A stretch of 64,000 nucleotides of DNA from a bacterium (GTDB lineage: Bacteria > Bdellovibrionota_C > UBA2361 > CALJRW01): assembly GCA_031385045.1 (NCBI GenBank), contig JANNBC010000024.1, positions 224,001 through 288,000 of the forward strand. Reading direction: 5' to 3'. The position numbers were made by a program, and so were the translations under genes. Of the stretch, positions 1 through 64,000 are shown one piece after another. The notes beneath the pieces are model-generated. The model was not told where the DNA came from. It saw only the letters and a list, made by a program, of their open reading frames with translations, and made no database searches. The number at the start of each line of letters is the position of its first letter. Position 1 is the stretch's first letter.

Positions 1-1
1 A

Positions 2-571
2 TTAGCGATTGGTTTAGATCCAGACTACCCAAGAATTCAAGAACTATTTGCACAACTATTAATTCATCGTCCAGATCTGCAGATTGCAACTACTTTAAAA
101 AGTCTAACAATTAACATTGCCAAGCTTTCCAAAGCTCCACTAATTATTCCTAAATACCAAATACAGACCAATGATTTTTTTTTAGCAGGTGGCATATCTA
201 ACTGTCCAAATTGGCAAGAAGAAGTAAGTCAATTATTAATTAATCAGGGCTTAGAAGTTTTTAATCCACGTAAAGCAGACTTTATTGGGATGGGTGGAAT
301 GAATTACCGAAATCATCTTAGAAAAAATCACCAACGCCTGATCGATTCTAAAGCAGTTGTTTTTTGGTTTGCTAAAGAGACCTTAAATTCAATGGCTTTA
401 TTCGAATTGGGTATTGCGTGTCAATTAAATAAACCAATCTTTATTGGAGTTGAACCAGGTTACACTAGAGAACAAGATATCAGAGTTCAAGTTGGCTTAG
501 CTCGACCAGATGTAAAGGTGGTTAATACAATTCAGGAATTAACCTCTCAAGTAGTAAATTTTAACCGTTGA
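2..571 (+). CDS. Nucleoside 2-deoxyribosyltransferase-like protein with tandem domains, 5'-truncated by the window edge
   Basis: The frame is open from nt 2, not just from 290. It reads LAIGLDPDYPRIQELFAQLLIHRPDLQIATTL...DFFLAGGISNCPNWQEEV...VFNPRKADF...VFWFAKETLNSMALFELG. FLAGG, WQ, NPR and LFELG are typical of the Nuc_deoxyri_tr2-like family. Confidence 0.8.
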   Translation, partial: LAIGLDPDYPRIQELFAQLLIHRPDLQIATTLKSLTINIAKLSKAPLIIPKYQIQTNDFFLAGGISNCPNWQEEVSQLLINQGLEVFNPRKADFIGMGGMNYRNHLRKNHQRLIDSKAVVFWFAKETLNSMALFELGIACQLNKPIFIGVEPGYTREQDIRVQVGLARPDVKVVNTIQELTSQVVNFNR

Positions 572-781
572 ATTCTTAGCAGAACCTGATCAAATCACTA
601 ATAATTAATGCTAAGTGTTGCCTGTTTTTTCTACTTTCAGCGAATCCATAAGCTATCAGATCAGGAAACCAAATTCACCTAACTATTAGCTTCATAAACA
701 TAAAATCTGATAATAATTTTAGCTAGTTAGGCACTAACGCCAAGCAGTCAATTTCTTTTATGCGTCATAAATTCTCACTAA

Positions 782-3700
782 ATGAATCATTTACGGCATA
801 ACCCCCGATCGGGAGAAATGCCAGTAAGTACCGCGCCAATTAAGACTGCTTTTAGGAATACTAGTTCTTCTTTAGAATTAAAGACCCAAGCTTCAGCGAG
901 TAATCAAGCACCGACAATTAAAAGTCCAACTACTAAGATTCCTAGCCCCTACTCACTAGAAGCAGTCGTTAAAGATCCAGTACTATATTATCTGGCGAAG
1001 GAATCTGCATATAAGCCATCTTCTAAGATTGGAAAAAAATTTCAAGATACTGTTAATTTAATTGCTGATAAATTAATTAAAAATCTTCCTGCTGACTTTC
1101 AAGTAGTTGAAGCCAAGCAATTTATGTTTAATCTTCTTTCCTCTAATTTATTTAATGCCCATACGATACCAAATTGGTCCGGCAAAAGTAAGCCGATTTC
1201 ATTTTCTAAAGAGGTTTTAAATGTTTGTTTGAATTCAGCAAGCCCAGATATCTTAGGCGTAGATGTACTAGCAAGTATCTTGTGTCATGAATTAATGCAC
1301 AATGTTTATTTTATAAAATATCCTAAAGAAAATAATTCTAAGATCCAAGAAACATTCTGTGATCAAGTTGCTAGCACACTTTATAATGCGGGATTTAATC
1401 CTGATGCGATGAATAAGGTTTATCAACACATTGCTACACTTCGAAGCACAGAAAAACCTAGTAAAGATTCTTATGATTCAGTTTATTTAACAGATAATTT
1501 ACGGGAAGAAGCCTATCAAAAGAGCTCCTTCCCTTTTAGTAAAAAAGTTTCCTTACTTAGAGAGAATAATGAGGCCCAGGAATTTAAAAAAGACCTTAAT
1601 CAGCAACTAACTTCCATAAGTAATGAAATTCGTGGAGAACAAATTGAAGATTACTTTGCTCAACATCTAAGCGATCATAAATTTAGTGAATTAACAGCAA
1701 TTCAAAAAATTTCATTCACAAATAACCTACTCAAAGAGCATCAGGATTGGTTCTTAAGACAGGCATCTGGACTTAGTGAGTTACAAACACTACTAAAAGA
1801 AATTGAGAATACGATCTTATCCGAAAATAAATCTAACAATCATCTCATTGAATATAATCAAGAAATTGAAAAATTTGGATTTAACCTTTATAAACTAGCC
1901 GAGTATCATGATAAAGCCCCCGCATTTAAGCGCTATTACCATAGTCTTGCAAAACTCTGTTGTGCGGAAGAAGATTTCCCTACGTTTAGAGATGCTAAAC
2001 TAGAACTGAAAAACTTTTTAAACGCTACGACCAATACTGAATTAGCAAATAGTATTGATAATTATTATAAGATTAATCAAAAACTACAATCGGCGGAAGT
2101 CTACCTCTACCCAAGTAGCTTTGTGACCCAAGATGTTAAGGCAAATTTTTCTGAATATCTAACTCCAGCATTAATTGAAGAACTAAAATTAGGAACTCAA
2201 CTTGCACTTCCATATAGTCTACACGAAAGACACCTCCGAGAACTTCAACAAGAACTGCTCAATGGAATAGATAATTCTATCCGTGGAAAAGCTGAAAATG
2301 ACTACCGGCTAATGCAGGCAATGAGTAAAATTGCTGGGATTGATACTGTGATTAGTGAACTTCATGTGAAAGATAGTTATTTTTATGATTCTTCCCTGGA
2401 TCCTGAAGAGCTAAGAAAGGACTGGAAGTTCGTAGGTAATAAGTCAAAAGAAACCCTGACAACATCTTGCAATACAGACTCCATGTCGGCATTTAGCATT
2501 GGTCTTGATGGTATAAAACTTGAATATCCATACCGATACATCTTAACTGAGGCACCAGGCTTTGCAGTTGCCACAAATTACATAAATCACGAAGCTGACT
2601 ACCTAAGGTTTATGTCTCAGCAATCATTGGCACTAGTCACAGAAGTAAAAGCTTTAACAGCTGAATCTTTAGCCGAGTTTGTTGCCATGAACCAAAGATT
2701 CCTACTCCCTTCAGTTTCATTATTTGCCCCTGAACTTGCCAAGCTGAGCACTGGTTCTTTACAACTTGCTCAAGTTTTCACCGAAAAAGTTAATGAATTA
2801 CGTGAAGCAAGTACCGACCCTGCCTTTATAAAATATACTAACAAAATATTTCAATTTAATCTTCGTAGCGATCAACCACTTACAGATTCAAAATCATATG
2901 AAATATATCGTAAGTATCACATTGGTGTTTTAAAAGCCCTTGACCAGGGGCAACCTGTGATTGATTCTCAACATCCCTACATTAAATATATCAAAGAGCA
3001 AATTGGCAAATCTTACACTCCGGAAGAAGCCCTCGGATCGATAATGTCATTGGCCACGCCTAAGTTAGGCCTGACAAAACGCAAGGCAGAACATGCTGAA
3101 AAAATTATCCAGAATCTTACTAAAATCTTAGCACCAGAAATTAAGCTTTTAGATTTACTAGGAATTGACTTAAAGACAACTCCTAAAGATCTTTTGGCCG
3201 GTGTCATCAAATTAGATTATTTATCAAATACCTCCGACGCTATTTATCAACAAGTTGAATATGGCCAACGAAATGCCAGTCAATTTGAATTAGGTGAAAT
3301 CCGCAGTTATTATCTACTTAATTTTTTAAAATCAACTGATGCTATCCTTAGCCCTAAAGAATTACTTGAATTTAATAACCTAACAAAATTACCCTCAACA
3401 TTCAAAGAGCAATGTGAAGAGCTGATCAATCAAAAACTATCAGCTTATACAACTGTTTCTTACTTAAATGGCCTTGATAATAATAGCTTGGTAGAACACT
3501 ATCAGCTAGTTTCAGCTACAAATTACTTCTACAGCAACCCTAAAGAAAGATCTATTTTTGAGAATTTGATACAAGATCGAATTCTTGGAGAAAACAATTT
3601 AGATGACCGAGATAAAATAATTAAAAATCTAATTTATCCTCGTGGCTTTCAAACTCTGGATAGCTATCTTCCAGCACTTGTCAGTTTTGTTGAAGCCTTT

Positions 3701-5899
3701 GTCCCTGCTAATACTAAAAATACTATTTCGGGATACTTTTTAAATACTACAAATAAAAAGTTTGAAGATTTTGTTGTTGCAGAAACTGTCGAGATGTTAA
3801 AGCGTAATGTTAAAAGTAATTCTGGACAGCATCGCGATAATAACTCCCCTCAATTTGAATCAGCGATACTTGGAATTATCCAAGATTTTGAAAAAAATCA
3901 TTTCCATTTACCAATTCGTAAAAAAATCCTGACAAAACTTGCTGACCAACTGATAACTCAAGAAAAAGTTTCCTATTTAATTAAAGATAATTTATCTAAA
4001 GTTGAGAAAGGCCTAGAAAAGGCTAGTTCCATCTTTGATTTATTTCATAATCTAAACTTAGTTTCAGCAGAAAATGCCAATAAGCATATTGCTCAGGCGG
4101 AAAGACTTGTTGATTCTCTGCGAAACGATCCGGGCTTACGACAAGCCATTTTTACTTTCCTATCGGAGCCACTTACCAATAAAAATATTGAAGCAGTAAT
4201 TACAAACTTAAACCGTAAAGATAAAAGTAGTATTCTTACAATACTTGGAGATATCACTGGACATAAAAAACTAACGGATGTTCATCCCGACTACTTACAC
4301 GAAGTATTATTAAATCTTCATTTAAGATTTACTGAACTACAAACCACTCAGCAGGGATTTGCTCTGGCAATTTTTGCCCATGGTGCAGAACGTCAAACAG
4401 CTACAGAATTTCAAAAGTTTCAAGAAGAAGTAATTTTCCCACAACTGTTTAATGGGAACAATGAGCATCAAGCTTTAGTTAAAGATTTTGTAACTGAATA
4501 TTTTAATTTATACGGAGATAATGTTTATCAAAAATATGTTGTTGCTTGTTCATTACTTGTTGCCAAAACACATTCGGCCGTTGATGCTTCTGAAATTTTA
4601 GTTCCAGAAGCATATCTGGGAAGAGTTATTCGTGAATTTCTAAAAGCACATGGTAATGCTGGAGATAAACTTTCCCAGAAGATTCATAGCTATCCCGATA
4701 CTCCCCTAGCAATGGCTGATCAAATGGCCGGTAGTAAAAGTAATGCCAGCTACCTAACACGCTGGGATTATTTCGACCAACTAAAGAAAAATGGTCCTGA
4801 GGCAGAATTTCAAGGATCAAAACGAACTTATGTTGGTGAAGTTTTTTCAGGCTCAATGTGTGTATCTTCTAAACTACGCTATCAGGATGGCAGTGAGACT
4901 CAGATCGTACTCTTAAGACCAGGTGCTCGAGAAGAAAGCATGCTATGGCTAGGAAAATTTGAGCAATGCTTAGAAAATTTAAGTATTAAATATCCTTTCT
5001 TTAAACCTTATATCCCCCTAGTAATTCAAACTAAAGAACTAATTCAGTTTGAGACCGATTTTGAAGCAGTTAACATCAGGCAACAAGAACTGGCGGAGCT
5101 GGCCTATCGTAATTTAAATTTTCAATTACCCAATTATGACCTAGTCATTCGTCCTGTAAAATTATATCGTTCTGCAAACGTTCAAACTGGCCCTGCCTCG
5201 ATCCATTCTGGTTATAAAGAAACTGAATTTGCCAGAGGCGTCTCCTACAATCAATATCTTAAAAGCCTCCGAGCTAAAGGAGAAGAAGGTCAACTAAAAG
5301 ATTCTCAGATTGAACTTGCTCGCCAAATCTCTCATGGCATTCTTGTTGCTCAGGTCAGTAATGATTTAGCTATCAGACCAAATAACCAAGATTTACATGG
5401 CGATAATCTAAAATTTACAATTCGCCAAATACCCGGCGAACGTCCTGTAGTTGATGTCCAACTTTTTGATTTTGGATGTATCGATCCACGACCTGTAACT
5501 GAAGCAGAGAAACATGCCGTCAGTGATATTTTTTTTGATACTTTTAATAGACTTTCCTTATTAAAAGGAGATTTATCGCAACAATTTGTTACTAGCTTTG
5601 CTAGAAAGACTGCGAGCTATCAATTATCAAACGTAGAAACACCAATGCCATACTTAGGTGGTCTACCTATGTCCTATTTAGCATTAGGAGACTTCTTTAA
5701 ACCCTTAACTTACACAGCAGCTAATTCTAAAATTCCAACCATAACCCCTATTATGACAATCAGGAGCTTCTTAAGTGCAACACACGAGGCAGCAGAACGA
5801 ATAACTATCGATCATAATCTTATCCAACAACACCCTGGATTAAAATTTAAAATATTTACCAAATTAATTAAGTGGTATGGAAAGAAAAAGCAGAATTAA
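782..5899 (+). CDS. Large protein with N-terminal M48-like zinc peptidase domain and C-terminal UbiB/ABC1-like atypical kinase domain (start may be ATG 818)
   Basis: HELMH (nt 1286-1300) is followed by QETFCD...NAGFNPDAM. The C-terminal part has KLSQKIHSYP, LLRPG, ETDF, DLHGDN (from nt 5390) and DFG (nt 5468). Confidence 0.65.
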   Translation: MNHLRHNPRSGEMPVSTAPIKTAFRNTSSSLELKTQASASNQAPTIKSPTTKIPSPYSLEAVVKDPVLYYLAKESAYKPSSKIGKKFQDTVNLIADKLIKNLPADFQVVEAKQFMFNLLSSNLFNAHTIPNWSGKSKPISFSKEVLNVCLNSASPDILGVDVLASILCHELMHNVYFIKYPKENNSKIQETFCDQVASTLYNAGFNPDAMNKVYQHIATLRSTEKPSKDSYDSVYLTDNLREEAYQKSSFPFSKKVSLLRENNEAQEFKKDLNQQLTSISNEIRGEQIEDYFAQHLSDHKFSELTAIQKISFTNNLLKEHQDWFLRQASGLSELQTLLKEIENTILSENKSNNHLIEYNQEIEKFGFNLYKLAEYHDKAPAFKRYYHSLAKLCCAEEDFPTFRDAKLELKNFLNATTNTELANSIDNYYKINQKLQSAEVYLYPSSFVTQDVKANFSEYLTPALIEELKLGTQLALPYSLHERHLRELQQELLNGIDNSIRGKAENDYRLMQAMSKIAGIDTVISELHVKDSYFYDSSLDPEELRKDWKFVGNKSKETLTTSCNTDSMSAFSIGLDGIKLEYPYRYILTEAPGFAVATNYINHEADYLRFMSQQSLALVTEVKALTAESLAEFVAMNQRFLLPSVSLFAPELAKLSTGSLQLAQVFTEKVNELREASTDPAFIKYTNKIFQFNLRSDQPLTDSKSYEIYRKYHIGVLKALDQGQPVIDSQHPYIKYIKEQIGKSYTPEEALGSIMSLATPKLGLTKRKAEHAEKIIQNLTKILAPEIKLLDLLGIDLKTTPKDLLAGVIKLDYLSNTSDAIYQQVEYGQRNASQFELGEIRSYYLLNFLKSTDAILSPKELLEFNNLTKLPSTFKEQCEELINQKLSAYTTVSYLNGLDNNSLVEHYQLVSATNYFYSNPKERSIFENLIQDRILGENNLDDRDKIIKNLIYPRGFQTLDSYLPALVSFVEAFVPANTKNTISGYFLNTTNKKFEDFVVAETVEMLKRNVKSNSGQHRDNNSPQFESAILGIIQDFEKNHFHLPIRKKILTKLADQLITQEKVSYLIKDNLSKVEKGLEKASSIFDLFHNLNLVSAENANKHIAQAERLVDSLRNDPGLRQAIFTFLSEPLTNKNIEAVITNLNRKDKSSILTILGDITGHKKLTDVHPDYLHEVLLNLHLRFTELQTTQQGFALAIFAHGAERQTATEFQKFQEEVIFPQLFNGNNEHQALVKDFVTEYFNLYGDNVYQKYVVACSLLVAKTHSAVDASEILVPEAYLGRVIREFLKAHGNAGDKLSQKIHSYPDTPLAMADQMAGSKSNASYLTRWDYFDQLKKNGPEAEFQGSKRTYVGEVFSGSMCVSSKLRYQDGSETQIVLLRPGAREESMLWLGKFEQCLENLSIKYPFFKPYIPLVIQTKELIQFETDFEAVNIRQQELAELAYRNLNFQLPNYDLVIRPVKLYRSANVQTGPASIHSGYKETEFARGVSYNQYLKSLRAKGEEGQLKDSQIELARQISHGILVAQVSNDLAIRPNNQDLHGDNLKFTIRQIPGERPVVDVQLFDFGCIDPRPVTEAEKHAVSDIFFDTFNRLSLLKGDLSQQFVTSFARKTASYQLSNVETPMPYLGGLPMSYLALGDFFKPLTYTAANSKIPTITPIMTIRSFLSATHEAAERITIDHNLIQQHPGLKFKIFTKLIKWYGKKKQN

Positions 5900-5987
5900 T
5901 TAATAATCAATTTTGGCTAGTGCCTACCTAGATTGACTTTCTTTCAGGATAGACAGAGATTATTACTCTGCTTATTATCCCATATAG

Positions 5988-7616
5988 ATGAGCACCAAAG
6001 AACTTAACTCTGAAATGAACTGGCAAACGGCGATATCCTTAGCCATATTTATTGGTGTCATTCTAAGAATCTGGGCCTACGCTCAAAATCCATCTCTTTG
6101 GGTAGATGAGGCAGCACTGGCCAGAAACATATTAGACCGTGATTTAGGGCAACTCTTTACTCGACTTGATTTTGCCCAAATTGCACCAGTTGGATTTTTA
6201 ATCACAACAAAACTAATTACTTTAGTTTTTGGCATTTCAGAATATGCCTTAAGGCTGATTCCACTAACTCTCTCGATTGCCAGCCTATTCCTCTTTCAAC
6301 TTGTAGCTCGTCAATGCTTTAAAACCCAGACATGTTTTGCTGCTAGCTTCATTTTTGCGATAGCTACTCCCTTTTATCAAGCTGCAGCTCACTTTAAGCA
6401 ATATTCCAGTGATATATTTATTTGCTTAGTAATATTACTTGCTAGCCTTAATTTAAAAAGACTCTTTCGCCAACCAAGGTTATTAATTTTTTTAGCTATT
6501 ATTCCAATCTTTTTAATTTCATTTTCGCTGGTGGCAATATTTATGCTTCCTGCAACTATTTTACTCCTATTAAAAGAAGTATTTAAACTCCCTGCTAAAG
6601 ATCAAAAAAAATATTTTTTTCTAGTCCTCTTCTGGATCTTAGCATTACTAATTAACATCTCTAATGCTTGGTTTAATATGACTGATATTGATCGAGCCTA
6701 CTTCCATTTCGCGTGGAACAATTCTTTTGTTGATTTACATCAGCCACTTTCCTGGTTTTTTCAAGCTCTAGAAAAATCATTTGGCATGACAGATCGAACC
6801 GCAGTACTAGATGGTACTTTTCATTTTCCCTTTCCAAAAATATTTATTGGCCTAACACTAATTGGAACTTTTGCCTTAGTAGGCAAATCAAAAAGACTGG
6901 CCTTCATTATACTTACACCACTGGTTATGGCACTACTAGCTGCTAGCTTAAAACTCTATCCTTTTGGCGCTCGTGTAAACTTGTTCCACTTAGTCATTTA
7001 CTTAATATTATTTATCTCAGGCTTGGAATTTATTGCTCAGAGATTTACTAATTATCTAGCTAGTTGGTTACCACTACTTATAATTCTACTATCAGTAATT
7101 CCCCTATTTCAAGCAAAAGCTTTCCCAAAACCTGAACATTTGCGACCTGTAATTCAAAATATCCTTAGTAAATGGCAGGAGGGAGATGTAATTTGGGTAT
7201 ACTATGGCGCCGGGCAAGCATTTAAATACTATCAACATCGCCTCCCAATCAACGGCAAGATTATTTTTGGCAAGTGTAATCGATCTAACCCCAAAGACTA
7301 TTTGTACCAGATCGATCAACTTCGTGGTAATAAACGAGTATGGATTTTAATTAGTCATGGTGCCGCTTTTAATCGTTTTGATGAACCAAAATTAATTACT
7401 GACTATTTAAATACAATTGGCACTCAGCTCAGCAGTTTTAATACCATCGACACAGTGATGACAAAAAATGGATCTGCAAGCTATCTCTATGATCTATCTA
7501 ATTATGAGCAAGCGCTAACAAGCAAGGCCGATGATTTTTCAATTACAGGCATTCCAACAGACACAGATTGGACATGTTATGGCACTATGGTTCCAGAATT
7601 AAATAGCGGTAAATGA
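5988..7616 (+). CDS. GT-C fold membrane glycosyltransferase (PMT/ArnT-like, GT39/GT83-like)
   Basis: SLWVDEAA after the first TM helix, 'AP.GF', 'SEYALRL', KQYSSD and many TM segments. Confidence 0.75.
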   Translation: MSTKELNSEMNWQTAISLAIFIGVILRIWAYAQNPSLWVDEAALARNILDRDLGQLFTRLDFAQIAPVGFLITTKLITLVFGISEYALRLIPLTLSIASLFLFQLVARQCFKTQTCFAASFIFAIATPFYQAAAHFKQYSSDIFICLVILLASLNLKRLFRQPRLLIFLAIIPIFLISFSLVAIFMLPATILLLLKEVFKLPAKDQKKYFFLVLFWILALLINISNAWFNMTDIDRAYFHFAWNNSFVDLHQPLSWFFQALEKSFGMTDRTAVLDGTFHFPFPKIFIGLTLIGTFALVGKSKRLAFIILTPLVMALLAASLKLYPFGARVNLFHLVIYLILFISGLEFIAQRFTNYLASWLPLLIILLSVIPLFQAKAFPKPEHLRPVIQNILSKWQEGDVIWVYYGAGQAFKYYQHRLPINGKIIFGKCNRSNPKDYLYQIDQLRGNKRVWILISHGAAFNRFDEPKLITDYLNTIGTQLSSFNTIDTVMTKNGSASYLYDLSNYEQALTSKADDFSITGIPTDTDWTCYGTMVPELNSGK

Positions 7617-7739
7617 TAATTGACGCTAAATTGCACATGCGGTATCAATGCTTAACCTAAGAAGGTATTAATTGCTTATAAGAGTCAATCTTTACTTAAA
7701 GCAAATCTGTAAACTTATCGCTTGTACCCAGCAATTTTC

Positions 7740-9881
7740 ATGAGCTCTCAAAAACATATTATCATTGTGCTTGGTATGCACCGCAGTGGAACTAGTGCTA
7801 TTACCCGAGGACTTCAAGCGCTAGGTGTTAACCTAGGAACAAAACTGATTGATCCAGCAATCGGTGAAAATGATAAAGGATTTTTCGAAGATAAAGATTT
7901 TTTAGAACTAAACGAAGAACTACTACAAAAATTAGACTATAATTGGAATTCGCTGGGCACACTTCCACTACTAACTACTCAGCAAGAAATAATCCTAAAC
8001 TATCAAGAAAAACTATCTGCGCTACTAGTGAATCGTCTAGAAAATTCTAATCTTTATGGAATAAAGGATCCCCGATTTTCCAAATTATTACCTTTGATTA
8101 AACCTGTCTTACAAAGACTTAAATTGCAGGTCAGCTATATTATTGCCAGTCGTAATCCTCTAAGCGTGGCAAACTCTCTACTAAGACGTAATCAAATCCC
8201 AATCATGAAGACTTTATATCTCTGGCTAGAGCACTTAATTTTTAGCCTGGAACATACCAACAATGAACATCGACTAGTAGTAGATTTTGATCTGGTACTG
8301 GCAGATACAAAATTGGAGATCAAGCGAATTGCCAACTTTTTAGAGTTAAATAATCAAATCTCCCTCACCCAAATTCAAGAGTATGAAAAAGAGTTTCTAG
8401 ATCCAAGTTTAAGACACTCCCAATTTAGCTCTGATGAACTAAATAATAATCAGATGATACCTAAATTAATTGTGGATCTCTATCAATTACTTTTGAATTC
8501 TAGCTCAGAAGAAAATAGTCTTGCTGATCCTGAAAATATTATAAACTATGAAAAAATTATCGCATCCTACAGAGAAATACTACCTGCCCTTAATTATCTT
8601 CAAATAGTAGAGAATCAAAAGCTAAGTGACTATGAAAATTTAACAGCTAAGATTAAGATTCTTGAGCTGGAATTAGCCGATCAAAATCAAAAATATAATT
8701 CCCTAAATTTGTTACTAGCCGAAGAGATACATTTAAAAAAGATTTCGGAGATTAATTTAAGCGAAAGTAATCAAAAGATAGCTAAATTAAGCCAAGAATT
8801 GCAGGCAATTCAAGCAACTCTAAATAGCATTTTCACTAGTCGCTCCTGGCAAATGACAAAACCACTAAGAAAAATCTTAGTGAATCTCAGACAATTGAAA
8901 AATTTAAATAATAAAAGCTTAACTGAAAATAAGACTCCTAATGAACTAGAGTTTATGTTTATTGCCGAAGCAGGCATCCTAGAAGAACAAGCCCTATTAT
9001 TAGCTACTAGTATCCGAAAATACACTGGCCGTTATAGGACATCTCCGATAACTGTTATTTCTCCAAGAGCTATAAACAGACCAAGTACAAATACTATTGC
9101 GTCCTTAAAAGCACTGGCAGTAAATTATCTGCCACTCAATCTTGACTCTCCTTCTCCAGAGTATCTGCCTTCATATCGAATCCTAGCCTCTACTTACTTT
9201 GAAAAAAACACTCAGGCTAAAAATTTAGCTGTCCTAGATAGTGACACGTTTTTTATCCGCGAACCGGATCTAGAATTAGGCGAATATGATGTGGCACTTC
9301 GACCAGTGGACATACAAGGTATTTGTTCAACTGGCCCATCAGATCCTAAAGATCAATATTGGCAAAAACTATGCGAATGTTGCCATGTAAATTACGAATC
9401 AATTCCAACTGTCACAACTACAGTTGATCAAATTACAGTAAAAGCAAGTTATAATGGAGGTTTCATTATTACAAAAAAATCAGCTGGCATTTTTGAACGT
9501 ACGGAAAATTACTTTAGAAATTCTCTTGTCTGCGACTTAGTACCTTCGGAGGATTCTAAGCTAACTTTTAATGCCGGTCATGGCACAGTCACACCAAATG
9601 GAAGTAAATATTGGGGTAGTTCACAAGCTTGTCTTTCACTGGCGATTTGGGGTTCAGGGCTAAAAGTAAAAGATCTTTCTGCCACTCATAATTTACCACT
9701 TAATTTTCTAGAAGAATTAAAACCAAGGCTTACTTCTGATTTTCAAATGCAAATTGCTCATATCCACTATCATCATCTTTTTTCCAAAGATCATAATCCT
9801 CAAAAACTATTTGAAAACACTAAACTTCTACCTGAGGATGTGAGCGGATGGCTATTTAAGGAAGTCCCATTCCGTTACTAA
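7740..9881 (+). CDS. Sulfotransferase-family domain, coiled coil and C-terminal GT-A-like domain fusion
   Basis: IIVLGMHRSGTS PAPS-binding loop, KDPR, RNPLSVANSL, coiled coil ending SRSWQMTKPLR, then LDSDT (DxD) and YNGG. ATG 7740 is preferred over TTG 7722. Confidence 0.75.
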   Translation: MSSQKHIIIVLGMHRSGTSAITRGLQALGVNLGTKLIDPAIGENDKGFFEDKDFLELNEELLQKLDYNWNSLGTLPLLTTQQEIILNYQEKLSALLVNRLENSNLYGIKDPRFSKLLPLIKPVLQRLKLQVSYIIASRNPLSVANSLLRRNQIPIMKTLYLWLEHLIFSLEHTNNEHRLVVDFDLVLADTKLEIKRIANFLELNNQISLTQIQEYEKEFLDPSLRHSQFSSDELNNNQMIPKLIVDLYQLLLNSSSEENSLADPENIINYEKIIASYREILPALNYLQIVENQKLSDYENLTAKIKILELELADQNQKYNSLNLLLAEEIHLKKISEINLSESNQKIAKLSQELQAIQATLNSIFTSRSWQMTKPLRKILVNLRQLKNLNNKSLTENKTPNELEFMFIAEAGILEEQALLLATSIRKYTGRYRTSPITVISPRAINRPSTNTIASLKALAVNYLPLNLDSPSPEYLPSYRILASTYFEKNTQAKNLAVLDSDTFFIREPDLELGEYDVALRPVDIQGICSTGPSDPKDQYWQKLCECCHVNYESIPTVTTTVDQITVKASYNGGFIITKKSAGIFERTENYFRNSLVCDLVPSEDSKLTFNAGHGTVTPNGSKYWGSSQACLSLAIWGSGLKVKDLSATHNLPLNFLEELKPRLTSDFQMQIAHIHYHHLFSKDHNPQKLFENTKLLPEDVSGWLFKEVPFRY

Positions 9882-10082
9882 GTATAAATAGTCTACAATT
9901 GACCTTAAATTCCCACTGGAACCCCTTACAATAAGATAAGATATTATAATTACTAGTGAAATTTACTAACCAGCACGAGACTTCAACAATCGAATCATGC
10001 TAAAATTCTTAAGGAAATTTAAAAACTTCCTGCAAATAGAGTAACAAACATTTTTAATGTTCCATAACCAGTTGTAGTCCTT

Positions 10083-12023
10083 TTGGCTTATCAATCAATG
10101 ACCATAGAAAAGCATTCATCGCATCCAATTATTAATGATTCTTCATTACTAAAAGTTCAATTCACGATTGATTCTGATGGCGGCACCGTAGATCTTTCTT
10201 CTAAAACAGCTTTCACATTTATTATCCGAGAAGATACATCTTATGTTCTTTCCATGCTCAATCAACGCCTACCAGAGATTCCAAAATCAAATTTGATACC
10301 AGTAGTCCAAAAAGCATATGAAATTTATTGCCAGAAACTATATGACAACTTATTGCTTGGACTTGCCCCCTTTAGGAAAGCAGGAGAAGATATTCAAGTA
10401 CATATTTTTAATGCCGAGGAACTTCGTCAAGCAATTGAAAAAAAAGCTGGAATCAATCCAGTTATCTCGTTAGATCCTTTATGTCCAGCAAAATCTCCAG
10501 TACTTAATTATCAAACATCTAGGCATTACCTATTAGGTGGGAAGGTCTCAATTGGTTCCGGCAATCGACCGGGAAGTCCATCTTTGGCTCAACAAAAAAT
10601 TCATATTAAGCAATCTTTAGATGGCAATCAACTAGCTCCGATTGGAGTTGATGATGATATTCATTCTGGAGGAACCGCTGCAAAATTTGCAGAAGCCCTA
10701 GGATTTACAAATTTTATTCCTGGATTATTTACTGGAGATCCCCAAGCAATTGCCAAACTACCAATTAAAATTGATCCCGTAGTCTCTTATAATGTTGGAC
10801 ATCATGCGGAACGTGTTGACTTAGGAGATCCACGCGACTTTCTGCTTGGAATTCCTGGCGGTGGTCTAGCGATCTTATTGCCAAGTGGAACACTTGGCAG
10901 ACTTCCTTATTTATTACCTTGTAATAGCCCAAACAAGCGTTCTTGTATTCACCGGACAGAGGAAGCTAACTTCTCGATTAAGATGCTAAAAGCTTCTTTG
11001 GAATTTTATCAGACAGTAACAGTTGAAAGTGGCATTGAGCTAAAATTAAAAAATGGTGATCCTCATTTTAGAAATGCAGTACATGAATTATTTGGCTTTA
11101 ACCACGAAACTAAAATTACAGAGGTAATTAAGTTTTTTATTAATAATTTTGATTCTCTTGTTGAAAGAATTAATAACTTCGGGAAAACATCCAACTTACT
11201 TCATCAATCTGGTTATTCTTTTGGTCAACCTTTTATTTTACTTGATGTTAATGGGACTTTAATTGAAGAAGACTCTGGAAAGATCGACTTCCTAAACCCA
11301 AGATTTGATCAGATTCGTCAACAAATTTCCCGCCTACAAGAAGCAGGCTTTTCCATTGGACTGTGCTCCGATAGCCCGCTTCCGCAATTAAATATCCTAG
11401 CCAGACAGTTAGGTATTAATGGATTAAATTTAGCTGAGAATGGCAACATTATCGGTAACGAAGCATTTAATTTTCAACTCAAGGGCCTTCAGGAGATCGA
11501 TCAGATTAAAGCTTTACTAACAAAAAAAATCAGTGTCGCATTTCCCCATGCCCAAGATCTAGAAGATATTGCCTCACCAGAATTTGGTGGACAAATCAAC
11601 TACCGCAAACATGAGTGGGCTTTTGGTTTAAATCGACAGTCAAGTATTGCAATCTTTGCCGCCTCTGAAATTTTAGTCAAAATCCCAAGATTTTTAGAAG
11701 AGATTAGACAAGAAATTGGAGTTCCAATGTCTATTGACTATAGTCCAGATTATAATTTTATTGGTGTACATGGCTCTGATTATAAGACCAGCAAGGGGCA
11801 AAGTATTCGCTGGCTAAATGAATTTACCAGTAGCCCAATTGTCATGATTGGCAACAGTATGTCAGATCATATTGACGGCTGTCGCCCTGGTGGAATGATC
11901 CAATGTGCCTTTGTCGGCGATGCTAGAATCGAAGCAAATGCTACTATTTCGGCTTCAGTTATTGCTAGGTCTCCAAACTCTAAAGGCGTAGAAGAAATCC
12001 TGAGTGGGATTAAATCCGCTTAA
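10083..12023 (+). CDS. Type I phosphoribosyltransferase-like and HAD (Cof/IIB) hydrolase fusion (start possibly ATG 10098)
   Basis: VDDDIHSGGT PRPP-binding loop; HAD motifs LDVNGTL, CSDS, AENGN, SKG and IGNSMSD. Confidence 0.7.
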   Translation: MAYQSMTIEKHSSHPIINDSSLLKVQFTIDSDGGTVDLSSKTAFTFIIREDTSYVLSMLNQRLPEIPKSNLIPVVQKAYEIYCQKLYDNLLLGLAPFRKAGEDIQVHIFNAEELRQAIEKKAGINPVISLDPLCPAKSPVLNYQTSRHYLLGGKVSIGSGNRPGSPSLAQQKIHIKQSLDGNQLAPIGVDDDIHSGGTAAKFAEALGFTNFIPGLFTGDPQAIAKLPIKIDPVVSYNVGHHAERVDLGDPRDFLLGIPGGGLAILLPSGTLGRLPYLLPCNSPNKRSCIHRTEEANFSIKMLKASLEFYQTVTVESGIELKLKNGDPHFRNAVHELFGFNHETKITEVIKFFINNFDSLVERINNFGKTSNLLHQSGYSFGQPFILLDVNGTLIEEDSGKIDFLNPRFDQIRQQISRLQEAGFSIGLCSDSPLPQLNILARQLGINGLNLAENGNIIGNEAFNFQLKGLQEIDQIKALLTKKISVAFPHAQDLEDIASPEFGGQINYRKHEWAFGLNRQSSIAIFAASEILVKIPRFLEEIRQEIGVPMSIDYSPDYNFIGVHGSDYKTSKGQSIRWLNEFTSSPIVMIGNSMSDHIDGCRPGGMIQCAFVGDARIEANATISASVIARSPNSKGVEEILSGIKSA

Positions 12024-12050
12024 TTTAGCCTTAACAATCTAGAGTAAAAT

Positions 12051-13028
12051 TTATTCTTTTACTACTAAACCCAAAAACTTAAGCATTAACTCCACGGCCT
12101 CTTGGCTACTTAAATTTCCTAGCAACTGGTATTTAATTAAATTACCATTGGCTACTAAGGAAGTCTTCCCATAACTACCAGGAGATAATTCAATTGTCAT
12201 TTTTTCTTCTACAAAACTTCCATAACCAAGTGCTGCTAAAATTGTAAAAGGATCGTTAAACTCAAAATGACGATTATTATTTAGCCCAAAAGATTTAAAA
12301 AACTTCTCCATTAATTGCAGGGTTAACTCCGCTGATTTATTCTCAGGCTTTAAAGTTAGATATTTTTCGTAGGAAATTGTTAGGTTTTTTGTTAAATCCC
12401 AAGTAGTATAATACTTTCTTAAACTAGAAGTATTAACAATATAAGCTGCTAATGGATCACAATAAATATTAAACTCAGCGATTTGGATTTTCTCTGGTCC
12501 TAGCTCTGGCCCCGTATTACCTGGTGTATAAAGTGCTCCACCCATAATATAAACATTACGGATATATTTTTGGATATCTGCACCAAGATAAATACACAGC
12601 TTAGCAAGATTAGTTAATGGGCCAGTAACAATATAATCAACTGGAGCAGACGCTTTTAGATAAGTATGAAGTTCTTGCAAAAATTCAGAATCATTAACAA
12701 ATTGATGAATTTTAATAGAATTATTCTCAGGTAAGATTAGATCACAGATTCCATTAGCTCCAACAAAATCTCCAGCACTGACTTGCTTAGTTTCAATTGG
12801 GTTCTGCGCTAATGGTATGCTACTACCTTTTAAAATTTCGATCTTAGTTGCCGCTAGTGCATGGAGCAATCTTGCCGTATTATCTGTGCTGTTTTCTATT
12901 GACGTATTTCCATGGGAGGTTATTATTCGATCTAACGGAAGATTTAAAGCAATTGCTAACTGAATTGCTAAAAAATCATCTTCTCCAGTATCTACATCTA
13001 AAATTATTTTATTAAGCTGGTCTAACAT
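12051..13028 (-). CDS. Nucleoside hydrolase (IU-NH family)
   Basis: IILDVDTGEDD Ca-binding motif, TGPLTNLA, IMGGA and AEFNIYCDP. ATG at 13028 gives MLDQLNKIILDVD, the usual N-terminus length. Confidence 0.9.
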   Translation of the reverse strand: MLDQLNKIILDVDTGEDDFLAIQLAIALNLPLDRIITSHGNTSIENSTDNTARLLHALAATKIEILKGSSIPLAQNPIETKQVSAGDFVGANGICDLILPENNSIKIHQFVNDSEFLQELHTYLKASAPVDYIVTGPLTNLAKLCIYLGADIQKYIRNVYIMGGALYTPGNTGPELGPEKIQIAEFNIYCDPLAAYIVNTSSLRKYYTTWDLTKNLTISYEKYLTLKPENKSAELTLQLMEKFFKSFGLNNNRHFEFNDPFTILAALGYGSFVEEKMTIELSPGSYGKTSLVANGNLIKYQLLGNLSSQEAVELMLKFLGLVVKE

Positions 13029-13917
13029 GGGAAAACAAAAAATAATTAACTTTGGTTCGATCAATATTGATCATGTCTACAAAGTAGCTGATTTTGTACT
13101 TCCTGGTCAAACAATCTCATGCCTTGACTATGAAATCCACCCTGGAGGCAAGGGACTAAACCAATCAATTGCACTGTCTCGGGCAGGCTTAGAGACATAT
13201 CACCTTGGTAAAATTGCAGCACAAGATCTTTGGTTAAAGGAATTACTGGCAAGTAATCAAATTAATACTAATTATTTAGATTTAACTGGATCCGTGACTG
13301 GTCATGCAATTATTCAAGTTAATAACCAAGGTGAAAATTGCATTGTGATTCATGCTGGCGCCAATCGTGAACTAACAGTCGAGCAAATTAATCAGGCACT
13401 CTTGAATCTTAACGCGAATGCCTGCTTACTCCAAAATGAAACGAATTTAATCCCAGAGATTATTAGTTTAGCAAAACAGCGAAACCTAGCTGTATTTTTT
13501 AACCCCGCTCCATTTACTAAAGTTATCCCGGAACTTCCCTTTGCTTCAATTGATTGCCTAATTCTAAATGAAACTGAAGCCTTTGAATTTTGCAAAACTG
13601 AATCAGTGAGCGAAGCCTTAAATATCTTCAAACACCAATATCCAGCTCTGCAAATTGTTCTAACTTTAGGTAAAGATGGCGCAATTTTTCAGGATGCTAA
13701 TCATTTTATTGAGCAAGCTGGGTTTCCTGTTACAGCATTAGATACTACTGCTGCTGGAGATACTTTTATTGGCTTTTTTATTGCAGAATTTCTAGCTTCT
13801 AATAATCCAGAAATAGCTTTAAAGAATGCCTGCCAGGCAGCTGCTATTTCCGTGACTAAAAACGGAGCAGCTAAATCAGTTCCAACAAAACTTGAAGTAG
13901 AAAAATTTTTTAACTAA
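13027..13917 (+). CDS. rbsK: Ribokinase
   Basis: GSINID, PGGKGLNQ, LLQNE, NPAP, NETE and DTTAAGDTF are PfkB/ribokinase motifs. Confidence 0.92.
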   Translation: MGKQKIINFGSINIDHVYKVADFVLPGQTISCLDYEIHPGGKGLNQSIALSRAGLETYHLGKIAAQDLWLKELLASNQINTNYLDLTGSVTGHAIIQVNNQGENCIVIHAGANRELTVEQINQALLNLNANACLLQNETNLIPEIISLAKQRNLAVFFNPAPFTKVIPELPFASIDCLILNETEAFEFCKTESVSEALNIFKHQYPALQIVLTLGKDGAIFQDANHFIEQAGFPVTALDTTAAGDTFIGFFIAEFLASNNPEIALKNACQAAAISVTKNGAAKSVPTKLEVEKFFN

Positions 13918-14218
13918 TTATTATAAACCCAGCGTCCTTCATTTTTTGTAAAAAACGATCCGTAGAGGGTTTACTAACTCAAATTAAGACTAAATCTCCC
14001 TAAATTAAGTAATATACTATTCAAAACTAACTTAGTTTGCCAAGTTTTAGAGGGATTTGATTATTAGTAAATTAATCCAAAATCAGCCTAATAATACACA
14101 TTAATCTAAATACTTAACTAACAGAAATAGCTCAACTATTTGGTGATTTGTTTGCTTAGAAAGGTAATAAGTAATACACTAATGCCTCCAAATTTGTAAC
14201 TAAGATTTTTTTAAATAG

Positions 14219-16279
14219 ATGTTTGTAGTAAGTAGTGGGCGCCTATCGCCATCCCTGTCAGTCAAAGACACAACCTGTACACCAGAAGAATGGAAACGAA
14301 ATCCGTTTCCTCTAAAGAATCTATTTTTAGATAAATGGGGTAACGAACGCCAAGCGGGCGATTGTGAAAGATTACAACGAGTAGTCCAGGCAACTTCTCT
14401 TTTGCCATTTGGTAGAACTTTTGTTTATGCTTCGTATGAAAACCCAACTGGAAAAGCCGGAGGCCTCTATCCTGTTGCTGAGAATCTACCTCGAGCTTTC
14501 CATAACTTAAGAGAAACCGCCATTTCTATTCCTCAACCAGATCTAATGATCCGGATTAGTCCTTATCACAAGGGAGGAAAGTCTGCTGATTTTAGAGATG
14601 CTAGAGAAACGGCACTGGCAATTGCTGAATCTAGAGCACTTGAGAACTGTGCCTATTTTGCTAAATGTGAGGCACACGAGATCCCACTTAGTGCCTGCGC
14701 GCAAGTCAGCAATCGACCTAATCAATTTGTATTTTATGTTGGTACTTGTGAAGTGCCTTTTGGAGAACCAAATCAACGACTGGAAAGACCAACTGTCACA
14801 ACACGAATTTATCGATTACTAGATATTAAAAAAGATAAGACTATTAATGATTGGTATCTACTAGAGGCCGATGGATTTTTTGAAGCTCCCAGACCTCCCT
14901 ACTCCTACCACGGCGAACATGACTCGCACTGGAAAGAGCAAAAAGATTATCTGTTTGCCTCACGCGCAATTCCTGAAGTTTTAAAAGCTCTGCAGATTAC
15001 TGAGAATATTGTTTTAATGCCCCAAGATTTTCATCTAGCGACATCAGTCTTAACAATGACGGAACAAATTGCTGGCGGATATATAAAAAGTGGGCACGCT
15101 GCTATTGGTTTGCACAATGTCTTTGACTTTGATCTCACTCCTGGTGAGTTAAGAATGGTAACAGATCGATACTCTGATCAGTATTGGCTAAATGAATGGG
15201 ACGAGCCATCTAGACATACTCACCTTTCGCGAATGATTGGACTTACCGCTTCTCCACTGATTGCAGTCAGCGAAGGATTTGGAAGAGAAATAGTTGATCG
15301 ACCTGCAAAACTACCAATTGATGATAATTTACATCATCTCATGAAACTTCATGGTGTAACAGGTGTAGCCAATGGAGTTTTTGGTAAAGTTAGAACTAGG
15401 GTTGAAATCGTAGAAGCAAGTAGGCAAGCACTGACAGGTGAATATGCACCAATCATAGATCTAAAATTGGAGGCACGTACCGGATTATTAAAGACACTAG
15501 ATAGCTTCTTGGGTCTGCAACGTAAACTGGATTTACAAGACAATGGCAATAGAGTCATTGGCCACTGGCAAGAAGAAAGAGCTGGAAACGGGATTCCAGA
15601 TCTAATCCAAGAATTACCAATCTTCTCAATGATGGGGCGTTTCGACTGGAATCAAAAAGGTCATTTATTAGCACTAAAAACTATTTCTGATCATATTCCA
15701 CAAGATCTAGATGCTCGCTTTATAATTGGAGCTGCCGGATTTCATCCAGACATACATGGACATGATATTTTCTACCAAATGCGCGAAGTTGCCTTGCGCT
15801 CGGCAGGCAAATTAATTTTCCTAACAGACTGGTTGCAAGGAGATCTTCGGGAAGATTTATTCTCTGGCTCTAGTTGGGCATTAATGCCATCACTCTATGA
15901 ACCCTTTGGAATGGTTCCCGAATGGCGTGGATCTGGCCGAAGTTCAATTGGTACTCCTGTGATTGCTCATAATACTGGGGGTCTTGGAGAACAAATTAAT
16001 GATGGACATGATGGTCTACTATTTAGTGATGATGGTAGTGATCATGAATGGAGACAGATTTTAACTGCTGGCAGTCCTTATCAAAGAATGTCGATACCAA
16101 CTTTTAACCTAATTGCTCATAATTTTGGTCGCAAGATCGAAGAAGCTGTTAGTATTTATCAAGACCCTAGTCGCTATGGGCAAATGTTAGCAAATCAACC
16201 AGTTTCACTTAGTAATAATTCTTGGTTAACAAATATTTTTGCCCTTGTTGCCGTTATCAATTGCGCCGGAAAACAATAA
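14219..16279 (+). CDS. Divergent glycogen/starch synthase-like glycosyltransferase (GT5)
   Basis: KAGGL ADP-glucose motif, DFH, GVANGV, GRFDWNQKG, MPSLYEPFG and GTPVIAHNTGGL. Confidence 0.8.
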   Translation: MFVVSSGRLSPSLSVKDTTCTPEEWKRNPFPLKNLFLDKWGNERQAGDCERLQRVVQATSLLPFGRTFVYASYENPTGKAGGLYPVAENLPRAFHNLRETAISIPQPDLMIRISPYHKGGKSADFRDARETALAIAESRALENCAYFAKCEAHEIPLSACAQVSNRPNQFVFYVGTCEVPFGEPNQRLERPTVTTRIYRLLDIKKDKTINDWYLLEADGFFEAPRPPYSYHGEHDSHWKEQKDYLFASRAIPEVLKALQITENIVLMPQDFHLATSVLTMTEQIAGGYIKSGHAAIGLHNVFDFDLTPGELRMVTDRYSDQYWLNEWDEPSRHTHLSRMIGLTASPLIAVSEGFGREIVDRPAKLPIDDNLHHLMKLHGVTGVANGVFGKVRTRVEIVEASRQALTGEYAPIIDLKLEARTGLLKTLDSFLGLQRKLDLQDNGNRVIGHWQEERAGNGIPDLIQELPIFSMMGRFDWNQKGHLLALKTISDHIPQDLDARFIIGAAGFHPDIHGHDIFYQMREVALRSAGKLIFLTDWLQGDLREDLFSGSSWALMPSLYEPFGMVPEWRGSGRSSIGTPVIAHNTGGLGEQINDGHDGLLFSDDGSDHEWRQILTAGSPYQRMSIPTFNLIAHNFGRKIEEAVSIYQDPSRYGQMLANQPVSLSNNSWLTNIFALVAVINCAGKQ

Positions 16280-16468
16280 AAATTACTAGCTACAAGATCC
16301 TCAAAGTGACAGTTTGTTTTAAGTTCGATATAGTCGCTCCCAGAAAAGATTATTTACAGTGTTTTTAAAATCTTGGCTCAATATTAAAATTTTACAGATA
16401 AGAGTGTATAAATCCAATCTGATTACTTCTCTTTTTCAGCAATTATTTTTGAAATTTACTATAAACCT

Positions 16469-16810
16469 ATGAGCGAATTACCGAATTGTCCTAAATGTAA
16501 ATCTACTTATACTTACGAAGATCAACTGATGTATATTTGTCCAGAATGCGCCAATGAATGGCTCATCGAAGCTGAGCTTATAAGTTCGGAGGAGTCCTCA
16601 GAAATAAAAGATGCTAATGGTAATCTGCTTCAAGATGGAGACACCGTAACTGTTATTAAGGATCTTAAAATCAAAGGAACTAATTCCGTTGTAAAGGTTG
16701 GTACGAAAGTAAAAAATATCCGCCTAGTTGATGGAGTTCATGATATCGATTGTAAAATCGATGGCTTTGGAGCAATGAAACTAAAATCTGAATTCGTTAA
16801 AAAGATCTAA
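16469..16810 (+). CDS. yjdM: Zinc-ribbon protein YjdM/PhnA family
   Basis: CPKC...YTYED...[29 protein letters not shown] and KLKSEFVKK. Confidence 0.93.
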
Positions 16811-16916
16811 ATATTTCCATCTGGAAATTAAATAAGGCTTCTAACTACAAGGAAATAAGTTGAACCAAATACGACCGAAGAAAATGAATTTTTGAACAGA
16901 ATGGGAGGGAAGGAAA

Positions 16917-16949
16917 TTGAGCTAGAAGTAATGACTACTTCTAGCTCAA
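16917..16949 (-). terminator. Intrinsic terminator of the cold-shock gene, possibly bidirectional
   Basis: Perfect 14-bp stem TTGAGCTAGAAGTA / TACTTCTAGCTCAA with a 5-nt loop, 6 nt past the csp stop, followed by a pyrimidine tract on the minus strand. Confidence 0.8.
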
Positions 16950-16955
16950 GAATAA

Positions 16956-17144
16956 TTAGGCACATTTTACGTTAACAGCGCATGGACCTTTACGTCCTTC
17001 ACCGATATCGTAACTGACTTCTTGTCCTTCAGAAATCTGCTCACTAACTTCAGAGTGATGTACAAATAAATCTTCGCCATCGTCTTGTGCAATAAAACCA
17101 AAGCCTTTTTGCTCGTCAAACCATTTTACTTTACCTTTAGCCAT
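16956..17144 (-). CDS. cspA: Cold-shock protein
   Basis: KVKWF, KGFGFI (RNP1) and LFVHHS (RNP2); AGGA upstream of the ATG. Confidence 0.95.
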
Positions 17145-17303
17145 TTTTAATCCTATGTATAAAAAAATCTAATATATAATTATAGTGAGGCCAAAAAAGT
17201 AACTTACCTAATGGGGTTAAATTTTTCACTGGACTCACCATGTGATGTTATTTTGCCATTTAAACTTGATAATTATTCAATCTTCAATTGGACTTAGTGA
17301 TCA

Positions 17304-17370
17304 TTGATTATACTCAGGAATAGTTCATTGAAATGGGTCCACCAAACATTGAGGACTCAAGTATAATCAA
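17304..17370. repeat. Palindromic intergenic element with TATACT...AGTATA ends
   Basis: TTGATTATACT (17304-17314) is the exact reverse complement of AGTATAATCAA (17360-17370). Confidence 0.55.
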
Positions 17371-17503
17371 AGATGCTAGAATAACTTATTACAAGATGAA
17401 GATCTGGTCAAAGTTACTTCAAAAGACTAACTAGAAATGCCCTTTTAAGACTAAAACAGTAATGATAGAGGCCTGTTAGTAACATTTAAAATAAACTATA
17501 AAA

Positions 17504-18802
17504 CTATTCCATTAGACCAATTCTAACCTTTTTTGTTTTAAGTTTTACATTATTTAACTGCTTAACTAGTTTACTTACCTTAGAAAGTGGCACAGCAACA
17601 TAGGCGCAGTCTTGCTTTAACTCAATAATTCCTAATTCTGATTCTGTTAAATTTCCTTGTTTAATAAACAAACCAACTATATCCCCTTTAGAAATCTTAT
17701 CTTTTCGCCCACCAGAAATATATAATGTCTGCCACTTACTTATTTCTGGCTTCTTAGAACTATTAAGCAAATGCATCTCAATATTAGGAAGATAGTTAGG
17801 TAAATTTTCCTGAGCATTTTTTAGAAGATAAGCAGTGCCATTACTATTCATTCTAGCAGTTCTACCATTACGATGAATAAATTCGGCTTCTTTCATTGGG
17901 AGTTGATAATGCACGATAAAATCTAACTCCGGAACATCGATTCCCCGAGCTGCTAAATCTGTCGCAATTAAAAATCGTTCAGTGCCATTACGAAATTTGA
18001 TTAGCGCACGCTCTCGATCTGATTGCTCTAATCCTCCAAAAAAACAAGTATGACTAATTTTATTAAGATTTAAATATTTACTAATGACTTCAATAGTGTC
18101 TTTAAAATTACAGAAAATAATTCCGCTCCCACTAACCTGCCCTAACAATTGCAAAAGTGTATCTAATTTATCAGGAGTAGAAGCAATAATCATTTTTAAT
18201 GTTAATTGCTCTGTTACTGTAGTTAAATAATTAATCTCCTTAGGTTGCTTTAATCCAACAAAACTTGGAACAACTACGGCTTTAGTTGCTGAAGTTAAAA
18301 TCTTTTTCTGAAGTAACCCTAATGAACGAGTAATTTCTTTCATCTCCTGTTCAAATCCAACCTCTAAAGACTTATCAAATTCATCTAAAACTAAGGTTTT
18401 TATATGATTGGTTATAAAAGTTTTCTTTCTAATATGGTCCGCGATCCTTCCCGGAGTCCCGATTAAAATTGCTGGAGGACTCTTTAGTTCTAGCTTATCT
18501 TTAGAACTAGATTTGCCACCATAAACAGCATTTACTTTATAACCACTCCCCAACCCTCGGGCTACTTGTTCAATCTGAATTGCTAATTCTCTAGAAGGCA
18601 CAAGGATCAACACCTGAACTTGCTCCAAGTTGGCATCGAGCTCAGAAATAACTGGCAAAAGAAAGGCCAAAGTCTTACCAGTACCTGTTGGAGATAAAAG
18701 AACAATTTCTGAATGTTTTAAAATTGCCTCAGAAGCCTCTAGCTGCATTGGGTTAAGTTTTTGAATGCTCAGTTTATTTAATATTGCTTGCTGATCTTTC
18801 AT
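17504..18802 (-). CDS. dbpA: DEAD-box RNA helicase with DbpA RNA-binding domain
   Basis: SPTGTGKT, PSRELA, TPGR, DEFD, SAT, ARGID and HRNGRTAR; C-terminal GGRKDKISKGDI. Confidence 0.9.
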   Translation of the reverse strand: MKDQQAILNKLSIQKLNPMQLEASEAILKHSEIVLLSPTGTGKTLAFLLPVISELDANLEQVQVLILVPSRELAIQIEQVARGLGSGYKVNAVYGGKSSSKDKLELKSPPAILIGTPGRIADHIRKKTFITNHIKTLVLDEFDKSLEVGFEQEMKEITRSLGLLQKKILTSATKAVVVPSFVGLKQPKEINYLTTVTEQLTLKMIIASTPDKLDTLLQLLGQVSGSGIIFCNFKDTIEVISKYLNLNKISHTCFFGGLEQSDRERALIKFRNGTERFLIATDLAARGIDVPELDFIVHYQLPMKEAEFIHRNGRTARMNSNGTAYLLKNAQENLPNYLPNIEMHLLNSSKKPEISKWQTLYISGGRKDKISKGDIVGLFIKQGNLTESELGIIELKQDCAYVAVPLSKVSKLVKQLNNVKLKTKKVRIGLME

Positions 18803-19240
18803 TAGAAGAAGCTTTAAAGTTTAAAATTAGTAACATTGGTGCAGACTAGGATTAGTTTAATAGCATGAGTAGCAAATTACGAGAAATGATTAAAAAATAA
18901 TAAATTTTGGCTTCTGATAAATTAGCCATACAAATAACAAAAGGTAATTTGGGGAAGGAAATAAGATTGAAAATTATGGTAAATTCAAATCTTAGATTTT
19001 GATACCAGAGTCAAGTGTTTACTTCCAAAGGGTAGAGCAAAATGCCTAGATTTTAACTTACTAGCATTTAGGATGCATGTGCGACGGGCAGTTATCTATA
19101 TTTGTTAAGGCTACTTCTCCTTAGTCTTGCTTCTAGCACTTAGCACCTCACATCTTGATCATCTAATAATTTTCGTTAATTCTTAATGTTGCTTAGTAAA
19201 TCTTAGTCCTACTAGGTGAGATTCATAAATGCTAACTTTA

Positions 19241-19741
19241 CTATTGGATTTTTAAACTATTATTTAAAGTGTTTACACCAGAAAGATCCTCTATTATATC
19301 GCTAATTAGTAATTTGATAGCATCATTTGCTACTTCGCCAAATAAATTAACATTACCATTTTCCACTTCAATAGATATATTTAAATCATCAAGCTGTGGA
19401 TTTTGATCTAAACTTTTTTGAATTAAAAGATATAAAATATCATCAGATTCAGCATTAAATTCATTCTGTAATTCATCTAGTGGAATTCTATTTTTCTGAC
19501 TCCACTCGGACTCCCCCAAAACTGGCGAAGAATAATCCTCCAATTCATTACTGACCATCTTTTGAGAATTAGGAGATTCAAGATCAACATCAATCCCATA
19601 CTCTTGCTTGCCAATTTCCCCACTAGCACTTCCGCTAGACTCCGGCTGATAGCTATACTCATCCTGAGGTGGATCAAACTCGAATCCAATTTTTTTTAAG
19701 GCATTAAATTCTTCAGCTTCAATTCCAATTTTCTTCGACAT
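19241..19741 (-). CDS. BON-domain protein with acidic N-terminus
   Basis: C-terminal SDD...ISIEVENGNVNLFGEV...SGVNTLNNSL BON pattern. Confidence 0.75.
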   Translation of the reverse strand: MSKKIGIEAEEFNALKKIGFEFDPPQDEYSYQPESSGSASGEIGKQEYGIDVDLESPNSQKMVSNELEDYSSPVLGESEWSQKNRIPLDELQNEFNAESDDILYLLIQKSLDQNPQLDDLNISIEVENGNVNLFGEVANDAIKLLISDIIEDLSGVNTLNNSLKIQ

Positions 19742-20001
19742 AATCAGGGTTCCTTTATTGTTTTAGACAAATATTTTCTTAAAATTTCCTGCCAAACAAA
19801 ATTACTTTCTATCATCACTCAACAAACATAATTCTAATTTGAGTATAATTTACCTAAGATTTCATGACTAAGAAAAATTATTTATATTTATAGATTAACT
19901 ATAAGACAGAATATATTAGTCTCCTATGACTAGGATCATATAAAAGCTTAACTTTAATTTTTTCTTTACCGCAGAGTTAAGTCCTTTTAAAAACAAGTAT
20001 A

Positions 20002-20051
20002 TATACTAAGCGTCATTGAAAATTACCAAAAATACAAAGGTGCTTAGTATA
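20002..20051. repeat. 50-bp MITE-like element, copy 1 (TIR TATACTAAGC / GCTTAGTATA)
   Basis: 46/50 identical to the reverse complement of 53745-53794, with perfect 10-bp terminal inverted repeats. Confidence 0.85.
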
Positions 20052-20076
20052 CTAAACCCCACTGGGCTTTAGTTTA
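20048..20076. repeat. Short second-type palindromic unit sharing its TATA with the 50-bp element
   Basis: TATACTAAACCCCACTGGG matches 53580-53598 at 17/19. It ends GGCTTTAGTTTA versus GGCTTTCAGTATA at 53646-53658. Confidence 0.6.
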
Positions 20077-20237
20077 AATGAGGATTAAATATCCAATAAA
20101 GCTTAACGAAGTCAGGAGTGGTACTAAGATTTTAATTTATTAAAATCAGTTATGAAATGTAACTTTAGTGGCTATCAGAATAAATAAAAAATTATCCAGC
20201 ACTGTCTTTATCATTTATTTTATGCTAATTAAGCCAC

Positions 20238-20843
20238 ATGCAAGAAGTTAAACGCAGAAGTAGTAGGCCACCAGAGTGTGGAGCATGTTATGCTCGTCTA
20301 TTTACCAGTAATCTCGATCAACAGTTTTTTATTGTCGCCAATTTTTCCCCTAACCTTAGAGAACATGCTAAGGGACTGATTATTGAGCAACAAAGGGTTG
20401 GCATTGATGGTAAGCCTTTTGGAATGTTCAAAATTAAAACAATGCGTGATAATGTGCCCGCTACAGAATTTGCAAATCGTGCTGATATCCTGACTAGCAA
20501 TCCCAGAATCACTAAAACCGGTAAATTCTTAAGAAAATTCTGGCTTGATGAATTACCTCAAGCTGTCAATTTTGCCAGAGGGCAATTAAAACTTATTGGA
20601 CCAAGAGCTTTACCACTTGCAACCTCGCATGTTCTGCCTAAAAGATTTGTTGACCGACGTTCAAAGATGAAACCTGGCTTAATAAGTATTTCCCATGCCG
20701 ATCCCCATAGTTCAATCGAAGAAATGATTAGCAAGGAAAGGATTTACTTATACCGACATGCCAGAGCACCTTTTAGAACAGATGCATTTTACTTATTAAA
20801 ATTTCTATATCAAGTTGCTGCCAAGGGAAAACGTGGTCAATAA
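20238..20843 (+). CDS. Bacterial sugar transferase (monotopic phosphoglycosyl transferase) domain with no obvious membrane helix
   Basis: QQRVGIDGKPFGMFKIKTM, PRITKTGKFLRKFWLDELPQ, LIGPRA and KPGL. Confidence 0.85.
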   Translation: MQEVKRRSSRPPECGACYARLFTSNLDQQFFIVANFSPNLREHAKGLIIEQQRVGIDGKPFGMFKIKTMRDNVPATEFANRADILTSNPRITKTGKFLRKFWLDELPQAVNFARGQLKLIGPRALPLATSHVLPKRFVDRRSKMKPGLISISHADPHSSIEEMISKERIYLYRHARAPFRTDAFYLLKFLYQVAAKGKRGQ

Positions 20844-20875
20844 AATATTAGTCGATTAATTACAAGCTGTATTAG

Positions 20876-21643
20876 TTAGAAACTAGAGTGGTCTTCAAAA
20901 CGACAATGGACTTTTATCTCAGGATTAATTTTAGCCATGACTTCTTGAAAGTGATGTAAACATTTTTTTTCTAGAGAGATCTCAAAGCGTTCTTTTGGAA
21001 TATAAATACACAAAACCTGTTCTTTTTTAAAGTAAGAAAAAGCACAAGATAGAATATTATAAGATTTAGTCTCGACACCACAAAAAATCCTCTCAGTCCA
21101 TAATGACTCCACTGCATAATTATGAGTAGAGCGATCACAATATCTAGATGCCACAACCCCCGTCTCCTCGGAACTGTAAAAGATTACCCTCATACGTTCA
21201 TTGAAATTTGCCAAATCAGGAATCCTAGCTAAAGGCAGGACCTCTGGAAAGGAGTTACCCGAAGAGAAACGATAAAATCTTAATGCTTGGTTTAATTGCT
21301 GTAAATTAGGACTAGAATTTTGGCTAATAACTGGAAACTTGGCTAAGCTCCGATGAAACCAAAGTGCCGTAGAGCAGGGCGAGCCGATTACTAATTCAGC
21401 TTTTACTTCTGGCTTTTCTTTAAGGAAAAGCTGAACAGCAAAAACAGGATCTTTCGCTTCTTGAATTAAAGCAATTAATTTACAACTATCTTCATCTGTC
21501 AGAAAAGGTACATTTCGAATATGGATAACATCTTTTTTCAGTTCTTCTCCGTAGCATAATTGTCCGTACTTTAGATGCAAATAATGCCCAGCAGCTAATT
21601 CTGCTTTTAGTTCAAATGATGGGACAGGAGAATAAGTTGGCAT
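20876..21643 (-). CDS. Hypothetical protein
   Basis: 255-aa ORF filling the gap; no motif recognised. Confidence 0.6.
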   Translation of the reverse strand: MPTYSPVPSFELKAELAAGHYLHLKYGQLCYGEELKKDVIHIRNVPFLTDEDSCKLIALIQEAKDPVFAVQLFLKEKPEVKAELVIGSPCSTALWFHRSLAKFPVISQNSSPNLQQLNQALRFYRFSSGNSFPEVLPLARIPDLANFNERMRVIFYSSEETGVVASRYCDRSTHNYAVESLWTERIFCGVETKSYNILSCAFSYFKKEQVLCIYIPKERFEISLEKKCLHHFQEVMAKINPEIKVHCRFEDHSSF

Positions 21644-21649
21644 ATTTCT

Positions 21650-22009
21650 TTAAGGATCTACTCGTCTGTGAGGGCTAGTTAAAAGTTTCTCTAAGTGAGG
21701 TAAATAACTTGATAATTGTTCAGCAGTATTTAAACTATCAAGAAATTGGCCATTAATTGTTAAAACATCGACTCTACTTAATCGTCCTTCCCGAAAATAA
21801 TAATTATTGATTCCTTCAACCCAACTCCCGGTCTGTTTTAAAGATAAAATAAGTTCTCGGTTAACTTCTGTAACTTGAAAACGAGTATTGTGATCTAAAT
21901 CATTCCTGTATTCACTAGGATCAGTAGCAAGTACTTTCAAGCAAGCAAGAGCTTGCTCCGAGATAACTGGATGCTGGCTTAGATCTTGGATACTAATAAT
22001 CAATAACAT
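21650..22009 (-). CDS. Hypothetical protein
   Basis: 119-aa ORF, co-oriented and tightly spaced with its neighbours. Confidence 0.55.
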   Translation of the reverse strand: MLLIISIQDLSQHPVISEQALACLKVLATDPSEYRNDLDHNTRFQVTEVNRELILSLKQTGSWVEGINNYYFREGRLSRVDVLTINGQFLDSLNTAEQLSSYLPHLEKLLTSPHRRVDP

Positions 22010-22054
22010 AAAACTAGTTATGGTTAAAAATCAGGCAATGTGACTTTTTAGTGG

Positions 22055-23818
22055 CTAATCTTGAATAAAACCACTTACTTGTCGCTCCCAAATACGAGCA
22101 TAAAGCCCTTGTTTGGAAAGTAGTTCTTGATGAGTTCCTCATTCCATCAACTTACCTTGATCAATTACCACAATGCGATCCATCATCTGTAATGTCGATA
22201 AACGATGGGCAATGGCAATAACAGTCTTATCTCTCATTAAAGTCCTTAAAGCACGCTGAATTACAGCCTCACTTTCACTATCTAGGGCACTAGTTGCTTC
22301 ATCTAAAATCAAGATTGGAGCATTTTTTAGAAAAGCCCTGGCAATTGAAATCCTTTGACGTTGGCCTCCAGAAAGCTTTACCCCACGCTCACCAACATAG
22401 GTAAAATACTTCTCAGGATAAGCCTCGATAAACTCAGTAGCAAAAGCTTTTTCCGCAGCTAACCGCACATCGGCTTCAGTCGCTTGGAAAGTTCCATAGC
22501 GAATATTATCAAAAATTGTTCGATGAAATAATTCTGTATTCTGAGGTACGTAGGCAATATTAGCCCTTAAACTATCTAAGCCAACAGCCGAAATATCTTG
22601 TCCATCAATTAAAATACTACCTGACTGTAAATTATGTTGCCGAAGAAGCAAGCTAACCAAGGTTGACTTACCGGCACCGCTCAAGCCAACTAACCCCACC
22701 TTTTCTCCAGGCAAAACATGAATATTCAGGTGGTTAAAAACTTTATCTTGGTTATAGCCAAAAACTAAATCTTTAAATTCAATTTCACCCTTATTAACTA
22801 CAAGTGCTTGCCCAGTAGCAGAATCTAGAATCTCATAAGGAAGTAAGATATCATCTAAACCCTCTTCCATTTGCCCATAATTTTGAAGAGCCATTGTGAT
22901 TGCATTACCAAGAAAGAAAAGCCCTCGCTCCAATGAAACTGCAATTGCAATAATCATGACAATACTACCAATGCTAATTAATTTAGCTTCAAGTAAATAG
23001 ACAGATGCGCCAAGCATCAGTAACATAAAAATGGAAATTAAAATTGCATTAAAGACTAAAATCCACTCAGCCTGATACCAACTACGAAGATGACGCAACT
23101 GAGATATTCGCACATATCTTTGGATATATCTTTGCTCAAAAAGTACTCCGGGGGCATTTTGAACCGCAGCAATATTCCCCGTACTATCAATCATTTTTCC
23201 TTTTAACTTAGAACCGGCATTAGAATTTTGATAATAATATTTTTTTAATTTTATACCCCAAAAAATATTTAATCCGACAAATACTAACATCCAAGAACTG
23301 AGAATAATGCTTAAGAGATAATGAGTATGGTAAGTTAAATATAGATCAGCAAAGAGCCCAATAAATAGAGGTCCAAAATTCCAAAAAGAATCGCAGGCTA
23401 GCCCCTCAAAGCCATTGGCAACATTGGTGATCTTATTAGCGAGAGCGCCAGCAAAGCGATTATGAAAATAACTAACAGAATGTCGACTAATATAATTAAA
23501 AAGATTCTGATTAATATTAGCTTTGGTTTTTGTAATCCAACGCATCCCAGTAAAACCACTTAGTCGCCAAATGACGCTGTTTATTAGTTGAATGAAAGCA
23601 TACAGGACAGCTAGCTTCCAAAGAGCTGTAAATGGAATTTCTGATTTAGAGGCTGAGATTGCTGTGTTAGTAATCTCCTCTGTTAAATAAATTTTTAAGC
23701 GCCCAAAAGCAGTGGCGGAAATAACACAAAAAATGGAGATCAACATCCAGATCCTCACTGATTTTGTGGAAGCAAGCACAAACTGCCAGGGTGAATGTTT
23801 CTCTGATAGATAAGTCAT
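22055..23818 (-). CDS. ABC transporter permease-ATPase (MsbA/MdlB-like) with an in-frame TGA at 22139-22141
   Basis: TM domain, GLSGAGKS, LSGGQRQR, ILDEATSALD and AHRLST. After the TGA the same frame continues GTHQELLSKQGLYARIWERQVSGFIQD to TAG at 22055. Confidence 0.88.
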
Positions 23819-23896
23819 TCTAAACTTATATCAAGCGAAATACACTTTGGCAAAATAAGAATCAATTTAGCTACTGATAGTTTCTAACTAATCAAG

Positions 23897-24736
23897 CTAA
23901 GATTTAATAATAGGATCGTTAATTTCAATTTGCATATCTGGCATTATTTCTTCTGGAAGAATAGTAAAAGTTCCCACTGTTTCAATCATTCCCTTTCTTA
24001 AGCTAACAGCTTTTACTTTTTTTCTGACACCAGATTGAGTCAGCGTTTTTTTTGCTTTACCCTGACCATATGTAATTTCAATTGGGCTGGAATAAATTCC
24101 AAGTTCTAACCACCGTGAATCATCAGTTGAAATAATATAGGCCTCCAGTAATGGATCTGATTCAAAATACTCAATCCTGTAAGGCAAATTAAAATTAATT
24201 TCTGGACAGGTAGCATCTAAACTAGAACTCACAACTAAATTTTGATAGCAACTAGATTGGAAGATTAAAAGATCTGCTACTGCTAGAGTTAAATCTTCTG
24301 GCTGGATATTCTTTAAATTGGCATTACTAAGTGTGTAGAGTGAGTTTGCTCCGATTGCGGCAACTTTAATAAATTTCTTTTTACCATTTACCTTAGTTCT
24401 TTTTTCTAGAACTTTTAATTCACTGCCATCTTTGGGATCAATAATTACTGCTCCTAGATAGTACACATTCTCAGCAAGCTCACTTAAACTAGCAAAATCA
24501 ATTTTATAGGTAGCACTGCTTAGATTAAAGACAGGGACAGTATTTTTTTTGAGATCGGACAATCGGGCGAGGTAACTCCCATCAGCTAGCTTCTCTAGCT
24601 TAAATTCTAATTGAATAACCCCTTTCTTAAATTTTCCAAATCCTTGAAAAACTCCTGGTATTCCAATTAATCCTAACGTAACAGTTAGTAAAATGACCGC
24701 AGCCAACTGGAGAGAAGCGTTTTTAGACATGTACAC
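23897..24736 (-). CDS. Hypothetical exported or membrane-anchored protein
   Basis: N-terminal hydrophobic segment; AAGGAG about 10 nt before the GTG. Confidence 0.6.
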   Translation of the reverse strand: MYMSKNASLQLAAVILLTVTLGLIGIPGVFQGFGKFKKGVIQLEFKLEKLADGSYLARLSDLKKNTVPVFNLSSATYKIDFASLSELAENVYYLGAVIIDPKDGSELKVLEKRTKVNGKKKFIKVAAIGANSLYTLSNANLKNIQPEDLTLAVADLLIFQSSCYQNLVVSSSLDATCPEINFNLPYRIEYFESDPLLEAYIISTDDSRWLELGIYSSPIEITYGQGKAKKTLTQSGVRKKVKAVSLRKGMIETVGTFTILPEEIMPDMQIEINDPIIKS

Positions 24737-24820
24737 GTATCAAAAACTCCTTAATTCTGCGAGAAATAGGAAGTACTGATTAAGATGCTTGCAAGCAAGA
24801 AATTGATTCGTGGGATTAAT

Positions 24821-25534
24821 TTAAGCTAGTAGCTTACCGGCTCCATAAGCGATTGCTTGCTCTACTCGTAGCATCCGAGCTCCAAAATTGATGGATAAAA
24901 ACCCACTTGTGAGCATTTGGTCTTCTTCCTCGGAGGTCCAACCTTTTTCAGGGCCAATTGCTAAAATTTTATAAGCACTTACATCCTGATAATTTGAATC
25001 AATACTATGTTTTGTTGTAGCTAAATACTTAGTCGCACTTAGATATTTAGAATTAGTTTTTAGATCTAAAAGAAATTCCGATAATTTTGTCACGATCCGA
25101 ATTATTGGAACAAGATAATCTCCGGACTGGGCCATTCCTAAGCTAATTTCATGTTGTAACTGCAAAGGTTCCCAAATCTTAGAACTTAAATAACTTTTTT
25201 CTGAATTTGCAGAAAGAATAAAAACTATTTCCGTGACGCCAAGACTTAAAGATAATTGAATAACTTTTTTAACTGTTTGAGGTCTGGATATTCCAACTAG
25301 TAAAGTAAGTGGATTTTTATTGATTATTAAATCATTTTTTTGATAAGACACTCTTACAAAATCTTTCTTGATCTCTTCAATCAAGGCCATTCCTTTGCTC
25401 TGATTAAACAAAATTGCCGAAATATTTAATCCTGGGATTAAGTCATGCTGCTTAATCAAATCACGCGCCGCTGCCCCTTGATAGACATAATCCTTGCCAA
25501 CTGCATTTTCAGAATTAAGTACTAAGTAATTCAT
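24821..25534 (-). CDS. rsmE: 16S rRNA m3U1498 methyltransferase
   Basis: LAIGPEKGW and FGARMLRVEQA are SPOUT motifs. Confidence 0.85.
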   Translation of the reverse strand: MNYLVLNSENAVGKDYVYQGAAARDLIKQHDLIPGLNISAILFNQSKGMALIEEIKKDFVRVSYQKNDLIINKNPLTLLVGISRPQTVKKVIQLSLSLGVTEIVFILSANSEKSYLSSKIWEPLQLQHEISLGMAQSGDYLVPIIRIVTKLSEFLLDLKTNSKYLSATKYLATTKHSIDSNYQDVSAYKILAIGPEKGWTSEEEDQMLTSGFLSINFGARMLRVEQAIAYGAGKLLA

Positions 25535-26643
25535 CGCTTATTCTTTAAAACCTGTTTGATCACCTTGCGTCCAAGTCGACGATAGGTTGTGTATTTAGGA
25601 GTGTACACTTGGAAATAACCAGTATCGTGTAAAATTAAATCATAATTTAAAAAATCCGCGTCCCCATTAAATTCTTGCTTTGCTGGCAAGACACCTTGCT
25701 CCACACGAAGTAAGTCTTGGATATCAAAAGTAAATTCTGGACAAACCGCATTAAAGCTATTGATATCGGTAGAAATTAAAAGTGGAGAAATCTCGGTTTC
25801 TAATTTTGCCGTGAAGGTACCAAGCGCAATTTGATTATTCTCCCTAGGAACTACAAAGTATTGCCGTCCCTCAGTGCTGGCTACAGCGAAAGCGCTCTTT
25901 AAGCAGCGGCTATCCTTAAATATCAGATTATAGGTTCTTCCCCAAAAAATTTGATTATTAATATTATTAATATTTTGAGTTGTGATATTTTTACAACCAA
26001 AAGCGCTAGCATTTACTACCTGTTTCGCAATAAATTGCTCACCATTAGTAGCCGTCACTTGAAAGACATTTCCGATACGGACAACTTGTTGAATCTGGGT
26101 GGAAGTAAATACTTGAAGATTATCTGATATTTTTTCTATTTCCCTCTCCACTAATCCCCGCGGATTTAACATTTGGGCATCATGCCAAATAAGTGCCCCA
26201 TAGGCAAAACGTTTTTCAAAAAAAGGAAGAAAGACTTTAGCATAAACCTCTACCGCTACTTGAGGAGCGAGCAAGGGTGAGCCTAAAATCTTTTGTAAGC
26301 AAGCATAAATTATGGCACCAGCTTTTGCTGGGTACTTACTCTTTAAACCGGTTGGATTAAGTGGCATCAAACATCTAAGTGGTGTGATTAAATCTGGATA
26401 AGTCAAAAGTAATTCCTTTTGAGCTAGCAAGGAATTAATTGTTCGAACAAAATCTAATTTTTGAAGATAGCGAAAACCACCATGAATAATTCGTAAACTA
26501 TTGTTTGATGCTTCACTAGCTATCTGGGGATTTGCCTCTAAAAGCACAGTCTTTAATCCCTTTTGGTTTGCGGCTACTGCAATACCAACCCCGGTAATAC
26601 CGGCACCAATAATTGCTAAATCAAAGGTAGGCATTGTTTTCAT
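25531..26643 (-). CDS. FAD-dependent oxidoreductase (glycerol-3-phosphate dehydrogenase-like, short)
   Basis: IIGAGITG, SNNSLRIIHGGFRYLQ and KYTTYR. Confidence 0.8.
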   Translation of the reverse strand: MKTMPTFDLAIIGAGITGVGIAVAANQKGLKTVLLEANPQIASEASNNSLRIIHGGFRYLQKLDFVRTINSLLAQKELLLTYPDLITPLRCLMPLNPTGLKSKYPAKAGAIIYACLQKILGSPLLAPQVAVEVYAKVFLPFFEKRFAYGALIWHDAQMLNPRGLVEREIEKISDNLQVFTSTQIQQVVRIGNVFQVTATNGEQFIAKQVVNASAFGCKNITTQNINNINNQIFWGRTYNLIFKDSRCLKSAFAVASTEGRQYFVVPRENNQIALGTFTAKLETEISPLLISTDINSFNAVCPEFTFDIQDLLRVEQGVLPAKQEFNGDADFLNYDLILHDTGYFQVYTPKYTTYRRLGRKVIKQVLKNKR

Positions 26644-27830
26644 AAACTTTCCTGAAACTTAGAGCAGGAGTTAATTGGATAGAACTTGAAAAATCCAATT
26701 GTTCCAACTGCCAAATTAGACTTCCAGACTATTTTCTTTTGAGAGTTAAGCTCATAAAGATGCCCTAGGCGATCATTAAAAATTAAAGAATTGCCGGTAG
26801 CTAATCTTTGAACTCGTGCATTGGCTCCCGTATGAAGTTTATTTTCAACACCATAGTTCCAAATTACTCTTTGACTGCTTGGATTAATTTCTAAAATAGT
26901 AGATCTGCCTGATAAATCTTCCGAGTCATGATTTAGTAAAATTATATTACCAGCCCCAGGCAACTCTTTGGCTAGCATTTCAGCTTGTATTCCAGAAACT
27001 TGGCCACTCGGCTCATCTCCATGATAGCGCCAAACTACTGATCCACTTACTCGATCAACAATTAACAACTCAGCAAAACTATTTACGGCCATTAAAAGAT
27101 TACCAGGACGGAAACGAGAATCTCCTTGATCAAAAAATTGGTTTTCAGGCAAAATATTTAGTGTTTTAATACTAAGCCAATCAGTTATTTTCTCTAACTC
27201 TTGATGATTTAATGTTGCCCCCTTCTGACCTAAACATTTTTTTGCACCACAAGTATTAACATCTAAATGATCCCAACTCTGCCATTTCCAAATAACTTCG
27301 CCAGTGGAATCTATTTCTGTAACTACAGCAGCATTAATTTCTAATAATTTTCTAGTAGTATCTTGAATCTTATTGACCTCTTCCAGTGGTAAAGGAAGTT
27401 TTGTAGTTAGTAAAGTATTACCATTTTGTAGGCGATATGCCTGAGAATCAAGAATATATTCTGATTTAAAAGACATCTGGAGATGTCCATTCCAATTATA
27501 TTCTTTGACACTTGACTCCAAACTTGCTCCTTCGTGCTTTCGGAAACTTGGCTTACGACCTTGAATGGTCATTAAGTTACAATTTGGTAATAGTTCTACA
27601 TTACTTGCCCCAATCTTGGTCCACTGATGAAATGTTTTACCATATAAATCTTGCAAGTTAACTGTTTGGCTGGAAGGATCAATTAAAAGCAATGCGCCAC
27701 GGTTTGCCTGCGCCTGTGACTCCACATGAGGCGCGCTGGGCTCTGAATCATTCTTTGTTAGTAATAACAAAAGAATACCAAGTAAAATCAAAGCAGTCAT
27801 TTGTAGCAATTCTTGTAGTCTTATGTTCAC
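26640..27830 (-). CDS. Arylsulfate sulfotransferase (ASST)-like beta-propeller, membrane-anchored and degenerate
   Basis: RLQNGNTL, EIDSTGEVIWKW.SWDHL, GDSRFRPGNLL, PGAGNIIL and QRLATGNSLI repeats. Confidence 0.7.
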   Translation of the reverse strand: MNIRLQELLQMTALILLGILLLLLTKNDSEPSAPHVESQAQANRGALLLIDPSSQTVNLQDLYGKTFHQWTKIGASNVELLPNCNLMTIQGRKPSFRKHEGASLESSVKEYNWNGHLQMSFKSEYILDSQAYRLQNGNTLLTTKLPLPLEEVNKIQDTTRKLLEINAAVVTEIDSTGEVIWKWQSWDHLDVNTCGAKKCLGQKGATLNHQELEKITDWLSIKTLNILPENQFFDQGDSRFRPGNLLMAVNSFAELLIVDRVSGSVVWRYHGDEPSGQVSGIQAEMLAKELPGAGNIILLNHDSEDLSGRSTILEINPSSQRVIWNYGVENKLHTGANARVQRLATGNSLIFNDRLGHLYELNSQKKIVWKSNLAVGTIGFFKFYPINSCSKFQESL

Positions 27831-27899
27831 AGTTATTGTCTTTATTCTTTTGTAGATATTACATACTATAGTGTTAGGATTAAATCATCTATCTCCAAA

Positions 27900-29396
27900 A
27901 TGTCTGTATTACTGAAGCTTAAAGATTACTGGATTCATCTATTACTCCTCATAATTAGTTTTTGCTATTTGGCTGTTATCTCTCAGCAAAGACTAATTGC
28001 TAGAGACGAAGGGTTTTATCTTTTTGCTAGCCAACTAGTGGTAGAGGGGCACAAAACCTACTTAGATTTCTTCTATCCACAGATGCCAATGCTTCCGCTA
28101 ATCTATGGATTATTTTTTAAAATATTTGGAGTAAGCTGGGAGAATGCTAGGTTACTGAACGCTTTCTTCGCCAGTTGCCTGGGCATTACAATTTTTAGCT
28201 ACCTCAAGTTAAAATTTCGCTTAAGCTATGCCTTGTTCGGATTATTTCTCTTCTTATTTTCTAATTATACAATTGCTTGGCTTAGCGTTTCACAGACCTA
28301 CGCCCCCTCATTACTTTGCTTATTGATCAGCTTTTACTATCTAACTAGAGGAAATCTCACAAAAGTAGATGTGCTGACAGCCGCTGGATTTTTAGCTTAT
28401 GCCATCCAAATTAGATTATTTTTTATTGCTCTAGTTCCATTTTACCTTGGTAAGCTACTGATTAATTCCAAAATAAAACCGGAAAAAACAAAGGATTGCT
28501 TAAGATTTATTGCTATCCTTGTGCTCTTCTCGCTACCTACATTATCGCTTGCTTGGACAAACTGGGATAATTTTTATTTTAATAATTTAGGCTATCATTT
28601 AGATCGCAGTAATTTAACCCCCACTGATACATTCGAAAATAAAATTCAAGTTGGACTTGTAGCACTGGGATTAACTCCGACTGTCAAATTTTCAGCCTGG
28701 CAATTACCGGCACTAATCTATTGCTCATTTTGCTCAGCAATTTTAATACTACTTAAGGAAAAAACCATCCCCTTAGCATTTTTATTATTGATAACACTTT
28801 TTATCTTAAACTTGATTCCCAACCCAGCTTATGTTCAATATTTTGCGACGTTACTTCCCTTTGCAATAATTGGAACTATTACATTGCTAAATTTAATTCC
28901 TCAAAAAGCAATTAGAGTAAGTGTAGTAATATTATTACTGGGGATCTATATCTATAAACTTCCAGCTGACTACCTCAGACATCTCCGTACAGGAGAAAAT
29001 TTAATTGGTATCATGACCCAAGATCAAGCCAATCACTATAACCTTAAGAATCTCCGAAAGATCAGAGAAAGATTACAAATTGAATGTGATTCAAAAGAAA
29101 TGATTATTGGATATTGGCCAGGATATCTGGTGGGAACACCTTGTCAAGCTTATCCGGGCACTGAAAACCATTTTGGTATCCAAATTGCCGAGAAATTAAG
29201 TCCTGAAAAACAACAAAAATACTCGGTTATTAATAACGAAAGGATTAAGCAAGCAATTACCGCAGGCTCTGCTCCGCTTGTGCTACTTGGAAAAAGAGAA
29301 GAAAATAATCAAAAAATTCGTAAGCTAGTTAATCTCGCTGGATATAAAAGTATTTGGAAAAATGCAGGAGTGGAGATCTTTCGAAAATCAAGTTAA
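27900..29396 (+). CDS. GT-C fold membrane glycosyltransferase (ArnT/GT39-like)
   Basis: RDEGFY, YLDFFYPQMP and multiple TM helices. Confidence 0.75.
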   Translation: MSVLLKLKDYWIHLLLLIISFCYLAVISQQRLIARDEGFYLFASQLVVEGHKTYLDFFYPQMPMLPLIYGLFFKIFGVSWENARLLNAFFASCLGITIFSYLKLKFRLSYALFGLFLFLFSNYTIAWLSVSQTYAPSLLCLLISFYYLTRGNLTKVDVLTAAGFLAYAIQIRLFFIALVPFYLGKLLINSKIKPEKTKDCLRFIAILVLFSLPTLSLAWTNWDNFYFNNLGYHLDRSNLTPTDTFENKIQVGLVALGLTPTVKFSAWQLPALIYCSFCSAILILLKEKTIPLAFLLLITLFILNLIPNPAYVQYFATLLPFAIIGTITLLNLIPQKAIRVSVVILLLGIYIYKLPADYLRHLRTGENLIGIMTQDQANHYNLKNLRKIRERLQIECDSKEMIIGYWPGYLVGTPCQAYPGTENHFGIQIAEKLSPEKQQKYSVINNERIKQAITAGSAPLVLLGKREENNQKIRKLVNLAGYKSIWKNAGVEIFRKSS

Positions 29397-29452
29397 GCTA
29401 TCCTGACTTGATTAAAGTTTAATCTGTAGTTCAAAATTTAAAAGAAATAATT

Positions 29453-30511
29453 ATGTTACCAACCAAAGCCTATGCTGCCTTTGAAATCAAGGGTCAACTT
29501 GCACCGTTTAATCTAGACCGAAGATCTATTACTGACCAGGATGTACAAATTGAAATTTTATACTGTGGAGTATGTCACTCGGATTTACATACGGCTCTTG
29601 GTGAATGGCCAGGAAGTGTTTATCCAGTAGTTCCAGGACATGAAATTGTAGGACGAGTGACGGCAACAGGCACTAAGGTTAATAATTTTAAAATTGGCGA
29701 GCTAGTTGGCGTAGGCTGCTTAGTTGACTCCTGTCAGGACTGTACAAATTGTCATGATGGCCTTGAGCAATATTGCAATAATGGCGGAATGGTTTTTACC
29801 TACAATAGTCCGGATAAACATCTTCCAGGCAAAATGACTTATGGAGGTTACTCTACTGGAATTGTTGTCAATCAAAAATTTGTTTTAAAAGTTTCTGAGA
29901 AATTAGATCCAGCAGGAGTTGCTCCACTATTATGTGCCGGAATAACTACTTACTCTCCCCTCCGCCACTGGAAAATTGGCAAAGGTCAGAAAGTTGGAAT
30001 TGTGGGATTAGGTGGATTAGGACATATGGGTCTTAAATTTGCTCATGCTTTTGGAGCTGAGACTGTTTTATTTACAACCTCAGAAAATAAAATTGCTGAT
30101 GCAAAACGACTGGGAGCTGATCAAGTAGTAATCTCTAAAGATCCGGAGCAAATGAGCAAACATGCCAATAGTTTTGATTTTATTTTAAATACCGTAGCTG
30201 CCTCTCATAATCTAGATGCCTTCACTAGCCTTTTAAAACTTAATGGGACAATGTGTCTTGTTGGAGTTCCAGAACATCCACATCCGAGCCCAAATATTGG
30301 AAATTTAATTTTTGGTCGACGAAGTATCGCAGGATCTTTGATTGGAGGCCTGAAAGAAACGCAAGAGATGTTAGATTTTTGTGCCAAGCACAATATTGTC
30401 TCAGATATCGAAATGATCTCAATGAGCGAAATTAATGAAGCCTACACACGGATGGTTAAAAGTGATGTTAAATATCGCTTTGTGATCGACATGGCCTCAC
30501 TTAAGAGTTAA
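29453..30511 (+). CDS. Zn-dependent NADPH alcohol dehydrogenase (CAD/YahK family)
   Basis: CGVCHSD, GHEIVG, four structural Cys, PLLCAGIT, GLGGLG and YRFVID. Confidence 0.95.
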   Translation: MLPTKAYAAFEIKGQLAPFNLDRRSITDQDVQIEILYCGVCHSDLHTALGEWPGSVYPVVPGHEIVGRVTATGTKVNNFKIGELVGVGCLVDSCQDCTNCHDGLEQYCNNGGMVFTYNSPDKHLPGKMTYGGYSTGIVVNQKFVLKVSEKLDPAGVAPLLCAGITTYSPLRHWKIGKGQKVGIVGLGGLGHMGLKFAHAFGAETVLFTTSENKIADAKRLGADQVVISKDPEQMSKHANSFDFILNTVAASHNLDAFTSLLKLNGTMCLVGVPEHPHPSPNIGNLIFGRRSIAGSLIGGLKETQEMLDFCAKHNIVSDIEMISMSEINEAYTRMVKSDVKYRFVIDMASLKS

Positions 30512-30540
30512 AAGCCCATAAATAGCTAATCAAAGATTGT

Positions 30541-31887
30541 ATGACTGTAAAAATTATTGGCGCAGGGCTTGCTGGAAGCGAGGCGGCTTGGCAATTAGTA
30601 AATCGGAATATTCCTGTGGAGATCTATGAAATGCGTCCCAGCATTTCGACAAAAGCTCACCAGACAGGACTTTGCGCAGAATTAGTTTGCTCTAATTCCC
30701 TTAAAAATTCCAAGCTAGATAATGCTGCCGGATTAATGAAAGAGGAGATGAGGCTTCTTGGATCATTAATCTTAGAGGCCGCAACTTATGCTGAAGTTCC
30801 TGCTGGGGGAGCACTAGCAGTAGATCGTCTAGTCTTTGCTCAGTATATCGACGAGAAGATTCGTAATCACCCATTAATTACCTTTGTAGAAAAAGAGCTT
30901 CAAGAGATTCCAGAATCTAGTTCAGAGCAACCAGTGATTGTTGCCACTGGACCACTAACATCCAAGGCCTTAACTAAATCAATTGCTCAATTAATCGATA
31001 CTCCAAATTTGGCTTTTTTTGACGCAATTGCTCCCATTTTCTTTCGTGACTCGCTAGATCTAAATCTATTATTTAAGATGTCTCGCTACGGTAAGGGCGG
31101 AGATGACTACTACAATATCCCCCTAGAAAAGGACCACTATAATTCCTTTATTGATCAAATAGAACTAGCAGAAAAATATACTGGTAACCAAGCTGTAGAG
31201 AGCGATTCTCCAGAAGAACTTCGTCCGTTTGAGGGATGTATGCCAATTGAGGATATTATCCTAAGAGGCAGAGAGACGTTAAGACATGGACCATTAAAAC
31301 CTAAGGGCTTAATTGATCCGCGAACAGATCGTCCACCCTATGCCGCAGTGCAACTGCGGCAAGATGATCTGCAAGGAAATACTTGGAGCATGGTAGGTAT
31401 GCAAACTCGTATGAAACGTCATGAGCAAGAAAGAATTATTCGACAACTTCCTGGTATGCAAAATGCGGAATTTGTTCGTTATGGGTCATTTCATCGCAAT
31501 ACTTTTATTGATTCCCCAAACTGCCTAAATGCGACTTTAGAACTAAGAAAAAAACCGGGTTTATTTTTTGCAGGACAAATAAATGGGACTGAGGGCTATA
31601 TCGAATCTGCGATTGGCGGAATTCTAGCAGGAATTAATGCCTCTCGTAGAATAAATAATTTAGAACCTCTGATTTTACCTATCGAAACTGCCGGAGGTAG
31701 TCTCTTTCATTATATCAGCGATCCAACGCGAAAGGATTTTCAGCCAATGAATATTACATATGGAGTAATGCCTAGCTATCACCAACTTTTGGCAGACTTT
31801 CCAAAGATGAATAAACATGACAAACGAATGCGCTGTAGCAACCAAGCATTAGAAATTTTAAAAATATTTATCGCTAATAATCTTTAA
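30541..31887 (+). CDS. trmFO: Folate/FAD-dependent tRNA m5U54 methyltransferase
   Basis: IGAGLAGSEAAWQ, ELVCSNS, FFDAIAP, FEGCMPIE, AGQINGTEGY and FQPMN. Confidence 0.95.
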   Translation: MTVKIIGAGLAGSEAAWQLVNRNIPVEIYEMRPSISTKAHQTGLCAELVCSNSLKNSKLDNAAGLMKEEMRLLGSLILEAATYAEVPAGGALAVDRLVFAQYIDEKIRNHPLITFVEKELQEIPESSSEQPVIVATGPLTSKALTKSIAQLIDTPNLAFFDAIAPIFFRDSLDLNLLFKMSRYGKGGDDYYNIPLEKDHYNSFIDQIELAEKYTGNQAVESDSPEELRPFEGCMPIEDIILRGRETLRHGPLKPKGLIDPRTDRPPYAAVQLRQDDLQGNTWSMVGMQTRMKRHEQERIIRQLPGMQNAEFVRYGSFHRNTFIDSPNCLNATLELRKKPGLFFAGQINGTEGYIESAIGGILAGINASRRINNLEPLILPIETAGGSLFHYISDPTRKDFQPMNITYGVMPSYHQLLADFPKMNKHDKRMRCSNQALEILKIFIANNL

Positions 31888-31889
31888 AA

Positions 31890-32210
31890 ATGATTGAACT
31901 CAAAAGTCCTTCAACTGTAACATTTAATTGGTTTAGGCGGGTTGCCTACATCGAAGGCTGGTCCTATCTCCTGCTATTAGGAGTCGCAATGCCACTAAAG
32001 TACCTTGCTGGATTTGCGCTGGCAGTAAAAATAGTAGGCGCTATTCACGGAGTCCTCTTTGTTAAACTGGCACTTCTGGGATTGCTTGTTATGTACCAGT
32101 ATCAAAAAGATACCTTTTGGATAATCAAAGCTTTTGTAGCATCAATCCTTCCATTTGGTACTTTTTATATGGAGAAGACTTGGTGCAAAGAAGAGCTAGA
32201 ACTAAATTAA
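31890..32210 (+). CDS. DUF3817 family membrane protein
   Basis: AYIEGWSYLLLLGVAMPLKY, HGVLF and ASILPFGTF. Confidence 0.85.
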   Translation: MIELKSPSTVTFNWFRRVAYIEGWSYLLLLGVAMPLKYLAGFALAVKIVGAIHGVLFVKLALLGLLVMYQYQKDTFWIIKAFVASILPFGTFYMEKTWCKEELELN

Positions 32211-32214
32211 TCGT

Positions 32215-32907
32215 CTAGTGCTTAGAAGCTAAATAACAATTAACAATTTGAAAAGTATATGTTTGATGCTTTAAATTTTTAAATCCATTTTGATTTAAAA
32301 TCGCTTGAAATTCTTTTCCCGCAGGAAACTGCTCGGCTGTCTCAGGTAGATACTCATAAGCAGCTCGATTACCTGTTAGTAATTTACCAAGAAGTGGCAT
32401 CACAAATTTAGAATAAAATAGGTAAAATGGCGCAAACCAATTCCGTGGTTTTCCAAATTCCAAAATTAACAAATGACCATTAGGCTTTAATACTCGGTAA
32501 GCTTCTTGCAAGCCCCGATTGAGATCGGCAAAATTCCTAACCCCATAGGCAATAGTTACAACATCAAAACTTTGATCAGCGAAGGAGAGATTTAAAGCAT
32601 CGTCAACTTTTAATTGTAAATTAGGAAATTGATTGGCCGGGAAACGTTTTTCTGCCAGAGCTAACATTTCAGGGCAAAAATCCGCACCCACCACAGAGCC
32701 ATACTTCTTAACTAAAATGGAAAGAAGCGCTCCAGTTCCTGTGCAAAGATCCAAACATCTAGCTAGGCGATTATCAGGAAGTAAGCTTAGTGCCCGCTTC
32801 TCCCAATAACGATGACATCCAAAACTTAAGACATCATTACTTAAGTCATAGCGAGAAGCAATATCAGCAAACATTGATTTTACCAGTTGAGGATTCTTAT
32901 CAGTCAT
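32215..32907 (-). CDS. menG: Demethylmenaquinone/ubiquinone methyltransferase (MenG/UbiE)
   Basis: MFADIASRYDLSNDVLSFG, LDLCTGTG, YGVRN, RVLKPNG and AYEYL. Confidence 0.92.
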   Translation of the reverse strand: MTDKNPQLVKSMFADIASRYDLSNDVLSFGCHRYWEKRALSLLPDNRLARCLDLCTGTGALLSILVKKYGSVVGADFCPEMLALAEKRFPANQFPNLQLKVDDALNLSFADQSFDVVTIAYGVRNFADLNRGLQEAYRVLKPNGHLLILEFGKPRNWFAPFYLFYSKFVMPLLGKLLTGNRAAYEYLPETAEQFPAGKEFQAILNQNGFKNLKHQTYTFQIVNCYLASKH

Positions 32908-32922
32908 TGCTATGATGTTTTT

Positions 32923-33738
32923 ATGAGCTTAAAACGCGGAAAAATTACTAGCTATCTTTTAAACAATAATTTGTTTTTTGTCGAAGTTATTGGCCTAACC
33001 TTGCCAATATTACTTTTTAGAACAAGAGCAGAAGAACTTATAGATCTTAAGCTAGTTAAAAACTTAGCTTTTACTTATATCTCACTAATTGCACTTCAGC
33101 TTCTAGTCCCAGCAATTTATAAAGCCTTTGAACCAAACTCCAAGTTTAAAAAGGAAAATATCTTAGCGAAAGTCTTCTACCTTAGTAAACTTATCTTATT
33201 ATTTACAACGCTCTTTGCTACTACTAAATTACTACATTACTACCTTAGCCCTCACAATTTCACTCTATTATTAACAGTCTTATTTCTAAAACTTTTAATT
33301 ATAAAATCAAAGTTAGATAACTTTTCTAATTTAAAAGTCTTTTTAGTCCGCTTTGCATATCTGATCATACTAAGCCTATTCGCTTTACTAACATACCTAG
33401 AGCTAATCTTACTACCAGCTAGCCTGATTGCCTTAAGTATTGGGTGCCTACTTACAGGAATATCATTAATTGAATTATATCAAAAACCAGTAACTCCCTC
33501 CAATCGAGCACTACGGATTCCTGGCCTGATGTATCTTACACATGCTGGACTGCAAGCAATTTATGTCATTTTACAGCTGACTTCACCTTGGCACTTTTTA
33601 CCTCTCTTTTTTGTTCCTGCTATTATTGAGATGACTCCTGCCCCGCAGAAGGAAATAACCTTTAAAGATCTACTAAAATATAGCAAAATTAATATTTTAC
33701 TCTTTGTCCTTTTTCTTGGAATTATGCTATTCCTATAA
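32923..33738 (+). CDS. Polytopic membrane protein of unknown function
   Basis: Hydrophobic ORF. ATG 32923 avoids the overlap with menG that TTG 32887 would create. Confidence 0.6.
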   Translation: MSLKRGKITSYLLNNNLFFVEVIGLTLPILLFRTRAEELIDLKLVKNLAFTYISLIALQLLVPAIYKAFEPNSKFKKENILAKVFYLSKLILLFTTLFATTKLLHYYLSPHNFTLLLTVLFLKLLIIKSKLDNFSNLKVFLVRFAYLIILSLFALLTYLELILLPASLIALSIGCLLTGISLIELYQKPVTPSNRALRIPGLMYLTHAGLQAIYVILQLTSPWHFLPLFFVPAIIEMTPAPQKEITFKDLLKYSKINILLFVLFLGIMLFL

Positions 33739-33858
33739 GACTAATTTTTGCCCAATAAAACAACTATACTCAGGTAAATCAGGGGCAAAGTGCTTTTGAA
33801 GGAGATTTAGCATTTAGCTACGAAGGCAAGAAAGATTCTAATTTACTCTAAAGAACTT

Positions 33859-35394
33859 ATGACTAAAAAACTAGAAATTTCAGATAAACTTGATAAGGTT
33901 GTATCCCTTTGTAAACGTCGCGGTTTTATTTTCCAAAGTAGTGAAATTTATGGCGGGCTTAAATCAGCTTACGATTACGGACCGCTTGGTGTAGAGCTAA
34001 AAAGAAATATTGCTAGCGAGTGGTGGCGGTCAATGGTTCATGAGCGTGAAGATATTGTTGGTATCGACGCTTCAATTATGATGCATCCTAAAGTGTGGCA
34101 AGCAAGTGGTCATGCTGCAGGGTTTAGCGATCCCTTGGTTGACTGTCTAAACTGCAAAGAAAGATTTCGTGCAGACAAAGCTCCACAAATTGATCCAGGA
34201 ATGCTAGTTGAATTTAAGCTTGGAGGAAAAGACAAAGGAGAAACTAAAAAAGCTGCCGTCGGTTCACAGGGCTATGTTTGCCCACTGTGTAACTGCCCAG
34301 AACTTTCGGCGGAGCGAGACTTTAACTTAATGTTCTCTACTTCGATTGGACCAGTTAGCCCTTTAGATCAATTTATTAATCAAATTGAGAATAAATCATT
34401 AAACCGGCAGGAGCTAAAAGAATTACTGGAAGAGTCAGTTAGCAGAACTAGAACCTACCTACGACCAGAAACTGCTCAGGCTATGTTTGTCCAATTTCTT
34501 AATGTTCAACAAACTCAAGCAATGAAAATTCCTTTTGGAATTGCACAACAAGGTAAATCTTTTCGTAATGAAATTACTACTGAAAAATATATCTTCCGCA
34601 CTTGCGAGTTTGAGCAAATGGAAATGGAGTACTTCATTGAACCTGGAACTCATCAGGAATCAATTGCTTATTGGAAAGAAGAACGACTTAACTGGTGGAA
34701 AAAATTTGCTAACTTCCCAGAGGATTTTGCTCTTCGCCAGCATGACGCCGACGAACTAGCTCATTACTCTTCAGATTGCTATGACGTTGAATACAATTAC
34801 CCTTGGGGCTTTGACGAGTTAGAAGGTGTTGCCTCTAGAACCGACTATGACTTGAAAAAACATACCGAATATTCGGGAGTCAAGCTTACTTACTTTGATC
34901 AAAATAAAAATGATCCGGAAACTGGAAAAGCTGGTTGGCGCTATGTTCCTTATGTTATTGAACCAGCTGCTGGCTTAACCAGAGGTGTATTATGTTACTT
35001 ACTAGATGCTTACACCGAAGAGAGTGGCACTGATGCTGAAGGTCAAGATAAGCAAAGAGTAGTATTAAAACTACATCCCCGCTTTGCGCCAATTAAAGTT
35101 GCCGTCTTACCATTAGTTAAAAAAGATGGCTTACCAGAATTAGCTAGAGAGATCGTCAATACTTTTTTCAATGCTGGAATTAATGCCAAATATGATGAGC
35201 AACATTCAATCGGCAAGCGCTATGCTAAGCATGACGAAGTCGGTACTCCCTACTGTATTACAGTGGATCATCAAAGCTTAGAGGATCAAACAGTTACAAT
35301 TAGAGATCGCGATACAACTAAACAAGAAAGAGTTCCAGTAGCCGAAGCATTAAAAACAGTGACCGAAAGATTAGTATTTTTTCACAAGTCTTAA
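33859..35394 (+). CDS. glyQS: Glycine--tRNA ligase, alpha2 (homodimeric) type
   Basis: KRRGF, DYGPLG, YLRPETAQ, GKSFRNEI, EFEQME, ELAHYS and the anticodon domain SIGKRY. Confidence 0.97.
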   Translation: MTKKLEISDKLDKVVSLCKRRGFIFQSSEIYGGLKSAYDYGPLGVELKRNIASEWWRSMVHEREDIVGIDASIMMHPKVWQASGHAAGFSDPLVDCLNCKERFRADKAPQIDPGMLVEFKLGGKDKGETKKAAVGSQGYVCPLCNCPELSAERDFNLMFSTSIGPVSPLDQFINQIENKSLNRQELKELLEESVSRTRTYLRPETAQAMFVQFLNVQQTQAMKIPFGIAQQGKSFRNEITTEKYIFRTCEFEQMEMEYFIEPGTHQESIAYWKEERLNWWKKFANFPEDFALRQHDADELAHYSSDCYDVEYNYPWGFDELEGVASRTDYDLKKHTEYSGVKLTYFDQNKNDPETGKAGWRYVPYVIEPAAGLTRGVLCYLLDAYTEESGTDAEGQDKQRVVLKLHPRFAPIKVAVLPLVKKDGLPELAREIVNTFFNAGINAKYDEQHSIGKRYAKHDEVGTPYCITVDHQSLEDQTVTIRDRDTTKQERVPVAEALKTVTERLVFFHKS

Positions 35395-35437
35395 CTGTAA
35401 TTAATAACTGTCTCTGTAAATTTACAATAAAAATAAT

Positions 35438-36295
35438 ATGACATTAATTAGGTTCGCAGTTCAAAAATCGGGACGACTTAGAGATAACTCACTAGATATT
35501 ATTAAACGCCTAGGTGTAAAAATTCCTCACAATAAGGAAATGCTTCGTTTAGAAAGTCCAAATTTTCCAATTGAATTCCTCTTCCTACGTGATGATGATA
35601 TCCCAGGTTACGTGGAGCAAGGTGTCGCTGACATTGGAATCGTGGGAGAGAATGTCTTAAAAGAAACAGGAGCCAAGGTGAAGATTGCTCGTCGCCTTGA
35701 CTTTTCTCATTGCCGCTTAAGTATTGCTGTCGCCCAAGCTAATCCGGCAAAATCATTAAAGGACCTTGAAGGCAAAGCAATTGCTACAAGCTACCCAAAT
35801 ATTCTTCGGAAATATGCCAAAAAACAAGAGGTCAATTTAGATATTCGCTTTATTAGTGGCTCTGTAGAAGTTGCTCCTGGGATTAAACTGGCTGATGGTA
35901 TTTTTGATATTGTTAGTACGGGAAGTACTTTAATTCAAAATGGTTTAAAAGAAATTGAAGTCGTCATGCAATCACAGGCAGTATTAGCAGCCAGTCCTAA
36001 TCTTAATCCTGAGAAGCAACAAATCTTAAATAATTTACTGTTTCGCTTAGATGCGATCCTTAAAGCTGGTGATTATAAATACATCGTAATGAATGTACCA
36101 AAGAAAGTCTTACCAGATGTTCAGAAACTCTTACCAGGATTAAAACACCCAACCATCACTCAGCTCTATGATCCAGAATGGTATTCTGTTTCAACTGTTG
36201 TAAAAGAATCTGATTTCTGGACTAGCTTAGAGAAATTAAAAGGTGCTGGAGCGCAAGATATCTTAGTAATGCCAATTGAAAAATTAGTAATCTAA
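35438..36295 (+). CDS. hisG: ATP phosphoribosyltransferase, long form
   Basis: QKSGRL, RDDDIP, ATSYP, GSVE, DIVSTGSTL and the C-terminal regulatory domain. Confidence 0.95.
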   Translation: MTLIRFAVQKSGRLRDNSLDIIKRLGVKIPHNKEMLRLESPNFPIEFLFLRDDDIPGYVEQGVADIGIVGENVLKETGAKVKIARRLDFSHCRLSIAVAQANPAKSLKDLEGKAIATSYPNILRKYAKKQEVNLDIRFISGSVEVAPGIKLADGIFDIVSTGSTLIQNGLKEIEVVMQSQAVLAASPNLNPEKQQILNNLLFRLDAILKAGDYKYIVMNVPKKVLPDVQKLLPGLKHPTITQLYDPEWYSVSTVVKESDFWTSLEKLKGAGAQDILVMPIEKLVI

Positions 36296-36326
36296 TTCAT
36301 AAGTAAATAACCTCTGTAGTGAAACT

Positions 36327-37631
36327 ATGTCTCGCAATCTAACCTTAATTTACAAAGAAGTTTTTTTCTTTGCCTTAATGGTTGGTGCCGGGGAGTCATA
36401 TTTAGGAGCCTATGCCTTATTCCTTGGGGCATCACCGCTACTAGTTGGAATGGTTGGCGCGGCCCCTTTTGTCTTTGCCTCAGTGGGTCAATTCCTAGCA
36501 TTCTATTTAAATCAGTTTTGCAAAATTAGATCGATTCTACTCAGCACAATCAGCTTAGAAATCCTTAGCTTTCTTTGTTTAACGATCCCACTTTTTATTC
36601 CGGACTATGCAATTCCAACTTTTATAACTAGCACAGCTTTCTATTTTATTATTAGAAATGTAACTTCGCCAACACAAAACCTCTTTTTCAAAAGTGCTAT
36701 CCCGGCAGAGATTCGAGGAACATTCTCTGGGAAACGGCAAAAAGGAAGTTTTTTAGTAATTCTATTATCACTGCTAGTATTTGGGGGTATCTTAGAACTT
36801 GCCAAAAACTATCATCACGAGTTCTATGCCTATCTGACTTTCTGCTTAGTTGCAGCTGTTGCGCGTTTAAAAAGCCTTTTCCTTTTTCGACAAATGGATA
36901 TTGCCGATCTCAACAACGAGCGACCTAGCAGTTTTACATTCCTAGATTTTATTCGAGAAATAACTCACAACAACTTTGGTAGATTTGTTTTACTAACAAC
37001 AATGATGGGATTTGCTTCCAATTTTATTGGAGGCTACTTAGCAGTTTATTTCTTAAAAGAATTACACCTAAGTTATTTAATTTTTGCCCTTTTAATAAGC
37101 CTCTCCTGGTTGACTCAATATTTATCAGTTACATTTTGGGGACAACTTACAGATAAGATTGGCTCCAGGGCCATTGTGATTGTCACTGCTTATGGATTAA
37201 CTGCAATCCCCCTACTCTGGCTTGCTGGCACTAATTTAGCTTGGATGTGCTTCGTACAAATTTTCTCTGGACTGGTATGGTCTGGATATAACTTAGCAAC
37301 TTCAGACTACACATTTGACGCCGTCCAAGGTAAAAATTATGTTAAGTGCCAAGCTTACCAAGCAACAATTAATTCAATCGGAGTAATCTTAGCCGTACTT
37401 ATTTCAGGAATATTTCAAAACTATGCTTATGCTGGAGACATAATCCAAAATCCATTTATCACTGTTTTTGCTGTATCCTTTGCCTTACGAGTCCTTACTG
37501 TATTAATCCTTACTAAGCGAATTAACGAAGTTAAAAAGTTTCCCGAGAATCATAATCTAAATATTAACTTTAATTTTGCAGGCATTAATATTGTTGCTCG
37601 CGCTAATTTAAACTTCTTTCGCAAAGACTAG
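36327..37631 (+). CDS. MFS transporter
   Basis: About 12 TM helices; WGQLTDKIGSR motif A. Confidence 0.85.
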   Translation: MSRNLTLIYKEVFFFALMVGAGESYLGAYALFLGASPLLVGMVGAAPFVFASVGQFLAFYLNQFCKIRSILLSTISLEILSFLCLTIPLFIPDYAIPTFITSTAFYFIIRNVTSPTQNLFFKSAIPAEIRGTFSGKRQKGSFLVILLSLLVFGGILELAKNYHHEFYAYLTFCLVAAVARLKSLFLFRQMDIADLNNERPSSFTFLDFIREITHNNFGRFVLLTTMMGFASNFIGGYLAVYFLKELHLSYLIFALLISLSWLTQYLSVTFWGQLTDKIGSRAIVIVTAYGLTAIPLLWLAGTNLAWMCFVQIFSGLVWSGYNLATSDYTFDAVQGKNYVKCQAYQATINSIGVILAVLISGIFQNYAYAGDIIQNPFITVFAVSFALRVLTVLILTKRINEVKKFPENHNLNINFNFAGINIVARANLNFFRKD

Positions 37632-37640
37632 ACTTCCAGA

Positions 37641-38678
37641 TTACTCCTGAAAAGACCTAGCATATTTTAAGATCCGATTAATTTCCTTAATCTTTATCTT
37701 AAGCTTACGCTTTTGTTTGGCATTAGTTAGAACTAAAACTCTATTTACGAGTTTAGTTTTCTGTTTTTTAAGCTTGATCAGCTCTTCCGTATCCCAAGAC
37801 TCTAATCCACAAGCGGATAAAGATGAATTACAATCATAACGCTCACAACCATTAGGAATTTTAATAATTCTAAACTCGGCCAATGATGTCACAGCAATTA
37901 GCACATCTTCCCCGTAGCTACATCCAGATTGTGCACCACGCGACGTTGTACAACGACCATTACTAGGTCCCACATCAGTCAATGTTTCTCCATTAACAAC
38001 CAATGAAGTTGTTGGATTTGTTAAAACCACCAATCTTCCATTGCTATCAGAAACTGGCTTCCATAAGAAGCGTGATAGATCACTATAAGGACTAGCAAGG
38101 CAAACTCCTGGATCTTCTTCTACTTCTTCCTCAATTGGTTCTTCCTCAATTGGATCATCAAGCCCTAAGCTTGCGCCACAAATACTAAATAAAGTTTCAA
38201 TTGAATCAATAAATTCTGCTGTTAACTTACTTTCTGTTAGTAACTTAATTTCTGGCGTCTCCGGGCCAGAACTAAAACTAATAATTGCCTTAGCCGTTAA
38301 AGCTAAATTAACTAAATCCCTAACTTTAGTTGGCCGAATATCTGGGCAGGCTGTTTTGATATATCCTTCAGCAATAGATTCTGGAAGACCACCATAACAA
38401 AATCCCGCAATTGCCATTATCGGATTAAAAGAGTCACTTGTTACATTACCAAGTTTAGCGCTAAGCTCATTATAAGTAAGCAATAACCCTTCAATCTGCA
38501 CACGATTATCTCGCTGATGAAGGGCCACTTGAATCGCCTCTCGATTATCTGCAACCATCAGGATATCTGAAAAATTTGATTGTGGAATTGATTTGCAAAA
38601 ATTCGTAATATCTTGAGCAAATGCTGGAGTTGAAGCTAGTAAAACTAAGAGTAAACCTGTTAGAAATTTCATATGCAA
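37641..38678 (-). CDS. Secreted Cys-rich hypothetical protein
   Basis: Signal peptide (AFA-Q), acidic linker, FLWKPVSDSNGRLVVL...SNGR domain and a basic C-terminal helix. Confidence 0.7.
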   Translation of the reverse strand: MHMKFLTGLLLVLLASTPAFAQDITNFCKSIPQSNFSDILMVADNREAIQVALHQRDNRVQIEGLLLTYNELSAKLGNVTSDSFNPIMAIAGFCYGGLPESIAEGYIKTACPDIRPTKVRDLVNLALTAKAIISFSSGPETPEIKLLTESKLTAEFIDSIETLFSICGASLGLDDPIEEEPIEEEVEEDPGVCLASPYSDLSRFLWKPVSDSNGRLVVLTNPTTSLVVNGETLTDVGPSNGRCTTSRGAQSGCSYGEDVLIAVTSLAEFRIIKIPNGCERYDCNSSLSACGLESWDTEELIKLKKQKTKLVNRVLVLTNAKQKRKLKIKIKEINRILKYARSFQE

Positions 38679-38767
38679 ATTAGTAGTAAAATAACCTTAG
38701 CTACTAATCAGCTCAGAACTTGTTTTTGCTTCTTAAAAAACCAAATAATATCTAGTTATTTTAAGTT

Positions 38768-39364
38768 CTAACTATCTGATTTTACTATTAATTCACCAGA
38801 GGAGTTAAAATACTTTTGAAAATTCGTCACACCCTCAATTAAATATTGCCCATCTTTAGTTCCAATAATCCAGGCAGGAGACTTACTCACCTGATACTCA
38901 GCTGGAGGCTCAGCAGAAAAAAATAATCCACCGCCCCGACCATCAACAAGTGCCGTCACTTTGTTCATTGCTGGGGAACTAAAATCCTTGCCCACCGCAT
39001 ATATTGGGCCTAAGTCATAATCATGCTCAATGGCAAATTCTAGAAAACTATTTATTTCAGTGAAAAAATGATCTTGATCATTGGCATTAATAATCATACC
39101 TAACCAACTAACCTGATAGCGACCTCCTGGTGGTGGAGTTATCGTTGGTGTTTGCGGACTAGCCTGACCTTCGGCCGTGCTTGGCACTTCTTGTTGATTA
39201 GGATTCGGTGCTACTATTGGATTAGTTTCCTGCTCTACTTTACGAGGATTAAATACATTCATATCATAATCTTTACCAAAGAACCCCTCTTCTTCAGCAA
39301 AAACTACAGAACTAGCGCCTAGAACAAGCAAAAGTAGCGCTAATTTAATAGAAAATAGTTTCAT
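38768..39364 (-). CDS. Exported protein, F-type TrbC-like (tentative)
   Basis: Signal peptide from ATG 39364. C-terminal EPPAEYQVSKSPAWII...LIEG resembles the TrbC 'DP..F..y.I..VPa.V...i.G' pattern. Confidence 0.5.
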   Translation of the reverse strand: MKLFSIKLALLLLVLGASSVVFAEEEGFFGKDYDMNVFNPRKVEQETNPIVAPNPNQQEVPSTAEGQASPQTPTITPPPGGRYQVSWLGMIINANDQDHFFTEINSFLEFAIEHDYDLGPIYAVGKDFSSPAMNKVTALVDGRGGGLFFSAEPPAEYQVSKSPAWIIGTKDGQYLIEGVTNFQKYFNSSGELIVKSDS

Positions 39365-40901
39365 TATTAACTGGTAAATAACAAACAGGGCAAGCTTGAA
39401 CAAAGCGATAGTGAGCAGAAACAAAACGCTCTCCATCAACATTCACATTAGCATCTTTGTATTGATCGCCGGTAATCTTCGGAAGATAATATTCACCTTC
39501 ATTGATACATCCCTTATTACTACCACGAGCGACGTTACGACTACGGTCAAAAGGCTTATTACGATTTAAATCTAAAAACTGTAAGCGATCACGTTTATGT
39601 TCTCCTTGATCTTGAAATTGAACATCATGAAACTTACCTATTTTCTCCCCCTGCTTTGGGTTCAACATACCAAGCTTCTCTCCCAAAAGATAGGCTAATT
39701 TAATTGAGACATAGTCACGCTTTGTTGCTGCTTGTGTTGAATATAAAGTTTCTTTGTCAAAATTAAAGGGCACAGAAAATAACCTTCCATAAAAAGCAAT
39801 ATTACCTGGGGCACATTTATATGTTCCACCAGCACTATTACTGCCACCTTGAGAAATCAACGGATTTAATTTATCTTTAAAAATAGTATCGAGACTTCCC
39901 AGATCTTGTTTCTGCTGACGACAATTATCCATTTGATCCTCTGCTTGTAGCACCTTCTGTAAATCAGAATCAGCATAAGCATACTCTGCAAATCTCATTG
40001 TTAAGAGCGCCTCAGGGAATTCACTAAACCAAATTGGAACAGCATTCTTCACAGGCACCCAAGAGTTAACTGCTCCTTGATGAGTCCATATGTCTTCAAA
40101 GTAATCTTCTCGATTGGTTTTATTGCGATCAAATCCAGTTGGATAGACGTGCATTTCCATAAAGCGACCATTATTAGAAATTCGGTGTCGGAGTGTTGCA
40201 TCATCCATGGAGACCTCCTTACCATCAATCTTAACTTTAAGTTTCTTAAATTCTTTTATGGAATCAATAACACCTTTGTCACGAACTATTTCTTTTTGTA
40301 AAGTGTCTTTAATCTTCTGAACATCTTGATCTTCCATTTTAAAATCTTTATCGAATCCAAACTTGTTACCGACTGCCTTCAAACGATCGATCTCACCTTT
40401 TGCTGGTTCGGTTGAGCCTCCCTGCGCCTTAACCAACATTCCTAAATGTGAAAATTGTTCCGCTTTGGCTTTCAGATTTTTGACAATTTCCGCAGTCATA
40501 TATTCAGTGTCATAGGGAGTCTGAGTTGTTTCTGTTAATTGAAAAGGAACATAATAACTATAAAGCGGAATAGAATCGTCTAGTAAGCCCGCATAGGTAT
40601 CATAATCACGGCAGAGGTAAAAATTATATCCAAGGTTAACTTGCAGATTACGTGCTAATTTACAACCTCCTCCAGTAACTCTTTTTCTACCTAAACAACT
40701 GTTTGGATCATCAGTGTAATTTTCCAACATTCGATTTGCGGCGGCTGTAAAGGATGCTTCCACTTCAGAATTACCAACCTTACTAATTAATCGATCCGTT
40801 TTACTGAGTGGTGTGCCGGGAGTAATTTCAACCTTTCCCGTCTCTGCCTGAAGCATAAAAGGAATAAAAAGCGCTATAACTAATAATCTAAAAACCTTCA
40901 T
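39345..40901 (-). CDS. Exported protein, TraU-like (tentative)
   Basis: Signal peptide; YYVPFQLTETTQTPY, FMEMHVYP, WFSEFPE and C-terminal GERFVSAHYRFVQAC occur in TraU order; Cys-rich. Confidence 0.55.
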   Translation of the reverse strand: MKVFRLLVIALFIPFMLQAETGKVEITPGTPLSKTDRLISKVGNSEVEASFTAAANRMLENYTDDPNSCLGRKRVTGGGCKLARNLQVNLGYNFYLCRDYDTYAGLLDDSIPLYSYYVPFQLTETTQTPYDTEYMTAEIVKNLKAKAEQFSHLGMLVKAQGGSTEPAKGEIDRLKAVGNKFGFDKDFKMEDQDVQKIKDTLQKEIVRDKGVIDSIKEFKKLKVKIDGKEVSMDDATLRHRISNNGRFMEMHVYPTGFDRNKTNREDYFEDIWTHQGAVNSWVPVKNAVPIWFSEFPEALLTMRFAEYAYADSDLQKVLQAEDQMDNCRQQKQDLGSLDTIFKDKLNPLISQGGSNSAGGTYKCAPGNIAFYGRLFSVPFNFDKETLYSTQAATKRDYVSIKLAYLLGEKLGMLNPKQGEKIGKFHDVQFQDQGEHKRDRLQFLDLNRNKPFDRSRNVARGSNKGCINEGEYYLPKITGDQYKDANVNVDGERFVSAHYRFVQACPVCYLPVNNETIFY

Positions 40902-43017
40902 CTTGTTTGTCCTTTAATACATCTGAAATCTTTCGATCATCAGATAAAATATCTAGAATCTCATTAAGCTTTTGTGGTACGGCTAAATCGGAGTTACTAC
41001 CCTTTCCAAAAGATTGAATTAATTTTTTAATCCGTTGCTCTTTCATTTTTGGAGTTGCACCACTATTAATAAATTCATAGGCCTCCCTTAGAGGACTCTT
41101 CTCGCCTTCCGCGTTAAATGCTTCTGGGATCCTCATCTTAAATTGCGCTTGAATCAGTTTCCATCGTTCGTAGGCTGACTGGTTATTTTTAAAGAGCGGG
41201 GTAATAATTTTTACTACATCTTGATCGAAAAATTTCGCAGTGCTTGGGTATAACTGAATCCTACCGATACCTTTAATTCCTTTTAAAATTGAATCTATGT
41301 TAAGTGATCCAGCTTCAAGGGACTCTTCTACTAATTGATAAGCATGACGGTCCGTCTTAAAGAGCGCTAAATTAATCTCTAGATACCCTTTAAAGAAGAG
41401 ATCAGTCAGAGGCGCTAATTCAGTTGCTAACTCTTTAAAAAGCTTTACTTTCACTGGCTCGTTAGTAGTTAAGACAACTCTCCGCTTGTCATCAAAATCT
41501 TCTTGGGTAAGAATATTATACTTTGAGCTAGCTAAAATTGTTCGAATCAAATCAGAACTTATAAATTCTAAATAAACCTTAAAAGTTGGCTTGGGATTAT
41601 GCTTTTCAACAAATCCAACCACTGTATCAACAATAAATGGTAATCTAGATAGTTGATCTTCAGGAAGATTAACTGGAAATAAGAAAAGACCATTACCCTC
41701 AGTATTAGCTAAGGAATAAAGAATTAAGCGATCGGCCTCGATTTTTTTTAAAACATCCAAGAAAGTTTGCTCCAGTTTTTCTCCTAAATATTCCAACTTA
41801 TAATTGAAAATAGTTTCGACAGAGGTGCCCGGTACAAATAATTTTTGTTCAGCAAAACTATTTTCAACATTTGCCAAAGACGATGAAAAACGAAGTAATT
41901 TATCCCCATCTATATCAATTGGAAGATCTATGAAAGTTTGATACATATGTGGAGGGGTTTCACCTTTTTCTAGGAATTTCTTTTCCGCAGCTTGATTATA
42001 CTGATGAACTTTCATGATATCTTGAAGATTAATCTCATGACTGTATGTATCCTGAGGTGACTTATCTAAAAGCATCCCAGAAGCTTTCCAGGCCTCTAAG
42101 TTTAATAACTTACCAAGCTCACTTTGATATAGACTTAGAGTCTGTAAATCAAGCAACATTAAACCATCTACTTTAAGCGAAGTGAGACACTTAACAAGAT
42201 CATTAGATTTATTTAAATCTTCTATTATTTTTACTAAATTTGACTCTAAGAAACGGAGGGAAGACAGCATAATTGCAATATCACCCTCTCCCTTAAGTGA
42301 AGCCTGATTAAAATCTTCGGCATATTTTTTAAAGAATTGATTTAGCCGCGCACTCTCTCCTAGGGTAATTTTATATCCCGAATAATTTAAATCTAGCTTC
42401 AGGGTGTCTTCGTCAACAAAACTTACAAAATCTTTATTAATTCTTAATGATTGAAGATACTCTTGCACCTTTTGTTTTAAAGCTGGAACTTTAAAATATA
42501 TTTTTCCGTTACCAGCAACTTCATTCCAGAAAAAATTAGGAAGCTCCCCTGCAGAAAATTTATCAAATAAAATCTGAGTAAATTGAGGGTAATAAGCCTG
42601 AATTATTTCGGTATTAAAACTAACATACCCATGCCCCTTTAACCCAGAAATAGCTTCTCTTAAAGAATTAATTTGGATCAGGCGACTAAACAAAGCCGAG
42701 GCTTGCGGTTGTAAAAATGCCACAGGTACAACAATATTTTTTGCAAGTGGTGTAAAATCTTTATAAATAAAAGTTTCTCGATTGCTAACTTCGGTAGCGA
42801 TAGTCTTAGATTTTTCTTCTGCTACTTGCTCTGCATTTGAATTGGGATCAAGTAAGACTTGCTCTTTTGGATCGAGCTTATCGGAAACTATTTCGCTTAC
42901 CTCTTCTTTTATAACAGGCTGAGTGGGTGCTGGTTTTTTACTATTCCCAGAAGTTACCCAGATGATATAAATAATTACGATACCACTTAATATTGCTAGT
43001 TTTTTCAATGAACTCAT
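40888..43017 (-). CDS. Membrane-anchored hypothetical protein
   Basis: One N-terminal TM helix, 709 aa; its end overlaps the TraU-like start by 14 bp. Confidence 0.7.
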   Translation of the reverse strand: MSSLKKLAILSGIVIIYIIWVTSGNSKKPAPTQPVIKEEVSEIVSDKLDPKEQVLLDPNSNAEQVAEEKSKTIATEVSNRETFIYKDFTPLAKNIVVPVAFLQPQASALFSRLIQINSLREAISGLKGHGYVSFNTEIIQAYYPQFTQILFDKFSAGELPNFFWNEVAGNGKIYFKVPALKQKVQEYLQSLRINKDFVSFVDEDTLKLDLNYSGYKITLGESARLNQFFKKYAEDFNQASLKGEGDIAIMLSSLRFLESNLVKIIEDLNKSNDLVKCLTSLKVDGLMLLDLQTLSLYQSELGKLLNLEAWKASGMLLDKSPQDTYSHEINLQDIMKVHQYNQAAEKKFLEKGETPPHMYQTFIDLPIDIDGDKLLRFSSSLANVENSFAEQKLFVPGTSVETIFNYKLEYLGEKLEQTFLDVLKKIEADRLILYSLANTEGNGLFLFPVNLPEDQLSRLPFIVDTVVGFVEKHNPKPTFKVYLEFISSDLIRTILASSKYNILTQEDFDDKRRVVLTTNEPVKVKLFKELATELAPLTDLFFKGYLEINLALFKTDRHAYQLVEESLEAGSLNIDSILKGIKGIGRIQLYPSTAKFFDQDVVKIITPLFKNNQSAYERWKLIQAQFKMRIPEAFNAEGEKSPLREAYEFINSGATPKMKEQRIKKLIQSFGKGSNSDLAVPQKLNEILDILSDDRKISDVLKDKQDEGF

Positions 43018-43239
43018 GGTTTTAATTTAACTCAGTTCAAAAACTTAAAACAGTTACTAAGTTCGACTATCTCCTAAAAAATTTCCCTCTCTCTCCTCAC
43101 TCATAAATTAAAGATTTAAGATTTTAAACATTTAGATAACAGACCAAACAAATCGATGGTTAATCACCTATAACTTTGATCCACTAAATCTCCACATTTA
43201 AAATCCCAAGCTTACTCAGCTTGTCTCTGTAAATTAATC

Positions 43240-44637
43240 TTATGAACCTGGGGTCCATCCTCTCTGTAACGGTCCCCAATACCTAGAAGCTCCCAGCGGA
43301 TCCCCGTTAGAATTAGTCCCCGAGATTACTCCATCTTGCTTAACCAAGTTAGAAGTAATTGATAGCGCTGCGTTGGCATTAGTATAAGGGTTAGCTAACT
43401 GGTCATGGGTGAAAGCATCACTTTGTAATCCATAATTAGTTGCATCTGCTGTTGATAATTGAAATAAGCCTCGAGAACCTGTCCCGAACTTACCAACATC
43501 ACCAACATCACCGATATTATATGAAGATTCCTTACCAGCTAACTCCGTAAAGTATCTGGCCCAAGACTCTGAGCTCCCATCAATACCATACTTAGCTCCA
43601 TCGGCCGGAACATATCCATTTAAATCTGAGTTCTTAACTTGCTCATTCATATAAGCGAACAAGTCATCTTTACTTACATTACCAGAGGAAGAGACCGGCA
43701 TAGATCCGTCACCTCCGGTATACTGACTATAATCAGTATTAATTCCACCAGTTCCCAATCCAGTTGTTCCCGTGGTTCCAGTTCCCAATCCAGTTGTTCC
43801 AGTACCCGGTTGGCCTGGTTGCATTGCCTGATTCTGCTGATTCATCGCCGACAGAGTATTGACTACTTGCCCCGCCATAATCAAATTAGAATTTCCAGTT
43901 AATGCACCAAGAGTTGTTAAGATAGTTCCTAACCAATTACCATTGGAGTTATTACTTCCTCCAAACATTCCAAAAATCCCACTTCCGGCACCACCATTCA
44001 TGCCTAACAATCCAGCGATTCCTGCACCAGTATTACCAGCACCAACATTATAGTTACCAAACATTTGCCCTGCAATATTACCAACATTACCCATATTGCC
44101 AAAGTTGTTCATTCCAGGGATTGATTGGTTGTATGCAGTTGGAGCAAGATAAGGAGCAATACAATCCCGATAATCAGAATTATATGGATTACATTGAGGA
44201 TAACGATCTTGCGGATTATTCATTGCTGCGGAAATCCCACCAGCATTCATTGATGTAAACATCTGAGCAATATTACTTACATTTCCACCTAAGAACATCG
44301 AAAGACTTCCTAACAACATTCCTAAAATTGGATTATCCCCCATAACATCAGTAATTCCGACATTACTAATAGTTTGTGTAAGCCCAGCTGCAGCATTCAT
44401 GTTACCGCCTAGCTGGCTAATTGACTGAGCTTGCTGAATACTATTGGGATTTAAATCTAAACGATCATGATCTTGGTTTTGCTGTTGCAAAGCTCGCTGA
44501 CAAATTTTTTGTCCTAAGGGATGATTGGCACAGGGGTCGCCATTCTGGGCGAAGACTACTCCAGAGGGCTGAAGCAATGAGGCTAGTAGACAAACTACTA
44601 CGAAACTATTAGTGGAGAATATTAATCTTTTGTTCAT
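43240..44637 (-). CDS. Secreted protein with Gly/Asn/Met-rich region and C-terminal lytic transglycosylase (SLT-like) domain
   Basis: Signal peptide; WARYFTELAGKESSYN (catalytic ES), SRGLFQLS, LANPYTN and YWGPL. Confidence 0.75.
   Translation of the reverse strand: MNKRLIFSTNSFVVVCLLASLLQPSGVVFAQNGDPCANHPLGQKICQRALQQQNQDHDRLDLNPNSIQQAQSISQLGGNMNAAAGLTQTISNVGITDVMGDNPILGMLLGSLSMFLGGNVSNIAQMFTSMNAGGISAAMNNPQDRYPQCNPYNSDYRDCIAPYLAPTAYNQSIPGMNNFGNMGNVGNIAGQMFGNYNVGAGNTGAGIAGLLGMNGGAGSGIFGMFGGSNNSNGNWLGTILTTLGALTGNSNLIMAGQVVNTLSAMNQQNQAMQPGQPGTGTTGLGTGTTGTTGLGTGGINTDYSQYTGGDGSMPVSSSGNVSKDDLFAYMNEQVKNSDLNGYVPADGAKYGIDGSSESWARYFTELAGKESSYNIGDVGDVGKFGTGSRGLFQLSTADATNYGLQSDAFTHDQLANPYTNANAALSITSNLVKQDGVISGTNSNGDPLGASRYWGPLQRGWTPGS
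43748..43800. repeat. Intragenic 23-bp direct repeat with a 30-bp period, encoding GTTGLGTG
   Basis: CCAGTTCCCAATCCAGTTGTTCC at 43748-43770 and 43778-43800. Confidence 0.85.
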
Positions 44638-44717
44638 TTGAAAACCCTAACTAAAAAAACCCTTCAATAAATGTTATGAGCAAAATGCTCAATCTGATGC
44701 ACCACTTAAGGGATTTT

Positions 44718-45506
44718 TCATTTAAAATATGGATGAAGTATACCGGATGAATGGTAGTCCTCATCATAGTTCTTTAAAGCATTAATCCCCCGATCAACAA
44801 AGAATGCTTCAGTTGTCGTGCGAAATCTCATTGGCAGGCATTCCACCCCTAAACCCTTAGCAACACGATGTATTTCAGTATTTTTATCTGGATAGTAGAC
44901 TAAAAGATCAACTTTTTTTCCTAAAAATTCACTTACATCAACCTCGTTTGGTACTTTTTCAGGAGAAATAAATAGTAAATCTTGCACTGGAGTATTTCCA
45001 GATTGGTTATTCGTTTTGGAAATATTTTTTCTAATTGTACTAGAGCTAGTACATTTCGGAAGCGGAATTGCTTGCTCCATTTGGCTCACTTGAGCTTTTA
45101 ATTGAGGAAGGTATTCCTCTCTAACATACTGCCGAACAGCATCCTGATTTAAGGTAAATTTTTTATAAGAATTCTTTATTACAAGCGGATCTGGGTAATT
45201 AATCCCAGAATTGCCTTTTACATGACCAAAGATTTTAAGTTCAGAGATTTCTTGCTCCCACGGATTTTTAGGATGCTTACCAAGCATTCTCATAATATGA
45301 CGACTATCAGGCTTAACACCATATCTTTCAGCCGATTCGTTTAATTCTTCTTGGGTAAACCGATACTCACTAATTTGTTTTTGTAGCTGTGCTTGCTGTT
45401 CATAGGTCAGGTTCTTAAGAATTTCCCTGGGATCTCCCTGCGCAAATAAAGAATTCACTGTTAGGAAGATAGTAAGTAGCACTTGGACAATTCGTAATCT
45501 CATCAT
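44718..45506 (-). CDS. Exported protein, TraW-like (tentative)
   Basis: Signal peptide; FGHVKGNSGINYPDP resembles the TraW N-terminal 'G..G.ty.IaEpD', and AKGLGVECLPMR resembles the C-terminal 'fgI.aVP'. Confidence 0.45.
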   Translation of the reverse strand: MMRLRIVQVLLTIFLTVNSLFAQGDPREILKNLTYEQQAQLQKQISEYRFTQEELNESAERYGVKPDSRHIMRMLGKHPKNPWEQEISELKIFGHVKGNSGINYPDPLVIKNSYKKFTLNQDAVRQYVREEYLPQLKAQVSQMEQAIPLPKCTSSSTIRKNISKTNNQSGNTPVQDLLFISPEKVPNEVDVSEFLGKKVDLLVYYPDKNTEIHRVAKGLGVECLPMRFRTTTEAFFVDRGINALKNYDEDYHSSGILHPYFK

Positions 45507-45557
45507 AAGCCTAGTCTATATAAAGGAGACTATTGCTTCAATATGCTAAGCGAATCA

Positions 45558-46022
45558 CTAAGACGAGAGTTTCTTAATGTACTTAAGTACTTCCTCGGGA
45601 TGCCCTAGAGGCTTAACCGTGTCAAAAATTTCAACTATCTCTCGTTTCTGATTTAATACATAAGTAATCCGGCTAATTCCCATGTATTTTCTACCCATAA
45701 AGCTTTTTTCAGAATAAATCCCTAATTTAGTAGATAAGGCAAAATCAGAATCTGATAGCATCACTGTTTCTAAGTCATTATTCTTACAGAATTTAGCTTT
45801 GGTTTTTTGATCTCCTCCAGACACCCCAACCAATGCAACATCAAGATTAGCAAACTTCTGTTTTAATTTAGAAAAACCCCTCGACTCAATTGTACAACCC
45901 GGAGTACTGTCTTTAGGATAGAAAAAAATTACTAGCAACTTTTCAGTAAAAGTTTTCAGCGAATAATCTTCGCCCTCCTTATCTAACATATTAAACTGCG
46001 GAAATTTATCGCCGATTTTCAT
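45558..46022 (-). CDS. bcp: Peroxiredoxin Bcp
   Basis: FFYPKDSTPGCTIE, GVS.D and GRKYMGI.R.T. Confidence 0.92.
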   Translation of the reverse strand: MKIGDKFPQFNMLDKEGEDYSLKTFTEKLLVIFFYPKDSTPGCTIESRGFSKLKQKFANLDVALVGVSGGDQKTKAKFCKNNDLETVMLSDSDFALSTKLGIYSEKSFMGRKYMGISRITYVLNQKREIVEIFDTVKPLGHPEEVLKYIKKLSS

Positions 46023-46141
46023 GTAATCCTAATAAAATGTGCTGCTCAAAAGTCTCTAAAAGTTCTAAAAGATCAAGGATTGGAAACGGATACCAATAAA
46101 ATCTAAAACCTGTTAGACTACTATATCTTAACTTCCTGACG

Positions 46142-46735
46142 ATGAAAGTAGTAATTATAAAATACAATGCTGGTAATATCTTCTCTGTAAAAACAGCATT
46201 AGAACGTCTGACTATAGAACTTCCAGGTGCAGAGATCCAGCTCTCTGATCAAGCCTCTGACCTTTTATCAGCTGACAAGATCATTTTCCCCGGCGTTGGT
46301 GAAGCTAGCAGCGCAATGCAGGATCTCAAAAGAAATAATTTAGATTTACTTATTCCTAAATTAACTCAACCGTTTTTGGGTATCTGTCTAGGCCTACAAT
46401 TAATGTGTGACTACTCTGAGGAGAATGAAACTAAGTGCCTAGGGATCATGCCAGTCAGAGTAAGAAAATTTACTGAGCTAAAAGTTCCTCAAATTGGTTG
46501 GAATAATATCTATAATTATCAAACAAGTTTATTTGCAGGTTTCAAAGAAAATGAGTACGTCTACTTCGTTCACAGTTACTATGCAGAGATTTCACCTTAT
46601 ACCATTGCAACAACTGATTATGGTATTAAATACAGCGCTGGCTTAAAAAAAGATAATTTTTACGCGGTACAATTTCATCCTGAAAAAAGTGCTGATATTG
46701 GATCCAAAATCCTGAATAATTTCCTAGTGGCTTAA
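46142..46735 (+). CDS. hisH: Imidazole glycerol phosphate synthase glutaminase subunit
   Basis: YNAGN, PGVG, LGICLGLQ, YFVHSY and QFHPEKS. Confidence 0.95.
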   Translation: MKVVIIKYNAGNIFSVKTALERLTIELPGAEIQLSDQASDLLSADKIIFPGVGEASSAMQDLKRNNLDLLIPKLTQPFLGICLGLQLMCDYSEENETKCLGIMPVRVRKFTELKVPQIGWNNIYNYQTSLFAGFKENEYVYFVHSYYAEISPYTIATTDYGIKYSAGLKKDNFYAVQFHPEKSADIGSKILNNFLVA

Positions 46736-47148
46736 TATGTATCTAAATAACGATCTTCTATTTTTAATTCTTCTAGAACATAGTTAATAACTTGCTTATC
46801 GTCAGTCATTCCGGAAGCAAAGGTATGATCACAAAAGGGATCATTTTCAGAAGCTGCATAGCGCACAGCACCTGCAATTAATCGTTGTTCAGATTGGGTA
46901 CGACTAGGATAAATATCAAGTAAAAACTTACAGACTATAAAAACTGCTTGCGCCTCTTTAGCATTATATTTACTCTCTTCGTTATCGGCAGACTGCTCGG
47001 AATTAACAGCGAAATGAGACTTTAATGAATGAGACAGTTGCTTAAGAGCTTCGGCATCAAGCTCCTCACATAACCGTTCAAATTCTGGTCTAACAAAAGG
47101 TGGGAACTTGGGTAATTTATGTTTTCGCTTTTTTCCAAAAAATATCAT
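46732..47148 (-). CDS. DUF1232/YkvA-like protein
   Basis: GAVRY...DPFCD...GMTDD resembles the Y...D..PD...G..DD motif. Confidence 0.55.
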   Translation of the reverse strand: MIFFGKKRKHKLPKFPPFVRPEFERLCEELDAEALKQLSHSLKSHFAVNSEQSADNEESKYNAKEAQAVFIVCKFLLDIYPSRTQSEQRLIAGAVRYAASENDPFCDHTFASGMTDDKQVINYVLEELKIEDRYLDTY

Positions 47149-47162
47149 AATACTTACTTACC

Positions 47163-48785
47163 ATGTCTAAAGAAATCCTAAAAGGTACTACACTTATCAG
47201 CATACTAACCTTGGTCAGCAGACTCTTAGGGTTCATCTGGAATTTAGTCTTTGCTCAACTCTTTGGAGCTGGTATCTTAGCTGACTGCTTTTTCGTTGCT
47301 TATAAAATTCCAAATCTCTTACGGAGTATCCTGGGAGAGGGAGCACTTTCTGCTGCCTTTATCCCTGTATTCTCGGCTGAGCTAGAAAAAGATCGGCAGT
47401 TGGCAGAAAGAACCTTACGCTCTGTCTCGGGACTACTCTTAATCGCTAGCATTATAATCACAATCCTTGGAATTATTTTTGCACCCTTGATTATTGAATT
47501 AATTGCCCCAGGATATTTAGATGATCCTGATCGTTACCAACTATGTCTAACCTTAACTCAAATTACTCTACCCTATATAATTTTTGTTAGTTTAATTGCC
47601 TTGATTAGTGGCGCCCTTAACTCAGTTAAAAAGTATGGGGCGGCTCCCATCTCACAAATTGTGATGAATGTTGTCATGATTATAGCCTGTTTTTTGGTTA
47701 GCTTTTGGGACACCGAAACTGGAATCAAATTACTAGCATTTTCCGTGATTGTGGGAGGACTTTGCCAAATACTTATCCAATTACCTGCCCTTAAAGCCGC
47801 AGGCTTATCAATCTTCCCTAATGTTAAACTTTTAAATCCTAGTAGCAAACGCGTACTGTTGTTAATGATTCCGGCAAGTTTTGGAGCAGCAATTTATCAA
47901 ATATCGATTTTTATCAATACCATGCTCGCCACATTACTTCCGACAGGGAGTGTCTCTTGGCTTTTTTATGCCGACCGGCTTTCCCAATTACCAATTGGCG
48001 TATTAACAATTGCAATTATGTCTGTTCTATTACCAGAGCTATCTCGCTCCCAAGCAAATAATAATCAAGAAGCCTTCCAACATAATATGAATAACTCACT
48101 TCGTTATTTAAGCTTCTTAATTATTCCTTCCGCGGCTGGACTAATTATCTTAGCGGAGCCCTTAATCAAAGTATTTTTTGAACGTGGAGAATTCCTAGCT
48201 TTAGATACTTGGCAAACAGCACTGGCCCTTCAAGCTACCGCCTTTGGACTCTGGGGTATTAGTTGTAATTCTATTATCAGCAGAGGATTCTTAGCTCAAC
48301 AAGATACCCTAACTCCTAGTCTACTGGGGATCTTAACTTTGGTTATTAATACTGCCTTAGCACTATTACTAATGGGCCAGATTAATTTTACTGGAGATAA
48401 TTTCTTTCTCCACGCAATTGTCTATCTGCAAAAATTATTAACAGCATTTCTGCCTCATGCCGATTTTTTTCATGTTGGCTTAGCATTAGCCTCAGGGCTG
48501 GCCTTAACATTTACGCTAGTAATTAGCATGTTCATTTTAGATCGTCGTCTAGCGAATTGGAGCTTTAAACCATTTCTAAAAGCTAGCCTGATTTCCTTAG
48601 TTGCTTCTATCTTAATGATGGGAATAATTAAAATCCTTAAAGAATTAATTCCCAACGATATCTTGTTAATTGCTATTGCCTGTCCCGTTGCTGTAATTAG
48701 TTACTTTGTATTTTATCAGCTACTTGGTGGCCAAGAAATTAAGGAATTAAGAAACCTATTTAGAAGAAAAATTAAACCTTCCTAG
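47163..48785 (+). CDS. murJ: Lipid II flippase MurJ
   Basis: SRLLG, IPNLLRSILGEGALSAAFIP and YADRLSQLPIG. Confidence 0.95.
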   Translation: MSKEILKGTTLISILTLVSRLLGFIWNLVFAQLFGAGILADCFFVAYKIPNLLRSILGEGALSAAFIPVFSAELEKDRQLAERTLRSVSGLLLIASIIITILGIIFAPLIIELIAPGYLDDPDRYQLCLTLTQITLPYIIFVSLIALISGALNSVKKYGAAPISQIVMNVVMIIACFLVSFWDTETGIKLLAFSVIVGGLCQILIQLPALKAAGLSIFPNVKLLNPSSKRVLLLMIPASFGAAIYQISIFINTMLATLLPTGSVSWLFYADRLSQLPIGVLTIAIMSVLLPELSRSQANNNQEAFQHNMNNSLRYLSFLIIPSAAGLIILAEPLIKVFFERGEFLALDTWQTALALQATAFGLWGISCNSIISRGFLAQQDTLTPSLLGILTLVINTALALLLMGQINFTGDNFFLHAIVYLQKLLTAFLPHADFFHVGLALASGLALTFTLVISMFILDRRLANWSFKPFLKASLISLVASILMMGIIKILKELIPNDILLIAIACPVAVISYFVFYQLLGGQEIKELRNLFRRKIKPS

Positions 48786-48791
48786 GCAGTA

Positions 48792-49619
48792 CTATTTGGA
48801 TAACTCATTACTACGCTTTAATGCTGCTTGAAATGCAAGCTGTAGTGAGTGATTAATTTTCTTTGCTTCAAAGACATTAAGTGCCGCTTCGGTAGTACCA
48901 CCCTTGGACTTAACCTTAGCGATTAACTGACTAGGCGTGATTTTTTGAGACTTAATAAATTCGATAGTCCCAGCAAAAGTTTGCCAGACAATTTGCTCAG
49001 AAATCTCTTTGGAGAAACCAAATTTTTTGGCAGCCTCTTCTAAGGCCATCATTAAAAAAGCTACGTAGGCAGGACCACTACCAGCTAGAGCTGTAATCTG
49101 ATTAATTTTCTTTTCTTCCGACAATTCTAGAAATAATCCCTGTTTAGAAAAAATTTTCTTAATTAATTTTTTTTCTTTTAGCGATACAGAGGAGTCATAA
49201 AAACAACCAAGGACAGCCTGTTTAAACTCAATTGCTAAGTTAGGCATTAACCGAACTACTTTCTTAACACCAAGGATTTTTTTTATTTTAGCGATAGAGA
49301 TACCAGCCATAACGGAAAGGACAACAGTCTCCCTAGAAACTTTCTTTTTTAACTCGACACTTAGTTCCACAAAGTCTTGAGGTTTAACTGCCAGAATTAT
49401 AAAGTCAGATTGTGACATTCCAATCACACTAGAGAAAATTTGAATTTGTGGTGCTAACTTTTTAATTTTTTTAAGTTTACCTAGATCTCGATTAATCAAA
49501 GTTAAACTTTTTGGTGAAATCACTTGCTCGGCAATTATTGTTTTGGCAATTGGCAGACCCATATTGCCTAAACCAATAATTGCTAAACTAACGGGCTTTG
49601 CCACGGATTGGATCCTCAA
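48792..49619 (-). CDS. proC: Pyrroline-5-carboxylate reductase (start uncertain)
   Basis: IGLGNMG, LAVKPQ, RLMPN, GSGPAY and SKGGTT. Confidence 0.93.
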   Translation of the reverse strand: MRIQSVAKPVSLAIIGLGNMGLPIAKTIIAEQVISPKSLTLINRDLGKLKKIKKLAPQIQIFSSVIGMSQSDFIILAVKPQDFVELSVELKKKVSRETVVLSVMAGISIAKIKKILGVKKVVRLMPNLAIEFKQAVLGCFYDSSVSLKEKKLIKKIFSKQGLFLELSEEKKINQITALAGSGPAYVAFLMMALEEAAKKFGFSKEISEQIVWQTFAGTIEFIKSQKITPSQLIAKVKSKGGTTEAALNVFEAKKINHSLQLAFQAALKRSNELSK

Positions 49620-49878
49620 CAGTAAATGTTTCTCCAGATTTTAAATTAAGAAACAACATCATCTGTTCAACTAGCATGTTATAATCTTCCTTCTTTCCCA
49701 TATTCAGACGATATTCATTAATAATCTTAATCTGCATATCATCTTTCCACATGGCCCAAGCTTTTGCAGATATTTTTTCAAAAATTTCTTGCCCAACAGC
49801 TCCAGAAAATGGAGGTTTAGATAAGCCAGGGAGCTCCTGACTTAATTTAATACAATTTACAATTCTTTCTTCAGTCAT
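49588..49878 (-). CDS. yggX: Fe(II)-trafficking/oxidative damage protection protein
   Basis: VNCIKL...GL..PP..G..G..I...IS..AW..W and IINEYRLN. Confidence 0.88.
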   Translation of the reverse strand: MTEERIVNCIKLSQELPGLSKPPFSGAVGQEIFEKISAKAWAMWKDDMQIKIINEYRLNMGKKEDYNMLVEQMMLFLNLKSGETFTVEDPIRGKAR

Positions 49879-50088
49879 AGTATTTAGGGGTGTTTAGAAC
49901 AGTGCGTAAGATAGATGAAACAATAAAAACTTTCAAACTATCGAAGCAAATAATGCCACTAAATGAAAGTATTCAAGTTTTTTTATGTTTTTACAAAACT
50001 TTTACATTTAAATTACACAACCATGACACAAGGGGCTTCATAACGTGAGATAAGGGTATAACAACTCAGCCTTTTAAGGAGAATGCTC

Positions 50089-50721
50089 ATGACTAAGAAA
50101 CTTACGGATCTGGAATTGGTGATTGAACTACAAAATGGTGAAAAATCAGCCTTTGAAGAACTTTTTAAGCGTTATAGTGAAAAGGCCTACCACCTAGCTT
50201 ATCGCATTACTCGAAAAGAGGAAGATGCTGAGGAAATTATCCAAGAAACGTTTATTAATGTTTTTGCTAAAATTAACTCCTTCCAAGGAAAATCAGCATT
50301 TTCTAGCTGGTTATATAGAATTACCTTCAATACAGCCTTAATGAAGCTTAGAAAAAGAAAAAAACACTTAACTTTGCCTTTAGAAACAAATAATCAATCA
50401 GAAGAGTCATTCACTGTTGAATATTGCTCTGAAGAAGAGCACCACCGCTGTGAAGTTTTCCCAATTCGTCATGAATTACGTGGTCATATTGAAAAAGCAG
50501 TTAATTCTCTTCCAGAAGAATACCGTTCAATCTTCGTACTACGTGATATTGATGGCTTAAGTAACCAGGAAGTAAGTGAAATGTTGGACTTAACAATTCC
50601 AGCAATCAAGTCTCGCTTACACCGAGCTCGTCTAATGTTACAAGCTAGATTAGAAAATTATTACAATGATTTTTGTAATGAGACTCTAATCCTGGAAGGA
50701 AACCAAAAACTAGCTGCCTAG
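50089..50721 (+). CDS. ECF sigma-70 factor
   Basis: DAEEIIQETF, FSSWLYRI, region 4 LPEEYR...IKSRLHRAR; AAGGAG is correctly spaced for ATG 50089. Confidence 0.92.
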   Translation: MTKKLTDLELVIELQNGEKSAFEELFKRYSEKAYHLAYRITRKEEDAEEIIQETFINVFAKINSFQGKSAFSSWLYRITFNTALMKLRKRKKHLTLPLETNNQSEESFTVEYCSEEEHHRCEVFPIRHELRGHIEKAVNSLPEEYRSIFVLRDIDGLSNQEVSEMLDLTIPAIKSRLHRARLMLQARLENYYNDFCNETLILEGNQKLAA

Positions 50722-50803
50722 GTGGGTGATGCTTCGTGAAAGTACACTAGGTTTATATCTTGCAGTCTTAATATCCTGATACTTGAGCCTTGTTTGTAAA
50801 TTT

Positions 50804-50823
50804 AGCGACCCCCGCGGGTCGCT
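50804..50823. repeat. GC-rich REP-like hairpin AGCGACCC-N4-GGGTCGCT, copy 1
   Basis: The same 8-bp stem recurs at 53706-53725 with a different loop. It may double as the sigma gene terminator. Confidence 0.75.
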
Positions 50824-50983
50824 CCGAAACTCACATTTATTAAGAAAAGCCTAAATTAATTAAATTTCATATTAGAAATATCGATATAGCGTCAATTTGA
50901 CTAAGAACTACCCATTTGAGATTATCGTTATACTTACCCTCCAAAAATCAACCGGAGATAATAATTTAATTAACAAATGAGAT

Positions 50984-51643
50984 ATGGCATCTTTTTCAAT
51001 ACAATCAGATAGTAACAAATTTGAATATCAGGCTGGTCAGTGGTCACTTACGATAGACACAGCTAGTGGTATGATCAATGATCGCAACATACAAACTGCC
51101 ATCACAGGACCTAAGGCTGGAGAACCGATAGAAGCATTTTTTACTTTTACCAAAACCCCAGGTGCAAATTATGATGCTGGCAAAATTGTGCAAGAACCGG
51201 ATCTTGCTTATCCGATAACCGTAAGAGAACCAATTATTAAAGATGGTTTCTTCCAATTTAGCGCACAGGGTGAAATGCTAACGACAATCGCAGCAAAACG
51301 CTTAGTAGGTTTTATCTTACTAGATTCAGATGGAGAAAAGATCTTAGGACGAGGTTCGTGGAGTAATTTAGCTATTTTTAGCAAAAAAGATTATGAATTT
51401 GATACGGAAAGAAATGTACTTAGAATTGAACAGGACTATTATCGACTAATACAAACCATCGAAGCTGATAAAAATAGACTAGACGGTGTCGCTGGAACTT
51501 TTGTCAAAATTGATCAAAAAAGTGCTCTAGATGCCACACCAGAATTAGTTGTAAATTTTGAACTAGGTCTAGTTGCTAGCATCTTAATTCCAACTAATGC
51601 TGATCAAATTCTAGCCTTGAGAAAATTAAAAAATCGCGATTAA
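50984..51643 (+). CDS. Hypothetical protein
   Basis: 219-aa ORF with beta-rich composition; no motif recognised. Confidence 0.65.
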   Translation: MASFSIQSDSNKFEYQAGQWSLTIDTASGMINDRNIQTAITGPKAGEPIEAFFTFTKTPGANYDAGKIVQEPDLAYPITVREPIIKDGFFQFSAQGEMLTTIAAKRLVGFILLDSDGEKILGRGSWSNLAIFSKKDYEFDTERNVLRIEQDYYRLIQTIEADKNRLDGVAGTFVKIDQKSALDATPELVVNFELGLVASILIPTNADQILALRKLKNRD

Positions 51644-51924
51644 TATAATAATGAAAAAAGTAATTTCCATATGGAAATTAGATGGACTCATTACTGTAAA
51701 TCAAAGATATAAACAATTATTACCTTAAGAAATTATTGAACAAACTTGGACTTCTACCATACAATTCAGCTACTGAAATCTTTGATTTTGCCCCTAAAAA
51801 GCTAAGCTAAGCCAATTGAAATGTCATTTAAGATTATTATTGGCAATAAAGGGCCTAGAATACCCATTTTGACCATCTAGGATTACAGAATCAGCTAATG
51901 AAATTTCTTCGATATGCTTGAACT

Positions 51925-52662
51925 ATGCTGAAGTTAAGCTCTAATCAAATTACCAAATCAAACGCACTACATTCCTATCCGATTAATTTAACAGCTTTAA
52001 ATCGAGATTTACGCCTTGATGTGATTAATGGCTTTTTAATCTCCCAGGGGCTACTCCCCTTAAGTCGACTTGGTGATGCAAATAATGGAGAGTTAGAATT
52101 TACAGGGATAAATTCCTTTTGGGCCGATCCATTTGTTTCTAGAATTGATTTTCAAACTAAATGTTTAAATCGTGAGTTTAATCATCTTTGCTTTTTAAGC
52201 CCAGCGAGTGATGGTTGTTCTGGGACAATCGTTGTACCCGTTGTAAATAATCAGTATCTTTTACTTGTTGAACAATTTCGACCAACTGTAGGGGTGAGAA
52301 CTCTGGAAGTACCTCGAGGATTTATAAATCCAGAAGAATCAAACAGAATTAATAATTCCTTTGGAAATGCATTAAGGGAATTCTCTGAAGAAACTGGTTT
52401 AGACCAGACAAAAATTGCCTACTTTCCAAATTTAGTTGGAGAGGTTTTTGAAAACTCTGGAGTTTCCACAAATAAGAATAAGGTCTATCGGGTAGCAATC
52501 ACTGTTCCTGAGGAACAATTAAATAACTTAATTAAAACAAATCATTTAGATCAAGGAGAAGTTGATCAATTTGTTAGTACTCGGTTAGTAGAATTCAAAG
52601 ACCTAAAACTTGTGATTAAAGACCAACATTCAGCTAGTGCAATTTGGCTAGCACTAAACTAA
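51925..52662 (+). CDS. NUDIX hydrolase (ADP-ribose pyrophosphatase-like)
   Basis: LLVEQFRP, LEVPRGF and ALREFSEETGL. Confidence 0.85.
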   Translation: MLKLSSNQITKSNALHSYPINLTALNRDLRLDVINGFLISQGLLPLSRLGDANNGELEFTGINSFWADPFVSRIDFQTKCLNREFNHLCFLSPASDGCSGTIVVPVVNNQYLLLVEQFRPTVGVRTLEVPRGFINPEESNRINNSFGNALREFSEETGLDQTKIAYFPNLVGEVFENSGVSTNKNKVYRVAITVPEEQLNNLIKTNHLDQGEVDQFVSTRLVEFKDLKLVIKDQHSASAIWLALN

Positions 52663-52665
52663 ATC

Positions 52666-53553
52666 CTACATAAGATTTTCTTGAGTCAAAATATTTAACA
52701 GGTACTGCCCATAGGAATTTTTTCTTAGGTTATTGGCATTTTCTAGAAGCTGATCTTTATTAATAAACTTCATAAAATAGGCAATCTCTTCCGGACATGA
52801 AATCATCGAACCTTGTCTTTCTTCTAATGTTTGGATGTAATTGCATGCCTGTAAATATGATTCAAATGTTCCTGTATCTAGCCAAGCAAATCCTCTGCCT
52901 AAGACTTCCAGGGAAAGTTCTCCGCGTTCCACATAAACTTTATTAAGATCTGTAATTTCCAATTCCCCTCGTGGAGAAGGCTTTAAGCTTTTAGCATATT
53001 CGCAAACATTATTATCATAAAAATAAAGTCCAGTTATTGCAAAGCTGGATGTCGGCTTACTAGGTTTTTCAACTAATTCCGTAACCTTGCCATCCTTACC
53101 AAAAGTTGCCACTCCATATCTTTCTGGATCTTTCACATGATATGCAAAAATAGTTGCTCCTTTATTTCGGGCAGAAGCTCGACCCATGGTCTCGGGCAAG
53201 CCATGCCCATAAAAAAGGTTATCACCCAAGACCATCGCGACCGGTCGACCAGCCATAAACTCTTCGCCAATAATGAAGGCTTGTGCCAGCCCGTCGGGAG
53301 ACGGTTGAACTGCGTAGGAAATTTTTATACCAAACTGAGAACCATCGCTTAATAAATTCTGAAAGGCAGCTTGATCTTGAGGAGTTGTAATGATCAAAAT
53401 ATCTCGAATCCCTGCCAACATTAAAGTCGACAAGGGATAATATATCATTGGCTTATTATAAATTGGGAGAAGCTGTTTACTAACAGACTTAGTAACAGGG
53501 AAAAGACGTGTCCCAGAGCCTCCGGCTAAAATAATTCCACAGTAGTTATTCAT
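52666..53553 (-). CDS. rfbA: Glucose-1-phosphate thymidylyltransferase
   Basis: [40 protein letters not shown] and WLDTGT. Confidence 0.97.
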
Positions 53554-53579
53554 TATTTATACGCTAAATATTTGGTTCA

Positions 53580-53794
53580 TATACTAAAACCCATTGGGTA
53601 TTTCCTAACAGCTTGGAAAAAATCTAATAGATTTTTCAGTGTTTTGGCTTTCAGTATATTTGTCTTCCCTAGTCCTCAGCCTTATAAAATAATGCTGAGG
53701 ACCTCAGCGACCCCCAAGGGTCGCTTCAAGTGCTCCGCACTTGATATACTAAGCGCCTTTGTATGTTCGGTAATTTTCAATGTCGCTTAGTATA
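53580..53794. repeat. Mosaic of palindromic units, including copy 2 of the 50-bp MITE-like element (53745-53794)
   Basis: TATACT...AGTATA unit at 53580-53658; hairpins at 53672-53702, 53706-53725 and 53726-53744; 50-bp TIR element at 53745-53794. Confidence 0.8.
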
Positions 53795-53857
53795 TTTAGC
53801 ATAAAAATTAAATTATTCAAAAATACTATTTTATTGGATAGTTATAATACCAAAAGC

Positions 53858-54409
53858 CTAATCGAGCTTAAGTAATTGACTACGAACTCGCTGACTTAGC
53901 GGATACTCAGAAAGCCAGATGCCTAAATAATACTGGGCAAATTTGGAATTATTAATTGTTGGAAAAGTCTGATTGGGGTTGCTCAGTGTTAATCCCTGAT
54001 TGGTGATATAGGTTAAAAAATACTGATCATCTCGATCAACATCACTGTAATAATTGCTAACCTGATCTATTTCTTTCTGGTACTCAGTAAATATAAAATT
54101 GGGGTTCTTTTTTAAAGTATCAACTGCACCATCAACAATTCTTTTTTTATCAATTTTACGGTGATATTTAAAATGAAGAAATTTAGATATTTGTGGATCG
54201 AGTACATTTCCGGTTAAATTAGGCTGATCAACATAGAGCCCAATAGAATAAATATCCATAAACAAATAAGTAAAATCTGATTTACCTACTAAATAAAACT
54301 GGACACCAGAGCGTTCAATAGTTTTAGGATAACAACTAACTTCGGAACAAAGCTCTTCAGCCTGAGTGTTAATTGCCATTAATAAAAATAAAAAAAATAA
54401 TCGAATCAT
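53858..54409 (-). CDS. Chalcone isomerase-like exported protein
   Basis: Signal peptide, YLFMDIYSIGLY and YLGIWL..YP; context fits cfa operons. Confidence 0.8.
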   Translation of the reverse strand: MIRLFFLFLLMAINTQAEELCSEVSCYPKTIERSGVQFYLVGKSDFTYLFMDIYSIGLYVDQPNLTGNVLDPQISKFLHFKYHRKIDKKRIVDGAVDTLKKNPNFIFTEYQKEIDQVSNYYSDVDRDDQYFLTYITNQGLTLSNPNQTFPTINNSKFAQYYLGIWLSEYPLSQRVRSQLLKLD

Positions 54410-55137
54410 TAATTTGTCTTTAAACTGCCTAAGCCTCCATCAACAGCAATTATTTGCCCAGTAATCCATGTTGCTCGATCGGAGATTAAAAAATCTACTA
54501 AATTTACTAAATCATCGGTTGTTCCAAGACGTTTTAAGGCGTGCATTTTTTCAGAAACCTTAAGGCTATTTTCATTATTAAAAATAGATTCAGTCATTGG
54601 CGTGCGCGTAAGCCCCGGAGCAATAGCATTAAAGCGAATGTTTTTTCCTGCATATGTTGCCGAGGCGGAAAGTACTAAGCCATTAACAGCGCCCTTAGCA
54701 GCAGAGATTGCTTCGTGATTTGGGAGTCCAATTTGTGAGGCCGCAGAAGTAAATAAAATCACACTTCCACCATTTGGAGCTAAAAATCTTCCAGCAGCAC
54801 GAACAGTCGCAAAGGCAGTTGTTATATTCTTACTAATTACTTGCTCATATTCCAGTGACGACACTAAATGTGCCGGTTTAAGCAGAACAGATCCACAACA
54901 ATTAACCACTGCATCAATCCTACCAAAAACATCAGTAGCATTTTGAAAAACACGATTAACCTGCTCAAAATCACTACAATCTGCGACAGCATAATTTGCT
55001 AGCAGCTTATTGGCGAGACTAATTAGCTCCGCCTCATGTCGAGCTACTAAAAAACATTTCCAACCAGTAGCTGATAATCTTTGGCTTAAATCACTTCCAA
55101 CTCCGCCAGTAGCACCAAGGATAATTACATTTTTCAT
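54409..55137 (-). CDS. Short-chain dehydrogenase/reductase
   Basis: GATGGVG, NCCGS, IxxxK in place of YxxxK, NAIAPG and TGQIIAVDGG. Confidence 0.9.
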   Translation of the reverse strand: MKNVIILGATGGVGSDLSQRLSATGWKCFLVARHEAELISLANKLLANYAVADCSDFEQVNRVFQNATDVFGRIDAVVNCCGSVLLKPAHLVSSLEYEQVISKNITTAFATVRAAGRFLAPNGGSVILFTSAASQIGLPNHEAISAAKGAVNGLVLSASATYAGKNIRFNAIAPGLTRTPMTESIFNNENSLKVSEKMHALKRLGTTDDLVNLVDFLISDRATWITGQIIAVDGGLGSLKTN

Positions 55138-55142
55138 TGGAG

Positions 55143-55595
55143 CTAATATTTATTAAGTTTTGTTTTAATCCATTTGATAATTATGGACAGCACTGGGATT
55201 CTTTCATAAATAAAATCTCCAACATCATAGTAATCACGTTGATATTTTACTAGTTGAGTTTGAGGATCAAAGACTAAATGAGAAATACCTGGAACACTAA
55301 AAAGCTTCCCATGATTAAGCTTAGGGGCCTGCAAATGCATTGTCCAAAAGGCAGAAATTTTTTGCCCCTCACAAATAAAATCAGTAAATTCAAATTTTAT
55401 CTCCTCGACTGGCTGATAAATATGACTATAGTATGCTTTAATTTTGGATCCCCCACTAAGATCTACTAGCGGATCAATAAAATGAGCCTCAGAATGATAA
55501 AAAGTATCTACTAAATTAATATTTGTGGCACTTAGATTTGCAAAAAAATACTTAATTTTTTCTATCAGTGGATTTTCAATTACGCCGTTAGACAT
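55143..55595 (-). CDS. SnoaL/NTF2-like protein
   Basis: FYHSEAHFIDP, W.M, G.SHL and QRDYYD...YERIPVL. Confidence 0.85.
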   Translation of the reverse strand: MSNGVIENPLIEKIKYFFANLSATNINLVDTFYHSEAHFIDPLVDLSGGSKIKAYYSHIYQPVEEIKFEFTDFICEGQKISAFWTMHLQAPKLNHGKLFSVPGISHLVFDPQTQLVKYQRDYYDVGDFIYERIPVLSIIIKWIKTKLNKY

Positions 55596-57663
55596 TTGCC
55601 GACCTTTGAGAAAAGTATTTTTGATTTAAAACCTGCCGATCTTCACTACAAAGAACTTGATTGTTCGGCCTAGTCAATGTCAGGTGTAAAACATTAAGAG
55701 TTCTAGTTGCAAATGCAGATTCACAATATGCCAGGTAATAGTTCCAAGCTCGAATAAAACGTTCATCAAAACCTAACTTAAAAACCTGATTTAAATTTCG
55801 ATTAAAGCGCTTACGCCATTCCGCCAAAGTTGGAGCATAATGGGGGCCAATATTAGTAATCTCCTCAATTTCGAGTTCTGAATTTTTACGCAAGGCAATT
55901 TGTAATGCTTCTAATGAAGGGAGTAAAGAGCCTGGAAAGATATGTTTTTGAATCCAATCACAACGATTTTTTAGACGTTCAAAATATTGATCGTGAATGG
56001 TTATTACTTGCAATGCAATTAATCCATTGGGCTTAAGTAACTTTTCACAGGTTCTAAAAAAACTTTGATAATTTTTATGACCAATAGCCTCAAGCATCTC
56101 GATTGAAACTATCTTATCAAATTGACCGGTAACCTCCCGATAGTCACAGAATTTAATTTCAACTAAATGCTCTAGCTTTGCTTCCTTCACTCGCTCCTTT
56201 GCCAAATTAAATTGCTCCTGTGAAATAGTGATACTTGTCACATGGCAACCAACTTGTTTCGCTAGAGTAATTGCGAAAGAGCCCCAGCCACTACCAATTT
56301 CTAAAACATGATCAGCCTTAGTAATCCTTGCTTTCCTAATTAAAGAATCAATCTTATTTGCTTGAGCCGCCTCTAGGATAGTGCATTCCGGACTATAAAG
56401 TGCAGAAGAATACATCATGCTAGAATCTAAGAAAGTTTTGAAGAGATCATTACTTAAATCATAATGAGCCGAAATATTCTTCTTGGCACCAGCTAAGGAA
56501 TTAAAACGAAAGAGATGTCTCAAAAATTCTACCTTATCAAAAAAATAGTTAATGATGCGGTTTCTCTTTTCAATTTTTTCTTTATTAGCAATAAAATAAT
56601 CAACTACAGCAGTTATATCTCCAGTTTCCCAAAGTTTATCGGTATATGACTCCCCTAAGCCAATTGCACCATCGCGAACTAGTCTCCAAAAAAACTCATA
56701 ATGCTGAACTTGAATTTCCGCTTGAGGCAGTTGTTGTGCATCACCAAAAAATAAAATGCGATTATCTGGCAAAATAATTTTTAGAAACCCACGATCGAAT
56801 CCCCGAAACAACTTGATAATCTTATTTTGTGCCAAACTGTGTAAATAACTTGGAGGTCCAGTAAAAATAGTATGAGCACTGACTGGCTTAGGCTTTCTAA
56901 ATACTGGTAATTTTTTAATATAATACATCTTGGCCGCCTGATAGACTATCCTTGGATAAGTTAGACTTGCCGTCAGGGGAAACTTAACAAATATTTTTAA
57001 TAAATTTATAGTATTAAACTCGGCTCCCTCTCCCCAAACTCTAGAATAAAAATCTACCTTAACTTGCCTATCCTTCTCTCGCAGAACATTAATCTTAATA
57101 TCTAGTTGTTCCTCTGGCTCTGTTAACCAAAAATCATACATACCATCCATTGGATAAAAGGGTGAAACATGAAAGGATTTGGGTACAGTATAATGTTTAG
57201 CATATTTAGACTTGTCATCTAAACTTAATTCTTGGTGTAATAAGTAGAGGTGGCGCTCCGAAAAAGTATTATTCACTTCGGAAACAACGTAGATCAGTTC
57301 ATCTACCTTATTGTAACAGTAATAAAAACTTACCGGATTAAAAACATAATTAAAGTACCTGGCACTTGTAATTAAAACGATGCGCTCAATCTGCTGATTT
57401 AAGTTATTTTTGGATAAGTAACTTAATACTTTTTCTTTAATTGTTAATCCAGAATTATCTAGATAATCTTGGTCGAAAATAGCGGCCACTCTTTTTTTAT
57501 TATATCCAAAAATCCAAGAATTAAAGCTAGGTAATTCATCTAAGTCTAGCGCATAGAAGTAGACAGGATAGGCGAAAGTATGATCAACGGGACCAGTGCG
57601 ACTGTGCATCACCCTACCAGCATAAATCTTTGATCGTGGCTTAGAAGCTAATAAACTAGCCAT
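55588..57663 (-). CDS. DUF1365 and cyclopropane-fatty-acyl-phospholipid synthase-type methyltransferase fusion
   Basis: N-terminal HSR..P..H.F.Y, FNPVSFYY, EVNNTF and KSFHVSPF; C-terminal NISAHYDLSND, LEIGSGWG, SIEMLEA and WNYYLAYCE. Confidence 0.9.
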   Translation of the reverse strand: MASLLASKPRSKIYAGRVMHSRTGPVDHTFAYPVYFYALDLDELPSFNSWIFGYNKKRVAAIFDQDYLDNSGLTIKEKVLSYLSKNNLNQQIERIVLITSARYFNYVFNPVSFYYCYNKVDELIYVVSEVNNTFSERHLYLLHQELSLDDKSKYAKHYTVPKSFHVSPFYPMDGMYDFWLTEPEEQLDIKINVLREKDRQVKVDFYSRVWGEGAEFNTINLLKIFVKFPLTASLTYPRIVYQAAKMYYIKKLPVFRKPKPVSAHTIFTGPPSYLHSLAQNKIIKLFRGFDRGFLKIILPDNRILFFGDAQQLPQAEIQVQHYEFFWRLVRDGAIGLGESYTDKLWETGDITAVVDYFIANKEKIEKRNRIINYFFDKVEFLRHLFRFNSLAGAKKNISAHYDLSNDLFKTFLDSSMMYSSALYSPECTILEAAQANKIDSLIRKARITKADHVLEIGSGWGSFAITLAKQVGCHVTSITISQEQFNLAKERVKEAKLEHLVEIKFCDYREVTGQFDKIVSIEMLEAIGHKNYQSFFRTCEKLLKPNGLIALQVITIHDQYFERLKNRCDWIQKHIFPGSLLPSLEALQIALRKNSELEIEEITNIGPHYAPTLAEWRKRFNRNLNQVFKLGFDERFIRAWNYYLAYCESAFATRTLNVLHLTLTRPNNQVLCSEDRQVLNQKYFSQRSANV

Positions 57664-58910
57664 TAGATAAGTGCCTTAACTTTAAAATGACTAGCTAAGT
57701 TATTGGCTGAGACAACTGCATCTTCATGGAACCCATAGCCCAAATAGCTTCCACAATAAAAAACATTGGAGCGACCATTAAGAGATTTAACTTGTCCCTG
57801 TGTAATTAAGTTTTCACTAGTAAATAAAGGATGATAATAATCAAATTCTTGAATAATTTTATCTGGTGCAATAGTATGGTTAGGACTTAGAGTTACTAAA
57901 TATCGCTCTTTAGTTGTTAAGCCCTGCAAGCGATTCATATCATAAGTTACTGAAAGGTTTTGCCCATCTTTAGTTTCTTCAGCATTATAATTCCAAGAGG
58001 CCCAAGCACGGGAGTTTTTTGGCAAGACAGAAATATCCGTATGGAGCACAGTCCGGTTAAAGTTATATTGCCACTTTGAAAAACAGTATGACTCTTCTTT
58101 GGAAGGATTGCTAAAAATCGGGAGGACTTGATCAGCGTGAACTGCAAAAATTAAATAATCAAATTTCTGTTCGCTGTCTTCAGTTTTAACAGTGACGCCA
58201 ATATCTCCTCTAGTAACATTTTCTATCCGAGCATTTAAAATAATCTCCCCGGAGAATGTTTCTTTAAATTTTTTGACGTACTCTTGACTACCACCAACAA
58301 CAGTTTGCCAGCGCGGTCGATCTTTTAGTGAAAGTAGGCCGTGATTCTTAAAGAAGTTCAAAAAAGTGAATGCTGGAAACTGCAACATGTCCTCGCTTGG
58401 TGTTGACCATATGGAGGCTCCAATTGGCAAAACATAATCATAAATTAATTCGTAACTATATTTTTTTGATTTTAAATACTCACCGAGTGTTAACCCTAAC
58501 AAGCCATTACCAATCAAATCTTGAGTGGAGTTTTTGCAAAAGGCTTTTAATTCTAGTAAAAATCGATAAAATTTAGGATTAAAGAGATTAAGCCGATCGG
58601 CAAAAAAACCATTTAAGCCCGTTCCAGCATAGGCTAATTTTCGCGATTTAGAATGAAATGAAAAGGACATATCTGAATAGCGAATGGGGACGTCCAAGGC
58701 ATTCAGAAATCTGGTAAATGTAGGGTAAGTCTGATCATTTAAAACAATAAAGCCTGTATCGACAGCTAGTCCAGGTTTAATTTCAATTGTATTAGTGTGA
58801 CCCCCCAGATAGGCATTAGCCTCAAAAATTGTAACATTATAATCCTTCTGTAGCAGGTAAGCTGAAACAATCCCTGCTACACCTCCTCCGATGATTGCAA
58901 CTTTTCTCAT
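57663..58910 (-). CDS. FAD-dependent oxidoreductase (amine oxidase family, UfaD-like)
   Basis: IGGGVAG, LGGHTNT, VDTGFIV, WASWNY and GFHED. Confidence 0.88.
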   Translation of the reverse strand: MRKVAIIGGGVAGIVSAYLLQKDYNVTIFEANAYLGGHTNTIEIKPGLAVDTGFIVLNDQTYPTFTRFLNALDVPIRYSDMSFSFHSKSRKLAYAGTGLNGFFADRLNLFNPKFYRFLLELKAFCKNSTQDLIGNGLLGLTLGEYLKSKKYSYELIYDYVLPIGASIWSTPSEDMLQFPAFTFLNFFKNHGLLSLKDRPRWQTVVGGSQEYVKKFKETFSGEIILNARIENVTRGDIGVTVKTEDSEQKFDYLIFAVHADQVLPIFSNPSKEESYCFSKWQYNFNRTVLHTDISVLPKNSRAWASWNYNAEETKDGQNLSVTYDMNRLQGLTTKERYLVTLSPNHTIAPDKIIQEFDYYHPLFTSENLITQGQVKSLNGRSNVFYCGSYLGYGFHEDAVVSANNLASHFKVKALI

Positions 58911-59929
58911 GTCTGCTTTGGTTTAAATAAATAATGGCTAACTAGCCACTCTTGACCATCACGATATCCAAACAATTCGGCGCAAGCCAAAAAGAAAATC
59001 AGCCAGCGACGATACCAAAGTTTAGCTGATTTTCTGCCATATGTCTGCTCTAAGATTGGCATTACTAAATGCTTATTCTGTTTAATATTATTCGCCCAGG
59101 CATTGGCAGTTTTTTGATAATTAGTCCCAGAGACATCCCATTGCTCTGTGATTTCTAAATCTTGATCATATTGATAAAATAACTTCTTACTTGGCATAGT
59201 TCCACCTGCAAAAAAATATTTAGCCATCCACTGATCTTCTCGATGCTCATCAAAAAAATAGGTTAATTTTCGATGACAAAAAATATGAACAAAAAGTAAG
59301 CCTTGCGGGTCAAGCCACTTAGCAATTTTCTTAAATAGCATTGAGTAATTACGCAGATGTTCAAACATTTCAACCGAGACAATTCGGTCAAAGGTCTCAC
59401 TAAGCTCTAAATCATTAATATCCTTGGTAATCACTTGTAAATTACTAAGCCCTCTAGCCTCAGCAGTAGCCAAAATAAATTCTCTTTGAATTCTGGAATT
59501 AGACACAGCAGTAACAAGAGAATCAGGAAACTGCTTGGCTAAATAAAGAGAAAGTGAACCCCAACCACATCCTAGTTCCAAAATTCTGTGTCCATTTTGG
59601 ATTTGGGCGCGGGTTGCAATTTCAGCCAAAGAATCCAACTCTGCCTCTGCCAAGGTCTGAACTCCAGGAAAAAAAGTTGACCCGCTGTACTTTAAATTTG
59701 GACCCAAAACATTGATGAAAAACTCATAGGGCAATTCATAGTGTTGCTGATTTGCTTCCTTACTAGCTAAAGATATTTGTCCAGACTGTAAATTTGCCAA
59801 ACTTTCGGCAATTTGATTCTGCTGTTGATTCTCCTTTGCAAGTCGTTTTTCCAATAAACTTCTAATCCCATAGCGAATAATGCTATCTGGTATAGGTAAA
59901 TTTTCAACAATTTCAGTGCTTAAGCTCAT
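58907..59929 (-). CDS. SAM-dependent methyltransferase (CFA synthase/coclaurine N-methyltransferase-like)
   Basis: ANQQHYE, LGPNLKYS, LELGCGWGS, SVEMFEH and EWLVSHY. Confidence 0.9.
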   Translation of the reverse strand: MSLSTEIVENLPIPDSIIRYGIRSLLEKRLAKENQQQNQIAESLANLQSGQISLASKEANQQHYELPYEFFINVLGPNLKYSGSTFFPGVQTLAEAELDSLAEIATRAQIQNGHRILELGCGWGSLSLYLAKQFPDSLVTAVSNSRIQREFILATAEARGLSNLQVITKDINDLELSETFDRIVSVEMFEHLRNYSMLFKKIAKWLDPQGLLFVHIFCHRKLTYFFDEHREDQWMAKYFFAGGTMPSKKLFYQYDQDLEITEQWDVSGTNYQKTANAWANNIKQNKHLVMPILEQTYGRKSAKLWYRRWLIFFLACAELFGYRDGQEWLVSHYLFKPKQT

Positions 59930-59947
59930 GATAAATCTTTATATAGA

Positions 59948-60706
59948 CTAAAACCATGGGAAAAACTTACTAGTTTTTTGTTGATAATCTCGATATAAAT
60001 CACCTTTACTAATCAAAGCCTGTTTTTCAGAAGGCGGGACACCTGTTACATAAAGTAATAAAATTAACATTAATATTGGAGATAAAAGTGAGACTAACTC
60101 TCCCGAGGTACCCAATGCAAATAATGGATAACTAAGCCAAATAATCCATTCAAAAAAATAATTTGGATGACGAGAATATTTCCAAAGACCTAAGTCACAT
60201 ACTGCTCCCTGACGGTTACCAAGTGTTCGAAACTTTGCAAGCTGTGAGTCGGCAAGACTAACTCCTTGATAGCCAATAAAAAAAATAGCCAGTCCTAAAT
60301 AATCTGAGTAAGCAAACTGACTTCGCTCGAAAATATAATGATATGGGATAGCTAAAATCCCAGCCATTACAACCTGGGCTAAAAATAAGAAATAAAAGTT
60401 TTGTTTACCCTTTGTACCCCATTTCTTTCGAAGATTCTGATAACGACGATCTTCCCCTACTTTTAAAATTCTACCAAATAAAATTAAATGTCCTAATCTT
60501 AATGCCCAAATAAAAATTAATACAAAAATTATTACATTTCGAGTCGATGCCGGATGTTGTAAAAAACCAAAGACACCCCAAGATAGAACTAACATCGTCC
60601 ATCCAAAGTCTGCTAAATCCCCCTTAGCTTTTTTTTGAGCAATAAAATACAAAATATTTAAAACTAGTACCTGAGCAGAGATTAAGATCATCAAAGAACT
60701 ATTCAT
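59948..60706 (-). CDS. DUF1295 (steroid 5-alpha-reductase-like) membrane protein
   Basis: WALRL, EDRRY, GLWKYSRHPNYFFEW and YQQKTS.F.P. ATG 60706 is preferred. Confidence 0.88.
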   Translation of the reverse strand: MNSSLMILISAQVLVLNILYFIAQKKAKGDLADFGWTMLVLSWGVFGFLQHPASTRNVIIFVLIFIWALRLGHLILFGRILKVGEDRRYQNLRKKWGTKGKQNFYFLFLAQVVMAGILAIPYHYIFERSQFAYSDYLGLAIFFIGYQGVSLADSQLAKFRTLGNRQGAVCDLGLWKYSRHPNYFFEWIIWLSYPLFALGTSGELVSLLSPILMLILLLYVTGVPPSEKQALISKGDLYRDYQQKTSKFFPWF

Positions 60707-61964
60707 TTTTGAATCCATAAGCAAAATAAATTGCCACTAAATAGCAAGTTGCTGGTATTCCAGCATAAAGAATAATTAATCCATTATTAACAATACTACT
60801 TTGAACTATCCCAGCTTGATACCCAATTAATTCTAAAATCGGAAAAGCGCAACCGGCAGCGATTGCTGCCGAAAGTTTTTTTGCTAAGGACCAATAACCA
60901 ATCATTTGAGCAGCAAGATTTTGCTGAGATTCCTTACTGCACTTTTCCGCAACATCTGCCTGAAGCGACGCTGGGACAATAATTGCACCACCAAGTCCAA
61001 AACTAGATAAAATAATAATTAGCAAATAATAATATTCGTCTCCCGAGCCTAAAAAAAGTACTGCCAAGAAAGACCCCGTCGATAAGCTTAAACTTTGCAA
61101 CCATGCTTTTAATTTACCAACTTTCTTAGTCCAGTAAATCCAAAAGGGCATAAAAATTAAGACTCCCAAGAAATACAAAAAAATAAACTGATTCCCTAAC
61201 TTACTAGCAAGAACATGATCAATATAAAAAAGAATCATTGCTCCCGATAAAGTAGATCCAAAACTTGTTAAAGCATATGTGATTAAAAGATTCTTAAATC
61301 CTGAATATTGCCATAAGCTTTTTAAGCTCTGACTTTTAACTCGTTCTTTATTTGATATTACGAACTTACTATCTGGTAAAAGATAGTAACAGATCAGGGC
61401 TCCTGTCAGCAAAATTATCGCATAAACCAAACCAGCCCAAAATAAATAACTGAAATCATCACTAGGTTTTAAATTTATTTTTTGAAAAAGTACTGGGAAT
61501 AAGGAAGCTATTACTGTTCCTAGTAGCAAAAATCCTTCACGTGTTCCTAGAATCTTAGTTCTTTGGTTCGTGTCTGAATCTAGACTTAGGCCCAATGTTT
61601 GATAGGGCACAGAGAAACAACTCCAAGAAATATAAAAGAAAATGGAAAAGAGCAGGAACCAAAGTAGTGGAGAAATTAACTGAGGAGGATTTGTAAGCGC
61701 GATAAAACTTACTCCTAAAGGAAGTGCAACAAGAACAATTAACTTTCTTTGAAAATCAGGAAAACGATCCACTAATCTGCCAATCAGAGGATCAAATATG
61801 GCATCAGCTATTCGAGTCAAAATAACAATAATACCAAACCAAAATGCGGACACTCCTAAGGTATCAACATAATATTTAGGAAGAAAAACATAATAGGAAA
61901 AGGCCACTGCCGAAAGTCCCAGTGCTGAGAAAGAGTAGAGCAATGACGTTTTTAAGATATTCAT
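60699..61964 (-). CDS. MFS transporter, GPH/MelB-like
   Basis: RIADAIFDPLIGRLVD and about 12 TM helices. Confidence 0.85.
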   Translation of the reverse strand: MNILKTSLLYSFSALGLSAVAFSYYVFLPKYYVDTLGVSAFWFGIIVILTRIADAIFDPLIGRLVDRFPDFQRKLIVLVALPLGVSFIALTNPPQLISPLLWFLLFSIFFYISWSCFSVPYQTLGLSLDSDTNQRTKILGTREGFLLLGTVIASLFPVLFQKINLKPSDDFSYLFWAGLVYAIILLTGALICYYLLPDSKFVISNKERVKSQSLKSLWQYSGFKNLLITYALTSFGSTLSGAMILFYIDHVLASKLGNQFIFLYFLGVLIFMPFWIYWTKKVGKLKAWLQSLSLSTGSFLAVLFLGSGDEYYYLLIIILSSFGLGGAIIVPASLQADVAEKCSKESQQNLAAQMIGYWSLAKKLSAAIAAGCAFPILELIGYQAGIVQSSIVNNGLIILYAGIPATCYLVAIYFAYGFKNE

Positions 61965-61982
61965 TGGTCATTGCATACCAAG

Positions 61983-62279
61983 CTAATCGATTTTAGTTAC
62001 TTCTTCTTCTAACTTTGAAGCAATCTTCTTTCGACAGCAATCAGTCATCTTATGATTAGGAGAATGATTTTTAAAAGCTTCTGATTTTGCAACTGTGTCT
62101 AATGATTTAATTTGACGATAAAACCGACGACAGAAGGTACAATGAAAATGATGAATATAAAAAGTTATTTTTTCCGCCAAAGAAAGTTTGCGGTCAAGAT
62201 AGTGCGAGGAGAGCTCTGAGTATCTTTGACAGGAGACAATAAAAAACAACCCTAGAAATTTGGACAATATTTTACTCAT
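61983..62279 (-). CDS. Zinc-binding anti-sigma factor (zf-HC2/ZAS)
   Basis: SC...S.YLD.L...HHFHCTFC (HxxxCxxC); ATGA overlap with the sigma gene. Confidence 0.85.
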   Translation of the reverse strand: MSKILSKFLGLFFIVSCQRYSELSSHYLDRKLSLAEKITFYIHHFHCTFCRRFYRQIKSLDTVAKSEAFKNHSPNHKMTDCCRKKIASKLEEEVTKID

Positions 62280-62839
62280 TTTTTATACCAATTTTTTTGC
62301 AGGCAATTCCTAAGTCTGGCTCTAATTCTATATAAGATAGTCCAGTAGTTTGACGGAGAGATATCTAATACTTGGCAAACTTCTTCAGCTTCTTTTCCTT
62401 CAAGGTATTTAAGAATAAAAACCCTTCTCATGTTTTCCGGAAGTTTTTCGACGCATTTTTGAAAAGCCTCAATAAACTCCTCATTTTCAATAACCATATC
62501 TGGGTGTTCTAACCAATTGGGTACATAGGTCTTCCAGATTCCCCAAGCATTGAAATTATTATCATCGTCTGGGCCAGGCTCAAGGTTAAAATTATAACTA
62601 ACAGTATCTTCCTTACTAGTCTTGCGGAAGTTATCGATGATTTTATTGCGAAGAATACTAGTTAACCAAGTCTTTTCAGTTGAACGTCCAGCAAAACCAG
62701 CCCTAGCCCGCCACCCAGCCATTAGCGTATCTTGGACCAAGTCTTCAGCTAATTCTGAGTTTTTTACCCTAGAAAGGGCGTAATTATAGAGATAATCACC
62801 GTAATTATCTAACCATGTTTTTGGATCAAAATCATTCAT
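62276..62839 (-). CDS. ECF sigma-70 factor
   Basis: AEDLVQDT, TWLTSILRNKIID and LYRIRARLRNCL. Confidence 0.92.
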   Translation of the reverse strand: MNDFDPKTWLDNYGDYLYNYALSRVKNSELAEDLVQDTLMAGWRARAGFAGRSTEKTWLTSILRNKIIDNFRKTSKEDTVSYNFNLEPGPDDDNNFNAWGIWKTYVPNWLEHPDMVIENEEFIEAFQKCVEKLPENMRRVFILKYLEGKEAEEVCQVLDISPSNYWTILYRIRARLRNCLQKNWYKK

Positions 62840-62974
62840 TCTTGTGGGTTAGAGTATTCAATTCCAGCAATTAAGAAAAGAGCGAAACATGTAATTATCT
62901 AAACATGGAACACAATCTGCCCTTTAGAACCTAAAGAGACGTTAAAAAAGTTTCTTACTGACTTTTTATATAAA

Positions 62975-63622
62975 CTATCTACGAAAAAGCTTAGCACGCA
63001 CCACTTCCGTTCCTAAAGTATTGATTGCCTGGTATCCGATCTGTTTTAATTCTAGAGCAAAGCTTTTTAGTTCATCAAAAAATCCTTTAGCTGACCACTT
63101 ATGTACTTGAAAATCATTAACATCACCAATTCCTACTTGTATATTACCTTCGAATTTAGCAGCAACATCAACAAGTAACTCTGCTGCTGATTGCCTAACA
63201 AAGAAAGCCTCCTTTAGATCTACTCCTCGCTCGTGTAAGACATGGTCAATTATGCCAAGCAAAAAACTTTCTGGACATACCTTCGCAAAACAGCGTCCAC
63301 TTAGTTCTAGAAGATTTTTAATAATAACAGCTGATTGAGAAGTTGAATATTCATGATTTGAAGCTATAATTATAATAGCTGTAGCAGAAGTTAAAAAATG
63401 GCTGCATTCTTTAATTAATTGCCTTTGTTCCTCAGATAACCTTAGACTTCCTGCACGAACTGTTAAGCTTGCCTCATTTATAGTCCGATTTAGATCTGTT
63501 AAGGCAAGCACCAAAGGTTCATGATGACTAACAACCTCGCGGAGTTTTAACTGTGTGAGATAAGAATCCACATTGACCGCGGTGTTGTCAGGTTGATGGT
63601 TTAGATTAGCAATATGCATCAA
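62975..63622 (-). CDS. Hypothetical protein
   Basis: 215-aa helical-looking ORF; no motif recognised. Confidence 0.6.
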   Translation of the reverse strand: MMHIANLNHQPDNTAVNVDSYLTQLKLREVVSHHEPLVLALTDLNRTINEASLTVRAGSLRLSEEQRQLIKECSHFLTSATAIIIIASNHEYSTSQSAVIIKNLLELSGRCFAKVCPESFLLGIIDHVLHERGVDLKEAFFVRQSAAELLVDVAAKFEGNIQVGIGDVNDFQVHKWSAKGFFDELKSFALELKQIGYQAINTLGTEVVRAKLFRR

Positions 63623-63723
63623 ACAATAAATCTTAAAATCTATAGATTATGATTCGAGCTTATATTAAATCTTAACCTTAAGCTAAGTTTATTTATCTAG
63701 ATAATTTTTCTGAACAATTTGAA

Positions 63724-63972
63724 TTAGGCTGCCTGCCGCCATTCCCACTGCATTCTTTCCACCGTTCCAGGAAGAGAACGATCTACAATTTCTAACATAG
63801 CAATCAAAGTATCTTGCTCCATCATGCTTAATTCGCTTGGATGTGGAAATAATGAGAGTAGGGTATCAACCACACCCTCTGGGCTTAAACGAAACATTCC
63901 CGCTTCGCAAAATTTTTCGGCAATTTCTAGAATATCAAAGGCATATTCAAATTTTAAAGCCTCGATAAACAT
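63724..63972 (-). CDS. Small acidic hypothetical protein
   Basis: 82-aa ORF with plausible composition. Confidence 0.55.
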   Translation of the reverse strand: MFIEALKFEYAFDILEIAEKFCEAGMFRLSPEGVVDTLLSLFPHPSELSMMEQDTLIAMLEIVDRSLPGTVERMQWEWRQAA

Positions 63973-64000
63973 TGGCTCTAAATCTTTTATAAAAATGTAA

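Follow-up and report, generated by a model that had tools for sequence, protein, structure and literature searches.

We found that a gene triplet in a 64,000-nt stretch of bacterial DNA (hereafter, the window) encodes probable distant homologues of TraW, TraU and TrbC, and that these very probably belong to an F-type T4SS of ancient origin and vertical descent, apparently lacking a relaxase, that is fixed in the chromosome of a Bdellovibrionota-like uncultured phylum. The whole reading that we prefer, i.e., a fixed F-type T4SS that also delivers proteins into prey, competitor or host cells, has a probability of roughly 55%. A role in predation would go a step beyond the fixed apparatus.

The earlier note, made from the window alone, had described six co-oriented genes for exported or membrane-anchored proteins. 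All six were found on the (−) strand, and a crude hydropathy scan detected an N-terminal hydrophobic stretch in 6/6 of their products. Specifically, the genes encode a TraW-like periplasmic protein of 262 aa (P0006; 44718–45506), a secreted Gly/Asn-rich protein of 465 aa with a C-terminal SLT lytic transglycosylase domain (P0005; 43240–44637), a membrane-anchored orphan of 709 aa whose function is not established (P0004; 40888–43017), a TraU-like cysteine-rich periplasmic protein of 518 aa (P0003; 39345–40901), a TrbC(F-type)-like periplasmic protein of ~198 aa (P0002; 38768–39364) and an exported cysteine-rich protein of 343 aa (P0001; 37641–38672). For the last two, the longest frames are 38768–39442 (224 aa) and 37641–38678 (345 aa), with likely starts at 39364 and 38672, respectively. 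The overlap of P0004 with P0003 (40888–40901) is exact, that of P0003 with P0002 (39345–39364) holds if P0002 starts at 39364, and the flanking genes include those named before, with glyQS-hisG-MFS on one side and bcp-hisH-murJ on the other. GC content of the six-gene stretch (0.35–0.39) matches the remainder of the window, GC3 of the window genes is host-like, and promoter and terminator scans gave no signal above the shuffled level. The six genes are intact and in the same order in a relative of the same genus (G001), and comparison of this genome (G000; 95% complete) with the relative gave a dN of 0.16–0.35 and a dS of 1.8–2.4 for 5/6 genes, the TrbC-like gene being excluded because its dS was too saturated. 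Because the six ORFs are intact and syntenic in the relative, with dN far under dS, we regard them as real genes; their frames are intact and under purifying selection. Integrase, relaxase, VirB4 and coupling-protein families were absent among the 50 window ORFs scanned, the window holds no tRNA, and a flanking att-type direct repeat was absent among the 20 repeat families listed. The reported lack of mobility and motor genes thus stands for the window; VirB4 and a coupling protein sit elsewhere in the genome.

When the six proteins were compared with Pfam and NCBIfam models, SLT was the sole match, and no Tra family was matched directly. Deeper comparisons lend moderately good support to P0003 as a distant TraU homologue. 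The U-like family profile matched proteins of two other genomes (G113 and G114) at E-values of 1.5e-8 and 2.1e-9 before these were added to it, and these bridging proteins matched Pfam TraU at 1.2e-5 and 1.8e-5, although as whole proteins they score 25.3 and 24.7 bits, below the Pfam TraU cut-off of 26.5. Compared profile to profile with 53 TraU sequences, the U-like family gave an E-value of 4.3e-4 over 116 columns, the next best reference reaching 0.47. A 27-row U-like profile did not reach the bridging proteins (E-values of 3.8 and 4.3), a 7-row TraU-like profile scored 0.47 against the single F TraU, Pfam TraU matched 0/32 further U-like proteins, and plasmid sequences held no tblastn match to the TraU-like protein of G113. 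With the AlphaFold model of P0003 (pLDDT 72, pTM 0.77), Foldseek returned nothing at an E-value of 0.001 and a VIA fold search gave a best Z of 5.1, on a helical hairpin; unclear fold searches are expected, since a search of the PDB by sequence found no solved structure of TraU, TraW or TrbC. The U-like family was detected in 34/124 genomes, including 0/36 in family f9.

Directly downstream of the TraU-like gene, P0002 is likewise moderately well supported, as a distant F-type TrbC homologue: its best 10/10 matches in the ESM Atlas belong to TrbC_Ftype, the three best clusters scoring 0.90, 0.88 and 0.87 with 191 shared features, and its profile–profile comparison with TrbC is weak (E-values of 0.06–0.09). 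The weakest of the three assignments is P0006, which is probably a distant TraW homologue, judged mostly from position and fold. A TraW-like gene lies directly upstream of a TraU-like gene, forming the W-U-C triplet, at 19/30 relative loci, and the AlphaFold model of P0006 (pLDDT 82) contains a C-terminal thioredoxin-like domain (residues 169–254; Z at most 4.8). TraW was the best of 6 deep profiles for P0006, yet only at an E-value of 0.11, and it ranked second of 19 in another profile comparison, the values ranging from 0.08 to 0.11 across comparisons. The ESM Atlas held no usable match to P0006, and TraW and TrbC models matched none of the W- and C-like proteins that were scanned. Since the TraU bridge, the Atlas result for TrbC and the canonical order beside traF-H-G agree independently, we take the triplet to be Tra homologues; of the assignments originally made by eye, profiles, Atlas and gene order bear out TraU and TrbC, and TraW more weakly.

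The six genes had also been proposed to form a single module, with the transglycosylase and the novel exported proteins as parts of the machine. This idea has to be given up, as only W-U-C is conserved and the other three genes were detected in this genus alone. The SLT domain of P0005 is a Pfam match (E-value of 2.4e-5; 24.3 bits vs a cut-off of 21.3), and among all loci compared a homologue was found only in G001 (0/5 in a search of five other genomes run without a positive control). The sole homologue of P0004 is the G001 protein (57%), with no Pfam, NCBIfam or PDB match; a likeness by eye to a degenerate PgaB came down to one aligned motif (E-value of 0.53) and is unsupported. P0001, outside the conserved system, is 75% identical in G001, with no homologue at any other locus compared and no Pfam or NCBIfam match. 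Because the three are found only in this genus, we consider them later insertions rather than core components; the transglycosylase, with its signal-like N-terminus, would most simply open the cell's own peptidoglycan during assembly.

Other tra genes were expected to lie scattered in the genome, and three further loci were indeed found, so that the set is split over four: the window triplet, traL-E-K-B-V-C with a pilin, traF-(H)-G and a VirD4 coupling protein. The core locus (C54:163410-174915) contains, in canonical order, matches to TraC_F_IV (9.6e-14, above cut-off), TrbI/VirB10 (1.8e-14; 54.5 bits, above cut-off), TraK_C (1.9e-6; 28.4 bits vs 28.5) and TraV (0.0016; 19.8 bits vs 21), together with TraX (3.9e-31) and a VirB2-type pilin; the TraB, TraK and TraV outer-membrane core is thus present. 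TraC scored 2.8e-52 with the F-type model TIGR02746 vs 3.6e-12 with the G-type model, TIGR02746 being the best of 9 models yet below its equivalog cut-off; the class is assigned by profile scores. TraL was placed by position and size alone, and TraE reached an E-value of 0.028 at best, a weak match in G016. The pilin, a candidate counterpart of TraA that occurs at the core locus in 26/49 loci, scores with VirB2/TrbC pilins (0.0058 and 0.044). For the traF-(H)-G genes, the TraF-like profile matches TraF (probability 94, E-value of 1.2e-7) and includes a thioredoxin domain, 14/20 TraG-like proteins match TraG_N (3 above cut-off), and the H slot between F and G holds a gene for 520–620 aa, present as two pieces in G000 and G001, that no sequence comparison supports as TraH. 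Three f9 genomes gave weak TraH matches that belong to a different family, homologues of C8:63676-64887 in G000. TraN had no match in G000, and its slot is empty in four relatives (G022, G047, G030 and G032); a weak TraN match (by eye a vWA-type protein) and a weak TraT match (by eye an OmpA-type protein) were rejected. The coupling protein (C46:14785-17163; T4SS-DNA_transf, 7.6e-38) is 55–70% identical phylum-wide and carries an extra conserved C-terminal domain (residues 686–792) with small stand-alone homologues.

Across the phylum, TraC was detected in 121/124 genomes (73/73 good ones), the coupling protein in 110/124 (67/73) and TraG-like proteins in 109/124 (69/73), with five tandem traG copies in other orders. 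The W-U-C-F-H-G genes are intact on one contig in six genomes (G018, G022, G047, G030, G032 and G046), adjoining the glycine-cleavage gene gcvP in four of them; one of the six, G046 (one contig, 82% complete), has no TraC or coupling-protein match. In a set of 26 genomes, the TraC and RpoB trees have 17/23 splits in common (at most 2 when labels were shuffled; patristic r of 0.955), with two strongly supported conflicts (G002 and G051), and the coupling-protein and RpoB trees share 10/11 (14 genomes; r of 0.977), while the closest plasmid TraC is only 22–25% identical. Vertical inheritance of the machine and synteny of W-U-C in relatives, both named as checks by the earlier note, are thereby supported. 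So is its idea of a chromosomally fixed apparatus rather than a conjugative element: instead of a compact mobile locus with integrase or att and patchy distribution, there are four separate loci with housekeeping neighbours, a near-universal TraC and no relaxase found with the families searched.

On the F plasmid, TraC (VirB4) and TraL, TraE and TraG build a pilus that passes the outer membrane through a core of TraB, TraK and TraV, while its extension depends on the periplasmic proteins TraW-TrbC, TraU, TraF and TraH. The ancestor of the phylum would have taken such a T4SS from a conjugative element and fixed it in the chromosome, where the W-, U- and C-like proteins would help to assemble the pilus as accessory subunits of a T4SS that is complete and F-type. 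Because the coupling ATPase was kept and a relaxase is no longer recognisable, proteins are the likeliest substrates; a passage in PMC4027160 likewise classes a T4SS without relaxase but with T4CP as the protein-secreting kind, and the T4SS and coupling protein found here, with no relaxase found, have the make-up of this MOBless kind. The coupling protein would recruit protein substrates for contact-dependent delivery into prey, competitors or hosts, and the fast-evolving TraU, TraW, TrbC and TraH together with the multiplied TraG may tune target recognition. More tentatively, the machine may be the attack apparatus of the entire phylum, a retractile-pilus F-type T4SS that came to inject proteins into the targets of a predator or parasite. 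It would then be a chimera of an F-type channel, a VirB2-like pilin and a VirD4 that came from another source and has a novel C-terminal domain as substrate adaptor. Prey range would be set by the hypervariable TraU and by TraG, with its up to five tandem copies, and the system may be a T4SS class of its own.

Among competing explanations, DNA transfer by the fixed machine, i.e., chromosomal conjugation or DNA release with an undetectably divergent relaxase, or DNA uptake, is rather unlikely but survives best. F-type systems with an established role are known to move DNA, and the coupling protein is retained. GGI and ComB are named as DNA-moving systems in PMC4027160. No relaxase was found in G000 with PF03432, PF08751, PF07514 and PF03389 or with local MOBF and MOBH profiles, which agrees with the lack of a relaxase claimed from the window, and none lies beside 30 coupling-protein genes. 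A divergent relaxase could also be missed, because Pfam failed to detect this genome's own TraU and TraG; however, relaxase domains and ATPases are conserved parts, and the ATPases were easily detected where four relaxase families found nothing. MOBF occurs in 6/124 genomes and MOBH in 0/124, and the dispersal of the genes to four loci among housekeeping neighbours also speaks against DNA transfer. A machine without cargo, whose sole product is a retractile adhesive pilus or a contact structure for attaching to surfaces, prey or a host, would suit the window genes as pilus-extension factors (PMC4027160, PMC12999216), the pilin at the core locus and the multiplication of TraG, a mating-pair stabiliser. 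This is improbable, as the coupling protein is as conserved and vertical as TraC, though pilus assembly is not known to require it. A channel kept as a helper for the transfer of small mobilizable elements is very unlikely: MOBF relaxases do lie on small elements, with carriers that include both other genomes of this family, but 118/124 genomes keep the machine with no MOBF match, and at least one of these elements lies near a second coupling protein of its own (G095:C41). A last alternative, that the triplet is unrelated to Tra proteins or that the window genes are what is left of an ICE, either decaying or inserted recently, draws on the weak profile scores and missing direct family matches. 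It is already largely refuted by the three independent lines of homology, the intact, selected frames with host-like GC3 and the absence from the window of tRNA, integrase and, among the repeat families listed, att.

The fixed T4SS gives a tangible starting point for working out how the members of this common, still uncultured group live. It also shows F-pilus accessory parts (W, U, C, F and G) surviving the apparent loss of DNA transfer, TraN and relaxase not being found among them, and supplies natural, very divergent TraU, TraW and TrbC variants. Standard annotation overlooks the machine because most accessory parts score under family cut-offs. Clade-defining domesticated T4SSs include the I-type Dot/Icm of Legionella. 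A P-type example is the Rickettsiales rvh (PMC9352585). Our literature search found no F-type system that nearly all members of a phylum have fixed in single copy and inherit vertically, although supplementary tables of MAG surveys could list such genes.

Among known systems, MPF_F (plasmid F, IncC and SXT) has the same core order L-E-K-B-V-C, the same accessory order W-U-C-F-(H)-G and likewise a TraC-F type VirB4. The phylum system differs in being chromosomal, split over four loci and vertical across the phylum, with no relaxase found and no TraN detected; its TraU is longer (450–700 aa vs ~330 aa), its TraC is as remote from plasmid TraC as given above, its coupling protein is closest to the CD1115 VirD4 model (1.1e-54) and not TraD_Ftype (1.2e-13), and its pilin falls with the VirB2/TrbC family. 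The GGI of Neisseria gonorrhoeae carries its own relaxase and is patchy among strains. As described in PMC4027160, it resembles the phylum system as a chromosomal F-like system with a use other than plasmid transfer, but its genes form one compact island and its substrate for secretion is ssDNA. The same source credits MPF_G (ICEHin1056/PFGI-1) with TraW, TraU, TrbC, TraF and TraH homologues and VirB2-like pilins, and one U-like member of the phylum weakly matches TIGR03756 (0.014), yet F-type models give TraC and TraB far better scores than G-type models do. The T4SS proposed as a predation tool in Vampirovibrio chlorellavorus is also conjugation-derived but, according to PMC4451040, T-type, partly on plasmids with relaxases and confined to one species. 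The Rickettsiales rvh, for which an ancestral bacteria-killing role is proposed, is alike in that a single acquisition by the ancestor of a large clade was followed by vertical inheritance, and in its duplicated components (PMC9352585); it is P-type (VirB), whereas the phylum system is F-type with TraG multiplied.

Parts of an F-type T4SS were found in four loci of the source genome (G000; 2.83 Mb, 95% complete), one of the outcomes that the earlier note listed as support. Specifically, a core operon (orf113-traL-E-K-B-V-lipoprotein-traC-lipoprotein-bPH-SH3-M23-traX-pilin) lies on contig C54, of which the window is positions 224001–288000, ~90 kb from the window genes; a VirD4-type coupling protein is encoded alone among polysaccharide genes on C46 (14785–17163; L012:868–3246); and traF, a split gene in the traH slot and a 1,129-aa traG adjoin gcvT-H-P on C5. 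VirB4 and the coupling protein, which that note could not recognise in the window, are thus encoded elsewhere (traC on C54, the coupling protein on C46). The core order recurs in 49 TraC loci, many of which stop at contig edges (E in 42, K in 43, B in 46, V in 44, L in 35, SH3 in 41, M23 in 34, pilin in 26 and traX in only 1). Conserved within this operon are genes for an M23 peptidase, a coiled-coil SH3 protein and a bPH_2 protein (L008:4679–6890; bPH_2 in 27 of the 49 loci), candidates for components that remodel the cell wall. The coupling protein best matched the CD1115-family VirD4 model (1.1e-54 versus 1.2e-13 for TraD_Ftype) and has at its C-terminal end a conserved domain of 107 aa that Pfam did not recognize, which also matched stand-alone frames of 114–134 aa and frames of ~380 aa in several genomes and may be a substrate adaptor. 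On C5, the TraF-like profile matched TraF (E = 1.2e-7), and TraG_N was matched by 14 of 20 TraG-like proteins (3 above the cut-off), with no match in the 1,129-aa protein itself; the H-slot protein showed no sequence support as TraH. In both genomes of the genus, its gene is split into ORFs of 219 and 316 aa, each with a signal-like N-terminus (L142:8828–10440 and L249:8502–10106). A TonB-like gene (L142:4274–5386) faces traG in G000, G001, G002, G022, G030, G046, G047 and G048. G101, G112, G096 and G117 (L245, L246, L247 and L248; other orders) each carry five tandem, diverged traG paralogues and G048 carries two tandem H-G pairs plus three U-like genes.

The six co-oriented ORFs of the window, both of their overlaps and their location between glyQS-hisG-MFS and bcp-hisH proved to be as first described. 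The 20 direct-repeat families shown included no att-like repeat at the flanks, no tRNA was found, and GC content is that of the background. All six are intact at the same position in the other genome of the genus (G001), with 57–76% identity, and they are under selection yet fast-evolving, because dN was 0.16–0.35 with near-saturated dS (1.8–2.4; five of six computable), compared with a dN of 0.05–0.06 for glyQS and hisG. Elsewhere in the window, an operon (53858–61964) encoding chalcone-isomerase-like, SDR, SnoaL, DUF1365-CMAS fusion, amine oxidase, CMAS, DUF1295 and MFS proteins is, by its predicted products, a cyclopropane/unusual fatty acid cluster, and of four large co-oriented ORFs (782–12023; 1,705, 542, 719 and 646 aa) just the third matched a Pfam family, weakly (sulfotransferase).

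Much of the case for the Tra identities comes from gene order. Among 30 loci, each from a different genome and taken with ~1.5 kb of either flank, 19 have the TraW-, TraU- and TrbC-like genes in the order W-U-C; two genes are inserted between W and U in G000 and G001, the order is U-W in G042, and the remaining 8 loci are partial only. W-U-C is continued in line by the TraF-like, H-slot and TraG-like genes (F-H-G) in six regions (G018, G022, G047, G030, with W cut at the contig end, G032 and G046) among sixteen traG-holding regions, a ratio that is not a frequency, as several were picked for having U on the same contig. Plasmid F has the identical order except for traN, which is absent from the order in the relatives. 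Because relatives keep W-U-C-F-H-G, in four of the six regions directly after gcvP, W-U-C has relocated in this genus from gcv-F-H-G to the hisG/bcp site, gaining insertions. In the one-contig, 82% complete G046 (L151, L244), the traN slot is occupied by an Ig-domain protein, and neither TraC nor the coupling protein found a match, reflecting either incomplete assembly or real loss.

A Pfam and NCBIfam scan of the six window proteins recognized a single domain, the SLT of the 465-aa protein, in which the catalytic Glu motif (ES) and a GLFQL motif are preserved, as judged by eye. The proposed lytic transglycosylase therefore stands as a domain assignment but not as a core member, its homologues, like those of the 709-aa P0004 and the cysteine-rich P0001, being confined to G001 among all fetched loci. 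P0004 had no homologue beyond G001 among 7,997 candidates scored, and none of 5 other genomes yielded the SLT protein (a search without a positive control). From the position of its gene within the operon, the SLT protein may act in assembly as VirB1 does; any role of P0004 in the machine would be conjectural.

The TraU-like P0003 belongs to a cysteine-rich family of 450–700 aa, for which homology to TraU was obtained through bridging proteins and profiles, although P0003 itself has no direct Pfam or NCBIfam match. A 27-row family profile missed two proteins of G113 and G114 (E = 3.8 and 4.3) but, after one round with locus proteins, reached them prior to their inclusion (E = 1.5e-8 and 2.1e-9). 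These two matched Pfam TraU (E = 1.2e-5 and 1.8e-5; 25.3 and 24.7 bits), just below the cut-off as whole proteins and just above it in the genome search, and a C-like gene follows both; 0 of 32 further U-like members matched. In profile-profile comparisons, TraU topped 19 small references (0.014; next 0.43), scored 0.0067 over 109 columns in a separate run and, as 53 sequences, reached 4.3e-4 over 116 columns (next reference 0.47). For the TrbC-like P0002, the top three places in the Atlas ranking went to TrbC_Ftype clusters (0.90, 191 shared features, 10/10 in one family; error rates not measured for parts of proteins), but profile-profile scores were weak (0.06, best of 19; 0.086, tied with TraH). 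For P0006, the putative TraW, the profile scored only E = 0.076 against TraW in one comparison, where TrbI came first, and 0.11 in another, where TraW was best of 6, and the Atlas returned no match; it occupies the W position, and its AlphaFold model (pLDDT 82) combines a loosely placed N-terminal half with a C-terminal domain of thioredoxin-like fold (thioredoxin folds made up nearly all of the 50 fold-search rows, Z ≤ 4.8). This architecture is consistent with the flexible N-terminus and folded C-terminal domain of TraW in the available text of PMC12999216, and with the single homology group of TraW, TraF, TrbC and TraU in that of PMC4027160.

Across 124 genomes (the same set at class and phylum level), TraC occurred in 121 (73 of 73 at ≥90% completeness; second matches arise where a contig end or break cuts the gene in two), the coupling protein in 110 (67 of 73) and TraG-like proteins in 109 (69 of 73). 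The U-like family was found in only 34, and in 0 of 36 in family f9; the missing matches reflect either a sensitivity limit or loss. The group is probably the class UBA2361. According to the available part of PMC13200544, UBA2361 is among the most basal classes of Bdellovibrionota and was removed from the phylum in GTDB R226. Among the matches listed, the best plasmid TraCs were 22–25% identical. Congruence, proposed as a check in the earlier note, largely held: TraC and RpoB trees shared 17 of 23 splits (shuffled labels, ≤2). These trees cover 26 of the 30 genomes that have both, all of one order and 12 from f9 (G055, G070, G059 and G064, with split or missing rpoB, were left out), and they disagree with strong support at two genomes, G002 and G051, the latter with a partial RpoB. 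Coupling-protein and RpoB trees shared 10 of 11 splits (14 genomes).

No relaxase was found in G000 by a search covering the MOBP, MOBF, MOBH and MOBQ families, all four of which gave matches in control genomes. Among the 124 genomes, MOBF was detected in 6 and MOBH in 0; in the five MOBF loci viewed, the 1.5-kb flanks hold small accessory genes, and tra genes are absent from them. Two integrase-bearing islands of G000 lie at apparent tRNA-Leu genes (by eye): C55:398–8939, with homologues of the small genes preceding MOBF relaxases in G001 and G002 and no relaxase found, and C46:19949–35040, with a primase-like gene and restriction-modification-like genes.

Having channel and pilus components together with a coupling ATPase but lacking a relaxase is, according to the available text of PMC4027160, the signature of protein-secreting T4SSs. 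We rate the chance that the machine delivers proteins to prey, competitor or host as slightly better than even (roughly 55%). With no relaxase of the four families detected in G000, movement of DNA by the machine seems unlikely. Adhesion only, to be weighed against the coupling ATPase, is more doubtful still. A function as helper for mobilizable elements is improbable, and non-homology or a relic equally so.

In the main texts of the mostly open-access literature, we found no paper on an F-type T4SS of this phylum; the sole paper pairing "Bdellovibrionota" with "VirB4" refers, in its available part, to Patescibacteria, the main text of the Bdellovibrionota pangenome paper (PMC11656739) mentions neither T4SS nor UBA2361, and a predation review (PMC12428579) contains T4SS only in its references. 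The closest parallels, the Rickettsiales rvh (PMC9352585) and the Vampirovibrio T4SS (PMC4451040), are both, as far as the available texts describe them, of T4SS types other than the F-type.
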